Shown piece after piece: positions 1 through 64,000 of a stretch of 64,000 nt of DNA (its first letter is position 1; each line of letters opens with the position of its first letter). The notes under the pieces are model-generated. The model saw only the letters and a program-made list of their open reading frames with translations, did no database searches and had not been told where the DNA came from. Source of the DNA: a virus (lineage: Duplodnaviria > Caudoviricetes); IMG/VR virus record IMGVR_UViG_3300044259_000047, positions 1 through 64,000 of that record. One strand, given 5' to 3'. Position numbers and translations under genes: made by a program.

Positions 1-77
1 TGTATGAAGACTATAAGAGTTTTCATTTGTTTTGTTCCCTTGCTATCTTTGATAGCGTTTGCTTTCTGTATGTCTTC

Positions 78-106
78 ATTATGGGCTGATCCTTGAGTCG
101 TGTCAA
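78..106 (-). promoter_or_regulatory. sigma70-like promoter
   Basis: TTGACA-17 bp-CATAAT on minus strand, intergenic. Confidence 0.75.
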
Positions 107-132
107 GCTTTTCTTTAAAAATTATTTCCTTA

Positions 133-519
133 TCATACAGCCATCCAAATCACTTGCCTACGACCACGACCGATGCTATCAGCCTTCCCATGCTTTACAA
201 ACATTCCTTCTTTCTTGCTAAGCCAATTCAACTGATTGTTCAAAGTGACAGGATCAGTATGCAGTTGCTGTGCCAATTGCTTCACAAGGAAGGGTTTATT
301 AGTCAACTGTTGTTTGCAAGCTTTAAGAGCTTCGCGAACACGAATACCTTCTTCACTAGCGGGGCGACCACGTTGCCCATTAGAGCATTCTTTCTTAGCT
401 TTAACAGGGACTTCAGCTTTGAAAATCTCTTCAATGAAAGCACAGAGCTTTTCACGAGAGGTTTTGTTAGCCTTAGCATAAGCGTTGATAGATTCGATAG
501 CTTGGATAGAAAGAGCCAT
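133..519 (-). CDS. hypothetical basic protein, possible winged-helix C-terminus
   Basis: 128 aa ORF with GAGG RBS; helix-turn-helix-like segment followed by GRGRRQVIW wing-like motif. Confidence 0.7.
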   Translation of the reverse strand: MALSIQAIESINAYAKANKTSREKLCAFIEEIFKAEVPVKAKKECSNGQRGRPASEEGIRVREALKACKQQLTNKPFLVKQLAQQLHTDPVTLNNQLNWLSKKEGMFVKHGKADSIGRGRRQVIWMAV

Positions 520-634
520 GATTGTAGCCTCTTTGAGTATTATGGGTTTGTGTTGCTGTTAAGAACAGTCTTAGTATAAGAAGAATCATATTGTAAACCT
601 CTCAAAAAAAAGCAAGAGGTTTATGTAAAATTAT

Positions 635-829
635 TCAGAATTCCTTATCATTGACATCAGGTGCTTTGGGTTTCTGCATCCAGTGGCTATAGTCCATGGC
701 CCTATAAAACTCCTCTTCTCGCCAAGCGACATCATCCCATACGAGAATGTAACCATGGAAGTCTGCGTCATGTACAGTCGGCAGTACTTCTGAAGACTTG
801 AAATAGTACATTTCTTTGTGGATTTTCAT
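635..829 (-). CDS. hypothetical protein, DUF551-like
   Basis: AGGAGA RBS; C-terminal SHWMxxPxxP motif. Confidence 0.65.
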   Translation of the reverse strand: MKIHKEMYYFKSSEVLPTVHDADFHGYILVWDDVAWREEEFYRAMDYSHWMQKPKAPDVNDKEF

Positions 830-874
830 TTTCTATCTCCTTTGCTCAATTGAGCTTCTGTCTTTGTTAAACGA

Positions 875-903
875 ATCATAGACCTATCCACCATCCATGT
901 CAA
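875..903 (-). promoter_or_regulatory. sigma70-like early promoter
   Basis: TTGACA-17-TATGAT; downstream 20 nt identical to promoter at 8199-8227. Confidence 0.85.
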
Positions 904-940
904 GCCTTTTCACAAAGAATTTTTCATTTATTTTAAACGA

Positions 941-962
941 AGAAAGGAGCACTAAGGCTCCT
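941..962 (-). terminator. intrinsic terminator
   Basis: AGGAGC-6-GCTCCT hairpin followed by U-rich run on minus strand. Confidence 0.5.
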
Positions 963-1134
963 AATCGGTATGCTTTTCCCAGTTACCGACCTTACCACGT
1001 ACCCACTCATGCAGACGGATATGACCGCACTTATTGCATTGACTGATGACAACAAGGTGTCTCCATGTAAGCTCTTTATTGCTGTGGATCTTATAATTAT
1101 GACCTGTTAGCACACAACGCAGTCTTGTAAACAC
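961..1134 (-). CDS. small Zn-binding hypothetical protein (57 aa, not in ORF track)
   Basis: GGAGA RBS, GTG start; CxxxGH and CxxCG motifs. Confidence 0.6.
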   Translation of the reverse strand: MFTRLRCVLTGHNYKIHSNKELTWRHLVVISQCNKCGHIRLHEWVRGKVGNWEKHTD

Positions 1135-1137
1135 AAT

Positions 1138-1419
1138 TCAATCTCCATAAAACCCACTGTAGTCTACGCTGTTCTGTTGTTTTCTTTGTTCCCATACATC
1201 CTCACTAGTCAGCTTAGAAAACCCATATTCTGTATCAATCCTATCATATCCGTCCCCACACCACTTATACAAACGTTCTGTCTTCCTGTCATATTTGTAG
1301 CATGAATCAGAATTAGAGAGCCATACTGTGGTGCTTTCAATGTACGAGACAATCAACAGAATGTAGTTGTACTGATCTGTAAAAAGCCTATATTGATCTT
1401 GCTCTTTAAAATCTTTCAT
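1138..1419 (-). CDS. hypothetical protein
   Basis: GGAGG RBS before internal ATG of the track ORF. Confidence 0.65.
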   Translation of the reverse strand: MKDFKEQDQYRLFTDQYNYILLIVSYIESTTVWLSNSDSCYKYDRKTERLYKWCGDGYDRIDTEYGFSKLTSEDVWEQRKQQNSVDYSGFYGD

Positions 1420-1699
1420 AGCTAAGTTTAACCTCCGCTTCTTTCCACCAATCAAATTTTCGCACATACTTGACAAACTGATGTGCAGCCTCTTCTACAA
1501 TCCCCGCATGATTGTGTTCAAAAGTGACTGTAACTTCTTCATCACCATACCTACAATCAAAATCAGCCTTAACTGTAGGCCATTGCGTATTCATTAGCTC
1601 AACATTCTTTTCAAATTCTGTTGAATCAAACTTGTCGGCTAGCACGTTGATAGAAACCTTATGAATAGATGAATGCTTGAAAGGAATAAAATCAAACAT
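1406..1699 (-). CDS. hypothetical protein
   Basis: 97 aa ORF in packed operon, GGAG RBS. Confidence 0.7.
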   Translation of the reverse strand: MFDFIPFKHSSIHKVSINVLADKFDSTEFEKNVELMNTQWPTVKADFDCRYGDEEVTVTFEHNHAGIVEEAAHQFVKYVRKFDWWKEAEVKLSYERF

Positions 1700-1875
1700 T
1701 AAACACTCTCCATATACATACGTTTAAAACCCCTTACAACATTATTCTTACGCTTATTTGTCTTTTGTTTGCATATGCTGTCTCTTTCAGATACCTTCTT
1801 CCCAGAAGGCCGAATAGCTTCAAAAGAGATGTGTGTTTCGTTCATGTTGTGAAGTGATGCGTAGTTGATTTTCAT
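1699..1875 (-). CDS. hypothetical basic protein
   Basis: start trimmed to MKINY; ATGA overlap with upstream stop. Confidence 0.55.
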   Translation of the reverse strand: MKINYASLHNMNETHISFEAIRPSGKKVSERDSICKQKTNKRKNNVVRGFKRMYMESV

Positions 1876-2087
1876 TTGGTGTTTTCCTGAACACAAGTAA
1901 TATACCGTGCAAAAATGATATCTACAGCTCGGGTCTTGTCTTCACAATAAAATAATTGTGAATCTGTTAGTGTAGGAGCAAGATAAAACTCATTTAAAAA
2001 GGCTTGGCCAAAACGCTGATCAGGATATTGTCCATCCATGAAACGTATTGCAAATTCAGTGTAATCGCCAATATAAACCTCTTCCAT
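1872..2087 (-). CDS. hypothetical protein
   Basis: GGAGA RBS; QRFGQAFLN motif seen in small phage proteins. Confidence 0.7.
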   Translation of the reverse strand: MEEVYIGDYTEFAIRFMDGQYPDQRFGQAFLNEFYLAPTLTDSQLFYCEDKTRAVDIIFARYITCVQENTK

Positions 2088-2577
2088 CTCAATTCTCCAC
2101 TAACTGTGGTTAATAACTCGTTTGATGTTTATTTCAAATTGATTAAATTCTCCCTTCCATCGTTCGATGAACTCGGTAAGCAGCTCCTGTCTTCCGGATT
2201 TATAACGCTCGCCATTATAACAAATAATTTCCCATTGCATCTCAATTTTCCTCATTAATCTTTGCTTGCCACACACCATTTTCCCGCCAAAGCTTGTAGC
2301 TCTGTTTTATGCTGTTAGCGAAAGCTAACGTCTGCCAAGTTTGAATGTTTTGTAATGCGATGTCAAGGCTTTTCATGATTCAATCCTCTCATAGTATTCC
2401 ACAAAGATATCATTCCCATAAAAGTTCTTTAGTACAGAAAGAATCTGTTCGTAACTGTTTGCAGGAAGTTCTACAGACTCCTCATAAGAGCCAAGATGAT
2501 CAAACCAAATGAAGTCTACACGGTATTTAGTCATTTTAAATCTCCTTTAAAACACAAGTTTTGCTGCTGTTAGAGCC

Positions 2578-2606
2578 ATTGTGCTGCTAACCACGAAGTA
2601 TGTAAA
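2578..2606 (-). promoter_or_regulatory. sigma70-like promoter with upstream ATAG-N7-CTAT box
   Basis: TTTACA-17-CACAAT; ATAGcttctgtCTAT at 2639-2653. Confidence 0.5.
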
Positions 2607-2888
2607 TTGATGATTATTAATCCAATCTGCCACTTTCGATAGCTTCTGTCTATCAATCTTCTGCATAAATTGGTGGGATAATTCTCACTGGGTAAGCTGC
2701 TGCGCACTCAAAAGCTCTGATTCGTGCTGCTTCTTCTGTATCAAACCTCAAGCAAACGTCTGTGAGGATGTAGTACAGGGTCCACTTTGTTTTGTGTGCT
2801 TTAGGATGCATTTTGAGTCTTCCTTAAAAGATGATATTTACTGTTGTAAATAGAAGTGTACTTGATCCCACAAATACTGCCCAATCGT

Positions 2889-3926
2889 TTAGCTGCCCTT
2901 GTCTTTCTTCATCCTACTATAGCGTCTAATTTTAGGAAGGTCAAGAGAAATTGCACCCAATTCTTTATAAATTTTCTCAATCTTTTCAATGTCGTCAATA
3001 GAACATGTCTCTGACCAACCGACAGGTAGTTGTTCTTTTGTCAAAACACTTTGAACGACCTTCTTACAGTCCAGCTCTGCCCTACAGCATGAATAGCTGT
3101 CTGGAAACTGCCAATATGAAATAAGTTCGAAGATGTTCCCGGAAAATCTATTTGAATACTTGAGCAAAGCCAGTCTTTGATTTATTGCGTATGTTATTCC
3201 AAATTTTAACGCAATGATGGCACCTTCCGAGTTCTTTACTTTAAAAATGTAACCTTTAGTCTGTTTTGCAGACCTACATGCACATTTCTTTTTCCCTTTT
3301 TGTATAACATCTGACATATCTTCGGCGTATTTACCACATTCACCACAAATGTAACTCCACCATACTCTGGCCTGATTACCGCCTTTAGTGTGAGAAGTTT
3401 TCATTGGCAATCTTATGAACTCTGTATCTGGATGCCAATCCGCCTTCTCAAAGAAAGATTTTATCATCTCATCGTCTGGTTTATTATTTGCACAGACTTT
3501 ACAACCCTGACTCAAGAGTAAATGCTGGACCGATTTAATAAATTCTCCGTGGATACGACACATAAACTTAAGTTTAGTTGTATATTTAATAGACTCTTTA
3601 GGTATACTATCTTCTAGCAATTGAACCCCAAGTTCTTCACACCGCCTCTTGATGATAACCAGATACTGCCATTGTTCCCATGTTCACACTTCGTTACAAC
3701 CGCAAGGAAGTCTTCCTGAACGAATTTTTGGCAAGGTTGTTACAAACATACCTCGAAGAAAAAGTTCAGCATCTTTCTTGCACTCTGTACACTCCGCCAC
3801 ATATTGACCTCCTACTGGATCAGGGCTAAGTTTACCTATAATCTTCAGTTGACCAAGCTTTCCAAATGACTCAAACAACATACTGTCCATAGGTTTATAA
3901 CTGTCATTATCTTTCAAAACTTTCAT
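2889..3926 (-). pseudogene. homing endonuclease-like gene (Cys-rich, Hef/GIY-YIG-like) interrupted by one in-frame TGA
   Basis: track ORFs 3684..3926 and 2889..3620 are in the same frame; only TGA at 3684-3686 separates them (PCGCNEV*TWEQWQY); CxxC, CxxHG and GYIF..KFGIT motifs. Confidence 0.7.
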
Positions 3927-4549
3927 AAAATTACCTTTAAAATACTAAATAAAATTGAACTGCATACTGCCATATAGCAAAAATCATTCTTAGCTAAGAA
4001 GGTGAGAGCTTTTGATAGAAAATTGCTATCTCTGATAGCAGCCTTTTTAGCGTCTTTAAAACGATTTCCCTCTGTAGCAATACGTTTGCTTGTCTTAAAG
4101 CTTTTCTCGCTTTTTACGCGTGTTTTTCCCAAAGAAATAGCTTCTTCCTCTTCGATTTCAAAGGGAGCACGTACAGATTTTGCTTTGTTTAGCAAGAAAA
4201 GTGCCCTGTCTCTCTTCGCACTGACAACGGAAAGTAGCAAAGAGTACTCATCAATGTCAATGTTTCCTTTCTGGTACTCTTGTACCAACTCTTTAAGCTG
4301 TTCGGTTAGTCGCTCAACACGGCTAGCTTGTGGGAGGATCTTCTGCTGGATTGTGAGGGATGATTTCTTTTTAGGTTTACGAGCTTCTAAAGCTTCGTCT
4401 GAAAATGCACCAACACGAGCACGACCTTGTTTGTCGAATGTGGCGATGTCAGCAGATTTGTCACCACGATATTGACCGTTACCACCTGACCATTGGTTGT
4501 GGTCGCTGGCTGCATCAATCCACGAAGGCTGGATGTACATACGAGTCAC
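3923..4549 (-). CDS. hypothetical protein with C-terminal hydrophobic segment
   Basis: 208 aa, GGAGG RBS before GTG, own promoter. Confidence 0.75.
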   Translation of the reverse strand: MTRMYIQPSWIDAASDHNQWSGGNGQYRGDKSADIATFDKQGRARVGAFSDEALEARKPKKKSSLTIQQKILPQASRVERLTEQLKELVQEYQKGNIDIDEYSLLLSVVSAKRDRALFLLNKAKSVRAPFEIEEEEAISLGKTRVKSEKSFKTSKRIATEGNRFKDAKKAAIRDSNFLSKALTFLAKNDFCYMAVCSSILFSILKVIL

Positions 4550-4570
4550 GATAAACCTCCAAAAGCAAGA

Positions 4571-4619
4571 AAACCCTAAGATTTGTGATTATCTTAGGGT
4601 TTCAGGAGGTTTGTGTCAA
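4571..4619 (-). promoter_or_regulatory. sigma70 promoter overlapped by 12-bp inverted repeat (terminator/operator)
   Basis: TTGACA-17-TAAGAT; AAACCCTAAGAT-8-ATCTTAGGGTTT followed by U-rich tract. Confidence 0.7.
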
Positions 4620-4628
4620 CACAAAATT

Positions 4629-4988
4629 TTAGAATTTTGGAATACTCTTTCGTAGACGTTCTATCTCTGCCTCTAGAACACCAATCCTGAAAGCGATTCT
4701 GCCTGCATCTTCTTGGTTTTCTTGTTGTTCTCTGCTCCAAATTAGCTTTAATTTTTTACTTGGATTCAAAATGTCGTTGAGGTAAACATCATAAACTTCT
4801 GTAATATCCTAAATGAACTTATTTGCATGTAGATCTTGAGTATAGTTGTCTAAATAGTTATAACCCCCACCGTCTTTAGCATCATACACAATCAAACCCA
4901 TATCACGAATTACAATCCCTGTCACTGGACCGGTTTTCTTGTTTCCATGTACTACACGCATACCACTTTTTAGTTCACTCTTGTTCAT
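4629..4988 (-). pseudogene. hypothetical phage gene with single in-frame TAG
   Basis: MNKSELKSGM...HANKFI*DITEVY...LIWSRE...PKF; one TAG at 4809-4811 in an otherwise open 119-codon frame. Confidence 0.65.
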
Positions 4989-4999
4989 TTAAAATTACC

Positions 5000-5311
5000 C
5001 TATTTAAATGTTTCCACATACATCTGAGCTTCTTTATCAAACGTCCAGCTTCTGCCTAATACTGTGTAATCAGCTTTATCATTTGCGAAGGCATGAGCAC
5101 CAACACCACAAGCTTTACGAAGTTCCAATAGTTCAGACGGAGTATAGCGACCAGACAAACTTGCTTTGTCAACTTCTGATGCACATACATTAAAATAACT
5201 ATTAAACAAAGCTTCCTTTTGCTTTGTATGTGCTGTATAGCGGTCGTATGTTCCGAAGCTTGTGAATGCAATGCTTGCGATTAATGCTGAGATTGATAGG
5301 AGTTTATTCAT
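5000..5311 (-). CDS. hypothetical membrane-anchored/secreted protein
   Basis: GGAGG RBS; N-terminal hydrophobic signal-like helix. Confidence 0.7.
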   Translation of the reverse strand: MNKLLSISALIASIAFTSFGTYDRYTAHTKQKEALFNSYFNVCASEVDKASLSGRYTPSELLELRKACGVGAHAFANDKADYTVLGRSWTFDKEAQMYVETFK

Positions 5312-5487
5312 TCCTCCTCCCACTTAGCAATCGGAAGAACGCAAACACGAGTAAATGCCTCTGGTCCTACTTGGATAATGAAATCATTATCAAAAGTGAA
5401 GTCCAGATAAATCTCACTTTCTAAGTGGCCTTCGCCAAAAGAAGCTTTGATGTTGTCAATTGCTGCTTGCAGGTCTTTAAGTTTCAT
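5308..5487 (-). CDS. hypothetical protein (59 aa, not in track)
   Basis: AGGAGA RBS, MKLKDLQ..., ATGA overlap with next gene. Confidence 0.65.
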   Translation of the reverse strand: MKLKDLQAAIDNIKASFGEGHLESEIYLDFTFDNDFIIQVGPEAFTRVCVLPIAKWEEE

Positions 5488-5922
5488 CTCAAATCTCCTA
5501 ATTTAAATTAATTTAGCCTTTCAGCTTATCTACCATCACGTTAATAAGCCTTACTTGAGGGCTATATTGGCGTTTGTGAATTTTTGTGTTTTCATGCTTC
5601 CGGCTCTTAAGGGAGCAATTTACTACTTAATTCTTTGAATTTTTCCAATAAATAAAGATAGTCATCATACAGAATGAAATCTCCGCAATTATCTTCATAC
5701 ATAACGTAATCCACCTGAGAGTATCTTTTTACTTCATACCCCATATTTAACTCTTGAGCTTGTTCTTGTAACTCAATAAGCTCGGTACTTTTATAATTAG
5801 ACGGATGATTTTTCCACTCATCCTCAGCTTTCTTACTGAGAATCTTGCTCATTTTAGACATAGGAGATTCTTCTGTCTTCATCTCAAACCTCATAACTTA
5901 AATTAATTTAGCCTTTCAGCTT
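5483..5922. repeat. 45-bp direct repeat pair (5483-5527 and 5878-5922)
   Basis: 42/45 identical; each copy covers a gene end, spacer, RBS and start codon. Confidence 0.85.
5607..5882 (-). CDS. hypothetical protein
   Basis: GAGG RBS inside repeat copy. Confidence 0.6.
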   Translation of the reverse strand: MKTEESPMSKMSKILSKKAEDEWKNHPSNYKSTELIELQEQAQELNMGYEVKRYSQVDYVMYEDNCGDFILYDDYLYLLEKFKELSSKLLP

Positions 5923-6123
5923 GCCCGTGCAAACATTGTAGATGGCTTCAATCTCTTTTGCAAGCTCTTTTTGATCTTCCCATGAAATACTTCCATCCAA
6001 TCCCCAAGCTTCAACAAGGGTTTCAGAACGTTGGAAAGCTCCATACAACCACTCATGTGAGCTTTGTTTGAGCATCAATCCATAGCTGTTGCGGATGTAG
6101 GCTATTTTCTCTGAGGTTGTCAT
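5908..6123 (-). CDS. hypothetical protein
   Basis: overlapping operon ORF. Confidence 0.7.
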   Translation of the reverse strand: MTTSEKIAYIRNSYGLMLKQSSHEWLYGAFQRSETLVEAWGLDGSISWEDQKELAKEIEAIYNVCTGKLKG

Positions 6124-6302
6124 TCTTCTACTACCTCGTATTCACCCTCCATTAGTGCTGAGTTTTGCCCCACATCATCAACAATAAGAGCCATTCCAGA
6201 CTTGGTGATCAGGGTGCATTCATAAATTTGACCAAGAGTTATATCATCTTCTCCATACCACCCTTTATAGCCTTTATCAATTTTAATGAGTCTAACTTTC
6301 AT
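6120..6302 (-). CDS. hypothetical SH3-like small protein
   Basis: GAGGAG RBS; beta-rich pattern. Confidence 0.7.
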   Translation of the reverse strand: MKVRLIKIDKGYKGWYGEDDITLGQIYECTLITKSGMALIVDDVGQNSALMEGEYEVVEE

Positions 6303-6305
6303 TTT

Positions 6306-6515
6306 CTACTCCTCAATAAGCTTCTCAAGAACCACACGACTACTATCGCTCAATCCGCTGTCTGTGTCAAGGATGTGTTGAACTAGAAGCTTTTGCCCCT
6401 CGTGGGTTTTGATTCCATACTGCTGTGCCCCTACCCATCCAGAAAAGGCGTCTGCATAATTAATCATAACTTGATCAAGCTCGTGTAGTGAGTAATACCA
6501 CTCGTCAAAGGTCAT
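6306..6515 (-). CDS. hypothetical protein
   Basis: ATGA overlap in operon. Confidence 0.65.
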   Translation of the reverse strand: MTFDEWYYSLHELDQVMINYADAFSGWVGAQQYGIKTHEGQKLLVQHILDTDSGLSDSSRVVLEKLIEE

Positions 6516-6832
6516 TTCAGACTCTCTTTAATCAGCCTCAACTCTTCTTCTGTCAGTTTACTTAAAGCTTTCTTGAGATTCTTTTCTTTCTGTTTCTCTC
6601 GGATATCTTCAACGTCTTTAAATTGCATCGGATTTGTTTCTATGATGTATACCCAATCGTCATAGATGATTGCATTCTTCTCGTGAATCCTACCAGCACC
6701 ACCATACCAACCCTTACCAATAGATTCAAGCTCAGCGTCAGCCTGATTACGACAAACACTCACAATCTTACCAAGACGCTCGTACTCGTCGAGCGTTTCA
6801 TATACAACCCAAACTGATTTGATATCCATCAC
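6512..6832 (-). CDS. hypothetical protein
   Basis: AGGAGA RBS; C-terminal ALSKLTEEE motif common in phage proteins. Confidence 0.7.
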   Translation of the reverse strand: MMDIKSVWVVYETLDEYERLGKIVSVCRNQADAELESIGKGWYGGAGRIHEKNAIIYDDWVYIIETNPMQFKDVEDIREKQKEKNLKKALSKLTEEELRLIKESLK

Positions 6833-7365
6833 ACAATCTCCTTATATTTATCAGCCTGACAACGCATACTGTTTGAATATCCTCCGGGCTCACCCATCCG
6901 ATGACAACCATTAATCAAAGGAATTCCAGCTTGACAACCATCACACTGATTCTTAACTGGGAAAACCTCCTTAAGATTTCCTGAGATTCGATGATAGCCA
7001 CCAGCAACACCGAAGTCAAGGTTACAAGCACCGATTGCAATAAAATTACGCTCATAGGTATCGTGCTTTGTCAAGGTTCGTCGTTGACCTGTAGTTTGAC
7101 ACTCAAAAGTCCTTCCAGCCCATTGAAGCTCAAGGTGTTTGTCAGCCAACATGTCAACCCAAGAGTGATAGCTTTCATCTTCTGGAAAGCCCCACAGATG
7201 TTGCAACGAAAATTCAGCAGACCGCACAAGATCACGAGCTTCTTGGTAATCAACCTCAAGTGTATAGCTAGAGATAAGGCGTTCTAGTAGTGTATGTAAA
7301 GCATTAATAGCTTCGATGTTCTCTTGGCTAATGTTTCGCTGTTTGGCTAGTTCCATGTTGATCAT
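6829..7365 (-). CDS. hypothetical protein with C-terminal Cys/His motif
   Basis: 178 aa; CDGC..H..C. Confidence 0.75.
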   Translation of the reverse strand: MINMELAKQRNISQENIEAINALHTLLERLISSYTLEVDYQEARDLVRSAEFSLQHLWGFPEDESYHSWVDMLADKHLELQWAGRTFECQTTGQRRTLTKHDTYERNFIAIGACNLDFGVAGGYHRISGNLKEVFPVKNQCDGCQAGIPLINGCHRMGEPGGYSNSMRCQADKYKEIV

Positions 7366-7368
7366 TGT

Positions 7369-7644
7369 CTATTCCTCCACAACCCAAGTAGAACGATTAT
7401 TCGGTGCCCACACGTAACCATGTTCAGGATTGCTTGTAAGCTTGTTCCACATTTCCTCTGTGACAATGCAAAGCTTAGGCTTATCGTAAGTGTCCCATCC
7501 GTGTTGACTGCGAGGACGATTATTAAGTTCTGTTACTTTAGCTTGCAAAAACTCTTTGTTCAAGCAAACAATGTAGCCGTCAGGACGAACACCCCAACCA
7601 GCTTCGTATTCGGTGCAGGCGCTGTAGTAGGCAACGTTAGTCAT
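7369..7644 (-). CDS. hypothetical protein
   Basis: AGGAGAAACAAA RBS; EYEAGWGVRPDG motif. Confidence 0.75.
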   Translation of the reverse strand: MTNVAYYSACTEYEAGWGVRPDGYIVCLNKEFLQAKVTELNNRPRSQHGWDTYDKPKLCIVTEEMWNKLTSNPEHGYVWAPNNRSTWVVEE

Positions 7645-7853
7645 TTTGTTTCTCCTTCCGACGCTTGGTAACGTTCCAGAGCTTCCATACTATTGACCCA
7701 CCATTTCAACTTTGTAGCCTCCTGCTTGAACTCCTCAAAGTTCCAACCCCGCCAAGCAAATTCCTCTTTAAGCTGCTCTCGCTCATCGCTATCAGGGTAG
7801 TTCATTTGCCACTCAAGGCAGAATTCATAGAGGTAATCGGTGTTGATCGTCAT
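7641..7853 (-). CDS. hypothetical protein
   Basis: AGGAGA RBS. Confidence 0.7.
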   Translation of the reverse strand: MTINTDYLYEFCLEWQMNYPDSDEREQLKEEFAWRGWNFEEFKQEATKLKWWVNSMEALERYQASEGETK

Positions 7854-7864
7854 TGGTTTTCTCC

Positions 7865-8173
7865 TTAGTCTTCAAATTCGTAATCTGCATCACCGCAAGT
7901 GACGCGCTTCAGGGTTTCAAGGTTGCAATTTAACCAACCTTTCTTGTTGATGTCAACACAAGAATAGTAGTTTGGTTTGTGAGCTACAGTGCTTTTGTGT
8001 GCCTTTGAAGCATGACCTTCAGCGAACATAGCATGTTGCATGTGTTGAACAATGGCTACACGAAGGCTCTTATCGGCTTTTAGAAACTCGATGTTTACAT
8101 ACTTACCCTTGAATGAGTCAAGCAGTTCACGTTTACGTTCGATGGACCAGTTTTTGCATTTCATGGCTTTCAT
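7865..8173 (-). CDS. WYL-like/SH3 beta-barrel protein
   Basis: VxIEFxKxDxSxR...D(I)xKKGWxxxxLE pattern; start trimmed because the promoter lies inside the track ORF. Confidence 0.6.
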   Translation of the reverse strand: MKAMKCKNWSIERKRELLDSFKGKYVNIEFLKADKSLRVAIVQHMQHAMFAEGHASKAHKSTVAHKPNYYSCVDINKKGWLNCNLETLKRVTCGDADYEFED

Positions 8174-8198
8174 TCCTGTGTTTTGCTTTGTTAAACGA

Positions 8199-8227
8199 AT
8201 CATAGCTCCAGCAGCACAGCATGTCAA
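8199..8227 (-). promoter_or_regulatory. sigma70-like early promoter
   Basis: TTGACA-17-TATGAT. Confidence 0.85.
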
Positions 8228-8275
8228 CACATTTTTCAAAAATAAAAATAGGGGAGGGCTATCGCCCAGTCCCCC

Positions 8276-8533
8276 TTATTCCATATCATCAAAAATTCTA
8301 GCTTCTACCAACGTTTTGTGAATATTGTGTAACGCTATCCAATATTCCTTTGTGTCTTGATTGCTGTGTTCTGGAATGTCAGACCATATATCTAAATGCG
8401 AACTGTATGCGATTAGTGCAAGATTCAGTGCGTACCTAAGATCGTCTGCGGCCAGTCGAGCATTCTCGTTTTGCTCTGACTGAATAATATCGTCAAGAAT
8501 TTGTAAAGCTTTTTCTTTATTATACATTACCAA
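8276..8533 (-). CDS. hypothetical protein
   Basis: operon ORF followed by hairpin and U-run. Confidence 0.65.
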   Translation of the reverse strand: MVMYNKEKALQILDDIIQSEQNENARLAADDLRYALNLALIAYSSHLDIWSDIPEHSNQDTKEYWIALHNIHKTLVEARIFDDME

Positions 8534-8787
8534 TCCTTTTCAAATGTAAATGTTTCATTTGTGAATCGACGGAATACATCAGTACACATCTTAAAACGAT
8601 CATGGTAAACAAGGCCAAGTGTCTTACATTTCAAGGCTGTCTGGCGGTATTTATTAGCTCCGTCCCTATTGAATTTGTTATTTACTCTTGAGGTTGCAAG
8701 TTCTGCAAACAGCATCAAACGATCAAACTTGTCTAGCCAATTATCAAGAACTCGTTTTGCCTCTTGTTCATGCCACATCATAATCAT
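8527..8787 (-). CDS. hypothetical protein
   Basis: GGAGA RBS. Confidence 0.65.
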   Translation of the reverse strand: MIMMWHEQEAKRVLDNWLDKFDRLMLFAELATSRVNNKFNRDGANKYRQTALKCKTLGLVYHDRFKMCTDVFRRFTNETFTFEKDW

Positions 8788-9158
8788 TCTCCAATAGTTA
8801 CTTGAACACTTGTAATAAATTTCGCCTCAGCGATTGCCAGTCTGCATGATGGGCAAGGCCAGGCATCCATCTTCTGTCCTTTACTACCAACTCTTGCCAC
8901 ATACAATGTGCAATCTTTAGGATTCATTTTAGCAGCTTTCAAAATACTTCTCAACTCTGAATGTAAGTAACAGCGCTCTGGGTCAAATCCAGCTTTCACA
9001 CTGTAGTGCTTCTGTAGAGTATGGCTTTTCTCATACAGATTTTGGCTTTCACTAAGGATTTTACCACGTTTAGAAACGATTAGTGAATACACCCTTGCTC
9101 TCCCCTTGATATAGGGAATCGAGCGTGCTTTGTCTGTGCAGAGCTGTATAAAAGACAT
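8784..9158 (-). CDS. Zn-dependent cytidine/dCMP deaminase-like protein
   Basis: HSE and PCPSC motifs of the CDA superfamily. Confidence 0.75.
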   Translation of the reverse strand: MSFIQLCTDKARSIPYIKGRARVYSLIVSKRGKILSESQNLYEKSHTLQKHYSVKAGFDPERCYLHSELRSILKAAKMNPKDCTLYVARVGSKGQKMDAWPCPSCRLAIAEAKFITSVQVTIGE

Positions 9159-9428
9159 TTAAATTCTCTGCTTAAAGTTACACCAGCGTTCACCGCCAAA
9201 CTGATCGCGCTCAAATTCAGCGCTAATCTCACCTTCAAAGATTAGATCAAGTTTCATCTTTGTGCGAACAGTTTTCTTTACTGCAGCTTTGTAGTACATA
9301 GGTTGACGACTGAAATCAGTTTCCCAAGGACTAACGTCTTCGTGTTGGACTGTTTCATACGCAATCGGAAGACATTCAAAGTCTTCAGGAAGAGATTTTA
9401 CCCACTCAATAAATTCTTTTTTGTTCAT
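9159..9428 (-). CDS. hypothetical protein
   Basis: start trimmed to MNKKEF. Confidence 0.6.
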   Translation of the reverse strand: MNKKEFIEWVKSLPEDFECLPIAYETVQHEDVSPWETDFSRQPMYYKAAVKKTVRTKMKLDLIFEGEISAEFERDQFGGERWCNFKQRI

Positions 9429-9453
9429 AATATTTCTCATTACAAATACAAGA

Positions 9454-9654
9454 CTAAAGTCCAAATTCTTTCGCAGCTCTAAATAAAAGATCACCCATCG
9501 AAGATGACTGCATCAAATAACGATCAGATTTTACATCTGCCTTAACACAAGCTTCAGACGAATAAAGTTTCCATGCTTGTGTATTATCACATTTATGCAA
9601 TACAAATCCTGCTTCAATGAGGGATTGTTTGATTCTGGCTGCGTAGGTATTCAC
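9454..9654 (-). CDS. hypothetical protein
   Basis: GTGA overlap, AGGA RBS. Confidence 0.65.
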   Translation of the reverse strand: MNTYAARIKQSLIEAGFVLHKCDNTQAWKLYSSEACVKADVKSDRYLMQSSSMGDLLFRAAKEFGL

Positions 9655-9941
9655 TTAACTTTCCTTTCGTTCCATACTGATAAGATGCGCTCTGCGCAAA
9701 TAGCCATGACTGCTGTCTCGTATGGGCACTTTAATTTTTGTGCCATTTCTGACTCAGATTCTTTAACATAGATTTTCTGTGATACGCCGCACTCACGACA
9801 TTGTAAATAGACAATCCGATCAGGGTCATCCCTATGTCCAACCCTCTTTGTTTTTATGTTAGGTTGAATTCCACACCAAGGACAAGGTTTTGTGGCTTTC
9901 AATAAATTCTGTGCGTTCGAGATTTCTTTGATAACTTCCAT
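9651..9941 (-). CDS. Lar-like (restriction alleviation family) Zn-ribbon protein
   Basis: KPCPWCG...CRECG...WNER pattern. Confidence 0.6.
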   Translation of the reverse strand: MEVIKEISNAQNLLKATKPCPWCGIQPNIKTKRVGHRDDPDRIVYLQCRECGVSQKIYVKESESEMAQKLKCPYETAVMAICAERILSVWNERKVK

Positions 9942-9949
9942 AAAGACTC

Positions 9950-10465
9950 CTAATCAACCCACTCAGGCTTATTTCTTCCCGTCCACGTAGCAACAATTTG
10001 CCGTTTGTCTTGCCTTGTTTGCCACTCCTTGAACTTATGAGACAAGTATAGCTGATAGGCTTTTGGTACGTCAAGCCCTTTTGTTGTCAAAGCTTTGATT
10101 TTAAATTCATCAGGTATTGCACAGCGGAAATCAGTTTCATTCTCTTCTGTGATGCCTTGTGGGATAGATTTAAGCACATCAAGGTATTTAGAACTTGCGT
10201 GAATCTTCCCTGTACGGAATGTATATTCATCCGACAAAGCTTTAGCGTGATTCCACAACCAACGATAATTAGCTTTGCTTTCACGTACCCAGACATTACT
10301 TGGGTGATTTTGGTGCGTGGCTTTGTAAGCTAATTGAACACCATCAACTACAACATGAGCAGTGGAGAGAAGCTGTAGCACTTCAACTAATAACTTCCTG
10401 CAATGAATATCACAATGATCTTGTGCAGATTTGATAGGGCAATCGGAGGTTCGGAAGATGTTCAC
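9950..10465 (-). CDS. pyrimidine-dimer DNA glycosylase (DenV-like) family protein
   Basis: MNIF..P..SA..CD.H..K...E..QLLSTAH, YKATH.NHP..WVRES..NY.WL motifs. Confidence 0.8.
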   Translation of the reverse strand: MNIFRTSDCPIKSAQDHCDIHCRKLLVEVLQLLSTAHVVVDGVQLAYKATHQNHPSNVWVRESKANYRWLWNHAKALSDEYTFRTGKIHASSKYLDVLKSIPQGITEENETDFRCAIPDEFKIKALTTKGLDVPKAYQLYLSHKFKEWQTRQDKRQIVATWTGRNKPEWVD

Positions 10466-10477
10466 TTAATTTACCCC

Positions 10478-10648
10478 TCACAGACCAAAACGATTTTCAA
10501 CCAAAGCTTTACGATATTCGCCAGTCATAGGATTACCAAAGTAAGTCTTTGCACGAATAGCTTGCTGATATTTCACAGCTTCTTCCATGTTAATCAGCTT
10601 GGTGTCAAGGGCTTCTTTGATGATTTTGGTTGCAGTGGCTACGTTCAT
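10478..10648 (-). CDS. hypothetical protein
   Basis: AGGAGAAACACC RBS before MNVATA. Confidence 0.7.
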   Translation of the reverse strand: MNVATATKIIKEALDTKLINMEEAVKYQQAIRAKTYFGNPMTGEYRKALVENRFGL

Positions 10649-10684
10649 GGTGTTTCTCCTGAAGCTTCTGTGTTTGTTGAGATA

Positions 10685-10772
10685 ATTATTGCACACAAAA
10701 GAAAAGCCCGTCAACCATAGAGTCTATTAAAAAATTCTATAGCTAATAGGCTATTTGATTGACAAAGACTAT
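10685..10772 (-). promoter_or_regulatory. sigma70 promoter with upstream LysR/OxyR-like boxes
   Basis: TTGACG-18-AATAAT; upstream ATAG-N7-CAAT-N17-ATAG-N7-TAAT. Confidence 0.55.
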
Positions 10773-10778
10773 CTGTAT

Positions 10779-11048
10779 CTATTTATAAACGACTTTAGTG
10801 ACAACCACTTGTTCTTCGTGTCGCGTCAGACCTTCTTGTTCAATGTCACCATAGCCCCATCCATTATCATAGCTTGTTTCTACAGATACTTGCGCATAAG
10901 TTCCATCGTCTTTCTTGATGTAAAAGCTCTCGTAAGTGTTACGTTTGTGTGGCTCAGATTCAGAATCATAATGTTCGTCTGGATCATAACCATTTTCAGT
11001 GCACCATTCTTCAAATTCACAATAACCATCAAAACTAAATACACTCAT
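10779..11048 (-). CDS. hypothetical acidic protein
   Basis: GAGGAGA RBS. Confidence 0.7.
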   Translation of the reverse strand: MSVFSFDGYCEFEEWCTENGYDPDEHYDSESEPHKRNTYESFYIKKDDGTYAQVSVETSYDNGWGYGDIEQEGLTRHEEQVVVTKVVYK

Positions 11049-11059
11049 TTGTTTTCTCC

Positions 11060-11248
11060 TCAAAACGGTAAATTATTAAATGCAACAATTGCTAGAACAA
11101 TACCAATCAAAATACTTAAATAGTTTTGACCTCGATATTTTTCTTCGTACCTATCCCCACAACCTCCTAGATTTAACAAGCCGTCGATAATAAAACTGAA
11201 TGCGCCTAGACACAGCAGAAGCCATCCAATCCACGCAAGAACAATCAC
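11060..11248 (-). CDS. small membrane protein (2 TM)
   Basis: two hydrophobic helices; GGAGG RBS. Confidence 0.7.
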   Translation of the reverse strand: MIVLAWIGWLLLCLGAFSFIIDGLLNLGGCGDRYEEKYRGQNYLSILIGIVLAIVAFNNLPF

Positions 11249-11481
11249 TTCACAACCTCCTCATAGGAAAAGTTTTGTTTGTTATATAAGTCCAAGTAAG
11301 CTTGAGCACCAGCTAAATCATAGTAACCTTTACTATCATGCCAATCTTTGCTGTTATTCCCAACATGCAGACAAACCTCATCAAACCACAAAGGAATAAG
11401 CCATAAAAGCTTCACTTGATATTGAACTACATATCGTTCAAATCCACCATAAACACGTTTAATGATTCGACGTTTAGTCAT
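11245..11481 (-). CDS. hypothetical protein
   Basis: start trimmed to MTKRRII. Confidence 0.65.
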   Translation of the reverse strand: MTKRRIIKRVYGGFERYVVQYQVKLLWLIPLWFDEVCLHVGNNSKDWHDSKGYYDLAGAQAYLDLYNKQNFSYEEVVK

Positions 11482-11623
11482 AATCTTCGTCGTCCTCTTT
11501 AGGCATCTGCCAATCTGGTGTACGTGAAACATCCCAACCATTCTCGCCCCAATATTCACATTGAGGGCAAGTGCAGTAGTTTGGAAGATTGCAAGATGCT
11601 TCTCTATCCTCGTAGTAGTCCAT
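11474..11623 (-). CDS. small Cys-containing acidic protein (49 aa, not in track)
   Basis: GGAGGAG RBS; MDYYED...CTCPQC...EDDEDYD. Confidence 0.55.
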   Translation of the reverse strand: MDYYEDREASCNLPNYCTCPQCEYWGENGWDVSRTPDWQMPKEDDEDYD

Positions 11624-11795
11624 TCTCTCCTCCTAAACTAACAAGACGCTCTCCCAACAAAATCTTATCTCTCACTTTCTCCTTATCAATGCAAACAATA
11701 TCAGCAATTTGAGATAATGTAAATCCTTCTTGCCTAAGATTGTAACAACGGATAGCTTGAGCGTGTGAGCGTTTCTGTGCTCCTGATCCCGGCAC
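11604..11795 (-). CDS. small HTH DNA-binding protein
   Basis: LRQEGFTLSQIADIVCIDKEKVR sigma4-like HTH. Confidence 0.65.
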   Translation of the reverse strand: MPGSGAQKRSHAQAIRCYNLRQEGFTLSQIADIVCIDKEKVRDKILLGERLVSLGGENGLLRG

Positions 11796-12004
11796 TATTG
11801 GATTTCCTCCAAAACATAATCACTTTGACTATCAAACAATCCTTTACCGTCATCCATCCAACTACGATATAGAGTATGTGCATGCAAAGCAAATGCTGAT
11901 TTAGCAGCACCAGATGTAGTCCAACCAGCCTTACTTCCAAATTTAATCAGCTTTCCTGTACTCACTTCACGAATAGCAAATACTGTTGTGTATTGTGGTT
12001 TCAT
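11795..12004 (-). CDS. hypothetical protein
   Basis: operon ORF. Confidence 0.65.
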   Translation of the reverse strand: MKPQYTTVFAIREVSTGKLIKFGSKAGWTTSGAAKSAFALHAHTLYRSWMDDGKGLFDSQSDYVLEEIQ

Positions 12005-12005
12005 A

Positions 12006-13379
12006 TCATTTCTTCTCCACGAAGCAAAATTTATCAGACCCCATAACCTTTAAGTAAGCATCCTTCATGTACTGCAATGCCACGCCCTCAAGCTCTTGAA
12101 GGACAATAACAGAATCGTGCTCAGGAAGCAATACCTCACCTTGCATAATCAGCTTGCTCATTACGTCTGAAAGAATCTCGCTGTCAAGATATTGAAGGCT
12201 AACCCCTTGATCTTTAAAGAAATACTTCACAATAGGGCTGTTATGGTATGCGACAGCTTGCACAGAATCTCCACTACGAAATTCAAGCTCTCCTTTCTTA
12301 TCAATATCAGGCTCAATGCCGAAATACAAGCAATCTACCTCATCTTGAGTGCCACGCTGGTCGAAGTCCGCTTTATAATGTTTTGTAATATTAGTGCAAG
12401 CTTTTGTGTATGATTTAGCATTAAGAGAAATCATTACAATGCGTTTCTGCAAGTTACGCACAGGATCATATTTAGGTTTGTTATATTTAGACCTGAACCA
12501 TTCAATCTTTTCTTGATCGACATTAAGAAATGACAGGTCAGCACCGTAAGGGTTATAAACACCATTCCATTCTGTCGCAATCCAAGACTCTAGACCTTCG
12601 GGATTTTCTTGCCACTCACGTTCATAAAGCAAAGAGGCGTGCATGGCTTTAAAATCTAATTCAATCACGTTCTTACCATTAATTTTCAATTCTGCTCGCT
12701 CCTCTTGACTCAAGATTTGAACACCGCCTGCCGTGTTATACATACGACCACCAAGAGTTAAGTTGTCAATAAAAGATCGTTTATACATTTGCACAGGCAA
12801 CACCTGACCTTCGTGCTCAATTTCTGTTTCTGATAACAGACTATTAAATGTCATCATCTGCTGCCTAATGTCACGAACTCCCGCAAATCCTTTGGTATTC
12901 TTAAGTTCTTTTGATTCTCGATCTTTGATTTCAACAAGATTTATAATGTCTTTTTCATCAGAAACATCCGTACCTACCCACAAAGATAGGTATTTTTCGG
13001 TGAATAGGCACCTGCTTCCTACAATATCCATTTCTTTCCAGTCCAAAACACCACCGAGATAGGTGTCAATGTACCCTGATTCTGAGAGCAAGTCAAGCAG
13101 TTTTACCATTTTTCTGTGTCTGATGCTTTGTTCATTGCCCTTGTATGGTGCGAAGTCACGAGGAATAGAAAGACCTTTAGCCTTGTGTTTGATTGCCCTT
13201 GCTGTATTTGTAACAAGACACCAAATCTCTTTATTATACTCCTTACCTACTAAAGATTCAATTTCTTTGAAGATATGTTCATATTTCTTTGTTCTGTTGT
13301 AATGGATGTTAAAATGTGTACACAATGTAACTACATTCTTTCTTTCTTCTTTATCCATCATCCATAGCTTTAATATCAA
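12006..13379 (-). CDS. PolA/T7-RNAP-superfamily polymerase-like protein without exonuclease domain
   Basis: GGRMY...Q, motif A ELDFKAMH, motif B RNLQK, LQYLDSEI, motif C PEHDSVIV. Confidence 0.7.
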   Translation of the reverse strand: MILKLWMMDKEERKNVVTLCTHFNIHYNRTKKYEHIFKEIESLVGKEYNKEIWCLVTNTARAIKHKAKGLSIPRDFAPYKGNEQSIRHRKMVKLLDLLSESGYIDTYLGGVLDWKEMDIVGSRCLFTEKYLSLWVGTDVSDEKDIINLVEIKDRESKELKNTKGFAGVRDIRQQMMTFNSLLSETEIEHEGQVLPVQMYKRSFIDNLTLGGRMYNTAGGVQILSQEERAELKINGKNVIELDFKAMHASLLYEREWQENPEGLESWIATEWNGVYNPYGADLSFLNVDQEKIEWFRSKYNKPKYDPVRNLQKRIVMISLNAKSYTKACTNITKHYKADFDQRGTQDEVDCLYFGIEPDIDKKGELEFRSGDSVQAVAYHNSPIVKYFFKDQGVSLQYLDSEILSDVMSKLIMQGEVLLPEHDSVIVLQELEGVALQYMKDAYLKVMGSDKFCFVEKK

Positions 13380-13533
13380 TCCTCTATCTCTCCTTAAGAA
13401 GTAGTATTAGTAATCAGGTATTAGTAATTATACAAGATAGTCAAGCAAATTTAGCTGCAGCCCTACTCCCACAACGGTTGTAGCATTTCATAGTACCTTC
13501 AATAGCCTGAATTTATGCATATATTGTCCATAT

Positions 13534-13562
13534 ATTCTAACACAAACACCACAACACGCCAA
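13534..13562 (-). promoter_or_regulatory. sigma70-like promoter for polymerase-like gene
   Basis: TTGGCG-17-TAGAAT with TG extension. Confidence 0.6.
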
Positions 13563-13607
13563 TGAAGAAAATCTATCACCTATCCCACACCCAATCAAAA
13601 CATACTA

Positions 13608-13636
13608 TTGGATTTACACCTTCTTTGCTGTAGAAT
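13608..13636 (+). promoter_or_regulatory. divergent sigma70-like promoter
   Basis: TTGGAT-17-TAGAAT at the strand switch. Confidence 0.6.
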
Positions 13637-13705
13637 GAATGGCATGCAGGATGATTGATGGATCGTTTGATCCATCACAAATACAAACAAATGGAGATAC
13701 AAGAA

Positions 13706-14128
13706 ATGGGCATGTACACTGAAATTTATGTAAAGCTTTCGCTGGAACAAGACACCCCAAAGGAAATCATTGAAATCCTTAAACATATGATGGGAGAAGA
13801 TGCTGAGATTCCTAAGGGGAAGCTTCCAGACCATGAGCTGTTCACAAAGCCTTGTTGGGAGTTCATGTTGCGCTGTTCTTCGTACTACCACATCCCAGAT
13901 TGTGTAGGTAAGCTCTGGTATAATGAAATTGCACACCAATGGTTCTTGGTGAATCGAAGCGATCTAAAGAACTATGAATCAGAGATTGAATCTTTCTTTG
14001 ATTGGATCTATCCTTATGTCGAACATAACCACGATAAACAGTTTCTTGGCTATGAATTGTATGAAGAAGAGTGTGAACCTACCATGTACTATAAGACTGA
14101 CAGTGGCTTGCAGATCAAAATGCCCTAA
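13706..14128 (+). CDS. conserved hypothetical phage protein
   Basis: GGAGA RBS; MGMYTE...RSDLKNYESEIE.F.DWI motif. Confidence 0.75.
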   Translation: MGMYTEIYVKLSLEQDTPKEIIEILKHMMGEDAEIPKGKLPDHELFTKPCWEFMLRCSSYYHIPDCVGKLWYNEIAHQWFLVNRSDLKNYESEIESFFDWIYPYVEHNHDKQFLGYELYEEECEPTMYYKTDSGLQIKMP

Positions 14129-14182
14129 TTACTAGGGAAATACAGCTAAAATAAACGCTTTAGCACACAAGACATACAGAGC

Positions 14183-14211
14183 TTGCGCTTAGAGAAGAAA
14201 TGCGCTAGAAT
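14183..14211 (+). promoter_or_regulatory. sigma70-like promoter
   Basis: TTGCGC-17-TAGAAT. Confidence 0.6.
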
Positions 14212-14240
14212 GTGTGAAAAACCTGAGGAAATAGGAGAAA

Positions 14241-14540
14241 ATGATGGACAATTATAAAGAGTGGTACGAAGAAGCGATCTCAGCCTCCAACGAGCTAGGC
14301 TATGCCTGTATGTCAGTAGCAGATGTTATTAAATGTCTTGGAGAAGAGCTTAAATATAACGAGAAATCTGTAGATTGCTTTAACGCTGTTATCAGCTACA
14401 TTCTCGGCAAAGGCTACACAGAAGAACCTCTTGAATTCCTACGCTGCTGGAATGAAGGTGATTTTGATCTTCTGCGTACAGGGTGGCCAGACGCACCAAA
14501 AGAAATTTACTATGCTGATCCTTTGTACAAAGGCGAATAA
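14241..14540 (+). CDS. hypothetical protein
   Basis: AGGAGA RBS; FLRCWNEGDFD..R..WPDAP motif. Confidence 0.75.
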   Translation: MMDNYKEWYEEAISASNELGYACMSVADVIKCLGEELKYNEKSVDCFNAVISYILGKGYTEEPLEFLRCWNEGDFDLLRTGWPDAPKEIYYADPLYKGE

Positions 14541-14551
14541 GGAGAATTGAG

Positions 14552-14779
14552 ATGACTAAGCAAATTGTTTATGTGGTTACTATGCAGCGGTGGGGAGATG
14601 ATGAGTCTCATAATTATGTGAAGGGTGTGTTCACGAAGAAAGCACAAGCCCAGAAGTGCGGAGAAGCTGAAAGAACTTACCGTGGATGCAAATATGAACC
14701 TAAAATCTCAGAGCTTATCCTTGACGAGCACGACCAAGAAACGCTGGACTACATGGAAAAGATCCTTGGTGGTGCTTGA
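14552..14779 (+). CDS. hypothetical protein
   Basis: AGGAGA RBS. Confidence 0.7.
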   Translation: MTKQIVYVVTMQRWGDDESHNYVKGVFTKKAQAQKCGEAERTYRGCKYEPKISELILDEHDQETLDYMEKILGGA

Positions 14780-14838
14780 CACAGAGCGCAGAATGGTGTT
14801 TACTTAGTACATCGAAACCAAATCTAGGAAGAAAAGCC

Positions 14839-15123
14839 ATGAAACAGATCGTTGAAATTGACAATATCATTCTGACCTGTGACATTCACAGCTATATCAA
14901 AAAGTCACCAGATTTCAACTCATGGGCGTCAGATGTTGATTACTACGGCTATGAAGATCTTGAGTTCACTGTTGAAAGTGCTCTTGAGCTTGACGAAGAC
15001 GGACTACCATTTGACTTATCTTCGTCTGAGATTGACAAGCTGATGGCTGATGAGTGGTTTGTGAAGCTTGTTGAGAAAGAGTTGATTAAGATTATTGAAG
15101 CTGAGAAGGAGAGTGCAGAATGA
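14839..15123 (+). CDS. hypothetical acidic protein
   Basis: start trimmed to MKQIVE. Confidence 0.65.
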   Translation: MKQIVEIDNIILTCDIHSYIKKSPDFNSWASDVDYYGYEDLEFTVESALELDEDGLPFDLSSSEIDKLMADEWFVKLVEKELIKIIEAEKESAE

Positions 15124-15347
15124 GCTTTACTATTGAAAAGATTTTACGTGTTTACGACGATTCTGAGGGCTACTATCTAGAAATTCGTCAAAACCCAGAT
15201 TTCCCAGAAAGTGGGATTGAGATTCATACGAATGGCGTTAAAGAAAACGAAGATTGGTATGGTAAAGTAAATATCCCTATCAATTCAAGGGAACATGCGC
15301 AGATGCTGGCTAAAGCACTACTTGAGATGTCGGAGATGATTAAATGA
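15120..15347 (+). CDS. hypothetical protein
   Basis: ATGA overlap, AGGAG RBS. Confidence 0.7.
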   Translation: MSFTIEKILRVYDDSEGYYLEIRQNPDFPESGIEIHTNGVKENEDWYGKVNIPINSREHAQMLAKALLEMSEMIK

Positions 15348-15730
15348 TTACTAAATTTGTAGATATTTTCATGCAACACCAAGAAGAACTGAAAGAGTTC
15401 TTTGTAAAACATCCAGACAATTACAAAGATGTTGTTAAGGCTGTTATTAGTCTAATCAGTATGTACGATGATAGTTATGAATCGCCAGACCCTGATTTGA
15501 TTCATGAGATTGATGACGGGGAATATCAAGGAACTTTGGTATATATTATTGCATCAAAAGGCTATCAGCCCGACACCTACTGGGCTGTAAAAGTGGGGTA
15601 TGGTAGTTGTTCTGGCTGTGATACATTGGAAGCTATTCGTGATTACAGTAATGATGCCCCGGATGAACAACAGATTAAAGATTATATGACTTTGTGCCTT
15701 CATATTATTCAAGGCTTGAAGGAAATCTAA
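15344..15730 (+). CDS. conserved hypothetical phage protein
   Basis: DGEYQGT...YGSCSGCDTL motif. Confidence 0.75.
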   Translation: MITKFVDIFMQHQEELKEFFVKHPDNYKDVVKAVISLISMYDDSYESPDPDLIHEIDDGEYQGTLVYIIASKGYQPDTYWAVKVGYGSCSGCDTLEAIRDYSNDAPDEQQIKDYMTLCLHIIQGLKEI

Positions 15731-15972
15731 TGACATTCAAAGTAAACATCGAACAGGGCACAAGCCTTTACACAACAGATGAGCTTATTTCCTATGGGCT
15801 TTCTGGCTGTCTTTATGCTGGAGAAGTTTGTCTTCAAGAACTTATAGAGAAGATTGTAGAGGAGCCTATGACTAAGGAAGATGAGTATATAGAAGACGAT
15901 ATTGATAATGCTCGTCGAGAAGGCTATGAAGAAGCCTGCGAAGAAATCATTGGATTTGTGAGGAATTTGTGA
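15730..15972 (+). CDS. hypothetical protein
   Basis: TAATG overlap. Confidence 0.6.
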   Translation: MTFKVNIEQGTSLYTTDELISYGLSGCLYAGEVCLQELIEKIVEEPMTKEDEYIEDDIDNARREGYEEACEEIIGFVRNL

Positions 15973-16184
15973 TGGAAATTAATGTTAAAAGTCTTATCAA
16001 AGAAGGTGTGACTGCATTCAATTTAGCCTCTGGGTTAGTTTATAAAGATCAAGATGGCGACTACGTACTGGCCTGTGACCAAGATTATGTAGTTGTGCTA
16101 CAAACAGGGAGACTTTTAAATCTAATGGATTATGATGAGGATGCTTTATTTGAAGAAGTTTCAGCGCATTTGGAGATTTATTAA
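15969..16184 (+). CDS. hypothetical protein
   Basis: operon ORF. Confidence 0.6.
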   Translation: MMEINVKSLIKEGVTAFNLASGLVYKDQDGDYVLACDQDYVVVLQTGRLLNLMDYDEDALFEEVSAHLEIY

Positions 16185-16373
16185 ATGAACGTGACAAAAC
16201 ATTCTAGTAAGAACAGTTTATTGAAAGAGTTGAAAAAGCAATTAGACCTTGGGAATACACAAGTTGCGATCACATTGGAAGAGGATGAAGCGGATTCTTC
16301 GAAAAATGTGTATATGCTTGTTGTGCATGGGAGTATTTCCTGCGGAAACAATGAAAAGGTGGAAGGTGAATGA
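16185..16373 (+). CDS. hypothetical protein
   Basis: GGAGA RBS. Confidence 0.55.
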   Translation: MNVTKHSSKNSLLKELKKQLDLGNTQVAITLEEDEADSSKNVYMLVVHGSISCGNNEKVEGE

Positions 16374-18136
16374 CTGAGAAAGTCGATGGAGAATTGCTTT
16401 ACCACGCAGAATGTATTGGAGAAGACTGCACATCATCAGATGGTATGGCTGTTTACCAAAAAGAAATTGATGGTGAAAAGATTCTTGACGCATATTGCTT
16501 TGTTTGTCAGAACTATTTCAAACACGATCAACTTGAAGAAGTTGGGGTGAAAATTAAAGATGGGAGGAAGAAAGTGTCAGAAGTAGTAGATTTTAGTGAA
16601 ATTCAAAAGATTGATTTCCGTGGCTGGAAAGAGCGTGGTATTGGTCAACCAGTATCCGCAAAGTATGGCGTACACACAGAGATTGAAAACGAGTTTGATG
16701 TTGTAGCAAGGTATTATCCATCAACAGTAGATGGTAAAGTTGTAGGCTTTAAGAAAAGAATTGCACCCAAGGACTTTGTGGGTATTGGTAGCACCAAGGC
16801 AACGAATGAGTTGTTTGGTCAATCTGTATTTGAGGCTGGTCAAGACTATCTAGTCATTGTAACTGGTGAAGAGGATGCACTTGCATTTGCTCAAACCCTT
16901 CACACTAAAACTCGTGATAAGAATGGCAAAGAAGTAGAATATTGGACTCCAGTAATCAGTGTTACTTGCGGCGATGGAAGTATTGTCAAACAGTTTAAAG
17001 CAAACTTTGAGTACATCAACTCATTCAAAAAAGTTGTTCTTGCTTTTGATAATGATGAATCAGCACAGAAACACGTTGAAGAAGCTGCTCGTATTCTAGC
17101 GCCGGGTAAAGCATTTATTGCTAAGTTCCCTCAAGGGGTTAAAGATGCTTCGGATATGGTTAAAGCTGGACGTTCTTCAGAACTTAAACAAATCTTCTGG
17201 AAAGCCGTACCGTTTAGTCGTGTTGACGTTCTACACCTTAGTCAGATGTGGGAAGACTTTGAGAACGAAGATAATAACATCAAAATCCCACTACCTTCCT
17301 CATGGGCACAGATCAATGAGATGATGAATGGTGGTATGGAAAAAGGTGAGATTACCCTACTTGGAGCATTGACAAGTATTGGTAAATCATCTATTCTTAA
17401 TAACGTTGTCTTTCATTTGATTGAGAATACACGATTTAAAGTGGGCGCAATGTACCTTGAAGGTACTAAGCGTGAAGTTGTACGTGACCTACTGTCGCTA
17501 GATGCTGGCGTTAACCTACGTACAGTTAATCGAGACACGATTGATATTGATGGCTTGAAGCGCCGATTCTTTGAAAACCTTGCTAAGAAAGATCAATTTG
17601 TTTATGTGGATCACCAAGGTAGTATTTCAACAACTGAAATCTTTGAAAAGCTTAACTATCTTGCGAAGGCTGAAGGTTGTGATGTTATTGTGATTGACCC
17701 AATTCAAGCTGGTGTGAATAGTAGTGAGAACGGTGCAATTATTGACTTCATGGATACACTTCTGAAGTTTGCAAAAGAGACAGACACTTGTGTGATTGCG
17801 GTAAGCCACATGAAGAAGCCATCTGATGATGACCCACATAATGTTTCGGAATATTCGCTTTTAGGGTCCAGTTCTTTGAATCAAATTGCATTCAACACTA
17901 TTCTGTTGTCACGCGACAAGATGAACGAAGATCCTGTAAAACGTTCTGCGACGAAACTACAGTTGGTGAAATGCCGTCGTACAGGTAATACGGGTGAAGC
18001 TGGATGGTTGCGATATGACCATGAAACAACACATATGTATGCTACTTCAAATCCATATGTAGAAGAAACTTATCTTGCCGATGGTCCACCAAATGTAGAA
18101 AATCTTGAGCCACCAGCATATGTAGTTGATTTTTGA
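16370..18136 (+). CDS. DNA primase-helicase (T7 gp4-like)
   Basis: N-terminal Zn finger (C..C, YCFVC), TOPRIM GEEDA/FDND, Walker A GALTSIGKS, VIVIDP, KCRRTGNTG. Confidence 0.95.
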   Translation: MTEKVDGELLYHAECIGEDCTSSDGMAVYQKEIDGEKILDAYCFVCQNYFKHDQLEEVGVKIKDGRKKVSEVVDFSEIQKIDFRGWKERGIGQPVSAKYGVHTEIENEFDVVARYYPSTVDGKVVGFKKRIAPKDFVGIGSTKATNELFGQSVFEAGQDYLVIVTGEEDALAFAQTLHTKTRDKNGKEVEYWTPVISVTCGDGSIVKQFKANFEYINSFKKVVLAFDNDESAQKHVEEAARILAPGKAFIAKFPQGVKDASDMVKAGRSSELKQIFWKAVPFSRVDVLHLSQMWEDFENEDNNIKIPLPSSWAQINEMMNGGMEKGEITLLGALTSIGKSSILNNVVFHLIENTRFKVGAMYLEGTKREVVRDLLSLDAGVNLRTVNRDTIDIDGLKRRFFENLAKKDQFVYVDHQGSISTTEIFEKLNYLAKAEGCDVIVIDPIQAGVNSSENGAIIDFMDTLLKFAKETDTCVIAVSHMKKPSDDDPHNVSEYSLLGSSSLNQIAFNTILLSRDKMNEDPVKRSATKLQLVKCRRTGNTGEAGWLRYDHETTHMYATSNPYVEETYLADGPPNVENLEPPAYVVDF

Positions 18137-18178
18137 ATAAAGGAGGACTAGAATCCTCCAATAAAAGGAGATTTTGGT

Positions 18179-20365
18179 TTGGAAAAGAAATGGTTTGAAG
18201 GTGATTGGATCTTCGATATTGAGACTTATCCGAATTGCTTTACCTTCGCTACAGTGTATTCAAACGGTAAAGGAATGCGAGCTTTTGAAATCAGTGATCG
18301 AAAGAATGAACTAGAAGAATTGCTTGATTTCTTCCGTAAGGTTAAGGGTGCTGGTCATCGTTTTGTAGGATTTAATAACAATGGTTTTGACTATCCTGTA
18401 ATTCATTACATCCTACAGAAAGCTCGTAAGGTTCACGGAACCGAAAAGAAGTTGAAAGTCACAGCAAAAGAGTTATATGATGTGGCTATGAAGCTTATCA
18501 ATTCAGGTAAAGAAAATAAGTTCGGATCTGCTATCAAAGAGAAGGATGTGATTATTCCTCAAGTGGATTTATTTAAAGTCCACCACTTTGATAACAAAGC
18601 TCGTGCTACTTCATTGAAGATGCTTGAATACAACATGCGTTCCAATGACATTGAAGATTTACCGTTTCCTGTCGGGATGACACTAAATGATGAACAGAAA
18701 GACATCTTAATCAAATACAACAAACATGACGTTAGCGAAACACTGAAGTTTTATTGGTATTCGTTTGAAAATCTAAAACTTCGCAAGGATCTGACAGAGC
18801 AGTTTGGTTTTGATTGCACCAATTTCAATGACACAAAGATTGGTAAAGAGTTGTTCATTCGAACGTTAGAAAAGGAAGCTCCGGGTTGCTGTTACACAAA
18901 AACCGAGTTCGGTAGGGAAGTACGGCAAACTAAACGAGACAAAATCATTATCAAAGATTGTCTTTTCCCTTACATTAAGTTTGATCGACCAGAGTTCCAA
19001 GCTGTACATACGTGGTTTAGGAATCAAGTTATCACTGAAACTAAAGGTGTATTTAGTGATCTTCTTGAGCACCAACTTGGTGATGTAGCTAAATATGCTG
19101 AAATGGTTGTAAAAAAGAAGAAACTATCTGATCCTGTTGATAAGAAAAACAAACGTTATGTACCAACTGAAGATGTAATTGAAAAGCTAAGGAAAGAATA
19201 TCCTCTCGGATGGCTTGAGGAAAAGGAACTAAAGTCACCAAAAGGAGCTAAAAGCTATTACTGGTGTTGGAATGTGGCTGAGACATTGAACGTTCTCATT
19301 AATGGGTTCCGTTATGATTATGGTGTTGGTGGTATTCATGGGGCTACTCAAGGAACTATTCGAAGCACCGATAGTCGAAAGATAAGGACTCTCGACGTTG
19401 CGAGCTACTACCCCAACATGGCAATTGCTAATGAGATTTACCCGAAACACTTAGGTAAGACGTTTTGCAAAGTGTATGCTGATTTGTATGAACAGCGTAA
19501 GGCAACGCCAAAAGCTTCAGCAGCAAACGCAGCATTAAAGCTTGCTTTGAACGGAGTCTACGGAGATAGCAATAACGAATTCAGCCCATTGCTTGATCCA
19601 GCCTATACAATGTCGATTACTATTGGTGGACAGCTGTCACTTTGCATGTTGATGGAAAAGCTGATTGATCATTGCAACGCTCGAATCATTATGTGTAACA
19701 CGGATGGTTTTGAGTATGTAATTGATGTTGACAAGTTTGAAGAAGCGGATAAATGGGTTAAATGGTGGGAGGATTTGACTAAGCTTCAGATGGAAGGTGA
19801 CACTTACAAAAAGATGTTCATTCGAGATGTTAACAACTACATCAGCATCACAGAATCGGGTAAGGTGAAGCTTAAAGGCGCCTATGAGTTTATGGATTTC
19901 GATAAACTGGGGTGGCATAAAAACCATTCAGCTATGGTAATCCCAATGGCTGTGAAAGCACACTTGGTTGATGGTGTTGATTATGAAGAGTTTATTCGTC
20001 TCCATGAAAATAAGTTTGACTTCATGCTCCGCACCAAAGTACCGCGAAGTAGTAAGCTGGTATTGGTAGTTGATGAGGAAGATGTACCGCTTCAAAACAT
20101 TTGCCGTTACTATCCGGCAAAGGAAGGTGGTGGTAAATTGATTAAGATCATGCCGCCATTAGTTGAAGGTGGTGAGGATCGTCGTCTAGGGATTGACACT
20201 GAGTGGAATGTGAAACCGTGTAACAACATTAATGACTTCTCTTGGGGAGTTGACTATAAATATTACATCGAACAAGCAGCAAAATTAATCGAAGCTGTCT
20301 CGGAGGATGTTACTGACAAACAAGGTAAAAACTGTGAAAGAAGTATGGAAACCGATCCTGACTGA
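18179..20365 (+). CDS. family B DNA polymerase with 3'-5' exonuclease
   Basis: Exo DIE, FNNNGFD, YNKHD; Pol DVASYYP, KLALNGVYG, NTDG. Confidence 0.92.
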   Translation: MEKKWFEGDWIFDIETYPNCFTFATVYSNGKGMRAFEISDRKNELEELLDFFRKVKGAGHRFVGFNNNGFDYPVIHYILQKARKVHGTEKKLKVTAKELYDVAMKLINSGKENKFGSAIKEKDVIIPQVDLFKVHHFDNKARATSLKMLEYNMRSNDIEDLPFPVGMTLNDEQKDILIKYNKHDVSETLKFYWYSFENLKLRKDLTEQFGFDCTNFNDTKIGKELFIRTLEKEAPGCCYTKTEFGREVRQTKRDKIIIKDCLFPYIKFDRPEFQAVHTWFRNQVITETKGVFSDLLEHQLGDVAKYAEMVVKKKKLSDPVDKKNKRYVPTEDVIEKLRKEYPLGWLEEKELKSPKGAKSYYWCWNVAETLNVLINGFRYDYGVGGIHGATQGTIRSTDSRKIRTLDVASYYPNMAIANEIYPKHLGKTFCKVYADLYEQRKATPKASAANAALKLALNGVYGDSNNEFSPLLDPAYTMSITIGGQLSLCMLMEKLIDHCNARIIMCNTDGFEYVIDVDKFEEADKWVKWWEDLTKLQMEGDTYKKMFIRDVNNYISITESGKVKLKGAYEFMDFDKLGWHKNHSAMVIPMAVKAHLVDGVDYEEFIRLHENKFDFMLRTKVPRSSKLVLVVDEEDVPLQNICRYYPAKEGGGKLIKIMPPLVEGGEDRRLGIDTEWNVKPCNNINDFSWGVDYKYYIEQAAKLIEAVSEDVTDKQGKNCERSMETDPD

Positions 20366-20903
20366 TGATATTCAGGAAAGATATGCAGTAAGTAATTTAG
20401 GAAGAATCATTGACCTAAAACAAAATAAGTGTTTAAATATCAATGACAATGGAGCTGGGTATAAAATTGTTGCTTTGATGGGACCAAAGAGTAAATTAAG
20501 AGTCCGTTATGTACATCGATTAGTAGCACAAGCTTTTATTGAAAATCCAGACAACCTACCACAAGTAGGGCACAAAGACCACACACGTTCAAATAACGTA
20601 GTTGACAATCTTTACTGGACAACTCAAAAACAAAACACAGCAGATGGTATTGCGGCAGGTAGGATCAATGCAAACAGGCCTAAGAAGAATCGAAGAGTTA
20701 CAGAGGATTTGATTTGTCAAATTGCTTTACTTGAGCATCAAGGATTTGGCGTCAACGAAATTGCTGTAAAGCTTGACTTTCCACGAACAACGATCTCTAG
20801 TGTGTTCAATGGTCGCAGCAACTGGGAGCTTTTCGAGTTTGTGAGAAGCGAATTGAAAAATAATTTGAAAACTGCTTCACAACCCTTTGTGATGGTGCTA
20901 TAA
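20307..20903 (+). CDS. NUMOD4-HNH homing endonuclease
   Basis: EVWKPI, YAVSNLGRI, VHRLVAQAFI.NP..LPQV.HKD..R.NN.V.NL.W; overlaps pol 3' end. Confidence 0.9.
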   Translation: MLLTNKVKTVKEVWKPILTDDIQERYAVSNLGRIIDLKQNKCLNINDNGAGYKIVALMGPKSKLRVRYVHRLVAQAFIENPDNLPQVGHKDHTRSNNVVDNLYWTTQKQNTADGIAAGRINANRPKKNRRVTEDLICQIALLEHQGFGVNEIAVKLDFPRTTISSVFNGRSNWELFEFVRSELKNNLKTASQPFVMVL

Positions 20904-20904
20904 T
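20876..20904 (+). promoter_or_regulatory. sigma70-like promoter
   Basis: TTCACA-17-TATAAT with TG extension. Confidence 0.7.
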
Positions 20905-20957
20905 AGATGGGTCGCTTATAAAAGTAGACCTAAAATATTTAAATAGGAGAAACAAAA

Positions 20958-21131
20958 ATGGCTAATGTAAAATACGAATACGAAGTAGTAATCGGTGACA
21001 ACCTGTTCAACCTTGAACGTAACAATCGACAAGAAGCACGAGAAACCATGAAGCAATGGAAAGAATCTGGTTTTGATGCTAAAATCATCCAACGTAAATA
21101 TTCACTGCAATCTGAACAACAGGTGCGGTAA
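20958..21131 (+). CDS. small hypothetical protein (57 aa, not in track)
   Basis: AGGAGAAACAAAA RBS; MANVKYEY...QQVR, first gene after promoter. Confidence 0.8.
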   Translation: MANVKYEYEVVIGDNLFNLERNNRQEARETMKQWKESGFDAKIIQRKYSLQSEQQVR

Positions 21132-21214
21132 ACAGAATTCACACGAAAGTGTGGATGTATACTCAACAAAGTAATGCGACAAAATTAAACGCTAAAATAT
21201 AGAGAGAAATAAAT

Positions 21215-21913
21215 ATGATTAAAAAAGCTCAACTGAAAACTGAAGTGATTGTCCGTGATCTGCCAAAGAAAGGCGATTTCGAAACTCTGAATATCTATCT
21301 GAAGAATGTTCCTGTATTCTACCCGGTAGTTCATGAAGTTAAGAAGAAGTACCAATCAGAGGAACGCGAATATAGCTGCACCGTATTCGTAGATGAAGAG
21401 GCTAAGGACAAACTTCTGGATGAAGTGATGCTGAATAAAACCTTTGCTCTTGTAGGTAAGGACAAGACCAGCAAGCCACCACGTCGCATCAAGTTTCCGC
21501 TATCTTCACAAGTAGAAGAAGGTAAGATTCATTACGATGCTGTTGATGGTATGTATGGTTTCAGTGTTGCCAAGCCTGAATTTAGCAAGCAAGGTAATAA
21601 AATGGTTGTAAACGTTATCGACACTGAAGGTAAGCCATTTACTGAAAACGTGGGTAATGAGAGTGTTGTAAACCTGAAGCTGTTCGGATACCGTAATAAG
21701 GAAGGTCAAGTTGTTGTAACTCTGGACACTATGCAAGTAGTTGAGCATGTTCCGTTCGAAAGCAAAGGTGCTACTGATTCTGTAGTGGATGATGTTTTTG
21801 GTGTTAGCTATAGCGTTAAGAAAGCTGATAAGCCAGCAGCGGAACAACAACAAGTTCCAGTTGCACAACCACAGGCGGTCGAAGATGAGGACGAGGATCA
21901 GATTCCTTTCTGA
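21215..21913 (+). CDS. single-stranded DNA-binding protein (T7 gp2.5-like)
   Basis: position after pol; VGNES.V motif; acidic tail EDEDEDQIPF. Confidence 0.8.
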   Translation: MIKKAQLKTEVIVRDLPKKGDFETLNIYLKNVPVFYPVVHEVKKKYQSEEREYSCTVFVDEEAKDKLLDEVMLNKTFALVGKDKTSKPPRRIKFPLSSQVEEGKIHYDAVDGMYGFSVAKPEFSKQGNKMVVNVIDTEGKPFTENVGNESVVNLKLFGYRNKEGQVVVTLDTMQVVEHVPFESKGATDSVVDDVFGVSYSVKKADKPAAEQQQVPVAQPQAVEDEDEDQIPF

Positions 21914-21963
21914 CCTTATATAAACACGCCGCAAGGACGCGGCAACATTTAAAGGAGAAAGAA

Positions 21964-22392
21964 ATGCAGCTAAGTTTAAAAGAAAAACTTCAGATTGTTG
22001 TATCAAGATTTGATGAATTTTCGAATCAAAAATATGTTCGAGGGTATGATAGTAAAATCTTTGATAGTTTTAAAGAAGCTTTGAGTGATTTGTATGAATC
22101 TTCCAGAGAATTGTCTGAGCACGTTTACATTGGTGGCGATGCTTTTCAATATAATCGCCATACACACAAAAAATCTCAGTTTGGGGTTAATCTAAACTTT
22201 ACCAAAGAAGAATATTATTATTTGTCTTGCATTTTAGGCCATCTGGTTCCTGATGGTGAGATTAGTAAGAGTTTACTTGAGAAGTTTGATACTTTGGAAT
22301 TAGATACCGCTGATTTTGATCGTGTGGAATTTAAGAGTGATACGATTGGAGGCCACTCTATGCAGCTTAATGAATTTAATTTGGAGAATTAA
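21964..22392 (+). CDS. hypothetical protein
   Basis: AGGAGAAAGA RBS. Confidence 0.7.
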   Translation: MQLSLKEKLQIVVSRFDEFSNQKYVRGYDSKIFDSFKEALSDLYESSRELSEHVYIGGDAFQYNRHTHKKSQFGVNLNFTKEEYYYLSCILGHLVPDGEISKSLLEKFDTLELDTADFDRVEFKSDTIGGHSMQLNEFNLEN

Positions 22393-22394
22393 TA

Positions 22395-22619
22395 ATGCAA
22401 TTTAGTATAGAAAAGATTACTAAAGAAAACGGAGAAGTCTCATACGCCCTTTATAAATATCCAGAAGCTTTTGGTGCTGAGTCTCAATTACCGTTCCCTG
22501 TTCCGAAAGAGCTTCTAGTTAAAGGACTCTTCTCCGTAGAAGAGGCCGAAGCTTACGCTCAAGCTTATGTTGAATGTAAAGTAAAATCTGTTGAAACTGT
22601 AAAAACTTTTAATATCTGA
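22395..22619 (+). CDS. hypothetical protein
   Basis: GGAGA RBS. Confidence 0.7.
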   Translation: MQFSIEKITKENGEVSYALYKYPEAFGAESQLPFPVPKELLVKGLFSVEEAEAYAQAYVECKVKSVETVKTFNI

Positions 22620-22631
22620 GGAGAATGAATA

Positions 22632-22889
22632 ATGATCACTGAAAAAGAATTGTTCGACCGTCTAGCTGACCTTGAAGCACAAAAGCTAACACTTGGTGAC
22701 GATATTCGACAACTCAAAGCCGATGCCAAATATGATGAAGAAATGAATCCAAAGGGTTTGTCTTCAGATGATATCAAACTCATTGCAGCGGCTGCTAAGC
22801 TACAAGCAAAAGCTGATTATGAAGAGAAGAAAGAAGCTGCAACTGCTGTATTTAAGAAGTATGAAGAACTGAGTGGTTACAACGACTAA
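22632..22889 (+). CDS. T4 DsbA/GapR-like dsDNA-binding protein
   Basis: RLADLEAQK..L.DDIRQLK..AK helical pattern. Confidence 0.6.
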   Translation: MITEKELFDRLADLEAQKLTLGDDIRQLKADAKYDEEMNPKGLSSDDIKLIAAAAKLQAKADYEEKKEAATAVFKKYEELSGYND

Positions 22890-22899
22890 AATAAATACC

Positions 22900-22919
22900 G
22901 GGGCCGAAAGGCCCTTTTT
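22900..22919 (+). terminator. intrinsic terminator
   Basis: GGGCC-GAAA-GGCCC-TTTTT. Confidence 0.85.
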
Positions 22920-22933
22920 AGTAAGAGGTGTAA

Positions 22934-23995
22934 ATGGCAGAATATGAAAAGGCACTTCTAGATGCGGACACTCCGGTTCTAAGGGCTGCATTGTCAGTTC
23001 AGAATAACTTTGTACTAGTAACAAATAAAGGTACTGGTAAGACTGTACGGTTTGACAATCAAACAGCTTTTTGGGGGCACTGGAAGAACAAAGCAGGTGG
23101 TAAGCTTAAAGAATACAACGATGTTCGTAAAAGCAAAGGCTTGGAGATTTGGACTCCTGACGACTTTGAACTAGAAGAATGTAGTGAGTTAAATCCTGAC
23201 ATTGAAGATCACATTAATAAAGCTGTAGAACAGTTTGATTATTTCGTTGGACGAATCAAGCGTTATGGTTTTGCAAATGATTATGTTCTTGGTATTGGTG
23301 GGGAAGGTAATTTCCGAAAAGATATTGCACAGATACTTCCGTACAAGGGACTTCGTAAAGACAAGCCTCTGTTGTTTCACGAAGTAAAAGAAGCAATTGT
23401 CCAGAAGTACAAAAGTAAAGTTGTAATCAGCAACAACCAAGAAGTTGACGACTGGGCAGGTATTGAGGGCTTTAAAAATTACAAACACTTCCTCAAAACA
23501 GGTAAGTGGAAGAATGTTCTAGGTTTCTGCGATAAGGATCTTGCACAGATTATTAGTCCTCAGTTTAACTATCTTGATGATAATGCTAAGGTATTTATAC
23601 CCACACCAGAAGATGCAGCAAGGGCTTTTACAGTGCAATTGCTTTGTGGCGATAAGGGAACTGATAACATCCAAGGTTTACCAAACTTTACAGAAGAGAT
23701 TAGACAGAAATATTCTCTAGGTAAAACCAAAGGCATTGGTAAAGCTACAGCACTTAAATATCTTGAAGGCTCTAGTGATATTAAGGAAATGTTCTCTCGT
23801 GTTGTTGAAGCTTACAAGAGTTATTACGGCAATGAGAAGCAAGAGTTTGTATCTTGGCGAGATGAGTGTTTGATGTGGGATTGGCTTGACTACTTACAAG
23901 ATAACGCACAACTCTTATGGCTGCGAAGAGAAGAGGGTGAAATGTATCATATTTGTACAACATTAGATCGGCTGGGGGTGGACTATCGCTCGTAA
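22934..23995 (+). CDS. 5'-3' exonuclease (T7 gp6/FEN-like)
   Basis: LLDAD, NFR..YKG.R, EVDD, DKDL, GD..DNI.G motifs. Confidence 0.9.
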   Translation: MAEYEKALLDADTPVLRAALSVQNNFVLVTNKGTGKTVRFDNQTAFWGHWKNKAGGKLKEYNDVRKSKGLEIWTPDDFELEECSELNPDIEDHINKAVEQFDYFVGRIKRYGFANDYVLGIGGEGNFRKDIAQILPYKGLRKDKPLLFHEVKEAIVQKYKSKVVISNNQEVDDWAGIEGFKNYKHFLKTGKWKNVLGFCDKDLAQIISPQFNYLDDNAKVFIPTPEDAARAFTVQLLCGDKGTDNIQGLPNFTEEIRQKYSLGKTKGIGKATALKYLEGSSDIKEMFSRVVEAYKSYYGNEKQEFVSWRDECLMWDWLDYLQDNAQLLWLRREEGEMYHICTTLDRLGVDYRS

Positions 23996-24374
23996 AACGC
24001 CCCCATGGCCTAAGTATGAGGCTTGGACAACAAGCAGATATTGGACTTTTCTACGGTCTGGACTGCGCAGTTTAAGTCGTAAATGGCCGCCGATATATGA
24101 ATGCCTACACAGAGCCAGACGACCTTACAAGGGCGAAAATAAGCGTAAGAAATGGGAATACCAGTGTGCTGAGTGCAAAGAATGGTTTGACGCTAAAAAC
24201 GTTGCTGTTGATCACAGAATCCCTTGTGGTGAGCTAAACTCTTACGAAGATTTACCCGGCTTTGTAGAAAGGCTTTTTTGTAGTGCTGATGAGCTTGACT
24301 GTCTTTGCCATACGTGCCATGATAGCAAAACCAAAAAAGAACGTGAGGATAAAAAGAATGCAAAAACTAACTAA
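23985..24374 (+). CDS. Zn-binding HNH endonuclease, apparent non-canonical ATC start (not in track)
   Basis: 129-codon frame with YQCAEC, VDHRIPCG, LCHTCHDSKT; no ATG/GTG/TTG after upstream TAG; GGGGGTG SD 4 nt before ATC. Confidence 0.8.
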   Translation: MARKTPPWPKYEAWTTSRYWTFLRSGLRSLSRKWPPIYECLHRARRPYKGENKRKKWEYQCAECKEWFDAKNVAVDHRIPCGELNSYEDLPGFVERLFCSADELDCLCHTCHDSKTKKEREDKKNAKTN

Positions 24375-24618
24375 AGAACAAATGCTTACACAGCTTATGA
24401 TTAAGCTTGACCAGATTGAATATAAGCTGGATAAGGTGTTGAGTTTAAATCCCCAAATTCAAAGTGTAGTTACAGGTAACGCTTTTCTAGTTCATGGTAA
24501 TTCGGACGGTAAGCCACCCCGTTGGAACAACGAATCATGTATTGATTATATGAAACGCATTGGTGAGCTAAACACTGCACAGTCAGATGAAGAAGCTTTC
24601 AGAGAGGAATGTAAGTGA
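24358..24618 (+). CDS. hypothetical protein
   Basis: GAGGA RBS before MQKLTK. Confidence 0.65.
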   Translation: MQKLTKEQMLTQLMIKLDQIEYKLDKVLSLNPQIQSVVTGNAFLVHGNSDGKPPRWNNESCIDYMKRIGELNTAQSDEEAFREECK

Positions 24619-24704
24619 ATTATTGGACAGCTTATTTCACAGCCTCATTTATTGAATATGCAACTTTCTTCTATGTATTCACAAATCAATTGGGAATCTA
24701 GCTT

Positions 24705-24932
24705 ATGAAAGATGATAATGTGATTTCTCTGTTTGCTAAGAAAAATCTTTCAGAAACTAAAGAAACTCCTGAAGAGATTGTACTTAGATTTCATTTAAAA
24801 CTTGATGAAGTGTTGGCTGAATTTCACTTTCTAAATCCTTGTGAGAAATATGAGGTGATGTCAAGTACAATCAAGATTTGTAAAGATGTGTTTGAACTAT
24901 ATTTTGATATGAAGAAGAGGGTAGAAATCTAA
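24705..24932 (+). CDS. hypothetical protein
   Basis: operon ORF. Confidence 0.6.
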   Translation: MKDDNVISLFAKKNLSETKETPEEIVLRFHLKLDEVLAEFHFLNPCEKYEVMSSTIKICKDVFELYFDMKKRVEI

Positions 24933-25114
24933 TGCAAGTAGATATTTCAATTGATGGCGAAAGTTACCGTCTGGGTAAAATTAAAAATATTACCAAAGTA
25001 ACTTCCAAAGAAGGTTACATTCAATTTTGGCGAAATGATTATTGTATTGCCACTTACAGTCTGGAAGAGTATGCTAAAACTTTAAATTTTGAAGTTGTGG
25101 AGGAAGATGAGTGA
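24932..25114 (+). CDS. hypothetical protein
   Basis: TAATG overlap. Confidence 0.6.
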   Translation: MQVDISIDGESYRLGKIKNITKVTSKEGYIQFWRNDYCIATYSLEEYAKTLNFEVVEEDE

Positions 25115-25878
25115 GTAAGCACCTAATCGTAGCGGATACCCAGTGTAAGCCGGGTCACGACCTAAGTTATATGTCAGCTATTGGCCAATACATTGCAGCT
25201 AAACGACCAGACGTTATTATTCATATTGGCGACCATTACGACTTTGAAAGCCTAAGTTCTTATGATCGTGGTAAGAAATCCTTTGAAGGTCGTCGTTTGA
25301 TTGCTGATATCGAAGCGGGTAATAAAGGCATGGAGCTTATGATGAAACCCATTTGGGATCTTCAACGAGCACAACGCCGATATAAAAAGAAAGTATACAA
25401 TCCACGGCTTGTATTTTGTGTCGGGAACCATGAGCAGCGCTTCGACCGCGTTGCAAATGATATGCCTGAGTTTGAAGGCTTCGTAGGTACAGAGACGTTA
25501 CACCTAGAACGATATGGTTTTGAAGTACATGATTTCTTGCTTCCTGTAGAAATTGATGGTATTTTCTATGTACATTACCTTGCTAACCCATTCACAGGAA
25601 AACCTTACGGCGGTACAGCAATGAGTCAGCTTAAAACTGTAGGTCGATCCTTTGTTGTAGGGCATAAGCAATGTCTTGATATTGCAATTCGACCAAGTTT
25701 AGATGGTAAAATGCAGATTGGTATTATCAACGGTGCCTGCTATCCTCATGAAGAGGCATATAAAGGTTATCAAGGTAATAATCACTTCCGTGGTTTGACT
25801 ATGCTACATGATGTTAAAGATGGATTTGGCAATCCGATGATGGTAAGTTTAGATTATTTGATGGAGAAATATGCCTAA
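25111..25878 (+). CDS. calcineurin-like metallophosphoesterase
   Basis: DTQ, GDHYD, GNHE, GHKQ motifs. Confidence 0.9.
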   Translation: MSKHLIVADTQCKPGHDLSYMSAIGQYIAAKRPDVIIHIGDHYDFESLSSYDRGKKSFEGRRLIADIEAGNKGMELMMKPIWDLQRAQRRYKKKVYNPRLVFCVGNHEQRFDRVANDMPEFEGFVGTETLHLERYGFEVHDFLLPVEIDGIFYVHYLANPFTGKPYGGTAMSQLKTVGRSFVVGHKQCLDIAIRPSLDGKMQIGIINGACYPHEEAYKGYQGNNHFRGLTMLHDVKDGFGNPMMVSLDYLMEKYA

Positions 25879-26503
25879 AGTTTGTTTAATCGCGGGTTGG
25901 GGTATAAATGATAGCAATGGGGATGTGAAAAATAATCCTCACTATCAAAGATGGGATAGTATGTTAAGGCGGTGCTACAAGCCTTATAGTGAAAAGACCG
26001 CGATGGTCTATCAAGGTTGTAGTGTTGATGACCGATGGAAATATTTTTCTGAATTTGAAAAGTGGTCAAAACAGAACTATGTTGATGGATACCAACTAGA
26101 TAAAGATCTTCTGTTACAAGGTAATAAAGTCTACGGTCCAGAGTTTTGTAGGTATGTCCCTGCTTTTGTTAACTCAAGTATAGTTACTCATGATAGAGGT
26201 AGAGGGGAATATCCATTAGGAGTTTCTAAAATGAAACCTTGTAAAAGGTCAACGAATGGGAGGAAAAAGCCCTTCCTTGTGAAAATGACAGACGAAGGCT
26301 TGACCAAGAATTTTGGGTATTTTTCTGACCCGGTGGAAGCGCATAAGGTTTGGCAAATAGAAAAAGCTAAACAGCTTCAAAAGGTCTTGTACAATTATGT
26401 CGAATGTGCTAATTTTGATACTGAAATAGCTTGCAGTTTAAATGCTAAAATTTGGAAACTTCTATTAGACAACTCTTTAAATATTGAAACTACAGGACTA
26501 TGA
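25871..26503 (+). CDS. HNH-type homing endonuclease
   Basis: W.SML.RCY, Y.GC.V..W..F..F, LDKDLL..GNK.Y.PE.C..VP...N. Confidence 0.8.
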   Translation: MPKVCLIAGWGINDSNGDVKNNPHYQRWDSMLRRCYKPYSEKTAMVYQGCSVDDRWKYFSEFEKWSKQNYVDGYQLDKDLLLQGNKVYGPEFCRYVPAFVNSSIVTHDRGRGEYPLGVSKMKPCKRSTNGRKKPFLVKMTDEGLTKNFGYFSDPVEAHKVWQIEKAKQLQKVLYNYVECANFDTEIACSLNAKIWKLLLDNSLNIETTGL

Positions 26504-27123
26504 ACATGAAAGTCGGAGACACTGTTAAACTAAAACCTGCAATGTGGCAAGGGATACGGCCTGAAGCCTATGGACTTAGTTTCGCTAGAGAGTATGTTGT
26601 CAGTACGGTTTATGAAGATCAAGAGTATCCAAGCTTGCGTATTGAAGGAATTGCTGGTACGTTTGATGTTGAAGCTTTTCAATTGGTAAAGGAGAAAGAG
26701 GTGAGTAAATTTAAGGTTGGGAATAAGGTGATTTGTACTCATCGAGTAGACGGTAATTGGTACATGATCGGTGATGAGCTAGAGATTAGCGCTTGTCTTG
26801 GTGAAGTGTTTGATAATGGTCGCCGTTATATCGCTTATAATGTGGCAGCACATAAGGATAAAGGTGTTTGGATTGAAGAGAGCGACTTTGAGTTGGTTAA
26901 ACACTCTAAATCTTCTCTTGATGTTCAAGTAGGCGGAAGTCACTATAAAGACAAGGGAATTCAACCTGTTGAATATTGCTACCAAAACAATCTAGGTTTC
27001 CTTGAATCTAATGTGGTGAAGTATGTCTCTCGCCACAAGGATAAAAACAAGGCTGATGATATTAAAAAGGCTATCCACTACTGCAAATTTATCCTTGAGT
27101 TTGAATATGGAATTGTAGAATGA
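26500..27123 (+). CDS. DUF3310 / T7 gp1.7-like nucleotide kinase with two N-terminal SH3-like repeats
   Basis: QVGGSHY...QPVE...F..NVVKY..R...K....D.KKA.HY. Confidence 0.75.
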   Translation: MNMKVGDTVKLKPAMWQGIRPEAYGLSFAREYVVSTVYEDQEYPSLRIEGIAGTFDVEAFQLVKEKEVSKFKVGNKVICTHRVDGNWYMIGDELEISACLGEVFDNGRRYIAYNVAAHKDKGVWIEESDFELVKHSKSSLDVQVGGSHYKDKGIQPVEYCYQNNLGFLESNVVKYVSRHKDKNKADDIKKAIHYCKFILEFEYGIVE

Positions 27124-27668
27124 AACGTCTAATCTCTGTTGATTGTGATTTGACTGTTTGTCCTTCCGACCAAGGATGGTCTAAGTGGCTACAAGAAAGA
27201 ACAGAAGGTCCAAAATCTTGGATTGAATATACGAATCAAAGGCCTTATAACTTAGCAGAGATTTACAAAGATGTTGAAGATCCTTTCAAATACTGGCGAG
27301 AACTTGATTACTTCCAATTACAACCTATTGAAGGTGCTGTTGATAAACTAAAAAATTTAAGTCAATACTTTAACATCTGCTTTGTTAGTGCTCATAAAGG
27401 CCAACACAGTAAGAGCAAGTACTATTGGTTGGAAGAGCATTTCCCATTCAATTGTGGTGTAATTCTTACTAAAGAAAAACACCTTATGAATGATTCAGTG
27501 CTATGTCATATTGATGATCGAAAAGATATGCTAGAAAAGTTTGACACTCACAAACGAGTGCTATACAATACCCCCTACAAGCAATCCTCTGATTGTTCTG
27601 TGAATATGGTGATTAATAATTGGGAAGATTTTAGTGTCTCTGAATTTTGTAAGGAATATCTTAAGTGA
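27120..27668 (+). CDS. HAD-family 5'(3')-deoxyribonucleotidase
   Basis: DCDLTV motif I, K..WL..HFPF, IDDR motif IV. Confidence 0.85.
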   Translation: MKRLISVDCDLTVCPSDQGWSKWLQERTEGPKSWIEYTNQRPYNLAEIYKDVEDPFKYWRELDYFQLQPIEGAVDKLKNLSQYFNICFVSAHKGQHSKSKYYWLEEHFPFNCGVILTKEKHLMNDSVLCHIDDRKDMLEKFDTHKRVLYNTPYKQSSDCSVNMVINNWEDFSVSEFCKEYLK

Positions 27669-27820
27669 ATAAGTTTGGTAAAGATGATTTGTATTTGATT
27701 GTAGATTTCCTTGAACAACAGATTGAACTACACTATGATCTGTATGGTGATGAGTTTGAGGAAGATAAAGAAATGTTTAGCAAAACCCGAGAAGTAATTA
27801 AAAGTCTAATTAAGGAGTAA
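27665..27820 (+). CDS. small hypothetical protein (51 aa, not in track)
   Basis: GTGA overlap, AAGGA RBS, fills gap before dUTPase. Confidence 0.6.
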   Translation: MNKFGKDDLYLIVDFLEQQIELHYDLYGDEFEEDKEMFSKTREVIKSLIKE

Positions 27821-27823
27821 GAA

Positions 27824-28255
27824 TTGAAAGTCAAAGTAAAACGTCTGTATGAATCCGCTAAACTGCCAACCTATGCGACTGATGGTAGCGGTTGTTTTGA
27901 TATCTACACTATGCTAAATGGTGATACTGAACACAACGATCCCCACACATTTTCAACTGGTCTTGCATTTGAAATTCCAGAAGATCATGTTATGCTTGTC
28001 TTTAGTCGTAGCGGTCACGGATTTAAACATGACGTTCGTCTGAGCAATTGTGTAGGAGTGATTGACTCAGATTATCGAGGAGAGCTAAAAGTCAAACTAG
28101 CTTGTGATAAAATCAATTGGGGTCTAGACTTTGCTGCTGGTGATCGAGTAGCACAAGGGATGATTATTCCAATCGAGAAAGTAGAATTTGAAGAAGTTCG
28201 TGAACTGTCAGAAACAGTTCGTGGTACTGGCGGTTTTGGTAGCAGTGGTAAGTAA
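27824..28255 (+). CDS. dut: trimeric dUTPase
   Basis: SRSG, GVIDSDYRGE, GDRVAQ, RG.GGFGSSG. Confidence 0.97.
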   Translation: MKVKVKRLYESAKLPTYATDGSGCFDIYTMLNGDTEHNDPHTFSTGLAFEIPEDHVMLVFSRSGHGFKHDVRLSNCVGVIDSDYRGELKVKLACDKINWGLDFAAGDRVAQGMIIPIEKVEFEEVRELSETVRGTGGFGSSGK

Positions 28256-28267
28256 GGAGAATTAATA

Positions 28268-28945
28268 ATGAGGTTTGATTTCATCAAATGTCGTGTAATT
28301 GGAGTTACACAACCTGTTGTAGATTTTATTCCAGACAGTGAAGGCATCATTTCCTATGCCGCACGAGTTAGCGCACCAAACAATCAAACTAACTTTGATA
28401 CAGCAGCTAAGCTTCTTAAGTATTGTGTAGAACATCAACATTATTCTGTGTTTGAAACTTGTAACATCACAATGGAGATTGAAGCTCCTAGAGACATTGC
28501 ACGTCAGATCCTACGTCACCGTAGCTTTAGTTTTCAGGAGTTCAGTCAAAGGTACGCAGAGAGCACAGACTTCATTACTCGGGAGTGTCGCCTACAGGAC
28601 GAGAAGAACCGTCAGAACAGCATCCCCCTAAATCGCAAGAACGAAGCAGAAAACGAGCTTTATTATTGGTGGCTAGATCAGCAAAGCTATTTGCTAGAAG
28701 AAATTAAACACGTCTATGAGCGTGCTATTGAACAAGGCATTGCAAAAGAAGTTGCTCGTTGTATCTTGCCAGAAGGTCTTACAATGAGTAAGATGTACAT
28801 GAATGGTACTGTCCGCTCTTGGCTGCACTATATTCAGCTACGAGAGGCAAACGGAACACAACTTGAACATTGTGATGTGGCAATTAAAGCAAAAGAAGAA
28901 GTGTTGAAGTATTTCCCGTTTCTTGGAACTGTATTGGAGAAGTAA
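28268..28945 (+). CDS. thyX: flavin-dependent thymidylate synthase
   Basis: RHRSFSFQEFSQRY signature, EVAR..LP. Confidence 0.97.
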   Translation: MRFDFIKCRVIGVTQPVVDFIPDSEGIISYAARVSAPNNQTNFDTAAKLLKYCVEHQHYSVFETCNITMEIEAPRDIARQILRHRSFSFQEFSQRYAESTDFITRECRLQDEKNRQNSIPLNRKNEAENELYYWWLDQQSYLLEEIKHVYERAIEQGIAKEVARCILPEGLTMSKMYMNGTVRSWLHYIQLREANGTQLEHCDVAIKAKEEVLKYFPFLGTVLEK

Positions 28946-28946
28946 A

Positions 28947-29144
28947 ATGAATTCAATAGATTATGGTTTTTGTGACTATTTAGACGCTCTATGGAACTTG
29001 TATCAAGTACGTGGGGGATTTACTAGTGCAAATGCGGCTAGACATATCATGGATATTCGCGAAGAGATTTATTTAGCTTGGCTTGAAGATCAACCAGCCC
29101 AAGAATTTTACCTAGAAGACGCAGTATGGGATGATGAAGAATGA
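28947..29144 (+). CDS. hypothetical protein
   Basis: GGAGA RBS before MNSID. Confidence 0.6.
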   Translation: MNSIDYGFCDYLDALWNLYQVRGGFTSANAARHIMDIREEIYLAWLEDQPAQEFYLEDAVWDDEE

Positions 29145-29545
29145 GTGAAATTGCACGAAACATTAGCTTCTACCTACTAATGCAAGACAAAGAAGCTAAA
29201 GCAGTAATTGAATCTGGTGATGAAAAGAAGTTTAAAGACATTTTATATAAATGGGGTTGTGATGTTTACAACCAACCTTATGAAGTAGTTTCTTGTGAGC
29301 ATCGACCAGTAGAAGGTAAACCTTTTGTGTTCAATGGTCCTCTAGTTGTCTCATCAGAGCGAATTGATGATTCTTGGATCAATAGCGGGTTTGCATCATT
29401 TAATGCTAAAGTGGCAAGTACTGGAGATATTGGGCTTAAACTACAGCTTGAGCAGATGAGTAGACAAGGCAGTAGTGAGAGGGCGTTTACAAATAAAAGT
29501 GCAGCCCGTAAAGCGGTAAAAGAAGAAAAGAGTCGTCAAGATTAA
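29141..29545 (+). CDS. hypothetical protein
   Basis: operon ORF. Confidence 0.7.
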   Translation: MSEIARNISFYLLMQDKEAKAVIESGDEKKFKDILYKWGCDVYNQPYEVVSCEHRPVEGKPFVFNGPLVVSSERIDDSWINSGFASFNAKVASTGDIGLKLQLEQMSRQGSSERAFTNKSAARKAVKEEKSRQD

Positions 29546-29554
29546 GGAGAACTT

Positions 29555-30556
29555 GTGAAGACGCAAATTGAGACAAAGAAAGATACTTATACGATTGACT
29601 ATCCACAAGCTGTTCAAGCAGCACAAGAACAAACTAAGATTATCTGGTTTGCTGAAGAGCTTGGTGTAGAGAAGGATGAGAACGACATCCGCACTAAATG
29701 TACAGAGGGTGAGCGCCATGGTATCACAACTGTACTAAAGCTGTTCACTCAATATGAGTTGATGCTGGGCGGGGAAGAGTTTTGGGGCGCTAAGGTAACT
29801 AAGATGTTCCCACGTCCCGAGATTGAACGTATGGCTGCGACCTTCTCATTTGTTGAACTTGGGATTCATGCACCATTTTATGATCTGATCAACAAGACTT
29901 TGGGTATTGCTACGGATGAGTTTTATTCTTCATGGCAACAAGATGAAGTAATGCGTGACCGTGTAGCTTTTATTGAAAAGTATGCACAAAGCGAAGATGC
30001 ACTAGAGGCCACAGCAGCTTTTGCTTTTATGGAAGGTGTTGTACTGTTCTCTAACTTTGCTTTCTTGAAGAGCTTTAATGTTGGAGGCTTCAATTTAATT
30101 CCTCATATCACAGCAGGTATCGATGGCTCTGCAAAAGATGAGAACTACCACTCAATGGCATCTGCTTGGCTGTTTAATCAGTGCCTAAAAGAGCGTGAAC
30201 AACTAGGTTTGATTGATTCAAATGGCAAGCAGAACCTTCGTAAAAAGATTAAACGCATTGCTGAAAAAGTTTACGAGCATGAAGAGTCACTCTGTAAGCG
30301 TATTTTTGAGAAAGGTAATATTCGCACTATTACCGAAGAGGAAATTCTTGATTTTATCAAAGATCGGATTAACATGGTGTTGAGTTATTTAAACATCAAA
30401 CCTCTGTATGAAAAAGAAACTGGGGTAGTAACAGAGTGGTTCTATTCCCAACTGAATAGCTTCAAGTATTCAGACTTTTTCCAAAGTCAGCAACTACAGT
30501 ATGTTCGGTCTTGGAAGAAACACGATTTGAAATTTAATATGGAGTTTGTTAAGTGA
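29555..30556 (+). CDS. nrdB: ribonucleotide reductase class I beta subunit
   Basis: W..EE, E..H..FY, EG..LFS.F, DE.YH, DFF. Confidence 0.95.
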   Translation: MKTQIETKKDTYTIDYPQAVQAAQEQTKIIWFAEELGVEKDENDIRTKCTEGERHGITTVLKLFTQYELMLGGEEFWGAKVTKMFPRPEIERMAATFSFVELGIHAPFYDLINKTLGIATDEFYSSWQQDEVMRDRVAFIEKYAQSEDALEATAAFAFMEGVVLFSNFAFLKSFNVGGFNLIPHITAGIDGSAKDENYHSMASAWLFNQCLKEREQLGLIDSNGKQNLRKKIKRIAEKVYEHEESLCKRIFEKGNIRTITEEEILDFIKDRINMVLSYLNIKPLYEKETGVVTEWFYSQLNSFKYSDFFQSQQLQYVRSWKKHDLKFNMEFVK

Positions 30557-32241
30557 GTCAAAGTTACGAAGAACTATCTATTGAGCGTAAAGAGTTACAA
30601 AAGAAAGGTTGGCTTCCTGATTGGTATACCACATTTGGCTGGCAGATGTTCAAAGCTAAGTATGCTTATGGTGGAGAAGAAGGTGCTAAAGGACGTTGGA
30701 GAACTATTGCTAAAACTCTTTCAAAATATGCTCCTGGCGACAAAAAAGAGTGGGAAGAAAAGTTCTTTAACCTGATGTGGAAGGGTTGGCTAAGTCCAGC
30801 CTCTCCGGTTCTCAGTAATACCGGGACAGATCGGGGGTTGAATGTAAGTTGTTCTGGTCTTGTAGTTGGAGATAGTATTGATAGCTTCTATAGCACACTA
30901 CGAGAACAGGCATTGCTATCTAAATACGGTTTTGGCTGTTCTGGCGACTTTAGCGGTATTCGTCCACGCGGTAGTGCTATCAGTGGCGGAGGTCATGCAT
31001 CTGGTGTAGTTCCTGTTATTGAAGACTTTGCTATGATGACTTCTAAAGTAAGTCAAGGTGGTAATCGTCGAGGTTCTACCGCAAGTTACATTCCAATTGA
31101 TCATGGTGACTTCTACGAGCTATGTGATAAAGTGGAAGCTGAACCAGATGGTTTTAACATCGGATACATCATTACTGATGACTTCATTGAGCGTCTAAAA
31201 GTTGGCGATAAAGATGCACATGAACGATTCTCCCGTAGTCTGTATGTAAAGCTTGTAACAGGTAAAGGTTACTATTTTAAAATTGGAGAGGCTAATCGTA
31301 AACGCCCTAAGATGTATAAAGACTTGGGTCTTGATATTAAAGCTACAAACCTTTGTACGGAAATCATGCTTCACTCCTCAGAGTCTATGACTTACAGTTG
31401 TATCTTGTCTAGCATGAACCTAGCTAAATACGATGAATGGAAAGATACCGATGCTGTGTTTGATTCAATGGTTTTCTTGGACTGCCTGTGCTCAGACTTT
31501 CTTGAAAAATCAGAAGGTATTGCAGGACTAGAAAAGGTTCGTAAGTTCACTGAGAAAGGCCGTGCTGTTGGCTTGGGTGTGATGGGCTTTAGCACTTACC
31601 TGCAAAGTAAACGGATTGCTTATGAATCACTAGAAGCTCAATTCCTAAATGCGGAAATGTTTAAAAAGCTTCGTGATGATAGTCTTAAAGCTTCTGAATA
31701 CTTGGCAAAAGAATTGGGCTCACCTGAGTGGTGTCGTGGTTATGGTGTTCGCAACACTCACCGTACTGCTCTAGCTCCAACCAAATCTAGTTCTATCTTA
31801 ATGGGAGGTGTTAGTGAAATGACTTCTCCCGATCCGGGTATGTGTTATGAACAATCAAGTGCTGCTGGCGGTATGAAGCGTGTGAATGGTGAGCTTTACA
31901 AGTTGATGGTTGAACGTGGTGTTTACAACAAGAAAACCATCGATGATATCATTAACAACATGGGTTCTGTACAACATGTATCGTGGTTGAGTCAAGAAGA
32001 AAAATGGGTGTTCAAGACAGCTTTTGAGATTGACCAAGAAGTGATTCTACGGTACGCTTCACAACGGCAGAAGCACCTATGTCAAGGTCAGAGTCTGAAT
32101 TTCTTTTTTGCTGAAGATGAAAAGAAGATTTCTGAGATTCATACGAAAGCTTTGCTAGATCCAAATATTTTAAGCTTGTACTATATCTATAGCCGTTCTG
32201 GTGTGGTTGTAAATAGCGAATGTTTGGCTTGTAGTGCTTGA
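30553..32241 (+). CDS. nrdA: ribonucleotide reductase class I alpha subunit
   Basis: SPASP, QGG.RRG, TNLCTEI, APT.SS, SLYY, C-terminal CxxC. Confidence 0.95.
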   Translation: MSQSYEELSIERKELQKKGWLPDWYTTFGWQMFKAKYAYGGEEGAKGRWRTIAKTLSKYAPGDKKEWEEKFFNLMWKGWLSPASPVLSNTGTDRGLNVSCSGLVVGDSIDSFYSTLREQALLSKYGFGCSGDFSGIRPRGSAISGGGHASGVVPVIEDFAMMTSKVSQGGNRRGSTASYIPIDHGDFYELCDKVEAEPDGFNIGYIITDDFIERLKVGDKDAHERFSRSLYVKLVTGKGYYFKIGEANRKRPKMYKDLGLDIKATNLCTEIMLHSSESMTYSCILSSMNLAKYDEWKDTDAVFDSMVFLDCLCSDFLEKSEGIAGLEKVRKFTEKGRAVGLGVMGFSTYLQSKRIAYESLEAQFLNAEMFKKLRDDSLKASEYLAKELGSPEWCRGYGVRNTHRTALAPTKSSSILMGGVSEMTSPDPGMCYEQSSAAGGMKRVNGELYKLMVERGVYNKKTIDDIINNMGSVQHVSWLSQEEKWVFKTAFEIDQEVILRYASQRQKHLCQGQSLNFFFAEDEKKISEIHTKALLDPNILSLYYIYSRSGVVVNSECLACSA

Positions 32242-32266
32242 CACACCATAAAATCTGTTCTATCAT
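32238..32266 (+). promoter_or_regulatory. sigma70-like promoter
   Basis: TTGACA-17-TATCAT. Confidence 0.7.
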
Positions 32267-32321
32267 TGAGGCATGTTCTGAAAGGGACATTGCCTCTTTC
32301 TTTTTATTTGGAGATTATAAA

Positions 32322-32930
32322 ATGGCTTTTAAATTTCATCGTCGTACTCGTTTCAACTACTGGTCGGACTCTAAGCTTGTCCATCTTCTGATTAACAAGA
32401 AACCAGAGGAAAAGAATTCTTACTCTTCTGTTGCTAATATGCTGGAAGCACTCCGTTCTAGTGAAGATCATGTGGTTGAAAAGATAGCAGGCAGGCTTCA
32501 AAATATTATTATGTTCCCATCAGACCTTTACCACTCTATTCGTATCTACTTGAAGAATTCTAAAGGCAACACTCACGTTCTTGACGGTGGTCTTGAGAAA
32601 GGTCAGTGGCATGATTTGTGCTACCGTATTCCTCATTGCTTGTTCTTTGAGCTTGACAAATACATCACACAAGAGAAGGGATTGGAAAATCACAAATGGG
32701 AGATGGATCTTACGTTTGATGAAGGCTGGGGTATTCTACCTGATCACCCAAAATACGGATTGCTGACGGATCAAGCAAAGGCAGCAATCGAGCAGAACGA
32801 GATTTGGGGATGGTGGAAAGAAAACAAAGACAAAGAATTTGTTGACTTGGACGAAGAAACAGCCTATATTGAGAAAGAAACGGAGATGCTGATTCGTCTT
32901 ATCAAAATCCGTAACTCGCTTTGGACGTGA
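32322..32930 (+). CDS. conserved hypothetical phage protein
   Basis: GGAGA RBS; C-terminal EMLIRLIKIR..LWT motif. Confidence 0.8.
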   Translation: MAFKFHRRTRFNYWSDSKLVHLLINKKPEEKNSYSSVANMLEALRSSEDHVVEKIAGRLQNIIMFPSDLYHSIRIYLKNSKGNTHVLDGGLEKGQWHDLCYRIPHCLFFELDKYITQEKGLENHKWEMDLTFDEGWGILPDHPKYGLLTDQAKAAIEQNEIWGWWKENKDKEFVDLDEETAYIEKETEMLIRLIKIRNSLWT

Positions 32931-32938
32931 GGTTCAGA

Positions 32939-33148
32939 ATGAACACTTGGAACTACAGACTAGCTAAAAATAAAGATGGTTTTTACGGGATTGTTGAAGT
33001 ATATTACGATAAGGACGGGGAAGTGACAGGTTGGACACAAGATTTTATTGATCCAAACCATTGGGAAGACAAGGAAGATTTACGCTTCACATTGCAGAAG
33101 ATGCTAGAGGCTTTTGATAAACCTTTATTTGAAGAGATTATTCGATGA
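32939..33148 (+). CDS. hypothetical protein
   Basis: GAGG RBS; WNYR...I.EVYY motif. Confidence 0.7.
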   Translation: MNTWNYRLAKNKDGFYGIVEVYYDKDGEVTGWTQDFIDPNHWEDKEDLRFTLQKMLEAFDKPLFEEIIR

Positions 33149-33345
33149 AAATGAGTAAAAAGAATCGTTCTCATATTATTTGGGAACTACAACGTATGCG
33201 CTTTATTTTGCAAAATATGGCAAACTGTGAAGACTTTGAAGAGGTTGTAGCACTATGTCAAGAATTAGAGTGTGATGTTGCAAGTCTGGAAGAAGAGATT
33301 GACCCTCTCGGACAAACACCGTCTCGTTGGAGTGAACATCTATGA
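33145..33345 (+). CDS. hypothetical protein
   Basis: ATGA overlap. Confidence 0.6.
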   Translation: MKMSKKNRSHIIWELQRMRFILQNMANCEDFEEVVALCQELECDVASLEEEIDPLGQTPSRWSEHL

Positions 33346-33521
33346 GAGGAAACCCATTCGTAAATCTTGTTGCAATCCTTGTAATGCTTATTTCTGTTCT
33401 TACAGCGGGGAAAGTATGGATTGATTGGAAGGTGAGTAAAGGAGAGCCTGTGAGGAAAGAGATTGTTGTTCCTCAGAAGCCTAACAATACTTTTGAGCAT
33501 CTACACAAACGTACAGAGTAA
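33342..33521 (+). CDS. small membrane protein (59 aa, not in track)
   Basis: GGAG RBS, N-terminal TM helix. Confidence 0.55.
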   Translation: MRGNPFVNLVAILVMLISVLTAGKVWIDWKVSKGEPVRKEIVVPQKPNNTFEHLHKRTE

Positions 33522-33532
33522 ATCCTAGACGC

Positions 33533-33567
33533 AAAAGAAAACGCCCAACCAATCAAGGAAGGGCGTT
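33533..33567 (-). terminator. terminator at convergence of replication and late arms
   Basis: AACGCCC...GGGCGTT stem followed by U-rich tract on minus strand. Confidence 0.6.
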
Positions 33568-33631
33568 CTAGGAAAGATGTTGGCTAACATCGAATGTAAG
33601 GCTCTTCTAAAGCTTCTTGTACTTGTTCGGA

Positions 33632-33982
33632 CTAGTCTTTTGTATTTACCAAAACATTGTTTGTGTTGGTATTAATGATCTTGGTGTCATTTTTATAAGC
33701 TTTCTCAAGCTTTTCCACTCTTTGTGTTAACAGAGAGATTTGAGCACTACTTGTGTTCTGGTAGTTATCTTGCTTTGCATCTATTCGGTTCTGACGTGTT
33801 TCTAAGTAGCTTGTGTTATTTGAAATCACTTTCATAACATCTTCTTTAAGACTTTCCATCTTCAAACCATATGTCGCTACTTGTTCACTTGTATTGTTGT
33901 TCAAGAATAGGATTGACACCAAAAGGACGAGAACTACAAAGTGGATTACATCTATTGCTCTTTTTAATATATCCCATCCCAT
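33632..33982 (-). CDS. membrane-anchored coiled-coil protein (lysis region)
   Basis: single N-terminal TM then coiled coil. Confidence 0.7.
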   Translation of the reverse strand: MGWDILKRAIDVIHFVVLVLLVSILFLNNNTSEQVATYGLKMESLKEDVMKVISNNTSYLETRQNRIDAKQDNYQNTSSAQISLLTQRVEKLEKAYKNDTKIINTNTNNVLVNTKD

Positions 33983-33993
33983 TACCCCGCTCC

Positions 33994-34308
33994 TTAGTTT
34001 CTGCTTTTCACTTGACCAAAGTACAACTGAAGTTGACGCATAATGTCTTGTTGATTAGAATCTATCCGCTGTGCAAGATTAGTGAAGCTTGCATCCATTC
34101 TTGAGTTAATCCTAATCTCCATCTCTTTAGTATCTGCCTTCCCTACCTTATCCATCTGAAGCATTACGATCTTATCGTTAGCTAAACGTACATCCGTGGT
34201 TAAGTCTTTATAAGCCATGCCCATATAAGAAACAACAAGCGTAAGAAGAGCAATGCAAGCACGTTCATAAATATTATTCATCCGAGCGTTGGCACTATCA
34301 CTTGACAT
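33994..34308 (-). CDS. membrane-anchored coiled-coil protein (lysis region)
   Basis: single TM then coiled coil; start trimmed to MSSDS. Confidence 0.7.
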   Translation of the reverse strand: MSSDSANARMNNIYERACIALLTLVVSYMGMAYKDLTTDVRLANDKIVMLQMDKVGKADTKEMEIRINSRMDASFTNLAQRIDSNQQDIMRQLQLYFGQVKSRN

Positions 34309-34582
34309 ATAAGGCTTCCTGTTTTTTCTTGTTCTCTTTAATCTTCTCAATCTGTGCTTTATACTTAGCAACGCAAGAAGTGTTTCTATTGTAGGCGATA
34401 GCCAATTCAATTAAGCTTTCACCAGCAGGAACAGCTTTACAAGGATGAGTTAGAAGCGAATCACTTGGAAACACATTCACTACTGGTTGGCTCTGCGATA
34501 CAATAGGATTGTTTGAGCAACCTGCGGAGATTGCTAGATAAAAGCCCATCATCAGGCAAATAAACGTCTTTTTGAATGACAT
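34298..34582 (-). CDS. o-spanin (Rz1-like lipoprotein)
   Basis: lipobox ISAGC, Pro-rich, overlaps i-spanin in another frame. Confidence 0.8.
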   Translation of the reverse strand: MSFKKTFICLMMGFYLAISAGCSNNPIVSQSQPVVNVFPSDSLLTHPCKAVPAGESLIELAIAYNRNTSCVAKYKAQIEKIKENKKKQEALYVK

Positions 34583-34898
34583 TTTGGTTTTCCTTTTGAG
34601 GAGCATTGCTAGCTCCGTTATTAGTTTTCTTAGGAAGCTTGTTCAAGGCTTCTGTAATAACATCAGACTTATCTGAAATAGAAGATTTCTCTTGTTCAAG
34701 TTCAACAGTCGAAGTATCGTCTTGTTTGCAGGACAAATCCTTTGTTTCATAGGCTTTTTGTGATGCTTTTAACGCTTCTTGAGTAGAGGTAAGGGCAACA
34801 CCAAGGGTTCCATTCTTCTCGCTTAAATCATACGTTTTATAGCCTAGAAAAGAACATAAAAGAACGAGGACAGCTAAAGCTCCAAGTAGGAATCTCAT
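34461..34898 (-). CDS. i-spanin (Rz-like)
   Basis: N-terminal TM, periplasmic coiled coil, C-terminal Cys. Confidence 0.8.
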   Translation of the reverse strand: MRFLLGALAVLVLLCSFLGYKTYDLSEKNGTLGVALTSTQEALKASQKAYETKDLSCKQDDTSTVELEQEKSSISDKSDVITEALNKLPKKTNNGASNAPQKENQNVIQKDVYLPDDGLLSSNLRRLLKQSYCIAEPTSSECVSK

Positions 34899-35164
34899 GT
34901 TTTCTCGTCCTCTTGTTTTTCTTCTTCTAAACTAGGCGGATACCATAGCTTCTTCTGCTGGATGAAACGGGCAATCACACCAAGGAAGTTAAGACCAAAG
35001 ACAATAAGAGCATATGTTGTCCCTGTCATCAAAGGCTCAATCAAGCCCATCAATGGTAGGATTTGTTCAACAAAGGTAAGAACAATAGCACTTAGATAAA
35101 GCCAGAAAGAATAGGTTTTTAACACTTGACGCCAATGAGGGACTACTTTAACATTTTTAATCAT
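34895..35164 (-). CDS. holin
   Basis: two TM helices, charged C-terminus, between endolysin and spanins. Confidence 0.7.
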   Translation of the reverse strand: MIKNVKVVPHWRQVLKTYSFWLYLSAIVLTFVEQILPLMGLIEPLMTGTTYALIVFGLNFLGVIARFIQQKKLWYPPSLEEEKQEDEKT

Positions 35165-35589
35165 GATAGAAATAAATCCCTCTCGGCAATTCTTCGTCTT
35201 GTCAGGCCGTTTAAGACTTTACCACCTGCACGATTCCATCGTAAAATCTCATCAGCAGCACCTTTATAATCAGATGCATTCAGTTTTTTAAGTAAAGTTG
35301 AAGACTTAAGATTACCAAGCCCTAAATTAAAACTAAATGAAACAAGGGCGTCAAACTGGCTCTGATTCAACTCCACTTTAACCAGATCAGAGACACCTTT
35401 CTCAAAACGCTCTAAATCTTTCTTGAGAAGCTGCTCAGCTTGTTCTTTAGTGATTATCATGTCCGGTGAAACATGCTGACCAGTTGAGCCATATCCGATA
35501 GTCAGAACTCCAACAGAGTCTTTGTAAGACTTAAGTTGCAACCCTTCGAAATTCTTTATAAGGTCTGTGCCTTTTTGACTAGTCTTCAT
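35161..35589 (-). CDS. endolysin, GH24 (T4-like) lysozyme
   Basis: FEG-x-YKD-x-TIGYG E-D-T triad, FDALVSFSFNLG, GL.RRR.AE. Confidence 0.95.
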   Translation of the reverse strand: MKTSQKGTDLIKNFEGLQLKSYKDSVGVLTIGYGSTGQHVSPDMIITKEQAEQLLKKDLERFEKGVSDLVKVELNQSQFDALVSFSFNLGLGNLKSSTLLKKLNASDYKGAADEILRWNRAGGKVLNGLTRRRIAERDLFLS

Positions 35590-35590
35590 A

Positions 35591-35701
35591 TTAATTATTT
35601 TCTTTACCTTCAAAATATAGAGCTCCCGAACCAGCCATTACAGCGGCGGCAGATAAACCAAGCCCAGCAAGGACTTTAGCAATTTTAGGATTTAATTTCA
35701 T
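35591..35701 (-). CDS. 36-aa SAR-like peptide (probable truncated SAR-endolysin N-terminus)
   Basis: MKLNPKIAKVLAGLGLSAAAVMAGSGALYFEGKENN. Confidence 0.55.
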   Translation of the reverse strand: MKLNPKIAKVLAGLGLSAAAVMAGSGALYFEGKENN

Positions 35702-35747
35702 ACTTAGTTCCAGAGAAGGACATCCTTGTCATTATCACAATCAAGCT

Positions 35748-37778
35748 CTAAACTGTACTAATTCCTCTTACTCGGATAGTACCTACAAGATTTGAGCTAG
35801 TAGCCGTATCTACAAATATAGTGCCTGTAGTACCTGTCCCATTAATAACAGATGAAGATTTGATCGGAACTCCCCCAACAGTAATAATCCCACTATTAAA
35901 GTCTTCTATCAAGTAACCAGAAGGTGGTGTTAGATTTGCAGTAAACGGTCCATCGGCTGCCAAGGCCCCGTTTATGTTAACTGAGTAGGTGAAATCTACA
36001 CCTGCTGTTGAAGAACGAACAGAGGATAGGGTCAGAGTAATTGTTGAGGCAGGAGTACCACCAGTCTTTGTTGCAGTTACTCCAATGGTGGGAGTAATCT
36101 GAAGATTATGTACAAGCGCCGGGCAAGAGCAATCAAAATAAGAACAATTGTTGAGAATTGCTTTAGGAGAGGTAGTTTCAATAAACCCTGAAGACATGTC
36201 TAGTTTGGATACGCCATTAAAAGAAGGTCTGCCGCTTAATCTTGAAGACACTACCATTCCGTTGAAAGGATAAACAGTGACTAGATTACCTAACACATTG
36301 AGTGCAAGACCATCAGTGTTTGGTGGCCTATCAGCCAAAATAGTAGTACCAGAATCGAGATCACAGTCTACTAGTCGTATATTTACACTGCTTACATAAC
36401 CTGCCAAATTACTAGCTATAGGATTATATACAGTACCCATAATAGCATTACCCCTACAGTCTGTGCCCTGCATAAGAAAATCAGTGAACATACTGCCTAA
36501 GAAGTTGGGTCCATAAGCTTCTAAGTCAAAAGGCATACCAAAAAGATCACTGTTAGTGTCCCTAGCACCCCTGTTACCGTGTACTAACGGGTCTGTGGTA
36601 TTTAAATCTAAACCATTTCCTGTTAACTTACCACCTAACCACTTAATATTTTTGAAGCTATCAGCAAACATTCCGTGTTCTCTGTTATTAGTAGCCTCAC
36701 AATTAATGAATATTAAATCCTTGTGGTCATAAGTAACACTTGTTGTACTTGGTAAAGGAGTATGTATGGCGAAGCCTGCTGTACCTGCTGAAATCCCTTT
36801 GCAACCAACCCAGATACTTTTTGAGACAACCCCAGCGATTCGCCATGCGTGCATACCCCCGTCTTCACCGCCGCCACCTTCTGGCCCGGGGGTAGACATG
36901 CTAATATTAGGCCATAAAGCTCTTGACCCGTCAACCGTAACGTTCTCAAAGTATAGGTTTGTCTTTGGAGTTGTAACGCCATTAATATGTACTACTGGTA
37001 TATGTGACTTAGCTACTCCCGCACCATCAGGGCTCCCCATCGATTTAAACGTTACGTTTTTAAGTATCTGATTACTTTGTATTTGAACAGGTGTTCTAAC
37101 ATAAAATGTCGCACCAAATCCGTCCAAAACTGCCCTATTAGTGGCAGCAGAATTTAGCAAAATATTTAGTGCTGGTCCGTTGTCTACTGAGGGGTTGTTA
37201 GCTGTGAGTTCAGGAAGTACATCCATCCTAATAATATCACCTAACCTAGCGGTTAGGGATCTTGTCCCATAATGGATAAGATCGGTTCCTGAAGAAGAGA
37301 GCAGTTGACTCTTAAAGGCATCAGTATAGGCATTTGCAGAAGATATGCCTGTCGCTAAATCAGAAGTTGATGCAAAATAAGATACATCTTTAAAAGCGGC
37401 AGTCCCTAGGGAGTTTACTGTAGTTTCTAGATTAGTAACTCTGCCACCAAGATTAATATTTGTTGGTGAATTAAGGAGGGAAGTACCATCAAAGATAAAA
37501 CTATCTCCAGAACTTTTTACAGTCACTGTTGACCACTTGGGGGTAGGGCTTGAGTAGTAAACCCCTGAAACAACATAATATAGTCTATTATCAGTAGTTA
37601 GAAAATAAGACATTCCTGTAGTAGGGGGCTGTGGTAGGCTACTAACTACAGAATCAACTGTCCTATCCAGCATGAAAGAAAACTTCAATAAGTTTTCATC
37701 CATTCCATCATTCCAACCACTTTCTCCATATGTCCAACCCCATTTCCCTTCTAAGAAAGGTGATGTTTGTTGAGGCAT
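35748..37778 (-). CDS. tailspike/receptor-binding protein with probable beta-helix depolymerase domain
   Basis: conserved-type N-terminal anchor then DNGPALN and repeated N(V/I)T(F/V).G beta-helix pattern. Confidence 0.75.
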   Translation of the reverse strand: MPQQTSPFLEGKWGWTYGESGWNDGMDENLLKFSFMLDRTVDSVVSSLPQPPTTGMSYFLTTDNRLYYVVSGVYYSSPTPKWSTVTVKSSGDSFIFDGTSLLNSPTNINLGGRVTNLETTVNSLGTAAFKDVSYFASTSDLATGISSANAYTDAFKSQLLSSSGTDLIHYGTRSLTARLGDIIRMDVLPELTANNPSVDNGPALNILLNSAATNRAVLDGFGATFYVRTPVQIQSNQILKNVTFKSMGSPDGAGVAKSHIPVVHINGVTTPKTNLYFENVTVDGSRALWPNISMSTPGPEGGGGEDGGMHAWRIAGVVSKSIWVGCKGISAGTAGFAIHTPLPSTTSVTYDHKDLIFINCEATNNREHGMFADSFKNIKWLGGKLTGNGLDLNTTDPLVHGNRGARDTNSDLFGMPFDLEAYGPNFLGSMFTDFLMQGTDCRGNAIMGTVYNPIASNLAGYVSSVNIRLVDCDLDSGTTILADRPPNTDGLALNVLGNLVTVYPFNGMVVSSRLSGRPSFNGVSKLDMSSGFIETTSPKAILNNCSYFDCSCPALVHNLQITPTIGVTATKTGGTPASTITLTLSSVRSSTAGVDFTYSVNINGALAADGPFTANLTPPSGYLIEDFNSGIITVGGVPIKSSSVINGTGTTGTIFVDTATSSNLVGTIRVRGISTV

Positions 37779-37782
37779 TTTA

Positions 37783-38172
37783 TTAGTTCCTTACATAGGG
37801 ATGTTCTGTCTTTATCTCTTCCTTTCTGTTTTTGGCTTGAGATAAGAGTGTTTTAATTTTAGGGGAGGATTTAGGTAAACCTTCTACCAATTGTAAAAAT
37901 AAAGCTTCCATTAAAAATTTATCAGATCCGTAAATGGGGTCTGCATAAGCAAGAGATCTTACTTGCTTAACATTACATGCCACATCCTCACATACATCCT
38001 GCAATTTATTTAGGCTGCCTTTTTGATATACCCATTTTGCTTGGAGGTCTGAACAAGATAGTTCAAAAAGCTCTTCTTTTACTTCAATAGCATTTCCAGG
38101 TACAGAAGTATGTATTTCAGAATCATATCTTCCAATCAAAACATTATCTTTATCGACTTCAATATATTTCAA
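37783..38172 (-). CDS. tail fibre assembly chaperone
   Basis: position after fibre; YDSEIH..VP.NAIE, R..AY....D..,IK.E.P. Confidence 0.75.
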   Translation of the reverse strand: MKYIEVDKDNVLIGRYDSEIHTSVPGNAIEVKEELFELSCSDLQAKWVYQKGSLNKLQDVCEDVACNVKQVRSLAYADPIYGSDKFLMEALFLQLVEGLPKSSPKIKTLLSQAKNRKEEIKTEHPYVRN

Positions 38173-38174
38173 GA

Positions 38175-38915
38175 TTAAAACCCTATACTAATCCAGTCAA
38201 AACCTGCGTTTGGGCTAGCAATATTGTTTGTTGTAGTGTTTACAACAAATGACGACCCTGTACTACTCACCCTATTTACCGAAAATGTTGAAAAACTTAC
38301 AGACTGGATATTGGTGATAAGTCTAAATTGCCCGCTGGGGTAAGTAATAGGTAGAGTCACACTTGCAACTCCTGAGCCATTAGATATGGCAGTCCCCCAC
38401 TGAATGATCAGACCCCCAGGAAGTTTTTGGTAGCCGTTTGCAGCTAAAGACTGGTTAGAGCCTTTAAAAGATTCGTTTAACCTAAGTGGGCTGATTAGGG
38501 TGGTATTATCACTAAGAGCTTGAGCTTGTGCCGTACTTGCAATGGTAGTTTTGGCATCGACCTGAGATTTAGTGTAAACATCCGCAGTTGTAAGGAAAGG
38601 GGTTTCCCAGTTGCCAGGGGCTCCACCAACTGGGTTGATATTAGTGTTTGTAGTTATTGCCTTATAAATAACCCCATCGCTACCCTGAACATAGCTCTTA
38701 CCGGCCTGGTACTCTATCGTAGGGGACCATACAGCAACACCATGCTGGGCAAAGTGAGCGAGAGCTTGATCTTGTCTGTTATCAAGCCAGTTAAACCACT
38801 GACGCGGGGGAATTTCAGGTGCCCAACCCTGTTGAATTTTTGAATCAGACGGTTGTAGAATGTCCCCAGCAGATGCCCAAAGTAGACTCAGGTCGGGGAG
38901 AGCAATTTCAGCCAT
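38175..38915 (-). CDS. tail fibre protein (gp53-like tip)
   Basis: KI..GW.PE.PP.QWFNW anchor; NGYQKLPGGLIIQWG tip. Confidence 0.9.
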   Translation of the reverse strand: MAEIALPDLSLLWASAGDILQPSDSKIQQGWAPEIPPRQWFNWLDNRQDQALAHFAQHGVAVWSPTIEYQAGKSYVQGSDGVIYKAITTNTNINPVGGAPGNWETPFLTTADVYTKSQVDAKTTIASTAQAQALSDNTTLISPLRLNESFKGSNQSLAANGYQKLPGGLIIQWGTAISNGSGVASVTLPITYPSGQFRLITNIQSVSFSTFSVNRVSSTGSSFVVNTTTNNIASPNAGFDWISIGF

Positions 38916-38928
38916 ATTTTTATCCTAT

Positions 38929-39723
38929 TTAATAAATTGTTGCCATAACCCCACCGCCATTTGTGGTGTAGTCGCTTTGTCCGTAATTGAGCCCATATCC
39001 AAGTCCATAACCATAGGTCCCTGAAATATCGCCAAACCCTAATGCACCGGGACTGTCTTGGAATCCGAAGTACCCGTTAGGGATGTATTCTCCGAAGTTG
39101 ATACGAACGCCAACAGTTTTAGGGACGAGCCTTGAGGGATATCCTTGGGAATATGAAATATAAGTAAGTAGAACTCGTTGGAAATTAGATAATTGGCCAC
39201 CAAGAAGAACAGTGACTGAAGCATCTCCTTCAGCAACAACTGCCAGTTGGTCAAGTCCGAAGATTAGTTTGATTGCTTGAATGAATTGTTCAGGAGTAGA
39301 GGCTGTAATGTTTTTAAATATCTTAGCTCTAATGAAAATTCTGTATGTTTCATCATCTAATTCTACGTTACCACCAAGATCAATACCATAACTGTAGAAT
39401 ATACCACCAACACTTGGGTCGTTTGTATCCCCCATTGGGAAAGCATTCAATGCACCGATCATTCCAAAGAAATCATACAAATCAGCAGCGATGAGTTCTC
39501 TATCTTGGCCTACAATACGGCCTATAATATCTAATTGGGCACCTGTTGCTGAATCAATATCACGAAGTTGCAGCAAATCTTTGAATGTGTTTTGTAAGTC
39601 GATCTCACCTTTTGTGAGAATCTGAACATAGTTATCAAAGACTTGCTTTCCTTTAAAAGCCTCTGTGACTCTTTCTCTTGCTTGCTCTGTATAGTCTATT
39701 GTTTGAAAAGGTACTAAAGCCAT
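38929..39723 (-). CDS. baseplate wedge protein (DUF2612-like)
   Basis: A.GAQLDIIGRIVGQ.R, L.DE.YR.FIRAKI. Confidence 0.85.
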   Translation of the reverse strand: MALVPFQTIDYTEQARERVTEAFKGKQVFDNYVQILTKGEIDLQNTFKDLLQLRDIDSATGAQLDIIGRIVGQDRELIAADLYDFFGMIGALNAFPMGDTNDPSVGGIFYSYGIDLGGNVELDDETYRIFIRAKIFKNITASTPEQFIQAIKLIFGLDQLAVVAEGDASVTVLLGGQLSNFQRVLLTYISYSQGYPSRLVPKTVGVRINFGEYIPNGYFGFQDSPGALGFGDISGTYGYGLGYGLNYGQSDYTTNGGGVMATIY

Positions 39724-39733
39724 AAGTCACTCC

Positions 39734-41179
39734 TTACGTTTTAGTAATAACGATGTTTGAAGATTGTAGATTAGCAATGGCATTAAAAGCTATGACAATA
39801 TTACTTGTCGTCCAAGTAGTGCCGTTAGTGCTAACTTCTAGGCTATTTACTGCGTGCCCTGGAACACTGTTAATAGGGGTGTATAAGCGCGAGTAGATAA
39901 CATCATCTCCGATTCCAAAGTTACTGATAAAGTAAGAGGCTAAAGTTGACCTAATCAAATCATCACCATTTTGGGGATAATTTGAATTAGTTGTCAAATC
40001 CATTCTTATAAAGATGTTTACTGGATTTGGTCTTTCAAAACCAATCTCATGTGGGAAGCCTTGGCTGTCATAGATAGTTTGTGTCGTATTTCCATACGAA
40101 CGAATACCTAATGGCTTATTTTTCCAAATACTTTCAGCAATATCGAGAGGGTCGCCGCCGAGGATAATTGGTAAAAAGCTATGTGCTGGAACACCATTAC
40201 TGTCTACGACATCAGTATCATTCTCATAAATCTGAACTTCAATAACGTTTGCAAGACTGATAAGGTCGGAATACAAAGCTTCAAGAATGTTAGTAGCTCT
40301 AATGTACTTACTTTGTCTGAATCGTTCTCTTAGCTCTTCATCAGTTTCAACATCTTCACCCGGCACAACAGCAGTTGGATTTGTGACTGCATCCCAACCC
40401 GTTTTAGGAGTTTGAATTGAAGTGATAGTATTTGCTTCACCTTCAATTGGACCAGCATTGACAGCAGTTAGGCTACCGACTTTACGAGCTTTTACAATAC
40501 CGATGTTCGCACTTGATGTGAAGTTGACAGTGTCGAATACAGATACACGATCAATGTAAAGAATATTGTTTGTGATCGTAGCTGTTAAGGTTGGATGACT
40601 TGCATCTACAACAGCTTTGATACCTGCTTGGATTGAAGCTTGTGTAGCACTAACCCCACTTGTATAGCTAATGGTGTTAGTAGTAGTTGCACCAATGTAC
40701 GTAACAGTGTAAAGTGTGCTATCAGCAATAGTTGTAGCTTGAACCCCAATACCTGATGCACCAGTGGCATTAATAGCTACAGAAGATCGTACAGTAAAGT
40801 CTTCGCCAGTTGTTGTACCACGAACTGTCAGACCTGCATCAATCAGAGTACCAACATCGCCAGTGAATAGCGCTTGTGCTGTAGAGAACGTTTGCTCTCC
40901 ACGAATCAAACCACCATAAGCTACAAGATTATCAAGGGCTACACCCGTTGCTGAATTGGGATCAAAAGCAAGATAAACTTGTTGTGCAACTTCCCAAAGG
41001 TCAGCAAGAGATGGAATGTGCAGACCAATCAGACGACCGATAGCTGAACTTGCTGATGTATCGACTTGATCACCTGGACTAACGAGGTCTTGGAATAGCT
41101 GGACAGCAAGAGCATCGTCTTCAGCCTTAAGGTCAGCCAACCTTTTAATTTCAAACCCTGTATTGCTTAATCCTGCCAT
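39734..41179 (-). CDS. baseplate J-like wedge protein
   Basis: DP.SATG..LD, ETDEELR.R motifs. Confidence 0.9.
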   Translation of the reverse strand: MAGLSNTGFEIKRLADLKAEDDALAVQLFQDLVSPGDQVDTSASSAIGRLIGLHIPSLADLWEVAQQVYLAFDPNSATGVALDNLVAYGGLIRGEQTFSTAQALFTGDVGTLIDAGLTVRGTTTGEDFTVRSSVAINATGASGIGVQATTIADSTLYTVTYIGATTTNTISYTSGVSATQASIQAGIKAVVDASHPTLTATITNNILYIDRVSVFDTVNFTSSANIGIVKARKVGSLTAVNAGPIEGEANTITSIQTPKTGWDAVTNPTAVVPGEDVETDEELRERFRQSKYIRATNILEALYSDLISLANVIEVQIYENDTDVVDSNGVPAHSFLPIILGGDPLDIAESIWKNKPLGIRSYGNTTQTIYDSQGFPHEIGFERPNPVNIFIRMDLTTNSNYPQNGDDLIRSTLASYFISNFGIGDDVIYSRLYTPINSVPGHAVNSLEVSTNGTTWTTSNIVIAFNAIANLQSSNIVITKT

Positions 41180-41191
41180 TTAGAGTAATCC

Positions 41192-41563
41192 TTAATTAAG
41201 AGGGTTGACATTGATAACATTTGTTTCTTCCCCTGTGTTAACTCTTACTTTAAAGGACAAGGAATATTGTCTGTTAACAAACGTTGAATTGAATTCTGTA
41301 ATCTCTTTAACACCATTTTCAGCTAAGATTTTTTGCTGAAAAATAAGATCTACTTTTTCTTTAGTAGTCTTAAAGCCAAGGATATCTTGGAAGTAGGGAA
41401 TCCCGTAAGAGGTATCTAAGAACCATTCTGAAAAGAAGGTATGTAGAAGAATAAATAACCGCTGCTGGACAATATGAACTAAAGGTTGTGTTGTATACTC
41501 TTGAGTTAAAGGTCCATTATGGAAAACCAAATCATTTGTTTCGTAATTCAGAAGTAAGTCCAC
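41192..41563 (-). CDS. baseplate wedge/sheath initiator (gp25-like)
   Basis: EWFLD..YGIPY motif. Confidence 0.8.
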   Translation of the reverse strand: MDLLLNYETNDLVFHNGPLTQEYTTQPLVHIVQQRLFILLHTFFSEWFLDTSYGIPYFQDILGFKTTKEKVDLIFQQKILAENGVKEITEFNSTFVNRQYSLSFKVRVNTGEETNVINVNPLN

Positions 41564-41572
41564 ATCATCTCC

Positions 41573-42301
41573 TTATGGATTAGTTGGAGGTACGACAGAA
41601 GGAGCGTGTCTGTGTGTTGAGAAATTTACACCATTAAAGGTAAATGTGCCTACGTGAGCAACATTACCAATCCAAGTACAGTTTTGAGCATCAATCGTAA
41701 GTTCCGGCGTGTGGATAGATGCTGACTCTGTTGCTGTTACTTCGGCATTAGCACACTCGACTTCAATATCTTTTCTAGTTCTGATTAAGATATTTCCGTC
41801 TTGCTTTAATCTGACTTCAACTTCCAACTCCGTACCTATTCCATTCACCAGAACGGTATCATTTGTAGAGTGATCCCAATGCCGTTTAGATGGATTATTG
41901 ACGGCCACACTTGGAGGTTGAATTCCTGGGTAAAATACAGCGTCCGATTTATCCATTTTTGCGTAGTTGTTTGGGGTTGATGGATATCCATCACTAGATT
42001 TCCAAACATCAAGAGAACGCATTGAGAATACGGCCATCCCTGTATCACCAGCACGTATAGGGAAAGTCAAGCCTGCTGTCTTAGACACGGGGAATGCGAC
42101 AGGGACTCCCATAATTACTGCTTGTTCTGCTGTTGTTCCGTCTTCTCTTAACTGGTTAATGCTTGGTTGGATATTAACCATCTGAGTATTAAGACCATTA
42201 ACAACACTTACAACAACACAAGGAATTGAGGTGTAATAGTTATTTGTTTGGTTTTCAATAGCGGAGTTTAGTAACTCTTGTAAGCTTGCTTCTCTACTCA
42301 T
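41573..42301 (-). CDS. baseplate central spike (gp138/gpV-like)
   Basis: VPV.FP, P...GD.G..VFS.R, C-terminal HRH metal motif. Confidence 0.88.
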   Translation of the reverse strand: MSREASLQELLNSAIENQTNNYYTSIPCVVVSVVNGLNTQMVNIQPSINQLREDGTTAEQAVIMGVPVAFPVSKTAGLTFPIRAGDTGMAVFSMRSLDVWKSSDGYPSTPNNYAKMDKSDAVFYPGIQPPSVAVNNPSKRHWDHSTNDTVLVNGIGTELEVEVRLKQDGNILIRTRKDIEVECANAEVTATESASIHTPELTIDAQNCTWIGNVAHVGTFTFNGVNFSTHRHAPSVVPPTNP

Positions 42302-43188
42302 TTAGTTACTACCTTCTCAATAGCTTCAGCACGAACTTCTGTATACCAAGGGTTTTCTCTGAATCCGCCTGTAAACCGAAGGTCTACAATCTTATACCAA
42401 CCTGTGATATAGGTATCTTCTAACTTCACAATATCACCAGCTACTAAATCTCCATTCAATAGCATTGTCCACTGAACACCTTGCTTCTTCGCTTTGTCTT
42501 TCTTTGATCGTCTAATATCACCGTCTACACGGTAAGCATTATCAATTAAACCCGTATACTTAGAAATAACATAAGCTTGTTCGAAGTTTTCAGTATTAGC
42601 CCTATCCCGCTGGTGAACATATAGAACATCATCATCTAGCTGCCAATCACAACCAAATTTCCTACAAAATTCATCTAGCATTTCTCTAGGAGTACCTGTT
42701 AAGGGATACCCATAGAGAATCTGATTATTCATATTAGTGCCGTTAAAAACCCCGCGTGATGCTCCGATAGACTTTGCAAGCGTATCAGCAACTTCCCTAT
42801 AAGTTTTACCTTCTGGAATTAACTGGCTTATAATTTTATGATTAAGTTCTGTGTAACCGCTACCCATTCTTATTTGAGTTACACGATCAGCACCTTGCTT
42901 CCTTGTTGACGCGAAGGTAACTTGTCCAGAGAAGATCCTTCTAATTCCAAGATCCACATATCCCGCACTGAAAACTGCTGTTTGGTAGTCCCCATCAAGC
43001 TTTTTGATTACATCATCAGGGAGATTATAAATCTCTATAGTTGCACTGTTTGTCTTATTCTTGTTACTACTAGATTTTGAGATATCAAAAGTAATGTGTC
43101 GATCATTAATTAGAACACCATCACCACTTTTGTAATCACCAATGATTAGTTCGTACTTCCTGTCTCTAATTAATAAATCTAAATTCAT
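42298..43188 (-). CDS. baseplate hub protein
   Basis: N.A.I.IYNL, AGY...IF.G motifs, position. Confidence 0.8.
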   Translation of the reverse strand: MNLDLLIRDRKYELIIGDYKSGDGVLINDRHITFDISKSSSNKNKTNSATIEIYNLPDDVIKKLDGDYQTAVFSAGYVDLGIRRIFSGQVTFASTRKQGADRVTQIRMGSGYTELNHKIISQLIPEGKTYREVADTLAKSIGASRGVFNGTNMNNQILYGYPLTGTPREMLDEFCRKFGCDWQLDDDVLYVHQRDRANTENFEQAYVISKYTGLIDNAYRVDGDIRRSKKDKAKKQGVQWTMLLNGDLVAGDIVKLEDTYITGWYKIVDLRFTGGFRENPWYTEVRAEAIEKVVTK

Positions 43189-43191
43189 AGT

Positions 43192-43527
43192 TTAATCTTC
43201 TGTTTCCCAAACATAGTAAAACAAGTAATACTGGTCAATCTTATCTGGATAAGTCTTGTATGGTTCTGAAATAATTGTGCTTATTTCTTCCATCCAAAAC
43301 CAGCCAGACAGATCTGGTAAAGCATATTCCCTAAACATGGGGTAAGAAGGAACTAATGCTTCGCCTGTGATTAATGGGTTTCGTTCAGCGTCATAAAGAC
43401 TGAAAGTATATAACCCCATTCTTTCATTATATGTGAACTCTGGGATATATGAATTACCTTCCAGAGTAATCGAATAATCATAAAAGTTATCAGGATATAA
43501 GGGCAGACTAACATAATTTAAGGCCAT
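43192..43527 (-). CDS. baseplate plug/virion protein
   Basis: L.G..Y...F.YN.R motif, position. Confidence 0.7.
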   Translation of the reverse strand: MALNYVSLPLYPDNFYDYSITLEGNSYIPEFTYNERMGLYTFSLYDAERNPLITGEALVPSYPMFREYALPDLSGWFWMEEISTIISEPYKTYPDKIDQYYLFYYVWETED

Positions 43528-43528
43528 A

Positions 43529-44332
43529 TTATAACTCCGCTGCTACATCTGCCATTTTATCTTTATTAGGACCAGTCTCCCCAGCAGGTGGTGCCTGAAC
43601 ATCTTTTTTAGTGCTGTCTTGTTTACCTTTGTTCTGCTTTTCTGAGGACTTACTTTTAAGAGAACTCACCACATCTTTAGGGATTGTGGTTTTCTTTAGG
43701 TAAGCAAAGGTAACTTGTTCAAACGTGATATCACAGAATAAAGCATTTCCGGTGTTAGCATCTTCTCTGAATACTAGATTTGTGATAACTAATCGTGGGA
43801 TGATTCTTTTTAAAAACTGATTAGTATATTCGTATAATTCAACAAGCTGAATAAAGCTATCAAACTGGGCAGTCTTCTCATTGTATTTTACACCATTGAG
43901 AAGGTTAGTTAGAGCTTGACGAATCTGATCTGTTAAATCAGTCCTAGCAGTATCCATACTTACTTCTGGAGTTGTATCTGGTAGAAACTGACCGAGAGAG
44001 TCTGGAATAAACTTCTTAAGGATACTTTTATCGGTAGATTGTACAGATACTGGCGTTGGAGCTATTCTTGTGTTGTATGGAAAAGTTCCATTACCGTCAC
44101 TGATCAATCCTGTGTTTGTACTGATATCATCCGATGAGAAAACACCAGACAGAGTAAACACAGGATTTTGCTTAACGAAGTGATCCGTGATGGGAGAGCC
44201 GCCGTCTACAGGATGTTTACTGACTTGACCCGAGTAGTTCTGTGTGTAAACAGTTACAGCATCAAAAAACAACATACCAGAATAAGGATCGTTGTCAGAA
44301 GTTGTGTCTCCCCATTTAATAGCGAAAGTCAT
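43529..44332 (-). CDS. tail tube initiator/Dit-like baseplate protein
   Basis: HPV..G..ITDH motif after tape measure. Confidence 0.8.
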   Translation of the reverse strand: MTFAIKWGDTTSDNDPYSGMLFFDAVTVYTQNYSGQVSKHPVDGGSPITDHFVKQNPVFTLSGVFSSDDISTNTGLISDGNGTFPYNTRIAPTPVSVQSTDKSILKKFIPDSLGQFLPDTTPEVSMDTARTDLTDQIRQALTNLLNGVKYNEKTAQFDSFIQLVELYEYTNQFLKRIIPRLVITNLVFREDANTGNALFCDITFEQVTFAYLKKTTIPKDVVSSLKSKSSEKQNKGKQDSTKKDVQAPPAGETGPNKDKMADVAAEL

Positions 44333-44342
44333 CTTTTAATCC

Positions 44343-46319
44343 TTATCTGGTGTATTGTTGTAGAGTGTTTTCTAGCTCTGCTTTAAACTGCTTTTGGAAC
44401 TTATCATTAAAATCATCAACTGTTGCAGCTTCAATGTTTACTTTAACTTCTGCTTTAATGTCAAGAGAACCACCAGATCGCCCACCTGAAGGTACATATG
44501 GATTCAGGGATCTTGATCTTGCGTCAGATTGATCCATCGGAAAGATACCAACAGTTCCGTTAAAGTTATCTTTTCTACGGTTTGCGAATAACTGTGCTTG
44601 TCTTGTCTTTTCTCTGTTCATCCAATCCCAATCGGAGTCACCTGAACTAAAAGGTTGACCGATTGTAGGAATTCTAGGGCCGTAGGGACCAACAGCATCA
44701 AGACCGGAGTTAATACCGCCGATAATGAGGTTTGCGCCTTTTCTGCCAGGAGCGGTTATTGTATTACCATAGCCAGCTAAAGCAGATTGTGCAGCCGATT
44801 TAGCACCAGACATATCCCCCTCTATTAGAGAGTTTATAGCGTTAGCACCATTACCCACGACTCTTAAAGAAGTAGTCAAAGCTTTTAAGGTTTCGCTAGA
44901 GTCCATCAAACCAAGCAATTGAACCCATTTATTATAAAGATTTCCAGTTAAGGTGCCAAGTTCAGAGATAGTTGATTTGAAAGTTTCTAAGAATTCAAAG
45001 GCTTTTGTCTTTGCTTCTTCTGTTGGGAAGAGCTTATCACCGAGGTAACTATCTTTACCTTCAAAGAATCTTTGCAATGACTGGAAAGAAAGAAGAGCAT
45101 AGGAAACGTATTTAGTTACATCATCAAAACCACGAGCCAGCTTCTCAACCATAGGACCAGATTCAGACAGACCAGCGTTCAGTGTTCTAAACAGTCTAGC
45201 AAAACCTGATTCAACACCGCTATCAGAGGCGATTCTAGCTAAATCTGTATAAGCATTTTGGAACCTAGCTTGTTCTGCTTGGGAGGCCTTGCCAGCAGCC
45301 GTCAGACCAGGTTCAGCCCTTTTACTTGCAACAGTCCCGGCATATGTTAGGATATCACCTTTGACTTGTCCTTTCTTCATTGCATCTAGTAATTCGGTAA
45401 TAGCCTCTTGACCCGTCTTACCCCCGCCCTTACCTTCAGCTTTTAACTTGGCTTGGTACGCTTCTGCAAAGATACTTACAGCACCTGGCATCGATTCTGC
45501 TAGCTGGCCGACCAATTCTTCAGATTGAAGTTTATTTTTACCAGCTACCTGGCTTAACGCCCTGAAAACACGCTGTTGTTGAGTCCGATCTAGTTTATTA
45601 ACTCGTGCATATTCAGAGAAACCTTTAAAAACATCTTGTCCTTGTGCCACACTCATTCCAGCACCAGTCAAACCAGATAGGAGTCTATTGTAATCTGGAG
45701 CAGCGTCAAGATAGTTAAAACCTACTCTATTCGCTTGGTAACGAAGCCAATCAAAAGCTTGTTGACCTTGTTGCGGATTTCCTGTTGCTTGTCCTACAAC
45801 AGCATTCGTTTGAAGTTGTGCAGATACGATTTGCTGGTTTCTGTTATTCAGTGCCGCCAGTCCGTATCCACCACCTGCCAATGCTAATGCTGGGAGATAG
45901 GCTCTAGCTACTAAACCACCAATACCACCAGCAGCTAGATGGCTACCCCTTATACCACCACCTCCGCTTGTAGCGTTCACATGTGTGTTCGGTCGAAGAG
46001 TTGCTGAACGACTTGCCACACGAACAGCTTGTTGCATTGCTGATGTAAGTGATCTGTTGAGGTGACTTTGATCAATAGCAAAATTACTGATTTGAAAAAC
46101 TGTACGTCTGGATGCCAAGTCCAGCGCATTACCCAAAACCCTATTCAGTCTATTCTGATCTACAGTGAAGGATGAAATATTGAGTTTTAAGCTTTTGTCT
46201 AACCTCTTACCAAAAGTTTGAAGCTTTCTTTCAAGGTTTTTTAGAGTGGCGTCAAGTTTTCTTAATTCCCTTTGATCTACTCTAAAAGAGATGTCAACTG
46301 TGTATTTAGATATATTCAA
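44343..46319 (-). CDS. tape measure protein
   Basis: ALSQ..GK.KL.SEEL..QLAE..PGA motif; helical Ala/Gly-rich. Confidence 0.9.
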   Translation of the reverse strand: MNISKYTVDISFRVDQRELRKLDATLKNLERKLQTFGKRLDKSLKLNISSFTVDQNRLNRVLGNALDLASRRTVFQISNFAIDQSHLNRSLTSAMQQAVRVASRSATLRPNTHVNATSGGGGIRGSHLAAGGIGGLVARAYLPALALAGGGYGLAALNNRNQQIVSAQLQTNAVVGQATGNPQQGQQAFDWLRYQANRVGFNYLDAAPDYNRLLSGLTGAGMSVAQGQDVFKGFSEYARVNKLDRTQQQRVFRALSQVAGKNKLQSEELVGQLAESMPGAVSIFAEAYQAKLKAEGKGGGKTGQEAITELLDAMKKGQVKGDILTYAGTVASKRAEPGLTAAGKASQAEQARFQNAYTDLARIASDSGVESGFARLFRTLNAGLSESGPMVEKLARGFDDVTKYVSYALLSFQSLQRFFEGKDSYLGDKLFPTEEAKTKAFEFLETFKSTISELGTLTGNLYNKWVQLLGLMDSSETLKALTTSLRVVGNGANAINSLIEGDMSGAKSAAQSALAGYGNTITAPGRKGANLIIGGINSGLDAVGPYGPRIPTIGQPFSSGDSDWDWMNREKTRQAQLFANRRKDNFNGTVGIFPMDQSDARSRSLNPYVPSGGRSGGSLDIKAEVKVNIEAATVDDFNDKFQKQFKAELENTLQQYTR

Positions 46320-46331
46320 GAAAACACCTCT

Positions 46332-46547
46332 TTATTGTTTTGTATTTTTAGCTTTCTCTATTGCCTTTTCTTTGACTGCGTCGTAAGCTTCAACCATTTC
46401 ATACATATCTAGAAGGTCCTTATATGTATATTCAGTTTTAAATTTAGGGAGCATATCTAAACCACCCAACTCAGGATGGGTTACTACACTATAAATAAGC
46501 CAACTCTGGGAAAACCTATCAGTCAAGTCTTTTTCAAAGGCTGACAT
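46332..46547 (-). CDS. tail assembly chaperone, downstream (gpT-like) portion
   Basis: -1 frame relative to upstream chaperone and open back to about 46598. Confidence 0.7.
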   Translation of the reverse strand: MSAFEKDLTDRFSQSWLIYSVVTHPELGGLDMLPKFKTEYTYKDLLDMYEMVEAYDAVKEKAIEKAKNTKQ

Positions 46548-46567
46548 GTATTTCTGCGATTCAGGCT

Positions 46568-46903
46568 TTATTCTTCTGAATCGCTTTCCTGAAAATCGTC
46601 AGAGAAGTTATACTCCAACACAGCAGTAAAGAGGCGTTGAAGATGAGCAATCTTTCTGGCAAAGATCACATCAAAATTATTGTCATCGATAGCTGTACCA
46701 TCCTCTTGGCACACATACTTACCGACTGTTTTCTTAATAACAGCTAGGTCAACTTTTACTTTACCTTGCGCAGCTTCAACTTCACTTTGAAGATGTTTCT
46801 CCATGAAATCCAAAGCTTCAGTTGCACTCATCGCAGTTACTTTATATTTGATTCCATCCACATCAAGAACTTCTTGGGGAAGGAATATAGGTTTCTTAGC
46901 CAT
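46568..46903 (-). CDS. tail assembly chaperone (gpG-like)
   Basis: position between tube genes and tape measure; EYNF.D.F end. Confidence 0.75.
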   Translation of the reverse strand: MAKKPIFLPQEVLDVDGIKYKVTAMSATEALDFMEKHLQSEVEAAQGKVKVDLAVIKKTVGKYVCQEDGTAIDDNNFDVIFARKIAHLQRLFTAVLEYNFSDDFQESDSEE

Positions 46904-46915
46904 TTTATTTCCTAG

Positions 46916-47413
46916 TTAAAGAATGTTTGAAACAAAGTTAGTTGCACTATTCAAGGCGTTGTCGAATATACTAGTCACTGGTTTACTGTTACCACCAACT
47001 ACGAAAGTTTCAGTTGTTTGGCAATAAATCTCCCAAGATCTATATTCAGCAGATGCTGAGAATACAGTTTCAGGATAAGATCTAATATAAGCTTCGTTTG
47101 AAGTAAACAAAGATCTACCACTATTATCCTTGAGGGTCAATACGATTCTTCCAGTGCCTTGTTCAAGATCTAATTCGTGAATATAGGATAAGACATCATT
47201 AGAATCACTTGTCATCAGAATTGGAATCGTGATGATTGCAGAACTCTTTGTGTTTCTTGATCTTGTATCTTTACCTCTAATACCTTGAATAGTTTGGAAT
47301 CCTGCAACTGTCCTACTAATACTAATACTCTCCCATCCTGCAATAGGATATCCACCAACAATCAGCTTAACGTCAGTTGGTGAATAAGTCTGTACAGAAA
47401 ATCCATTAACCAT
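46916..47413 (-). CDS. tail tube-like structural protein
   Basis: TYSP..V paralog of tail tube. Confidence 0.75.
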   Translation of the reverse strand: MVNGFSVQTYSPTDVKLIVGGYPIAGWESISISRTVAGFQTIQGIRGKDTRSRNTKSSAIITIPILMTSDSNDVLSYIHELDLEQGTGRIVLTLKDNSGRSLFTSNEAYIRSYPETVFSASAEYRSWEIYCQTTETFVVGGNSKPVTSIFDNALNSATNFVSNIL

Positions 47414-47916
47414 TATAGAATTCCCTCAAGAGCAGGAAGAGCACCAGAAGCTATATTAATCAAGTCTTGGATAATTCCAGATTCTCCAGAATTACCGCCA
47501 ATATTGATTACAGCTTGTGATGAACGCAATACCCATGTCCTTGGTTCAAATCCGTTACTCTTCATTAAAGCAGGAACAGTTTCAATCCACGTGTTAGTGG
47601 AGAAGAATAAATCGCTGCCACTACCGTCTTTGATAAACAAAGGGAATTTGCCTTTTTGACTTATTTCATCTAATTGCCAGAATTTAGTAAGAACATCGTT
47701 TGATTGACTTCCACTATACAATGTGATATTGATTGTATAAGTCTGATCATTATGATAGATTCTTGAAACAACACCATCTGTACTTCTTACAGATGTAAAT
47801 GGCATTAGATCCTTTGTAATCTCAATAAAAGTTCCATCTACAAAGCCGTCAATCGGTAAGATTCCACCAATAAGGCAAACCACCTCTTCAGGAATATAGG
47901 TTGCAAGATTTGTCAT
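47413..47916 (-). CDS. tail tube-like structural protein
   Basis: TY.PEEV, GF.DGTFI paralog. Confidence 0.75.
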   Translation of the reverse strand: MTNLATYIPEEVVCLIGGILPIDGFVDGTFIEITKDLMPFTSVRSTDGVVSRIYHNDQTYTINITLYSGSQSNDVLTKFWQLDEISQKGKFPLFIKDGSGSDLFFSTNTWIETVPALMKSNGFEPRTWVLRSSQAVINIGGNSGESGIIQDLINIASGALPALEGIL

Positions 47917-47930
47917 TGTATATTCCTTTT

Positions 47931-47952
47931 AAAAGAGGGCTGTGAAGCCCTC
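47931..47952 (-). terminator. intrinsic terminator after tail tube
   Basis: GAGGGCT-4-AGCCCTC-TTTT. Confidence 0.8.
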
Positions 47953-47955
47953 ATA

Positions 47956-48486
47956 TTAACCGTTAATTCTCCAACGAGACGGCACTTCATAATCAAGCGC
48001 GGCAAGTGTAGAAACTGTTTCATCAGAAAGTTTAGCGTTACCGCCGTAGTGCGGGGTAAGACTAACAGCGCTAATTTGCCAATTGCGAGTGCCCATGGTA
48101 GTATCAAAACTAACGTCTGGAGTAGTAGCAACAAACGCTTGATTACTTGATGCTACAGTACGTCCGCTATTGTCTTTAATTGTTAGAGCAAAAACGTATG
48201 AGTCTGTAGCGTCCGCTTCGTCAAGAGATTGGATGCGTTGAAAAACATCATTACTTGCTGAATATTGAGCAAGAGTGATATCAATTGTTGAAGCTTTGTT
48301 ACGTCTCTTAGTACGACCAGCACTCAAGTCTGCACCTACATACAATTCACTTGCAGGGGTAATTCTTGAAATGTTAATAAACGTACCATCAGCAAATCCA
48401 GATACAACGTGTACTTGATCGGCAACAGAGATTACTACTTGAATTTCTTCTGGGCTGTATGTACCCAGTACTGAATCATCAGCCAT
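47956..48486 (-). CDS. tail tube protein
   Basis: follows sheath; TYSPEE, GFADGTFI. Confidence 0.85.
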   Translation of the reverse strand: MADDSVLGTYSPEEIQVVISVADQVHVVSGFADGTFINISRITPASELYVGADLSAGRTKRRNKASTIDITLAQYSASNDVFQRIQSLDEADATDSYVFALTIKDNSGRTVASSNQAFVATTPDVSFDTTMGTRNWQISAVSLTPHYGGNAKLSDETVSTLAALDYEVPSRWRING

Positions 48487-48512
48487 ATTATATACCTTTT
48501 GTTGACGTCAAA

Positions 48513-49805
48513 TTACACACTTAGATAGCCCTGGATTACCACCTTTCTGACACTGGCAGCGAACCTTGCACGGAATACAAAAGTGCCCGCAATACGCTGT
48601 GCTCTTTGGTTAGCAGGAATTGACAGGACATCAGGGGCAGTAACGCTCCATCCGGTATCAATCAGGCCATTGGCTTCAGCTTGAGCAAGTACAGAGCGAA
48701 TCTCACCCTCAATGATAGTCATACCCACGTTAGTCATTGGGATTTTGAGGCTATTAATCAAACGGAAATAGATGGCTTCTTGTAGACGAGCATAAAGCCA
48801 GTCTTCACCTACAACGAGGTCGATAGGCTGACCATCGAACATATTACCATTCATGAAAATATCTACACCACCTTTGGCGATGTAATAGTTCCAGTTCTTA
48901 TTCTTAAGATTGGTAATCTGTGTTGGACTAAGGGCGCTGCGAGTTGCACCTACACCACGCTTAAAGTCCCAATCATTAGAGCCTGGGGTTACTGCAAGTT
49001 GGCTACCTGCCCACACAGCTTCTGGATATTCGGTTGCAGCAGTTGCTGACCAAACACCAAAGGTGCGGCCCTCATTACGTGCCGAAAGAATTGCACCAAT
49101 GTCAGTAGTTGCGGTAGTAGGACCAGCAGAATCAGAGCTTGAAATGCCAAAGATCTTGCGTCGTGCTCTAATAGCCTCAGCCAATTCATCTTGTACAGCA
49201 GAGGTTTGATTTGGGGTGAACAAAGCATACCAAGTGTCGTTTTCTACCTCAACAGCAGCCAAGGCATCGGTCCACTCTTCGGCGGATGGAGTATCTACCT
49301 TAGTCAGGTTACTCGATACTGTGATGCTCCAAGGAGTTCCTACTACAGTCGGGGCTACCGTTAGCGTACCGGTGTTATCCGTTACTGTAATACCTGTAGG
49401 CGTACCTATAGCAGTGTCTAGGCCAGCCGTAATCTCAGCAGCAGTTGCAGTACCGTCTGAGGTGAAGGTATAAGGCGTGTCATTGATTGTTACTGTATAT
49501 ACTGTGTTATTAGCAACGACAGGAGTAAGCGTAACAGAGTCAATTTGCTTTCGACCTACAACAATTGAAGGGGGAACAGCACCCAATACAGTAGATTGAC
49601 CGAACAATTGTTCAGCCATCTCGTGTACAGGATCACCTTCGTTAAAATCTACTTCAACATCTGTGATGTTGTTATATGTACGAGTTCTTTCTGAGAAATT
49701 TGTAAACTCAGCCAAGATCAAAGGAATTTCAAAAGAGGCAGAAGAAACTGCAACTGATTCCCGTGTCAAGGTAATTTGAATAATATCTGAAAGGTCTTCA
49801 GCCAT
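48513..49805 (-). CDS. tail sheath protein (DUF3383-like)
   Basis: PGS..W.FK, DWL.ARL.E, KIP.T..G motifs. Confidence 0.9.
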   Translation of the reverse strand: MAEDLSDIIQITLTRESVAVSSASFEIPLILAEFTNFSERTRTYNNITDVEVDFNEGDPVHEMAEQLFGQSTVLGAVPPSIVVGRKQIDSVTLTPVVANNTVYTVTINDTPYTFTSDGTATAAEITAGLDTAIGTPTGITVTDNTGTLTVAPTVVGTPWSITVSSNLTKVDTPSAEEWTDALAAVEVENDTWYALFTPNQTSAVQDELAEAIRARRKIFGISSSDSAGPTTATTDIGAILSARNEGRTFGVWSATAATEYPEAVWAGSQLAVTPGSNDWDFKRGVGATRSALSPTQITNLKNKNWNYYIAKGGVDIFMNGNMFDGQPIDLVVGEDWLYARLQEAIYFRLINSLKIPMTNVGMTIIEGEIRSVLAQAEANGLIDTGWSVTAPDVLSIPANQRAQRIAGTFVFRARFAASVRKVVIQGYLSV

Positions 49806-49824
49806 TCTCTAGCTTCCTTTGTTA

Positions 49825-50382
49825 TTATGGAATTGGGACGTTTGGTGGAACAGTGAATGTTTGACTTGGGTCTTGTGTTTGGTCTTCAACAATAACAGTT
49901 TCCACGTAATCTACAGGTTGTTGTGTATTAACCACATAAGAGAAGATGAAATCTTGGTTAAAGTATTCAACCCATTGTGTATCTCGTTTCTGTGGTGCTC
50001 TTCTAAGATTAGATTTTCTCATATAACCAAGCCCCTCTTTCCTGAGAGCTTCCATTATAATCGGATTACCATTTAATCTTTGAGTAAAGCTTTGTGCCAT
50101 ATCTCCAGCAGTAGATCCACAGAAGCTAAATTGTACTGTAACTTCATAAGATGCTTGAACACTTACATTTAAAGACGCGTCAAGAAGGCCCGAGGTTTGT
50201 GATCTACCTGTTTGCTGTATTCCTAATATATTGATTACAACAAAAGGCGTTGAAGGCTCACTTCCTCCAGTGTGCGAGAAGAAGATTCCTTTATTTTGTT
50301 CTACGCTGGTTGGGAAGTATTCTATAAGAGCTTGACTTGCTGTTCTAAAAAGAGATTTCCTAACTGTACTATACGCTACCAT
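49825..50382 (-). CDS. tail terminator/neck protein
   Basis: position before sheath, size. Confidence 0.7.
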   Translation of the reverse strand: MVAYSTVRKSLFRTASQALIEYFPTSVEQNKGIFFSHTGGSEPSTPFVVINILGIQQTGRSQTSGLLDASLNVSVQASYEVTVQFSFCGSTAGDMAQSFTQRLNGNPIIMEALRKEGLGYMRKSNLRRAPQKRDTQWVEYFNQDFIFSYVVNTQQPVDYVETVIVEDQTQDPSQTFTVPPNVPIP

Positions 50383-50858
50383 CAGTCATCCCCTCTTTCT
50401 ACTTTAAAGTCTACAGATTCAAGCATCTTACCTGTGTCAATCAATGGGTCGTTGAAACCTTTTTCAGCAACAGTTCTTGCGCTGTTTGGTGGAGTATCCC
50501 AACCAATGATTTCGTTTTGTAATCCTTTAACAAGAACTGGACCCATCTTTGTGTATGCTTGTTTGAATGTAGATTTACCTTCTAAAATAGAAGTGATTGC
50601 ATTCTGGAACAAAGGGACGTACTCAGCAGTTCTAAGTCTTGGCAGGAAGCCAACGCGGATAAAGGGCCTTGGTGGATATTTCACAGGATCGCCTTCTTCC
50701 ATAAATCTGGCCACCGTAGCTACAGGTAAGTTATCATTTTCAGAACTATATCTAGCATCTTCAAAGAAGCCTATTTTTAAAGATTCTTGATTGGCTTGCA
50801 GAAGATTCTTCTTGACCTTTTCCCAACCAGATTTGTCTACTGTGATTTTAACTGACAT
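50382..50858 (-). CDS. neck/tail completion protein
   Basis: P.RPF, PPN...T...KG...PLIDTG motifs. Confidence 0.8.
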   Translation of the reverse strand: MSVKITVDKSGWEKVKKNLLQANQESLKIGFFEDARYSSENDNLPVATVARFMEEGDPVKYPPRPFIRVGFLPRLRTAEYVPLFQNAITSILEGKSTFKQAYTKMGPVLVKGLQNEIIGWDTPPNSARTVAEKGFNDPLIDTGKMLESVDFKVERGDD

Positions 50859-50868
50859 AAGACATTCC

Positions 50869-51237
50869 TTAGTTTGGGGTAAGTGGGATACGAGCGGCCT
50901 TAGCTTCCCAGTGATCACGTACCGACATTTGGTATCTTTGCGTCTTCATGACACGGTATCTCTCATCATTCCAGATAAATTCATCAGCAGCCCAACCACC
51001 AGAACCTTCTTTTAAAGTTCTCATCTCCGAACTACTAAATACCCATACCCATTGCTTTGTTCTGTCTGCTTCGGGCATTATCATATATTCATAGTCACGT
51101 AGTGGCTGAACATTAGCTAGAATATCTACTGTAACTTCTGCACCTTCAACCCAATCCCCTTCAACAAAAGAACCCGGAGACTGTCGATAAAGGGTTAATG
51201 GGGTTTTTCTAACAAGACTAAATTCAGCAATAGACAT
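50869..51237 (-). CDS. head closure protein
   Basis: G.WVEG, ANVQP, position. Confidence 0.75.
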   Translation of the reverse strand: MSIAEFSLVRKTPLTLYRQSPGSFVEGDWVEGAEVTVDILANVQPLRDYEYMIMPEADRTKQWVWVFSSSEMRTLKEGSGGWAADEFIWNDERYRVMKTQRYQMSVRDHWEAKAARIPLTPN

Positions 51238-51239
51238 AC

Positions 51240-51683
51240 TTAAAACCCTTCGTAGTAGTTTATCGCTTCATCATCAGTGCAGTTATCGTGATTATAGGGG
51301 CGTTTACCGTCTCCAAAACCTTGGTATATCTTAGCCTGATTGTTGTCGTTGTTTGCATCGTTCGCCTGCATATCTGACTTACTGATACCACCAGCATATG
51401 CAATTGCAGAAGGAACGTTAAAGTTAGGATCATTCAAAAACGCTTCAAGTGCCTTTCGATAAGCGTTAGCCCAGTCGTTCCATACTTCATAATTACCTGC
51501 CCGTTCGCGGGTTGGCCAACGTGCTAAATAGAACAGGATTGCTCTTGCTGCATCTAATGATGCTCGTCTTACATTACCTTCATATTTATCAAGAAAGTAT
51601 TGATAATCTGCATCTGTGAGAATTTCAGGATCCCCAAAATCGCCAACCGCTAATCTAATAGCTTCAATATCAGATAGTGCCAC
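51240..51683 (-). CDS. head-tail adaptor
   Basis: GGAGG RBS before GTG; IRL.VGD...L.D..Y.YFL, YAGGIS.SDM.AN. Confidence 0.8.
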   Translation of the reverse strand: MALSDIEAIRLAVGDFGDPEILTDADYQYFLDKYEGNVRRASLDAARAILFYLARWPTRERAGNYEVWNDWANAYRKALEAFLNDPNFNVPSAIAYAGGISKSDMQANDANNDNNQAKIYQGFGDGKRPYNHDNCTDDEAINYYEGF

Positions 51684-52659
51684 TGTATACCTCCATATAA
51701 ACTTTATATTTTCGTGGAAGTACCGAAGTCGCACCGCCATAGAGATTTTCTAAGATATGGGACGTGGGTTTTCTACTGCTTAAATTTACAGTATAGATTC
51801 CTTTACCATTTACTCTAACTGATGGGATATAGTCTGGATACACTTTCTGGCAGTAAGTTGAAAAATCCTCACACAGTTCCTTACTTCCGCAAATAGTTAT
51901 TCCATATCTGCCTTCACCCGACAATATATGCCCATCTCCTTCAAAAACACCTCGCCAAAAATGAGGACTATTTTTAAGAGAGTCAGGAACAACTTCTTTT
52001 AAGGATTTGTTTGGTTTTAATCCTAAATGTAAGAGTCTTTCTATTAGTTCAGGTGCCGTGAAGGTGTACGCACAGGTTTTGTAGATATTCCCGGTCCTTG
52101 TGTCCTTTCTATTCCTAATGTAGATGCTTGATGTATTTCCGATATACTCCCTAAGGCGCTCAAGGATAACTACATCTCTACAAGATAACTCAATACCAAC
52201 ACGATAAGTTTCGTTACTTGTCTTAGTTATATATCCATCAGTTAATAACCACCCATAAAAATAAGCAGCAAGTTCTGATTCCATATCTAAAAATGCTTTT
52301 TCATTATATTTAGAATAGTCTTCAACACTTCTTACTGATACATCTTTGGATCTTAAAATTCTGAGTATGGTATCTGGAGAGCAATTATACTCCTTGGATA
52401 ATTCATTAGAAGAGATACCAAGAAGATATTTAAAGCAGATGTCTTCAATTTGGACAGTATCAAACAAGAAACTGGTCGGTCTTTTAAATGAGTATCCAAG
52501 TTTCCTCATTCTAGCTGAAATTGTACTAGCTTTTATCTCTAAAAGTTCAGCTATCTTTTTTAAAGGTAATCCATCAACCTCATGAAGATTTCTTACTACA
52601 GTAGAGAAATCTTTGTCTGCGTTATATCTTACTTCATCAATAGGGGTGCTAATAGCCAT
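51670..52659 (-). CDS. free-standing LAGLIDADG homing endonuclease with N-terminal HTHs
   Basis: AYFYGWLLTDG and FWRGVFEGDG motifs. Confidence 0.88.
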   Translation of the reverse strand: MAISTPIDEVRYNADKDFSTVVRNLHEVDGLPLKKIAELLEIKASTISARMRKLGYSFKRPTSFLFDTVQIEDICFKYLLGISSNELSKEYNCSPDTILRILRSKDVSVRSVEDYSKYNEKAFLDMESELAAYFYGWLLTDGYITKTSNETYRVGIELSCRDVVILERLREYIGNTSSIYIRNRKDTRTGNIYKTCAYTFTAPELIERLLHLGLKPNKSLKEVVPDSLKNSPHFWRGVFEGDGHILSGEGRYGITICGSKELCEDFSTYCQKVYPDYIPSVRVNGKGIYTVNLSSRKPTSHILENLYGGATSVLPRKYKVYMEVYSGTI

Positions 52660-52703
52660 ATTCTCTCCTAAGAATAAAGGAGAGGAGCATAAGCCCCTCT
52701 ATA

Positions 52704-52916
52704 TTACGAACTTGCCATTAGTCCAGCATTTTTAAGTGCTGTGAGTAGGGCGTTAAATTCAGCTTCAGTTGGAGATTCACCGCCAGTTAGTTGAGGGAGA
52801 AATGCAGCTTTGCTAGCACCACCAGCACCTGCATTAACTTCATCAACAACACGATCTACAACATCGAATACATCACCCCAGCTACGTTCTTGTAGCGAAG
52901 TCTTATCAATAGCCAT
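52704..52916 (-). CDS. small head-associated protein
   Basis: EFNALL.ALK.AGLM head-fibre-like motif, after capsid. Confidence 0.65.
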   Translation of the reverse strand: MAIDKTSLQERSWGDVFDVVDRVVDEVNAGAGGASKAAFLPQLTGGESPTEAEFNALLTALKNAGLMASS

Positions 52917-52935
52917 TCTTCTTTCCTCTTATTAA

Positions 52936-52962
52936 GAAATAAAGGGAGGACTTTCACCTCCC
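52936..52962 (-). terminator. intrinsic terminator after capsid gene
   Basis: GGGAGG-7-CCTCCC followed by TTTATTT. Confidence 0.8.
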
Positions 52963-52978
52963 AATATCTAAGTCTTTA

Positions 52979-54019
52979 TTAGGTGCTGGAAGTCAGCTTA
53001 ACAAGAACTTGTGGCTGAGTTGCGAAGTACAGGGGAGAAGTCTCAACTTGCATTTCGTGGAACTCGTCTTTAGGATCGGTGAACTCATATGCAAACATTT
53101 CACGGCCTACACCATTGGCACCAGACAGTTTGTTTGATGGACCGAAGTAGCCACGGAACAGATCACGGACAACAGGTAGTACGTGGCCAGTATCAGTATC
53201 AACAGCAGCTTCAGTAGTGCCGTCAGGAAGTTTGAATACGTGGTCGTAAGTTACGAAAGTAACACCTTTATATTCAAACTGGTCTACAGAACCCCAAGCC
53301 ATGAATTGGTTGGTGGATTCGCGGTTGATGTCACGCTGAGAAGCGTAGTACAGATAAGCTTGACGAATCTGAGGATGGCTTACCAGCTTGTCGAAGAAGC
53401 TACCGTCAACAACAACACGGATACCACCAATAACGCCGCCAGTTTTCAGGTTGGTTTGCAGATAACGCTTAAGTTCGGAGATTTTAGCGTTAACGTCAGT
53501 GGTAGCTGTACCAAGATCAAAATCAATGGTGTGCTGAGTAATACCAAACTCAGTAAACATGTTGGCAAGAACAACACCGTCAGGAGTTGCACAGATACCT
53601 TTAGCTGCTTGCAGCTTCATGTACTCAAGAGTCTGTTCCACTTGGGCACGCATATCCCCCAGTTTTTGTACGCGGACATTGGCCAGAGTCTCTTCTGAAT
53701 CTGGAGTGCCCGGCATACGCCAGCCTTGAATATCTTCAGGAGTGATATAATCACTGTGCTTGAAGTAGCCAAGGGGCAGAGAGAAGGTTTCAACCTTACG
53801 GTCATTACCTTTGGTAGTTTCACGACCACGGCGGCTTACTTGAGGAAGCAGAGTGGTGTCATTCATACTCTTGTCAAAAACAACAGCAGTTTGAGAAATA
53901 CCTTGAGTGCGGAACAGATTCATGCCACCAATCAGGCCAGCAGTGTTATCAAGGTTGTTGATTTCGTCGGTCCAATCTACAAGTTGGAAACCGTTACTTA
54001 GAGAGCGAGTAGTTGCCAT
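52979..54019 (-). CDS. major capsid protein (lambda gpE-like HK97 fold)
   Basis: 346 aa; DIQG.R..G, T.EY....A.KG, ETSPL; strongly biased codons. Confidence 0.92.
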   Translation of the reverse strand: MATTRSLSNGFQLVDWTDEINNLDNTAGLIGGMNLFRTQGISQTAVVFDKSMNDTTLLPQVSRRGRETTKGNDRKVETFSLPLGYFKHSDYITPEDIQGWRMPGTPDSEETLANVRVQKLGDMRAQVEQTLEYMKLQAAKGICATPDGVVLANMFTEFGITQHTIDFDLGTATTDVNAKISELKRYLQTNLKTGGVIGGIRVVVDGSFFDKLVSHPQIRQAYLYYASQRDINRESTNQFMAWGSVDQFEYKGVTFVTYDHVFKLPDGTTEAAVDTDTGHVLPVVRDLFRGYFGPSNKLSGANGVGREMFAYEFTDPKDEFHEMQVETSPLYFATQPQVLVKLTSST

Positions 54020-54040
54020 GTTCTATGTTATCCTTACGGG

Positions 54041-54469
54041 TTAAGCGAATTGTTCAGGCTGATCGATTACTTTGATACCAGCAGCTTCCATTTGTGCGTA
54101 GACAGCAGCAAGTTCAGCAGGCTGATCAACAGAAGCACCGAATACCAGATTTGCCTTACCAACACCAGCAGGACCACGGAACAGAACAACAACGTTAGTG
54201 TCTGTGGTTGCAGCGATGGTTTGTTTGTTGTCACCAACAGGTGAACCAATGTAAATACCCGCAAAGTTCTGGCTACCATCAGAAGCAGAAGCTTCTAGAA
54301 TTTTGTATTTACCAGTTGCAGTAACTTTACCCAGAACAGTACCGATTACATAGTTTTTAATAGCTGCTTCGTTTGCAACCACTACATCACGGCAGTGACC
54401 ATATTCTGGATGATCTTCATATTGCAGTACAGCGCCAAGGCGAGTAGAGCGAGTGTCTAGTTTAGCCAT
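54041..54469 (-). CDS. head decoration protein
   Basis: GTVLGKVTA.GKY..DGSQ motif. Confidence 0.85.
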   Translation of the reverse strand: MAKLDTRSTRLGAVLQYEDHPEYGHCRDVVVANEAAIKNYVIGTVLGKVTATGKYKILEASASDGSQNFAGIYIGSPVGDNKQTIAATTDTNVVVLFRGPAGVGKANLVFGASVDQPAELAAVYAQMEAAGIKVIDQPEQFA

Positions 54470-54488
54470 GTTATCTTATAACTCCTGA

Positions 54489-55433
54489 TTATTGCTTTTT
54501 GGTTTTTTGTTTTTCGATTAGTTTAGCAACAAGGTCAAGACCGGCTTTCTCTTGTTCTACTACCTTACCTTCACCATCAATACCTTTTTCTTTGAAAAGG
54601 TCTGACTCTTGCTCCACTGCTGATTTCTTTTCAAGAGATTTTACAACAACAGCGAAAGCTTCCTCTGGAAGTTCACCAACAGCTTTGAACATCTCTTCAA
54701 CTTCTTCTGAAGGGACATGCTTAGCCAGAGCTTCCTTACGAACAGCAGCAACAGCTTCTTTCTGTGCTTTTTCAATATCTGCCAGTTTATCTAGAGCTTT
54801 TTGAAGCTCAGTTTCTTTTTCTTGAAGTTGTGACTTAAGAATGTCTTCTGCTGCTTTCACAGCCTTTTGGATTTCTTCTTGCAAAGCAAGTACCTCTTTC
54901 TCTTTAGATTTAAACATGTCAACTAGATGTTGGCGTGTAGTTGCATTGTCAAGGGCTTTGGCTACAAGTGTATAAACTCCCTCTTCAAGCTTATCTTCTG
55001 CATCTTCTGACAGAAGCATGTTACCAGTAGCAGGTACATAAGAAAGTACGCTGGTTACGGGATTGGCAAGTTCCCCTAAAGAAACTTCACCATTGACAAC
55101 GGAGTAATCTGTTGACCACAAACCTTTGTCATTACAGAAGATAACAACGTTGTCGTTGAAGTCTTCCACATAAAGCCAATCTTTTTCATCACCATACTTT
55201 TCTTTAACCGCGTTTTGCAGTAAAGTGCGTACTTGAGAATAGAAAGCAGCTTTATTTACATCAGAAAGCCCTAGCGTTTCTAAAGCTTTCTTAATTTCTT
55301 CGGTCATCTCTACATCGCTTTTCATCAACAAAGAGACGTGACGATTATTAGCACTGTAGCCTTGTGCTTGGTGACAGAGGGCTAAATGAGGTGCCAACTT
55401 GTCATCTTCTGACGATTTAATTACAAGAGGCAT
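54489..55433 (-). CDS. capsid scaffolding/assembly protein
   Basis: C-terminal Glu/Lys coiled coil, position before decoration and capsid. Confidence 0.75.
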   Translation of the reverse strand: MPLVIKSSEDDKLAPHLALCHQAQGYSANNRHVSLLMKSDVEMTEEIKKALETLGLSDVNKAAFYSQVRTLLQNAVKEKYGDEKDWLYVEDFNDNVVIFCNDKGLWSTDYSVVNGEVSLGELANPVTSVLSYVPATGNMLLSEDAEDKLEEGVYTLVAKALDNATTRQHLVDMFKSKEKEVLALQEEIQKAVKAAEDILKSQLQEKETELQKALDKLADIEKAQKEAVAAVRKEALAKHVPSEEVEEMFKAVGELPEEAFAVVVKSLEKKSAVEQESDLFKEKGIDGEGKVVEQEKAGLDLVAKLIEKQKTKKQ

Positions 55434-56083
55434 TATTTATCTCCCTCAAATGTTACATTAGTGATCTCACCAGTTTCTTGGTTGATGCGTCCTTTAGCTC
55501 CGATACTAACTCCCGAAACAACACCTTGCTTCTTAAGATTCCAAAGCGTTTCATCGTTGTATTTGATTTTAGCTACCCAAGTACCAGCTTTAATAATCTC
55601 ACCAGTTTGAACTACTTGAACATCAAGTTCTTTTTGAATCCAAGTAGACTCAATAGTAAATGCTTCAGTTTCTTTAAGATGGAACAGATTAGCCTTTACT
55701 ACACCAGCTTCAAGATTTTTATTAAAGCTTTCAGCAGCCTTCTCAATGGTTTTATCGCTCATCCACTCTCCATGAGCATCCTTTACAAAAGGCTCATAGA
55801 TAACTTCGTAGCTAACCATTTTTTCATCAAGAATTTCTGGCTTTTGTTCAGACTCTGTTGCACCGAAAGCTTTCTCAATCATTTCAGAAACACTTTCAAG
55901 AAGGCTTTTTTTAACCTTCTCTTTAGCATTCTTAGCGGCAGCAAGACCTGTAGCAATAGCTCGCCCTTCGTCACCTTCGTATTCTGAAAGTGCAGCGTTT
56001 GCAGCAGCAACAAAAACATCTCTTGCATGACCTTTAAGCTTTTCTGCTGCTGGAGGCAGTTTGTCACTAGCTTTCCAAGGCAT
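55433..56083 (-). CDS. XkdF-like prohead protease with N-terminal ChaB-like domain
   Basis: YEP..DAHGEW, NLFH, GTW, G.SIG; N-terminal MPW..LP...A..VF..A.N. Confidence 0.75.
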   Translation of the reverse strand: MPWKASDKLPPAAEKLKGHARDVFVAAANAALSEYEGDEGRAIATGLAAAKNAKEKVKKSLLESVSEMIEKAFGATESEQKPEILDEKMVSYEVIYEPFVKDAHGEWMSDKTIEKAAESFNKNLEAGVVKANLFHLKETEAFTIESTWIQKELDVQVVQTGEIIKAGTWVAKIKYNDETLWNLKKQGVVSGVSIGAKGRINQETGEITNVTFEGDK

Positions 56084-56839
56084 TATGTATTTTCTCCGTT
56101 AGCGGTTGAACCATCGCCAGAACTACCATCTGCGCTTCCTGTACCTGATGGTATTCCAGAAGTCATACCTTCTCCGGCATTAGATGTAAAGCCTGTTAAT
56201 GTTTCTTGGTAATTTACAAGTTCTTCAGTAGAGTCAATTCTGTCTGGTAATCCAACCCACTCAGCAATCTTATTAAGATTTTGCGGAGTTTTCTGGATAA
56301 GTCCTTGACTACCTGCACGTTGTAGATACTTGGAAATAACATCCAAATCTTCTTCTTTAACTTGAGCAAACTCAAACTTTGGAAGACGTTCTAACGACCA
56401 GCCGTTGAGTAAAAATAGCTGAGGGATAAGGTCATTATTCAGAACATCTTGAATCTCTTTTAGTCGGGATTCAACAGCCATTTGCATGATGCTTGATTTA
56501 CTGTCAGCTAGATTGTAAGAACCGCCTTTACTGTTACCCATTTGCAGTAAATCAGCAAACAGCGCTTGAAGAATTTTGTTGTCCCATCGAGTAACGGCTA
56601 CGTTAGTATCATATTGAGAAGCATTAGGTGGACCTACAAGCTTCCAGTCAAATAGTGGTTTACCTTGATCGTCGTAAAGGCTCGGGAAGACAACACAGGC
56701 TTGTTCATTACTTTGCAGGTTGCGTCCAATACGTTTTACTTCTTCGTAAACAGCCTTCTCTTCTGCTGTAGCGTCTAGAGACATGAACTTAGCAGGAAGT
56801 CTGAAATCAGGAATACCACCCAAACCACGAGTAATTCCG
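56083..56839 (-). CDS. portal protein, exon 2
   Basis: joins exon 1 as EAV-GITRGLGGIP; GS..LADSK, LN.DLIPQL...NGW. Confidence 0.9.
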
Positions 56840-57846
56840 CATTTGTGTTCAGGGAGGGTCGTTAATCCTCCCCCGCTTTATTCAAGCTGCTGCATGTTTC
56901 CATGCAGATCAGACTATATCACCATCTCTTTGAGATGCTTACCATTTCCACCTACTTAGGTGTACTCCCTTGCGGGATAGTCGTTGCACTTTCCACTTCA
57001 ATTATCTGTTTTAGAATTTAAATGGTTTAGAAATTTCTTTGTAAGAATTCCTATTCTTAATGTCGTACACCAAAGCTTTAGTGACCTCGATGTTTTCAGA
57101 CATTTCAAATATTTGCTTTACTGTAAATCCTTCCTCAAGCCTATTGCAAACCCAGAGTATAGTATTTACCGAAACACGCTTCTGCCTAACTTTTGTAAGT
57201 TTATAATCAGAAGAAATATGTTTCCAAGCTGTTCCATTTCTTACTTGTGAAACAAGAGATTTACTGACTTTCAATCTCTCACACACATCTTTATTTCTAA
57301 ATCCTTGTTCCAAAAGACTGCAAATTTCCCTAACCAGAACTTCTTCATTTACATTGTTATAATGACTCTCACCAATATAACTAAGTAAACCGCTCTCACT
57401 AGCGTGTCTTGCATTCTCTTTATGGTCAACCCATTCTAAGTTTTCACATTGATTATTTACTTTATTTCCGTCAATGTGATTGACGAGGGGCTTACCTTCG
57501 GGGTTTGGAACAAAACTTTCAGCAACCAGTCTATGAACACTCTTTTTAACAACAGCCCCGTCCTTGTATCTGATGGTGACTCTGTAGTATCCGCTGTTCG
57601 ACAACTCTTGCTTTAATTCTTTTCTAGGTCCAAATACGTTTCCTTTGTTGTCAACGCTGTAACCTTTACTATTCTCGATAACTTTCTTCATATTAGCCTC
57701 CTACTGGGATTCGGAGATAACTGAAGTGGCTTAGCTCAGGATTGCCCTCGTCTTTACGTTAGGGGTTTCCCTGAATTAGATAAGTTTTGGTAGTTTAAAC
57801 TACCGAGGATTTCATGTCAAATCACTTCAACATGCCGCTGAAATTA
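56840..57846 (-). mobile_element. self-splicing group I intron (IA2-like, 1007 nt) in portal gene
   Basis: P1 GCCGU/GCGGC with U-G at splice site; P AAUUCAGGGAA, Q AAUCCUGAGC, R GCAACGACUAU, S GAUAUAGUCU; terminal G; P10 UAAUUUC/GGAAUUA. Confidence 0.93.
57011..57691 (-). CDS. intron-encoded HNH homing endonuclease
   Basis: VHRLVAESF.PNPE.KP.VNHIDGNK.NN...NLEWV; AGGAGG RBS; enclosed by 15-bp stem. Confidence 0.92.
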   Translation of the reverse strand: MKKVIENSKGYSVDNKGNVFGPRKELKQELSNSGYYRVTIRYKDGAVVKKSVHRLVAESFVPNPEGKPLVNHIDGNKVNNQCENLEWVDHKENARHASESGLLSYIGESHYNNVNEEVLVREICSLLEQGFRNKDVCERLKVSKSLVSQVRNGTAWKHISSDYKLTKVRQKRVSVNTILWVCNRLEEGFTVKQIFEMSENIEVTKALVYDIKNRNSYKEISKPFKF

Positions 57847-58568
57847 ACGGCCTCAGATTCTTCGATTTGCTTTCTGTATTTCCAAGCAGTATAAACTTTA
57901 GCTAGTGGACTTCGACCTTGCGGATTATCTCGTGTAACGTCAGTTCTGAACAGAAGGAATTTCTTACGAGGGATTTCAATTTCACCAGCAAAGTCTTGAG
58001 AATTAGCAAGTCTAAATCCATCATTAAGAAGGGATGTATCTTGAACTACAGCAAGCAAATCTCTACCGTCGTCAGAGAATTTCCATTCTTTGATTGTGGT
58101 TTGTGATCGTACAGGAAGTTTCTTAATACCTACAAGACCATCATTGTATTTAGAACCATTCACCCTATATCTGCGACGATACACCTTCTCATTAACACAG
58201 TACCCGTATGTAAACATGCTGGTAACTTCTTTAATGAAGGAGAACCAACTGTGTTCCATATCGTCTTTGCATTGCTCTACAAACTTAGTGTATTTCTTCT
58301 CTTCGTCTGTAGCATCAATTGGTGGAAGTACACTCCAATCAACCCTACTAATCATCATCTCAAACAAAGAAAGAGCTGATGCAATAGTTGCATCCTGAGA
58401 CATCTCTTGGTAAGTTCTGTTGGCTCTAGGGTAAACAAGATCCTTTCTAGCTTCTTCAAGAATAATGCCATCAAACTCTTTCAAACCCGGATAACCAGTC
58501 TCTCCAAGCTTTACGCGGGGAATGGCAGAGTCTCCGGTCTGTAGGTCTAGGCTTTCGTTATCTGCCAT
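57847..58568 (-). CDS. portal protein, exon 1
   Basis: follows terminase; YG....EKVY, P.R.Q.T, IPR.KFLLFR, NP.GRSPL. Confidence 0.9.
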
Positions 58569-58593
58569 TTAATTTCCTTTATAAACTTTGATT

Positions 58594-60075
58594 TTACACT
58601 CTAAAGGGGTTAGACTGTGACATAGATGGGAATGAGACGGTAGGAATTTGAAATTTTTGAACAAGGTGTAGGTACGCGAGCGACATGCAGTCACAAACAT
58701 CGTCGTGTCCTGCCTCACCGCTTTTCCTTGTACCATCAAAGTTTTCTAATTCCCGTAAGAAGAATTCGTTATCACATGAAATCTTATTCCAGTAGTCATG
58801 ACCACAATTATCTACAATATGAACAATCCCTAATTCGGCAGATGCTGCAAAAGGTCTAAAGGCATCTAGTTTACCCTGAGAAGCCCTTTGGGTTTTTGCA
58901 ATATAACCTGCTTCAATAATCTGCTTAGCAAGCAATTTAATAGATGCTTTTGCTGCTGGGTTAGGATCTTCACCAAGAACAATTTCAGTTTTAAAACCAT
59001 CTCGTCTAGCGTGGTCTAAAATATGGTCTAGCCACTGTCCGAATGTGATTCGTGTACGTGTTACCTCAATAACAACGTATTCGCCAGAAGATTTCAACCT
59101 ACCCATTTTTACACTAGCAAAGTAGTCAGGGCTTCTGTTACCATCGTGAGGTAGTGTACCAGCTACGTCATAAACCCTCACAAGCTTATCGAATTCTAAG
59201 TCGAGAGGCGCCTTATCTAGTGTTGGGCAAGTTGATCTACTAAAGTATGAACTATTTTCTGGCTTCGCAAACCAGTTACCATGAAGCAATCGTTCACGTT
59301 CAAGACGAGGAAGAGCCTCCAAGTTTTGCTTGTACTGTGGATTTGATTTCATCAACGGGGGGTTATCGTCAATAGTACCAAATAAACCTTGAAAGCTAAT
59401 TGGTGCTTTATCATATCCGTACTTTTCTTGAAGTTCTTCAGCAGTATCGCCCCAACAGAGTTCACCATTAATACGAAGTAGATAACGAATCTTACCGTTC
59501 TTTTCAGGATCAGGACGACCTTCTAAAGGATGACCAAGCGGATACAAATACCACATGGCATACTTTAGAACCCAACTTGCATTGTCGGGGTTACAGGACC
59601 ACCACATTGAATGTGTATTTTTTGCATTAGAACGAAGACGCGACCAAAGCCACCAGAGTTGTTCTTCATTATCTGCATGAGTTACCTCATCGTAGAAAAT
59701 GTTTGAAATCTGAATACCTTGATACTTCTTAGCCGCTGTGTCATTCTCATAATGTGAGAATGAGATTTCACTCCCGCTGGAAAAAACTAGCTTCTGATCC
59801 TTCAATTTCACTTTAAGTTTAGGGTCGTACTGAGTATAAAGAGCAACAGCTTCCCAAAATAAACCACCAGAAGCCATAATGGCGCTGGAGTTCTTACGAA
59901 TACAATATGCTTTATAATGAGGATCTTCTACAAAGCGAAGATGTCTCATTAGACCAACATACGATTTAGATGATCCGGCAGCGCCGCCTACTAGGATAAT
60001 TTGTGCGTCTGAATTGAGGTACTCTTGTTGAAAAGTAGACGCCGGTCCGATAGGAGCCTGCTGTTCACTCATCAC
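58594..60075 (-). CDS. terL: terminase large subunit
   Basis: Walker A GGAAGSSKS, Walker B IFYDE, SCNP coupling motif, HDD.CD nuclease. Confidence 0.95.
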   Translation of the reverse strand: MMSEQQAPIGPASTFQQEYLNSDAQIILVGGAAGSSKSYVGLMRHLRFVEDPHYKAYCIRKNSSAIMASGGLFWEAVALYTQYDPKLKVKLKDQKLVFSSGSEISFSHYENDTAAKKYQGIQISNIFYDEVTHADNEEQLWWLWSRLRSNAKNTHSMWWSCNPDNASWVLKYAMWYLYPLGHPLEGRPDPEKNGKIRYLLRINGELCWGDTAEELQEKYGYDKAPISFQGLFGTIDDNPPLMKSNPQYKQNLEALPRLERERLLHGNWFAKPENSSYFSRSTCPTLDKAPLDLEFDKLVRVYDVAGTLPHDGNRSPDYFASVKMGRLKSSGEYVVIEVTRTRITFGQWLDHILDHARRDGFKTEIVLGEDPNPAAKASIKLLAKQIIEAGYIAKTQRASQGKLDAFRPFAASAELGIVHIVDNCGHDYWNKISCDNEFFLRELENFDGTRKSGEAGHDDVCDCMSLAYLHLVQKFQIPTVSFPSMSQSNPFRV

Positions 60076-60458
60076 TCATTACCTTCTTTTTCTACCTGAG
60101 CGGTAGTTTCAAGATATTCTTTAATCATAACTTTACGGTTACGGCCGGTGATGCCTACGTTATTGCAGATGCTCTTAAGCTTCTCCCAACCCTCAGTACC
60201 TTCCAAACTGTCCAAATATTCTTTTGGATAGATATGTTCTACAGGGTATGCTTGAATAACAGGACCGTTATCTTTAAACTCTGTCAGGTGATCTACATCT
60301 GCAATAAACTCTGCTGAATAAAGGCTTTCAAAAACCGATTGACTTAAGACGGGATAAACACTAGTATTCAGTTTACCGCCGCGAAGGATTACATCTTCAT
60401 AAGCTTTAAGGAAATCTAAAGCATCTACTGCTTTTACTGTAATTCGTTGTTTAGGCAT
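60072..60458 (-). CDS. hypothetical protein
   Basis: start trimmed to MPKQR; promoter inside track ORF. Confidence 0.7.
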   Translation of the reverse strand: MPKQRITVKAVDALDFLKAYEDVILRGGKLNTSVYPVLSQSVFESLYSAEFIADVDHLTEFKDNGPVIQAYPVEHIYPKEYLDSLEGTEGWEKLKSICNNVGITGRNRKVMIKEYLETTAQVEKEGNE

Positions 60459-60490
60459 TTTATGTCCAAAATTCTGTATGTGAAGGGAGA

Positions 60491-60520
60491 ATAATATCAA
60501 AACTATACCCCTAAAGTCAA
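60491..60520 (-). promoter_or_regulatory. sigma70-like promoter
   Basis: TTGACT-18-TATTAT with TG extension. Confidence 0.6.
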
Positions 60521-60593
60521 GCATTTATAAAATATTTCTATTAAAATGCTCTATATTTCAAGAGCATTCTGTAGAATTACTTTGTACAACTAC

Positions 60594-61445
60594 TTAAACC
60601 GGTTTCTCTTCCCAAAACAGGGAGTAAACACCTGTAGCAGCACCAGAACCAAAGTTATGCAGTCTTAGATAATAAGTACCAGCACTAAGACCACGCTCTG
60701 ATTGGGCACCACCACTTACCGTTTGTTGTTGTGCTGTAGCGTTAGCTGCTACAATTCTCGTGTTTTCTACAACAGTTCCACCAGTAACTCCACTACCAAA
60801 TACAACAGGAGCAGCATGTGTTGTAATCGTAATCACTGATGTATAGTATGGCTGCTTACGTTGAGCCATTCTATTCTTACCAATTATCGGTAACGCTGTA
60901 TTGAATGTAGCTACTTCCGTCGCTCCTGTAAGCGCTTGGAATCTAATGCTACCAGCATCTACTGATAGACTCTGCTCAAACAATACAAAATCAATAGGAG
61001 AAACAAATTTAAATATTTGAACATTTCCTGATGGGATGTTAAATTCAAAGAAACTTCTAAACTCTCTTCCTTCAAATAAGCTTGTCTGTCCTTGGTCAAC
61101 ACGAAGTCGTCTAAAGCCCTCAGAACTAGAAGTCCAAACATCTTTAGGAAGATTAGCTACACTATAAGGAGATACAATCTCTCCCGTATCTTGAATTACA
61201 AGTTTACCTGTAACACCTTTCACCCAAACAATTGTATCTGATTCCTCGACATAGAAAGTTTGTGTGGTATAGATAGGGACACCACGAGCATCATCAGCAG
61301 GTTGTGTAGGAGAGACAATAATAGATACTAAACCACTTGTATGGTTTGTAATGACAAAGCTTTTACTTACTGAAATAGAAGCTAAAGTGTTTAAGTTTGA
61401 ATAAGATGTGCTACTAGGGATAGTTACAATCTTCAAAAGCCCCAC
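60594..61445 (-). CDS. hypothetical beta-rich protein (possible virion component)
   Basis: 283 aa ORF, AAGGAG RBS (start may be TTG 61436). Confidence 0.75.
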   Translation of the reverse strand: MGLLKIVTIPSSTSYSNLNTLASISVSKSFVITNHTSGLVSIIVSPTQPADDARGVPIYTTQTFYVEESDTIVWVKGVTGKLVIQDTGEIVSPYSVANLPKDVWTSSSEGFRRLRVDQGQTSLFEGREFRSFFEFNIPSGNVQIFKFVSPIDFVLFEQSLSVDAGSIRFQALTGATEVATFNTALPIIGKNRMAQRKQPYYTSVITITTHAAPVVFGSGVTGGTVVENTRIVAANATAQQQTVSGGAQSERGLSAGTYYLRLHNFGSGAATGVYSLFWEEKPV

Positions 61446-61645
61446 TCCTTTATTTTATAATTATTGGGACTGAAATAAGTGCTGAAGGCCACTTGTCTAC
61501 CTGCCAATCAGCGTGATACTCCATAGGTGAGTATCCTCTCCGCAAGCCCCTCAAGGGGAACTCTGTATAAATTAGGTGAAGCCCCGCCAGAGGCTTCTGG
61601 GTGTGTCCTAGGCAAAGGACGATACCAGACCGTTGCGGCCTAGTT

Positions 61646-61723
61646 TGGTGCCGGATGCGACGGATCGAACGCGCAACCTCCTGAGTACAAAACAGGGATT
61701 CTAACCTATTGAACTAATCCGGC
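61646..61723 (-). tRNA. tRNA-Thr(TGT)
   Basis: GCCGGAT/ATCCGGC acceptor, encoded CCA, anticodon loop TTTGTAC, TTCGA T-loop; irregular T and anticodon stems. Confidence 0.8.
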
Positions 61724-61731
61724 TTTATTAA

Positions 61732-61925
61732 TTTGTGTTGCAGTACCTATCTCTGCTGATCCTATTTAGGCAAGAATCGAACTTGCAACGTCAATGGCTT
61801 TGACTTTCAGTGCCAATTACTCTAAACAGGGCTTTTCATCCATCGTTTCACAATCTGCCAAATTGCTTGTAAGGCTCTTCCGCCGTCTCCGACTGCACTT
61901 CTAGGATTTCAGTGCTGAACACAAA
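61732..61925 (-). ncRNA. structured RNA containing a non-canonical tRNA-like domain (61761-61830)
   Basis: 9-bp acceptor-like stem, GG D-like loop, 5-nt anticodon-like loop, GCAAG-TTCGATT-CTTGC T arm, no CCA; long closing helix. Confidence 0.55.
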
Positions 61926-61931
61926 ACTGTT

Positions 61932-62321
61932 TTAATCTTCTTTATTCCCATGAAGCATAGTTAAGCTGAAGCGTCTGACTGGAACTTCTGGTGTTGAATT
62001 ATCTTCTTCAGGAGTGTCTTCTGAATTCTCTTCCAAAGACTTCTTAATTGCATTTTTACGTTGCTCTTCACCAACTGCTGCTGTTGTCGTTGAAACAATA
62101 CGTTCAATAACCCACTTAGAGCTAGAAAGCTGGTCCTTTGGAACATCTTCACCTTTGATAGATTTTTCAATATTCTCAAGTGAGGCATCTTCAAGCTGTG
62201 AAAGCTTTTTAAGAAGCTTACGCAATTCACTACGTCTACCACGAGGGCCTTTTATACCCTTGCGGTTGATGTTGTCAGGATTAGAACTGAGGCCCTGTTT
62301 GTTCCCAACTGGTGCTGGCAT
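61932..62321 (-). CDS. putative terminase small subunit
   Basis: MPAP.GN...NP.NINRKG N-terminus, acidic C-terminus, upstream of terL. Confidence 0.55.
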   Translation of the reverse strand: MPAPVGNKQGLSSNPDNINRKGIKGPRGRRSELRKLLKKLSQLEDASLENIEKSIKGEDVPKDQLSSSKWVIERIVSTTTAAVGEEQRKNAIKKSLEENSEDTPEEDNSTPEVPVRRFSLTMLHGNKED

Positions 62322-62353
62322 GATAAATACCTTTATAATTATTCTAGAAAGAA

Positions 62354-62546
62354 ATCTTTCTGAAACCTACTAATCAAAAATAGGCTTTAGAAAGATGCAG
62401 CTATCAACAGGAGAATGAATTAATAGCTGCACATAGCTCTACAACATGGAGGAGAAAGACACATTGTAGAGAGATAGCTTCACGTATGAGAGGAGAAACA
62501 AAACGTGAAGCATACACATCGTTACTTGCTTTATTTCGCTGATGTG
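62354..62546 (-). ncRNA. tandem hairpin RNA with anti-Shine-Dalgarno (UUCUCCU) loops
   Basis: five consecutive hairpins; three central ones have 8-9 bp perfect stems and UUCUCCU loops. Confidence 0.7.
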
Positions 62547-62550
62547 GATT

Positions 62551-62622
62551 CATTCCCGGCAAGGGTCGAACTTGCAACCAGAATCTTAGAAGGATTCTGC
62601 TCTACCATTGAGCTACGAGAAT
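62551..62622 (-). tRNA. tRNA-Arg(TCT)
   Basis: ATTCTCG/CGGGAAT acceptor, GCTC/GAGC D stem, GAATC-CTTCTAA-GATTC, GTTCGA; CCA not encoded. Confidence 0.9.
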
Positions 62623-62631
62623 ATTCTTTTA

Positions 62632-63192
62632 TTATGTAAGATAGACATCGATCACGGTTCTGATACTTCCGCGTCCGACTCCGAGTTTTCTGGCTAATCC
62701 TAGAGACCCGAACTCTCTGCTACCCTTAACGTAATTATTTTTAATATAATTAACTTGATCTTCTGTCAACCTGAATTGTGAATTCTCAAGACCATACTTA
62801 GGATTTACCACCTGCAATCCATTCAAAACTGCATGCTGTGCATTTTGCTTCGGTGTGCACCATTCTAGATTAGAAACATGATTATTTGTTTTATTACAAT
62901 CTTTGTGGTTTACCAAAACAACGCCATATACGTGTTTCGAGCACTCGTCTATCATTTCTTGAGAAGGTGGTTCCAGAAATGCTTCAGCTACCATTCTGTG
63001 AACTTTGAATAGTTTTGCCTTTCCATCCCTTCCACCAATCCTAGTTGCAAAGGAAGGATAACCGCCTGTTTTAGAGTTGATAAGTTTTATTGGTCTATTT
63101 CTAGTCTTAGACCAAACGTTACCAAAATTACTAACCATAAAGCGGTCTTCGTACCCAACAACATCTTTCCAAATTTCAATTTCTTCTTGCAT
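62632..63192 (-). CDS. NUMOD4-HNH homing endonuclease in tRNA region
   Basis: EIWKDVVGYE.R..VSN.G, VHRMVAEAF, VNHKD.NK.NN.VSNLEWCT. Confidence 0.92.
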   Translation of the reverse strand: MQEEIEIWKDVVGYEDRFMVSNFGNVWSKTRNRPIKLINSKTGGYPSFATRIGGRDGKAKLFKVHRMVAEAFLEPPSQEMIDECSKHVYGVVLVNHKDCNKTNNHVSNLEWCTPKQNAQHAVLNGLQVVNPKYGLENSQFRLTEDQVNYIKNNYVKGSREFGSLGLARKLGVGRGSIRTVIDVYLT

Positions 63193-63333
63193 TTAAAACC
63201 TCTATAGTCAAATTACTCAATGTCGCAACAGGGACACGGAACAAACCCTACAAAGAGTAATTTGCCATAAAAGTCTTTCTGTTGCGTGTTTTTAACGACT
63301 GTTGCGCAGCCGATAAATCTTTAAAATAGGTTC

Positions 63334-63406
63334 TTGGCCCAAGCAGGTTCGAACTGCTACTGTAGGAATTATGAGTTCCCCGTACTTCCAATTATACGAT
63401 AGGCCA
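63334..63406 (-). tRNA. tRNA with CAT anticodon (elongator Met or Ile2)
   Basis: TGGCCTA/TGGGCCA acceptor, GGGAA-CTCATAA-TTCCT, AGCAG-TTCGAAC-CTGCT; lacks initiator three G-C pairs; CCA not encoded. Confidence 0.85.
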
Positions 63407-63430
63407 TCGGAATAATTTACCTTATACATA

Positions 63431-63459
63431 ATTGTAACATTATTACATCACAATTGCAA
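63431..63459 (-). promoter_or_regulatory. sigma70-like promoter for tRNA/ncRNA transcript
   Basis: TTGCAA-17-TACAAT with TG extension. Confidence 0.7.
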
Positions 63460-63462
63460 GCA

Positions 63463-63654
63463 TTATTCTAAATATTTTTCAGGAACATAGAATTCATCAC
63501 AAATTTCTTGAAACTGATAATGATGTGGCTCATAGTCATCAATGCAATAAACCACAGATAGACACTTACTACATAGGTCTTCTTCACTACCATCATCTTG
63601 TGAAATCTTTACATCTCTCCAAGTCATGGGAACATTACAACATTTACATCTCAT
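63463..63654 (-). CDS. small Zn-finger protein
   Basis: AAGGAG RBS; CKCC...LCSKC. Confidence 0.7.
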   Translation of the reverse strand: MRCKCCNVPMTWRDVKISQDDGSEEDLCSKCLSVVYCIDDYEPHHYQFQEICDEFYVPEKYLE

Positions 63655-64000
63655 TGAATAACTCCTTTGTTGTTATTCTTGTTTGAGTTATTTGTTTAAC
63701 TGGTAAACATAAGTATATCAAGGAAAATCTAAAAATGCAAGCTTTTACATAAAATATTTTAACTTGTGTAAGACTCCCAATCATCCGTATCAAAATAGAG
63801 ATAGAAGTCAGAAAGCAGATAACCGAAATAACCATCAGCCTTATGGAAAACTACAGGATCACCAAATGTCCAATCATCAACAAAATAATCTTCTACCTTT
63901 GTGTTTGTATTCTTAGCAATCCATTGAAGCTCTTTAAAATATAGGGGTGTGTTTGATTCTCTGTATTTAACCCATTCTTGACCTAGGGATAGTATTTCTT

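Follow-up and report, generated by a model that had tools for sequence, protein, structure and literature searches.

Positions 62354 to 62546 of the DNA analysed here, a stretch of 64,000 nucleotides (the window), carry a row of hairpins close behind a tRNA gene, and the question raised by this locus is which of its strands is made into RNA and what the loops of that RNA would bind. The window covers the first 64 kb of a phage record that is complete, at 86,059 bases, and has terminal repeats. Replication genes lie on the plus strand, and the head, contractile-tail and lysis genes on the minus strand, running from 60075 to 33632. The terminase shares 53% identity with its counterpart in Pseudomonas phage phiPMW, and the capsid protein 52% with that of vB_PsaM_M1 (M1). 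In a comparison of capsid and terminase genes across G000–G034, the relatives that bear the hairpin array proved to have strongly mosaic head genes, the capsid identity to the window being 85–87% in three of them and 24–31% in the rest. The portal gene is in two pieces (57822–58568 and 56083–56823, minus strand, both phrog_113) with an HNH gene (57011–57691) between them, which suggests an intron or an inserted homing element; the Rfam scan found no intron there at its cut-off. In the order in which the minus strand is read, the features of the locus are:

63431..63459, minus strand: candidate promoter of sigma70 type (9/12, extended -10), ahead of the tRNA cluster
63334..63406, minus strand: tRNA-Met (CAT)
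62632..63192, minus strand: HNH endonuclease gene inside the tRNA cluster (phrog_59, E 1e-41)
62550..62623, minus strand: tRNA-Arg (TCT), its acceptor stem not directly followed by CCA; adjoins the candidate RNA at the 5' end of the latter
62515..62546, minus strand: P1, hairpin at the 5' end; its large, A-rich loop lacks the anti-SD motif, and it hardly varies in eight close relatives
62477..62511, minus strand: H1, hairpin with a 17-nt loop containing UCUCCU
62437..62471, minus strand: H2, 12-bp hairpin with loop UCUUUCUCCUC; four compensatory pairs, 100% of cells paired
62397..62430, minus strand: H3, 12-bp hairpin with loop UCAUUCUCCU; four compensatory pairs, 100% of cells paired
62354..62396, minus strand: closing stem, long and A/U-rich with a U-rich tail; its base is conserved in the family, and it is often branched in distant members
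61932..62321, minus strand: P0001, 129 amino acids, small-terminase-like by position and by distant kinship to DUF5681 proteins
61646..61723, minus strand: tRNA-Thr (TGT)
33632..60075, minus strand: late module, reaching from terminase to lysis genes and poor in GGAGA start sites

P0001 matches gp123 of phiPMW (E 9.5e-7), which is a DUF5681 protein, and gives no Pfam match itself. Its gene starts 33 bases beyond the closing stem, with AAGGU and not GGAG as its Shine-Dalgarno (SD) sequence. No relative of P0001 was found in bacterial genomes, so that it gives no hint of the host. The promoter scan yielded seven sigma70-like sites where 6.5 are expected by chance; since this count is not above chance, the candidate at 63431..63459 is favoured by its position alone.

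The three consecutive hairpins H1, H2 and H3 have UCUCCU in their loops on the minus strand (AGGAGA on the plus strand, at 62491, 62450 and 62409), with the positions and loops described in an earlier note on this DNA. That note placed the array directly 3' of tRNA-Arg; the array is present, with the motif-less fourth hairpin (62515–62546) sitting in between. When the region 62340–62549 is folded, the minus strand reaches -66.7 kcal/mol (z -7.63) and the plus strand -56.3 kcal/mol (z -4.71), in both cases with none of 200 shuffles as good. In the predicted minus-strand structure the UCUCCU cores have an unpaired probability of at least 0.95, and two of the stems are extended by four pairs through G-U pairing on this strand only, as had been noticed before. 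Among 39 arrays, 32 fold more stably on the strand of the tRNAs and late genes (the tRNA/late strand), where 238 of 2729 pairs are G-U, compared to 125 of 2647 on the opposite strand. From the sequence we infer that the expressed strand is the minus, or tRNA/late, strand. Two coding readings of the region were rejected: an ORF at 62404–62577 starts within tRNA-Arg, and the one- and two-base indels found there among relatives leave no reading frame at the array; on the plus strand, the "SD" in H3 is followed by ATG-AAT-TAA.

Of the 42 loci fetched via the P0001 family, 37 hold a homologous array on the tRNA/late strand; three of the other five end at a contig edge, one (G029) has an array that was missed by the hairpin scanner and one showed no array on that strand. 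Fetching by terminase, P0001 or motif gave 72 loci, 17 of them with an array on this strand, two being duplicates. As the scanner gives such false negatives, the "no array" calls were rechecked with a covariance model (R1) built from eight close relatives. In these eight, 97.4% of the cells are paired and nine pairs are changed on both sides, which was equalled by none of 500 shuffles (slid controls give 27–46%); the test took its structure from the window, which favours that structure. P1 never varies and is therefore without covariation support. In 15 distant members, compensatory changes are present in 16 of the 22 consensus pairs. Out of 50 other loci, R1 detects 20 at E<=0.01, most of them over practically its full length, and it recovers only part of the distant members; when it was run against 60 control sources the window alone was matched, and with filters off nothing convincing appeared. 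In 67 hairpins picked by CUCC, this motif is preceded by U in 59 and followed by U in 61; across these hairpins, the loop core is fixed and the loop flanks drift. The loops of the distant members are longer, with tandem C/U runs. In contigs of three public runs the array is retained with 12–18 changes, the adjacent gene no longer aligning in two of them. The public runs listed as carrying the array include none of RNA, and the four that were compared are contigs, probably or possibly of DNA, which bear on presence only and not on expression.

A motif scan of IMG/VR returned 120 stretches, nine of which pass a filter of two loops plus closing stem. The Rfam scan of the window gave only two tRNAs at cut-off, blastn of the array region against 50,697 phage records had the tRNA as its sole match, and a literature search at the level of titles and abstract openings produced no description of the present RNA. 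None of the contig ids or motifs tried is present in the consulted tables of Fremin et al. 2023 (PMC10690425), although the array RNA may be among the 10,006 unnamed candidates of that study. Judged by its sequence, the array is a real, conserved phage RNA element, and apparently an uncatalogued one.

Several relatives contain reduced variants or other structured blocks. A single anti-SD hairpin is present in G011 (21165–21300, plus strand) and L031 (1950–2090, plus strand), in both cases with two further hairpins and a closing stem of the same type behind it, and a possible one-loop variant is located at about 40860–40890 (L205:2860–2890) in the cultured phage M1. In more distant relatives (L043:8770–8810, L037:9200–9245 and phiPMW 43895–43920), lone hairpins whose C/U-rich loops resemble an anti-SD sequence either follow a tRNA or closely precede the small-terminase-like gene. 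Upstream of the terminase of G010, a structured non-coding stretch of about 590 nt (67923–68511, minus strand) contains UCUCCU four times in a different fold, and R1 gave no convincing recognition of it. Between tRNA and array, L005 (6000–6200) and L002 (3585–3770) have a further block of about 185 nt that is structured, conserved and non-coding, and that is absent from the window.

The surroundings of the array give indications of how the ends of the RNA would be formed. Release by tRNA processing, as proposed earlier, is supported in part: the end of a called tRNA is at most 12 nt away in only 9 of 39 arrays, the identity of the tRNA varies, and 14 of the 39 are without an upstream tRNA in the locus. 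Three relatives have a sigma70-like sequence just upstream of the array, and 26 of the 39 arrays begin with UUCACC, mostly after AGU or UGU. At the other end, the hairpin at 62354–62396 and its U-rich tract had been thought to close the RNA. The stem is indeed conserved, but the terminator scan made no call there, and the tail, U-rich here, is A/U-mixed in most relatives; the stem is likely a 3' boundary or processing element. In most relatives the next gene starts only 9–54 bases behind the closing stem, for which reason the 3' end would more likely arise by processing or partial termination than by a full stop.

What the loops could bind is indicated by the start sites of the genome itself. 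GGAGA is found before 4 of 41 genes of the late region, the four including one endonuclease and one methyltransferase-like gene, and before 58 of 136 others (p 6e-5); for the late module at 33632..60075 the counts are 4 of 36 and 58 of 141, "late" and "other" being positional labels and the start sites coming from our own SD-weighted gene caller. The earlier observation that early genes have AGGAGA-type and structural genes other SD contexts was borne out as a contrast between classes: in the 21 complete array genomes GGAGA precedes 65 of 662 late genes and 1030 of 2886 others, and is less frequent before late genes in 21 of 21. With only genes of at least 150 amino acids counted, the figures are 39/462 for late and 201/613 for other genes, which removes the worry that an SD-weighted caller favours short genes with strong SDs. 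The 4-mer GGAG is present at 227 of 662 late and 1656 of 2886 other start sites, about a third of the late ones thus still holding it, and the base after AGGA is G in 39% of late genes versus 69% of the others. In this genome A follows GGAG in 62 of 97 cases, so that the loop core is the exact complement of the commonest SD. For 105 of the 177 start sites here, 11 late ones among them, the duplex with a loop has an energy of -9 kcal/mol or better, and the 28 best duplexes between loops and start sites are all with non-late genes. The gene right after the array has GGAG in only 1 of 38 cases. Late start sites also pair more weakly with the plain ribosomal anti-SD motif in five of the six array genomes tested. 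Inside the genes of the 21 array genomes, AGGAG is below the expectation from synonymous shuffles, with observed/expected ratios of 0.35 for late and 0.60 for other genes; in the six myoviruses without a full array these ratios are 0.53 and 0.76.

Comparison with other phages gives a mixed picture. Seven sheath-less relatives without the array have no contrast (53/182 late, 354/1076 other), and in G011, which is nested in the array clade and has one-loop remnants only, it is not significant (10/32 versus 54/138), G011 thus counting as one supporting loss for a link between RNA and contrast. In M1 and G010, just outside the array clade, the same GGAGA test gives no significant contrast either. 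The six myoviruses without a full array, however, have a weaker bias in the same direction in six of six (31/188 versus 238/774), the contrast in G012 (2/32 versus 46/150) equals that of the array genomes in strength, and a comparison of the base after AGGA reaches nominal significance in PAK_P3 and M1 (p 0.023 and 0.043). The late-gene bias may therefore predate the RNA or have another cause; if it is older, the RNA may later have been tuned to it. In a tree of 17 proteins the 21 array genomes, from uncultured bacterial viruses with genomes of about 86 kb, fall in one clade, and since they are not independent the 21-genome contrast is close to a single observation.

The reading that we prefer, to which we assign a probability of roughly 55%, is that an RNA of about 195 nt is made from the minus strand of 62354–62549 and that its redundant anti-SD loops would repress GGAG-type mRNAs as a class, with the late genes largely escaping. 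Among the other readings the best surviving, though we think it unlikely, is that this minus-strand RNA does not repress mRNAs and that its C/U-rich loops are decoys binding a protein or an RNA, such as a host pyrimidine-tract binding protein, a defence nuclease or host sRNAs with GGA loops. The long tandem C/U loops of the distant members would suit a binding surface as well as they suit pairing, and the late-gene bias occurs also without a full array, both of which a decoy accommodates. A decoy would not call for a fixed core that exactly complements the commonest SD of the genome, nor for a cotranscribed next gene that avoids GGAG (1/38). Genes for Hfq or CsrA were found in none of the five genomes searched, which excludes phage-encoded partners of those two kinds only.

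Lower still do we rate the idea that the array acts in cis, as a processing scaffold, a stabiliser or a downstream-gene leader of the tRNA/late transcript without targets in trans. The array is always found on the tRNA/late strand, it often has a tRNA on one side and the small-terminase-like gene on the other, and its long closing stem is conserved, all of which a cis element would predict. However, neither neighbour is fixed, the upstream tRNA varying or being absent and the downstream gene varying too; the downstream SD almost never offers GGAG to the loops; and a stabiliser does not explain why an unpaired UCUCCU is conserved in every hairpin.

The earlier note had proposed a multi-guide antisense RNA, in which the flanks of each loop are tuned to a few chosen phage genes. 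We now regard this as improbable. The perfect matches that were named all exist, at 20945 and 7644–7656 (13 nt), 21953 and 26690 (10 nt) and 22619 (12 nt):

20945..20957, plus strand: 13-nt complement of the H1 loop, before ORF 20958; found also at 7644–7656 (minus strand) and before gene 75657, outside the window
21953..21962, plus strand: 10-nt complement of the H2 loop, before ORF 21964; at chance level (p 0.72)
22619..22630, plus strand: 12-nt complement of H3, before ORF 22632; p 0.086 against shuffled flanks

The match before gene 75657 is the third of 13 nt, and another 10-nt match is located before gene 74929, also outside the window. In the 12-nt match at 22619, which is real, two of the nucleotides belong to the stem and not to the loop, and the gene that follows, formerly labelled DsbA/GapR-like, belongs to phrog_7029, of unknown function, and has only a sub-threshold Pfam match. 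The 26690 site is within ORF 26506–27123 (nucleotide-kinase family), just before an in-frame GTG; the strong AGGAGA and the GTG at 26690–26703 (plus strand) may mark an internal or the true start of the nucleotide-kinase domain.

In favour of guides, duplex energy puts the perfect matches of 10–13 nt at ranks 5, 7, 17 and 19 among the 177 start sites, matches of at least 9 nt occur at a slightly larger share of start sites at home than in foreign genomes (+0.0035, p 0.038), and in G001 and G006, where the loop flanks differ, H3 matches the 22632 orthologue over 9 nt. But the matches, while better than a naive shuffle of the window, do not beat controls that already hold the SD core. Shuffling the loop flanks gives p values of 0.12, 0.72 and 0.086 for the three loops. 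When 391 pseudo-guides from AGGAGA start sites of ten phages without a full array are applied to this genome, 71%, 17% and 8% of them match 10, 12 and 13 nt, respectively, and three pseudo-guides together reach the observed match total in 8.9% of draws. If every loop were a guide of its own for selected genes, matches should also be longer at home than abroad; the best match in the own genome minus that in foreign genomes is -0.01 nt (p 0.65, 23 hairpins) or +0.23 nt (p 0.20, 57 hairpins from 20 genomes). The stems vary around a conserved loop core, as had been expected; the target start sites, for the most part, do not follow the loops, a match of at least 10 nt being kept at 3 of 45 orthologous start sites of six target genes (20958, 21964, 22632, 7644, 74929 and 75657, in genomes with listed loops, some lists being one hairpin short). 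Loop type and the genome-wide share of GGAGAG are correlated with a rho of 0.36 (p 0.11, n=20). The H1 13-mer matches start sites in four of six other array genomes, some of which have a different H1 of their own, and is a recurrent start-site word of the phage group and not a proven specific target. The word AGGAGAAACAA, present at 20945, 7644 and G000:75645, is found at three to four start sites in G000, G001, G002 and G006 and at six in the array-less G016, and is apparently an initiation context favoured by the phage group.

The other alternative put forward earlier, a plus-strand CsrA/RsmA sponge, is barely credible: the plus strand folds well too, with GGA in three loops, but folding and the G-U pairs favour the minus strand, the neighbouring genes and tRNAs are all on the minus strand, and the loops, of 10–17 nt or longer, are unlike the short GGA loops of CsrB and RsmZ.

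Class-wide repression by redundant anti-SD loops has a bacterial precedent. The cuckoo/ar14 RNAs of Alphaproteobacteria (alpha-r14; NfeR1, CcsR1–4; RF02344) are described as two to four adjacent hairpins with variable stems and an anti-SD motif in each loop (PMC4615179). NfeR1 is reported to repress a large set of targets via three redundant anti-SD loops (bioRxiv 10.1101/2025.11.14.688489), and RNase E to release the CcsR RNAs from a longer transcript, the cleavage site of CcsR1 being GUUUCC (PMC8034643). The phage array is likewise made up of adjacent hairpins with variable stems, the UUCACC at its start resembles the CcsR1 cleavage site GUUUCC as given in PMC8034643, and the ar14 model aligns over its full length to 62393–62518 (minus strand). 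There are also differences: the phage motif is UCUCCU and that of the cuckoo RNAs CCUCCUCCC, which is absent from the three loops here; the RF02344 score is 31.8, below the 58.8-bit cut-off; the phage element has extra 5' and 3' stems; and the alphaproteobacterial locus is often beside a DUF1127 gene, while the neighbours here are the phage tRNA-Arg, the HNH gene and P0001. A whole-genome ar14 search gave no match here, compared to matches in 9 of 14 control genomes. By analogy, the phage element would be cuckoo-like and work like the cuckoo/ar14 RNAs, but it is not a member of that family.

Among phages, the RegB protein of T4 inactivates early mRNAs as a class at the GGAG of their SD sequences, which eases the move to later stages (PMC9409239). 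The start sites here, assigned to classes by position, are similarly GGAG-rich in non-late and GGAG-poor in late genes. RegB, however, is a protein nuclease, whereas the effector here is a candidate RNA, and a search for RegB (PF10715) gave no match in this genome. In Firmicutes, C-rich single-stranded motifs of LhrC, RsaE and RNAIII pair with ribosome-binding sites; those RNAs are chromosomal and differ in architecture, and none of the three was matched in the Rfam scan. In PAK_P3, sRNA2 is located between tRNAs upstream of the terminase, and sRNA1 and sRNA2 rise late in infection, 91- and 12-fold, their functions being given as unknown (PMC4933390). Like these two and, by description, the T4 band C and D RNAs, the array RNA would be a small RNA of virulent phages. 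An identity of sRNA1 or sRNA2 with the array RNA was considered and rejected: neither has an anti-SD hairpin array, and R1 finds nothing in PAK_P3. The sRNA2 sequence (L283:42344–42477) contains a hairpin resembling a tRNA T-arm, and may be a tRNA-like molecule or a remnant of one.

For repression of GGAG-type messages as a class, the following course of events can be proposed. The RNA would be part of the tRNA-cluster transcript, which may start from the sigma70-like site (63459–63431), and would be released at its 5' end by host nucleases and bounded at its 3' end by the closing stem. By analogy with the PAK_P3 small RNAs of the equivalent region, it would accumulate late as infection proceeds. 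Its three UCUCCU loops are predicted to pair redundantly with GGAG-type SDs and so block loading of the 30S subunit, as for NfeR1, the targets being most of the non-structural phage mRNAs and probably host mRNAs too. In the loops a U replaces the C of the ribosome, and would pair with AGGAGA and, by wobble, with AGGAGG. Late genes would largely escape, since their start sites are mostly AGGAA, AGGAU or AGGU. A more far-reaching form of this proposal, which we hold only tentatively and consider somewhat doubtful, is that the RNA mimics the anti-SD tail of 16S rRNA as a developmental switch that silences all GGAG-type phage and host messages, while the late SDs, shifted by one base from AGGAG to AGGAA or AGGAU, still serve the ribosome but escape the RNA.

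A function is known for few RNAs of virulent phages, and those of tRNA clusters, such as the T4 C and D RNAs and PAK_P3 sRNA2, are still unexplained (PMC4933390). The array family offers a readable active site and a sharp prediction, namely that one SD base decides who is silenced. New here are the rejection of specific guides, the class test in 21 genomes with its controls and the one-loop variants, including one in a cultured phage; the exclusion of gene-specific guides shifts the direction that experiments should take. If the preferred reading is true, the array would also be a compact class-selective repressor for synthetic biology. For the phages themselves, it would account for their two classes of ribosome-binding site, and would give them a means, made of RNA alone, to switch translation from early to late genes and to shut off the host, much as an RNA version of the T4 protein RegB.
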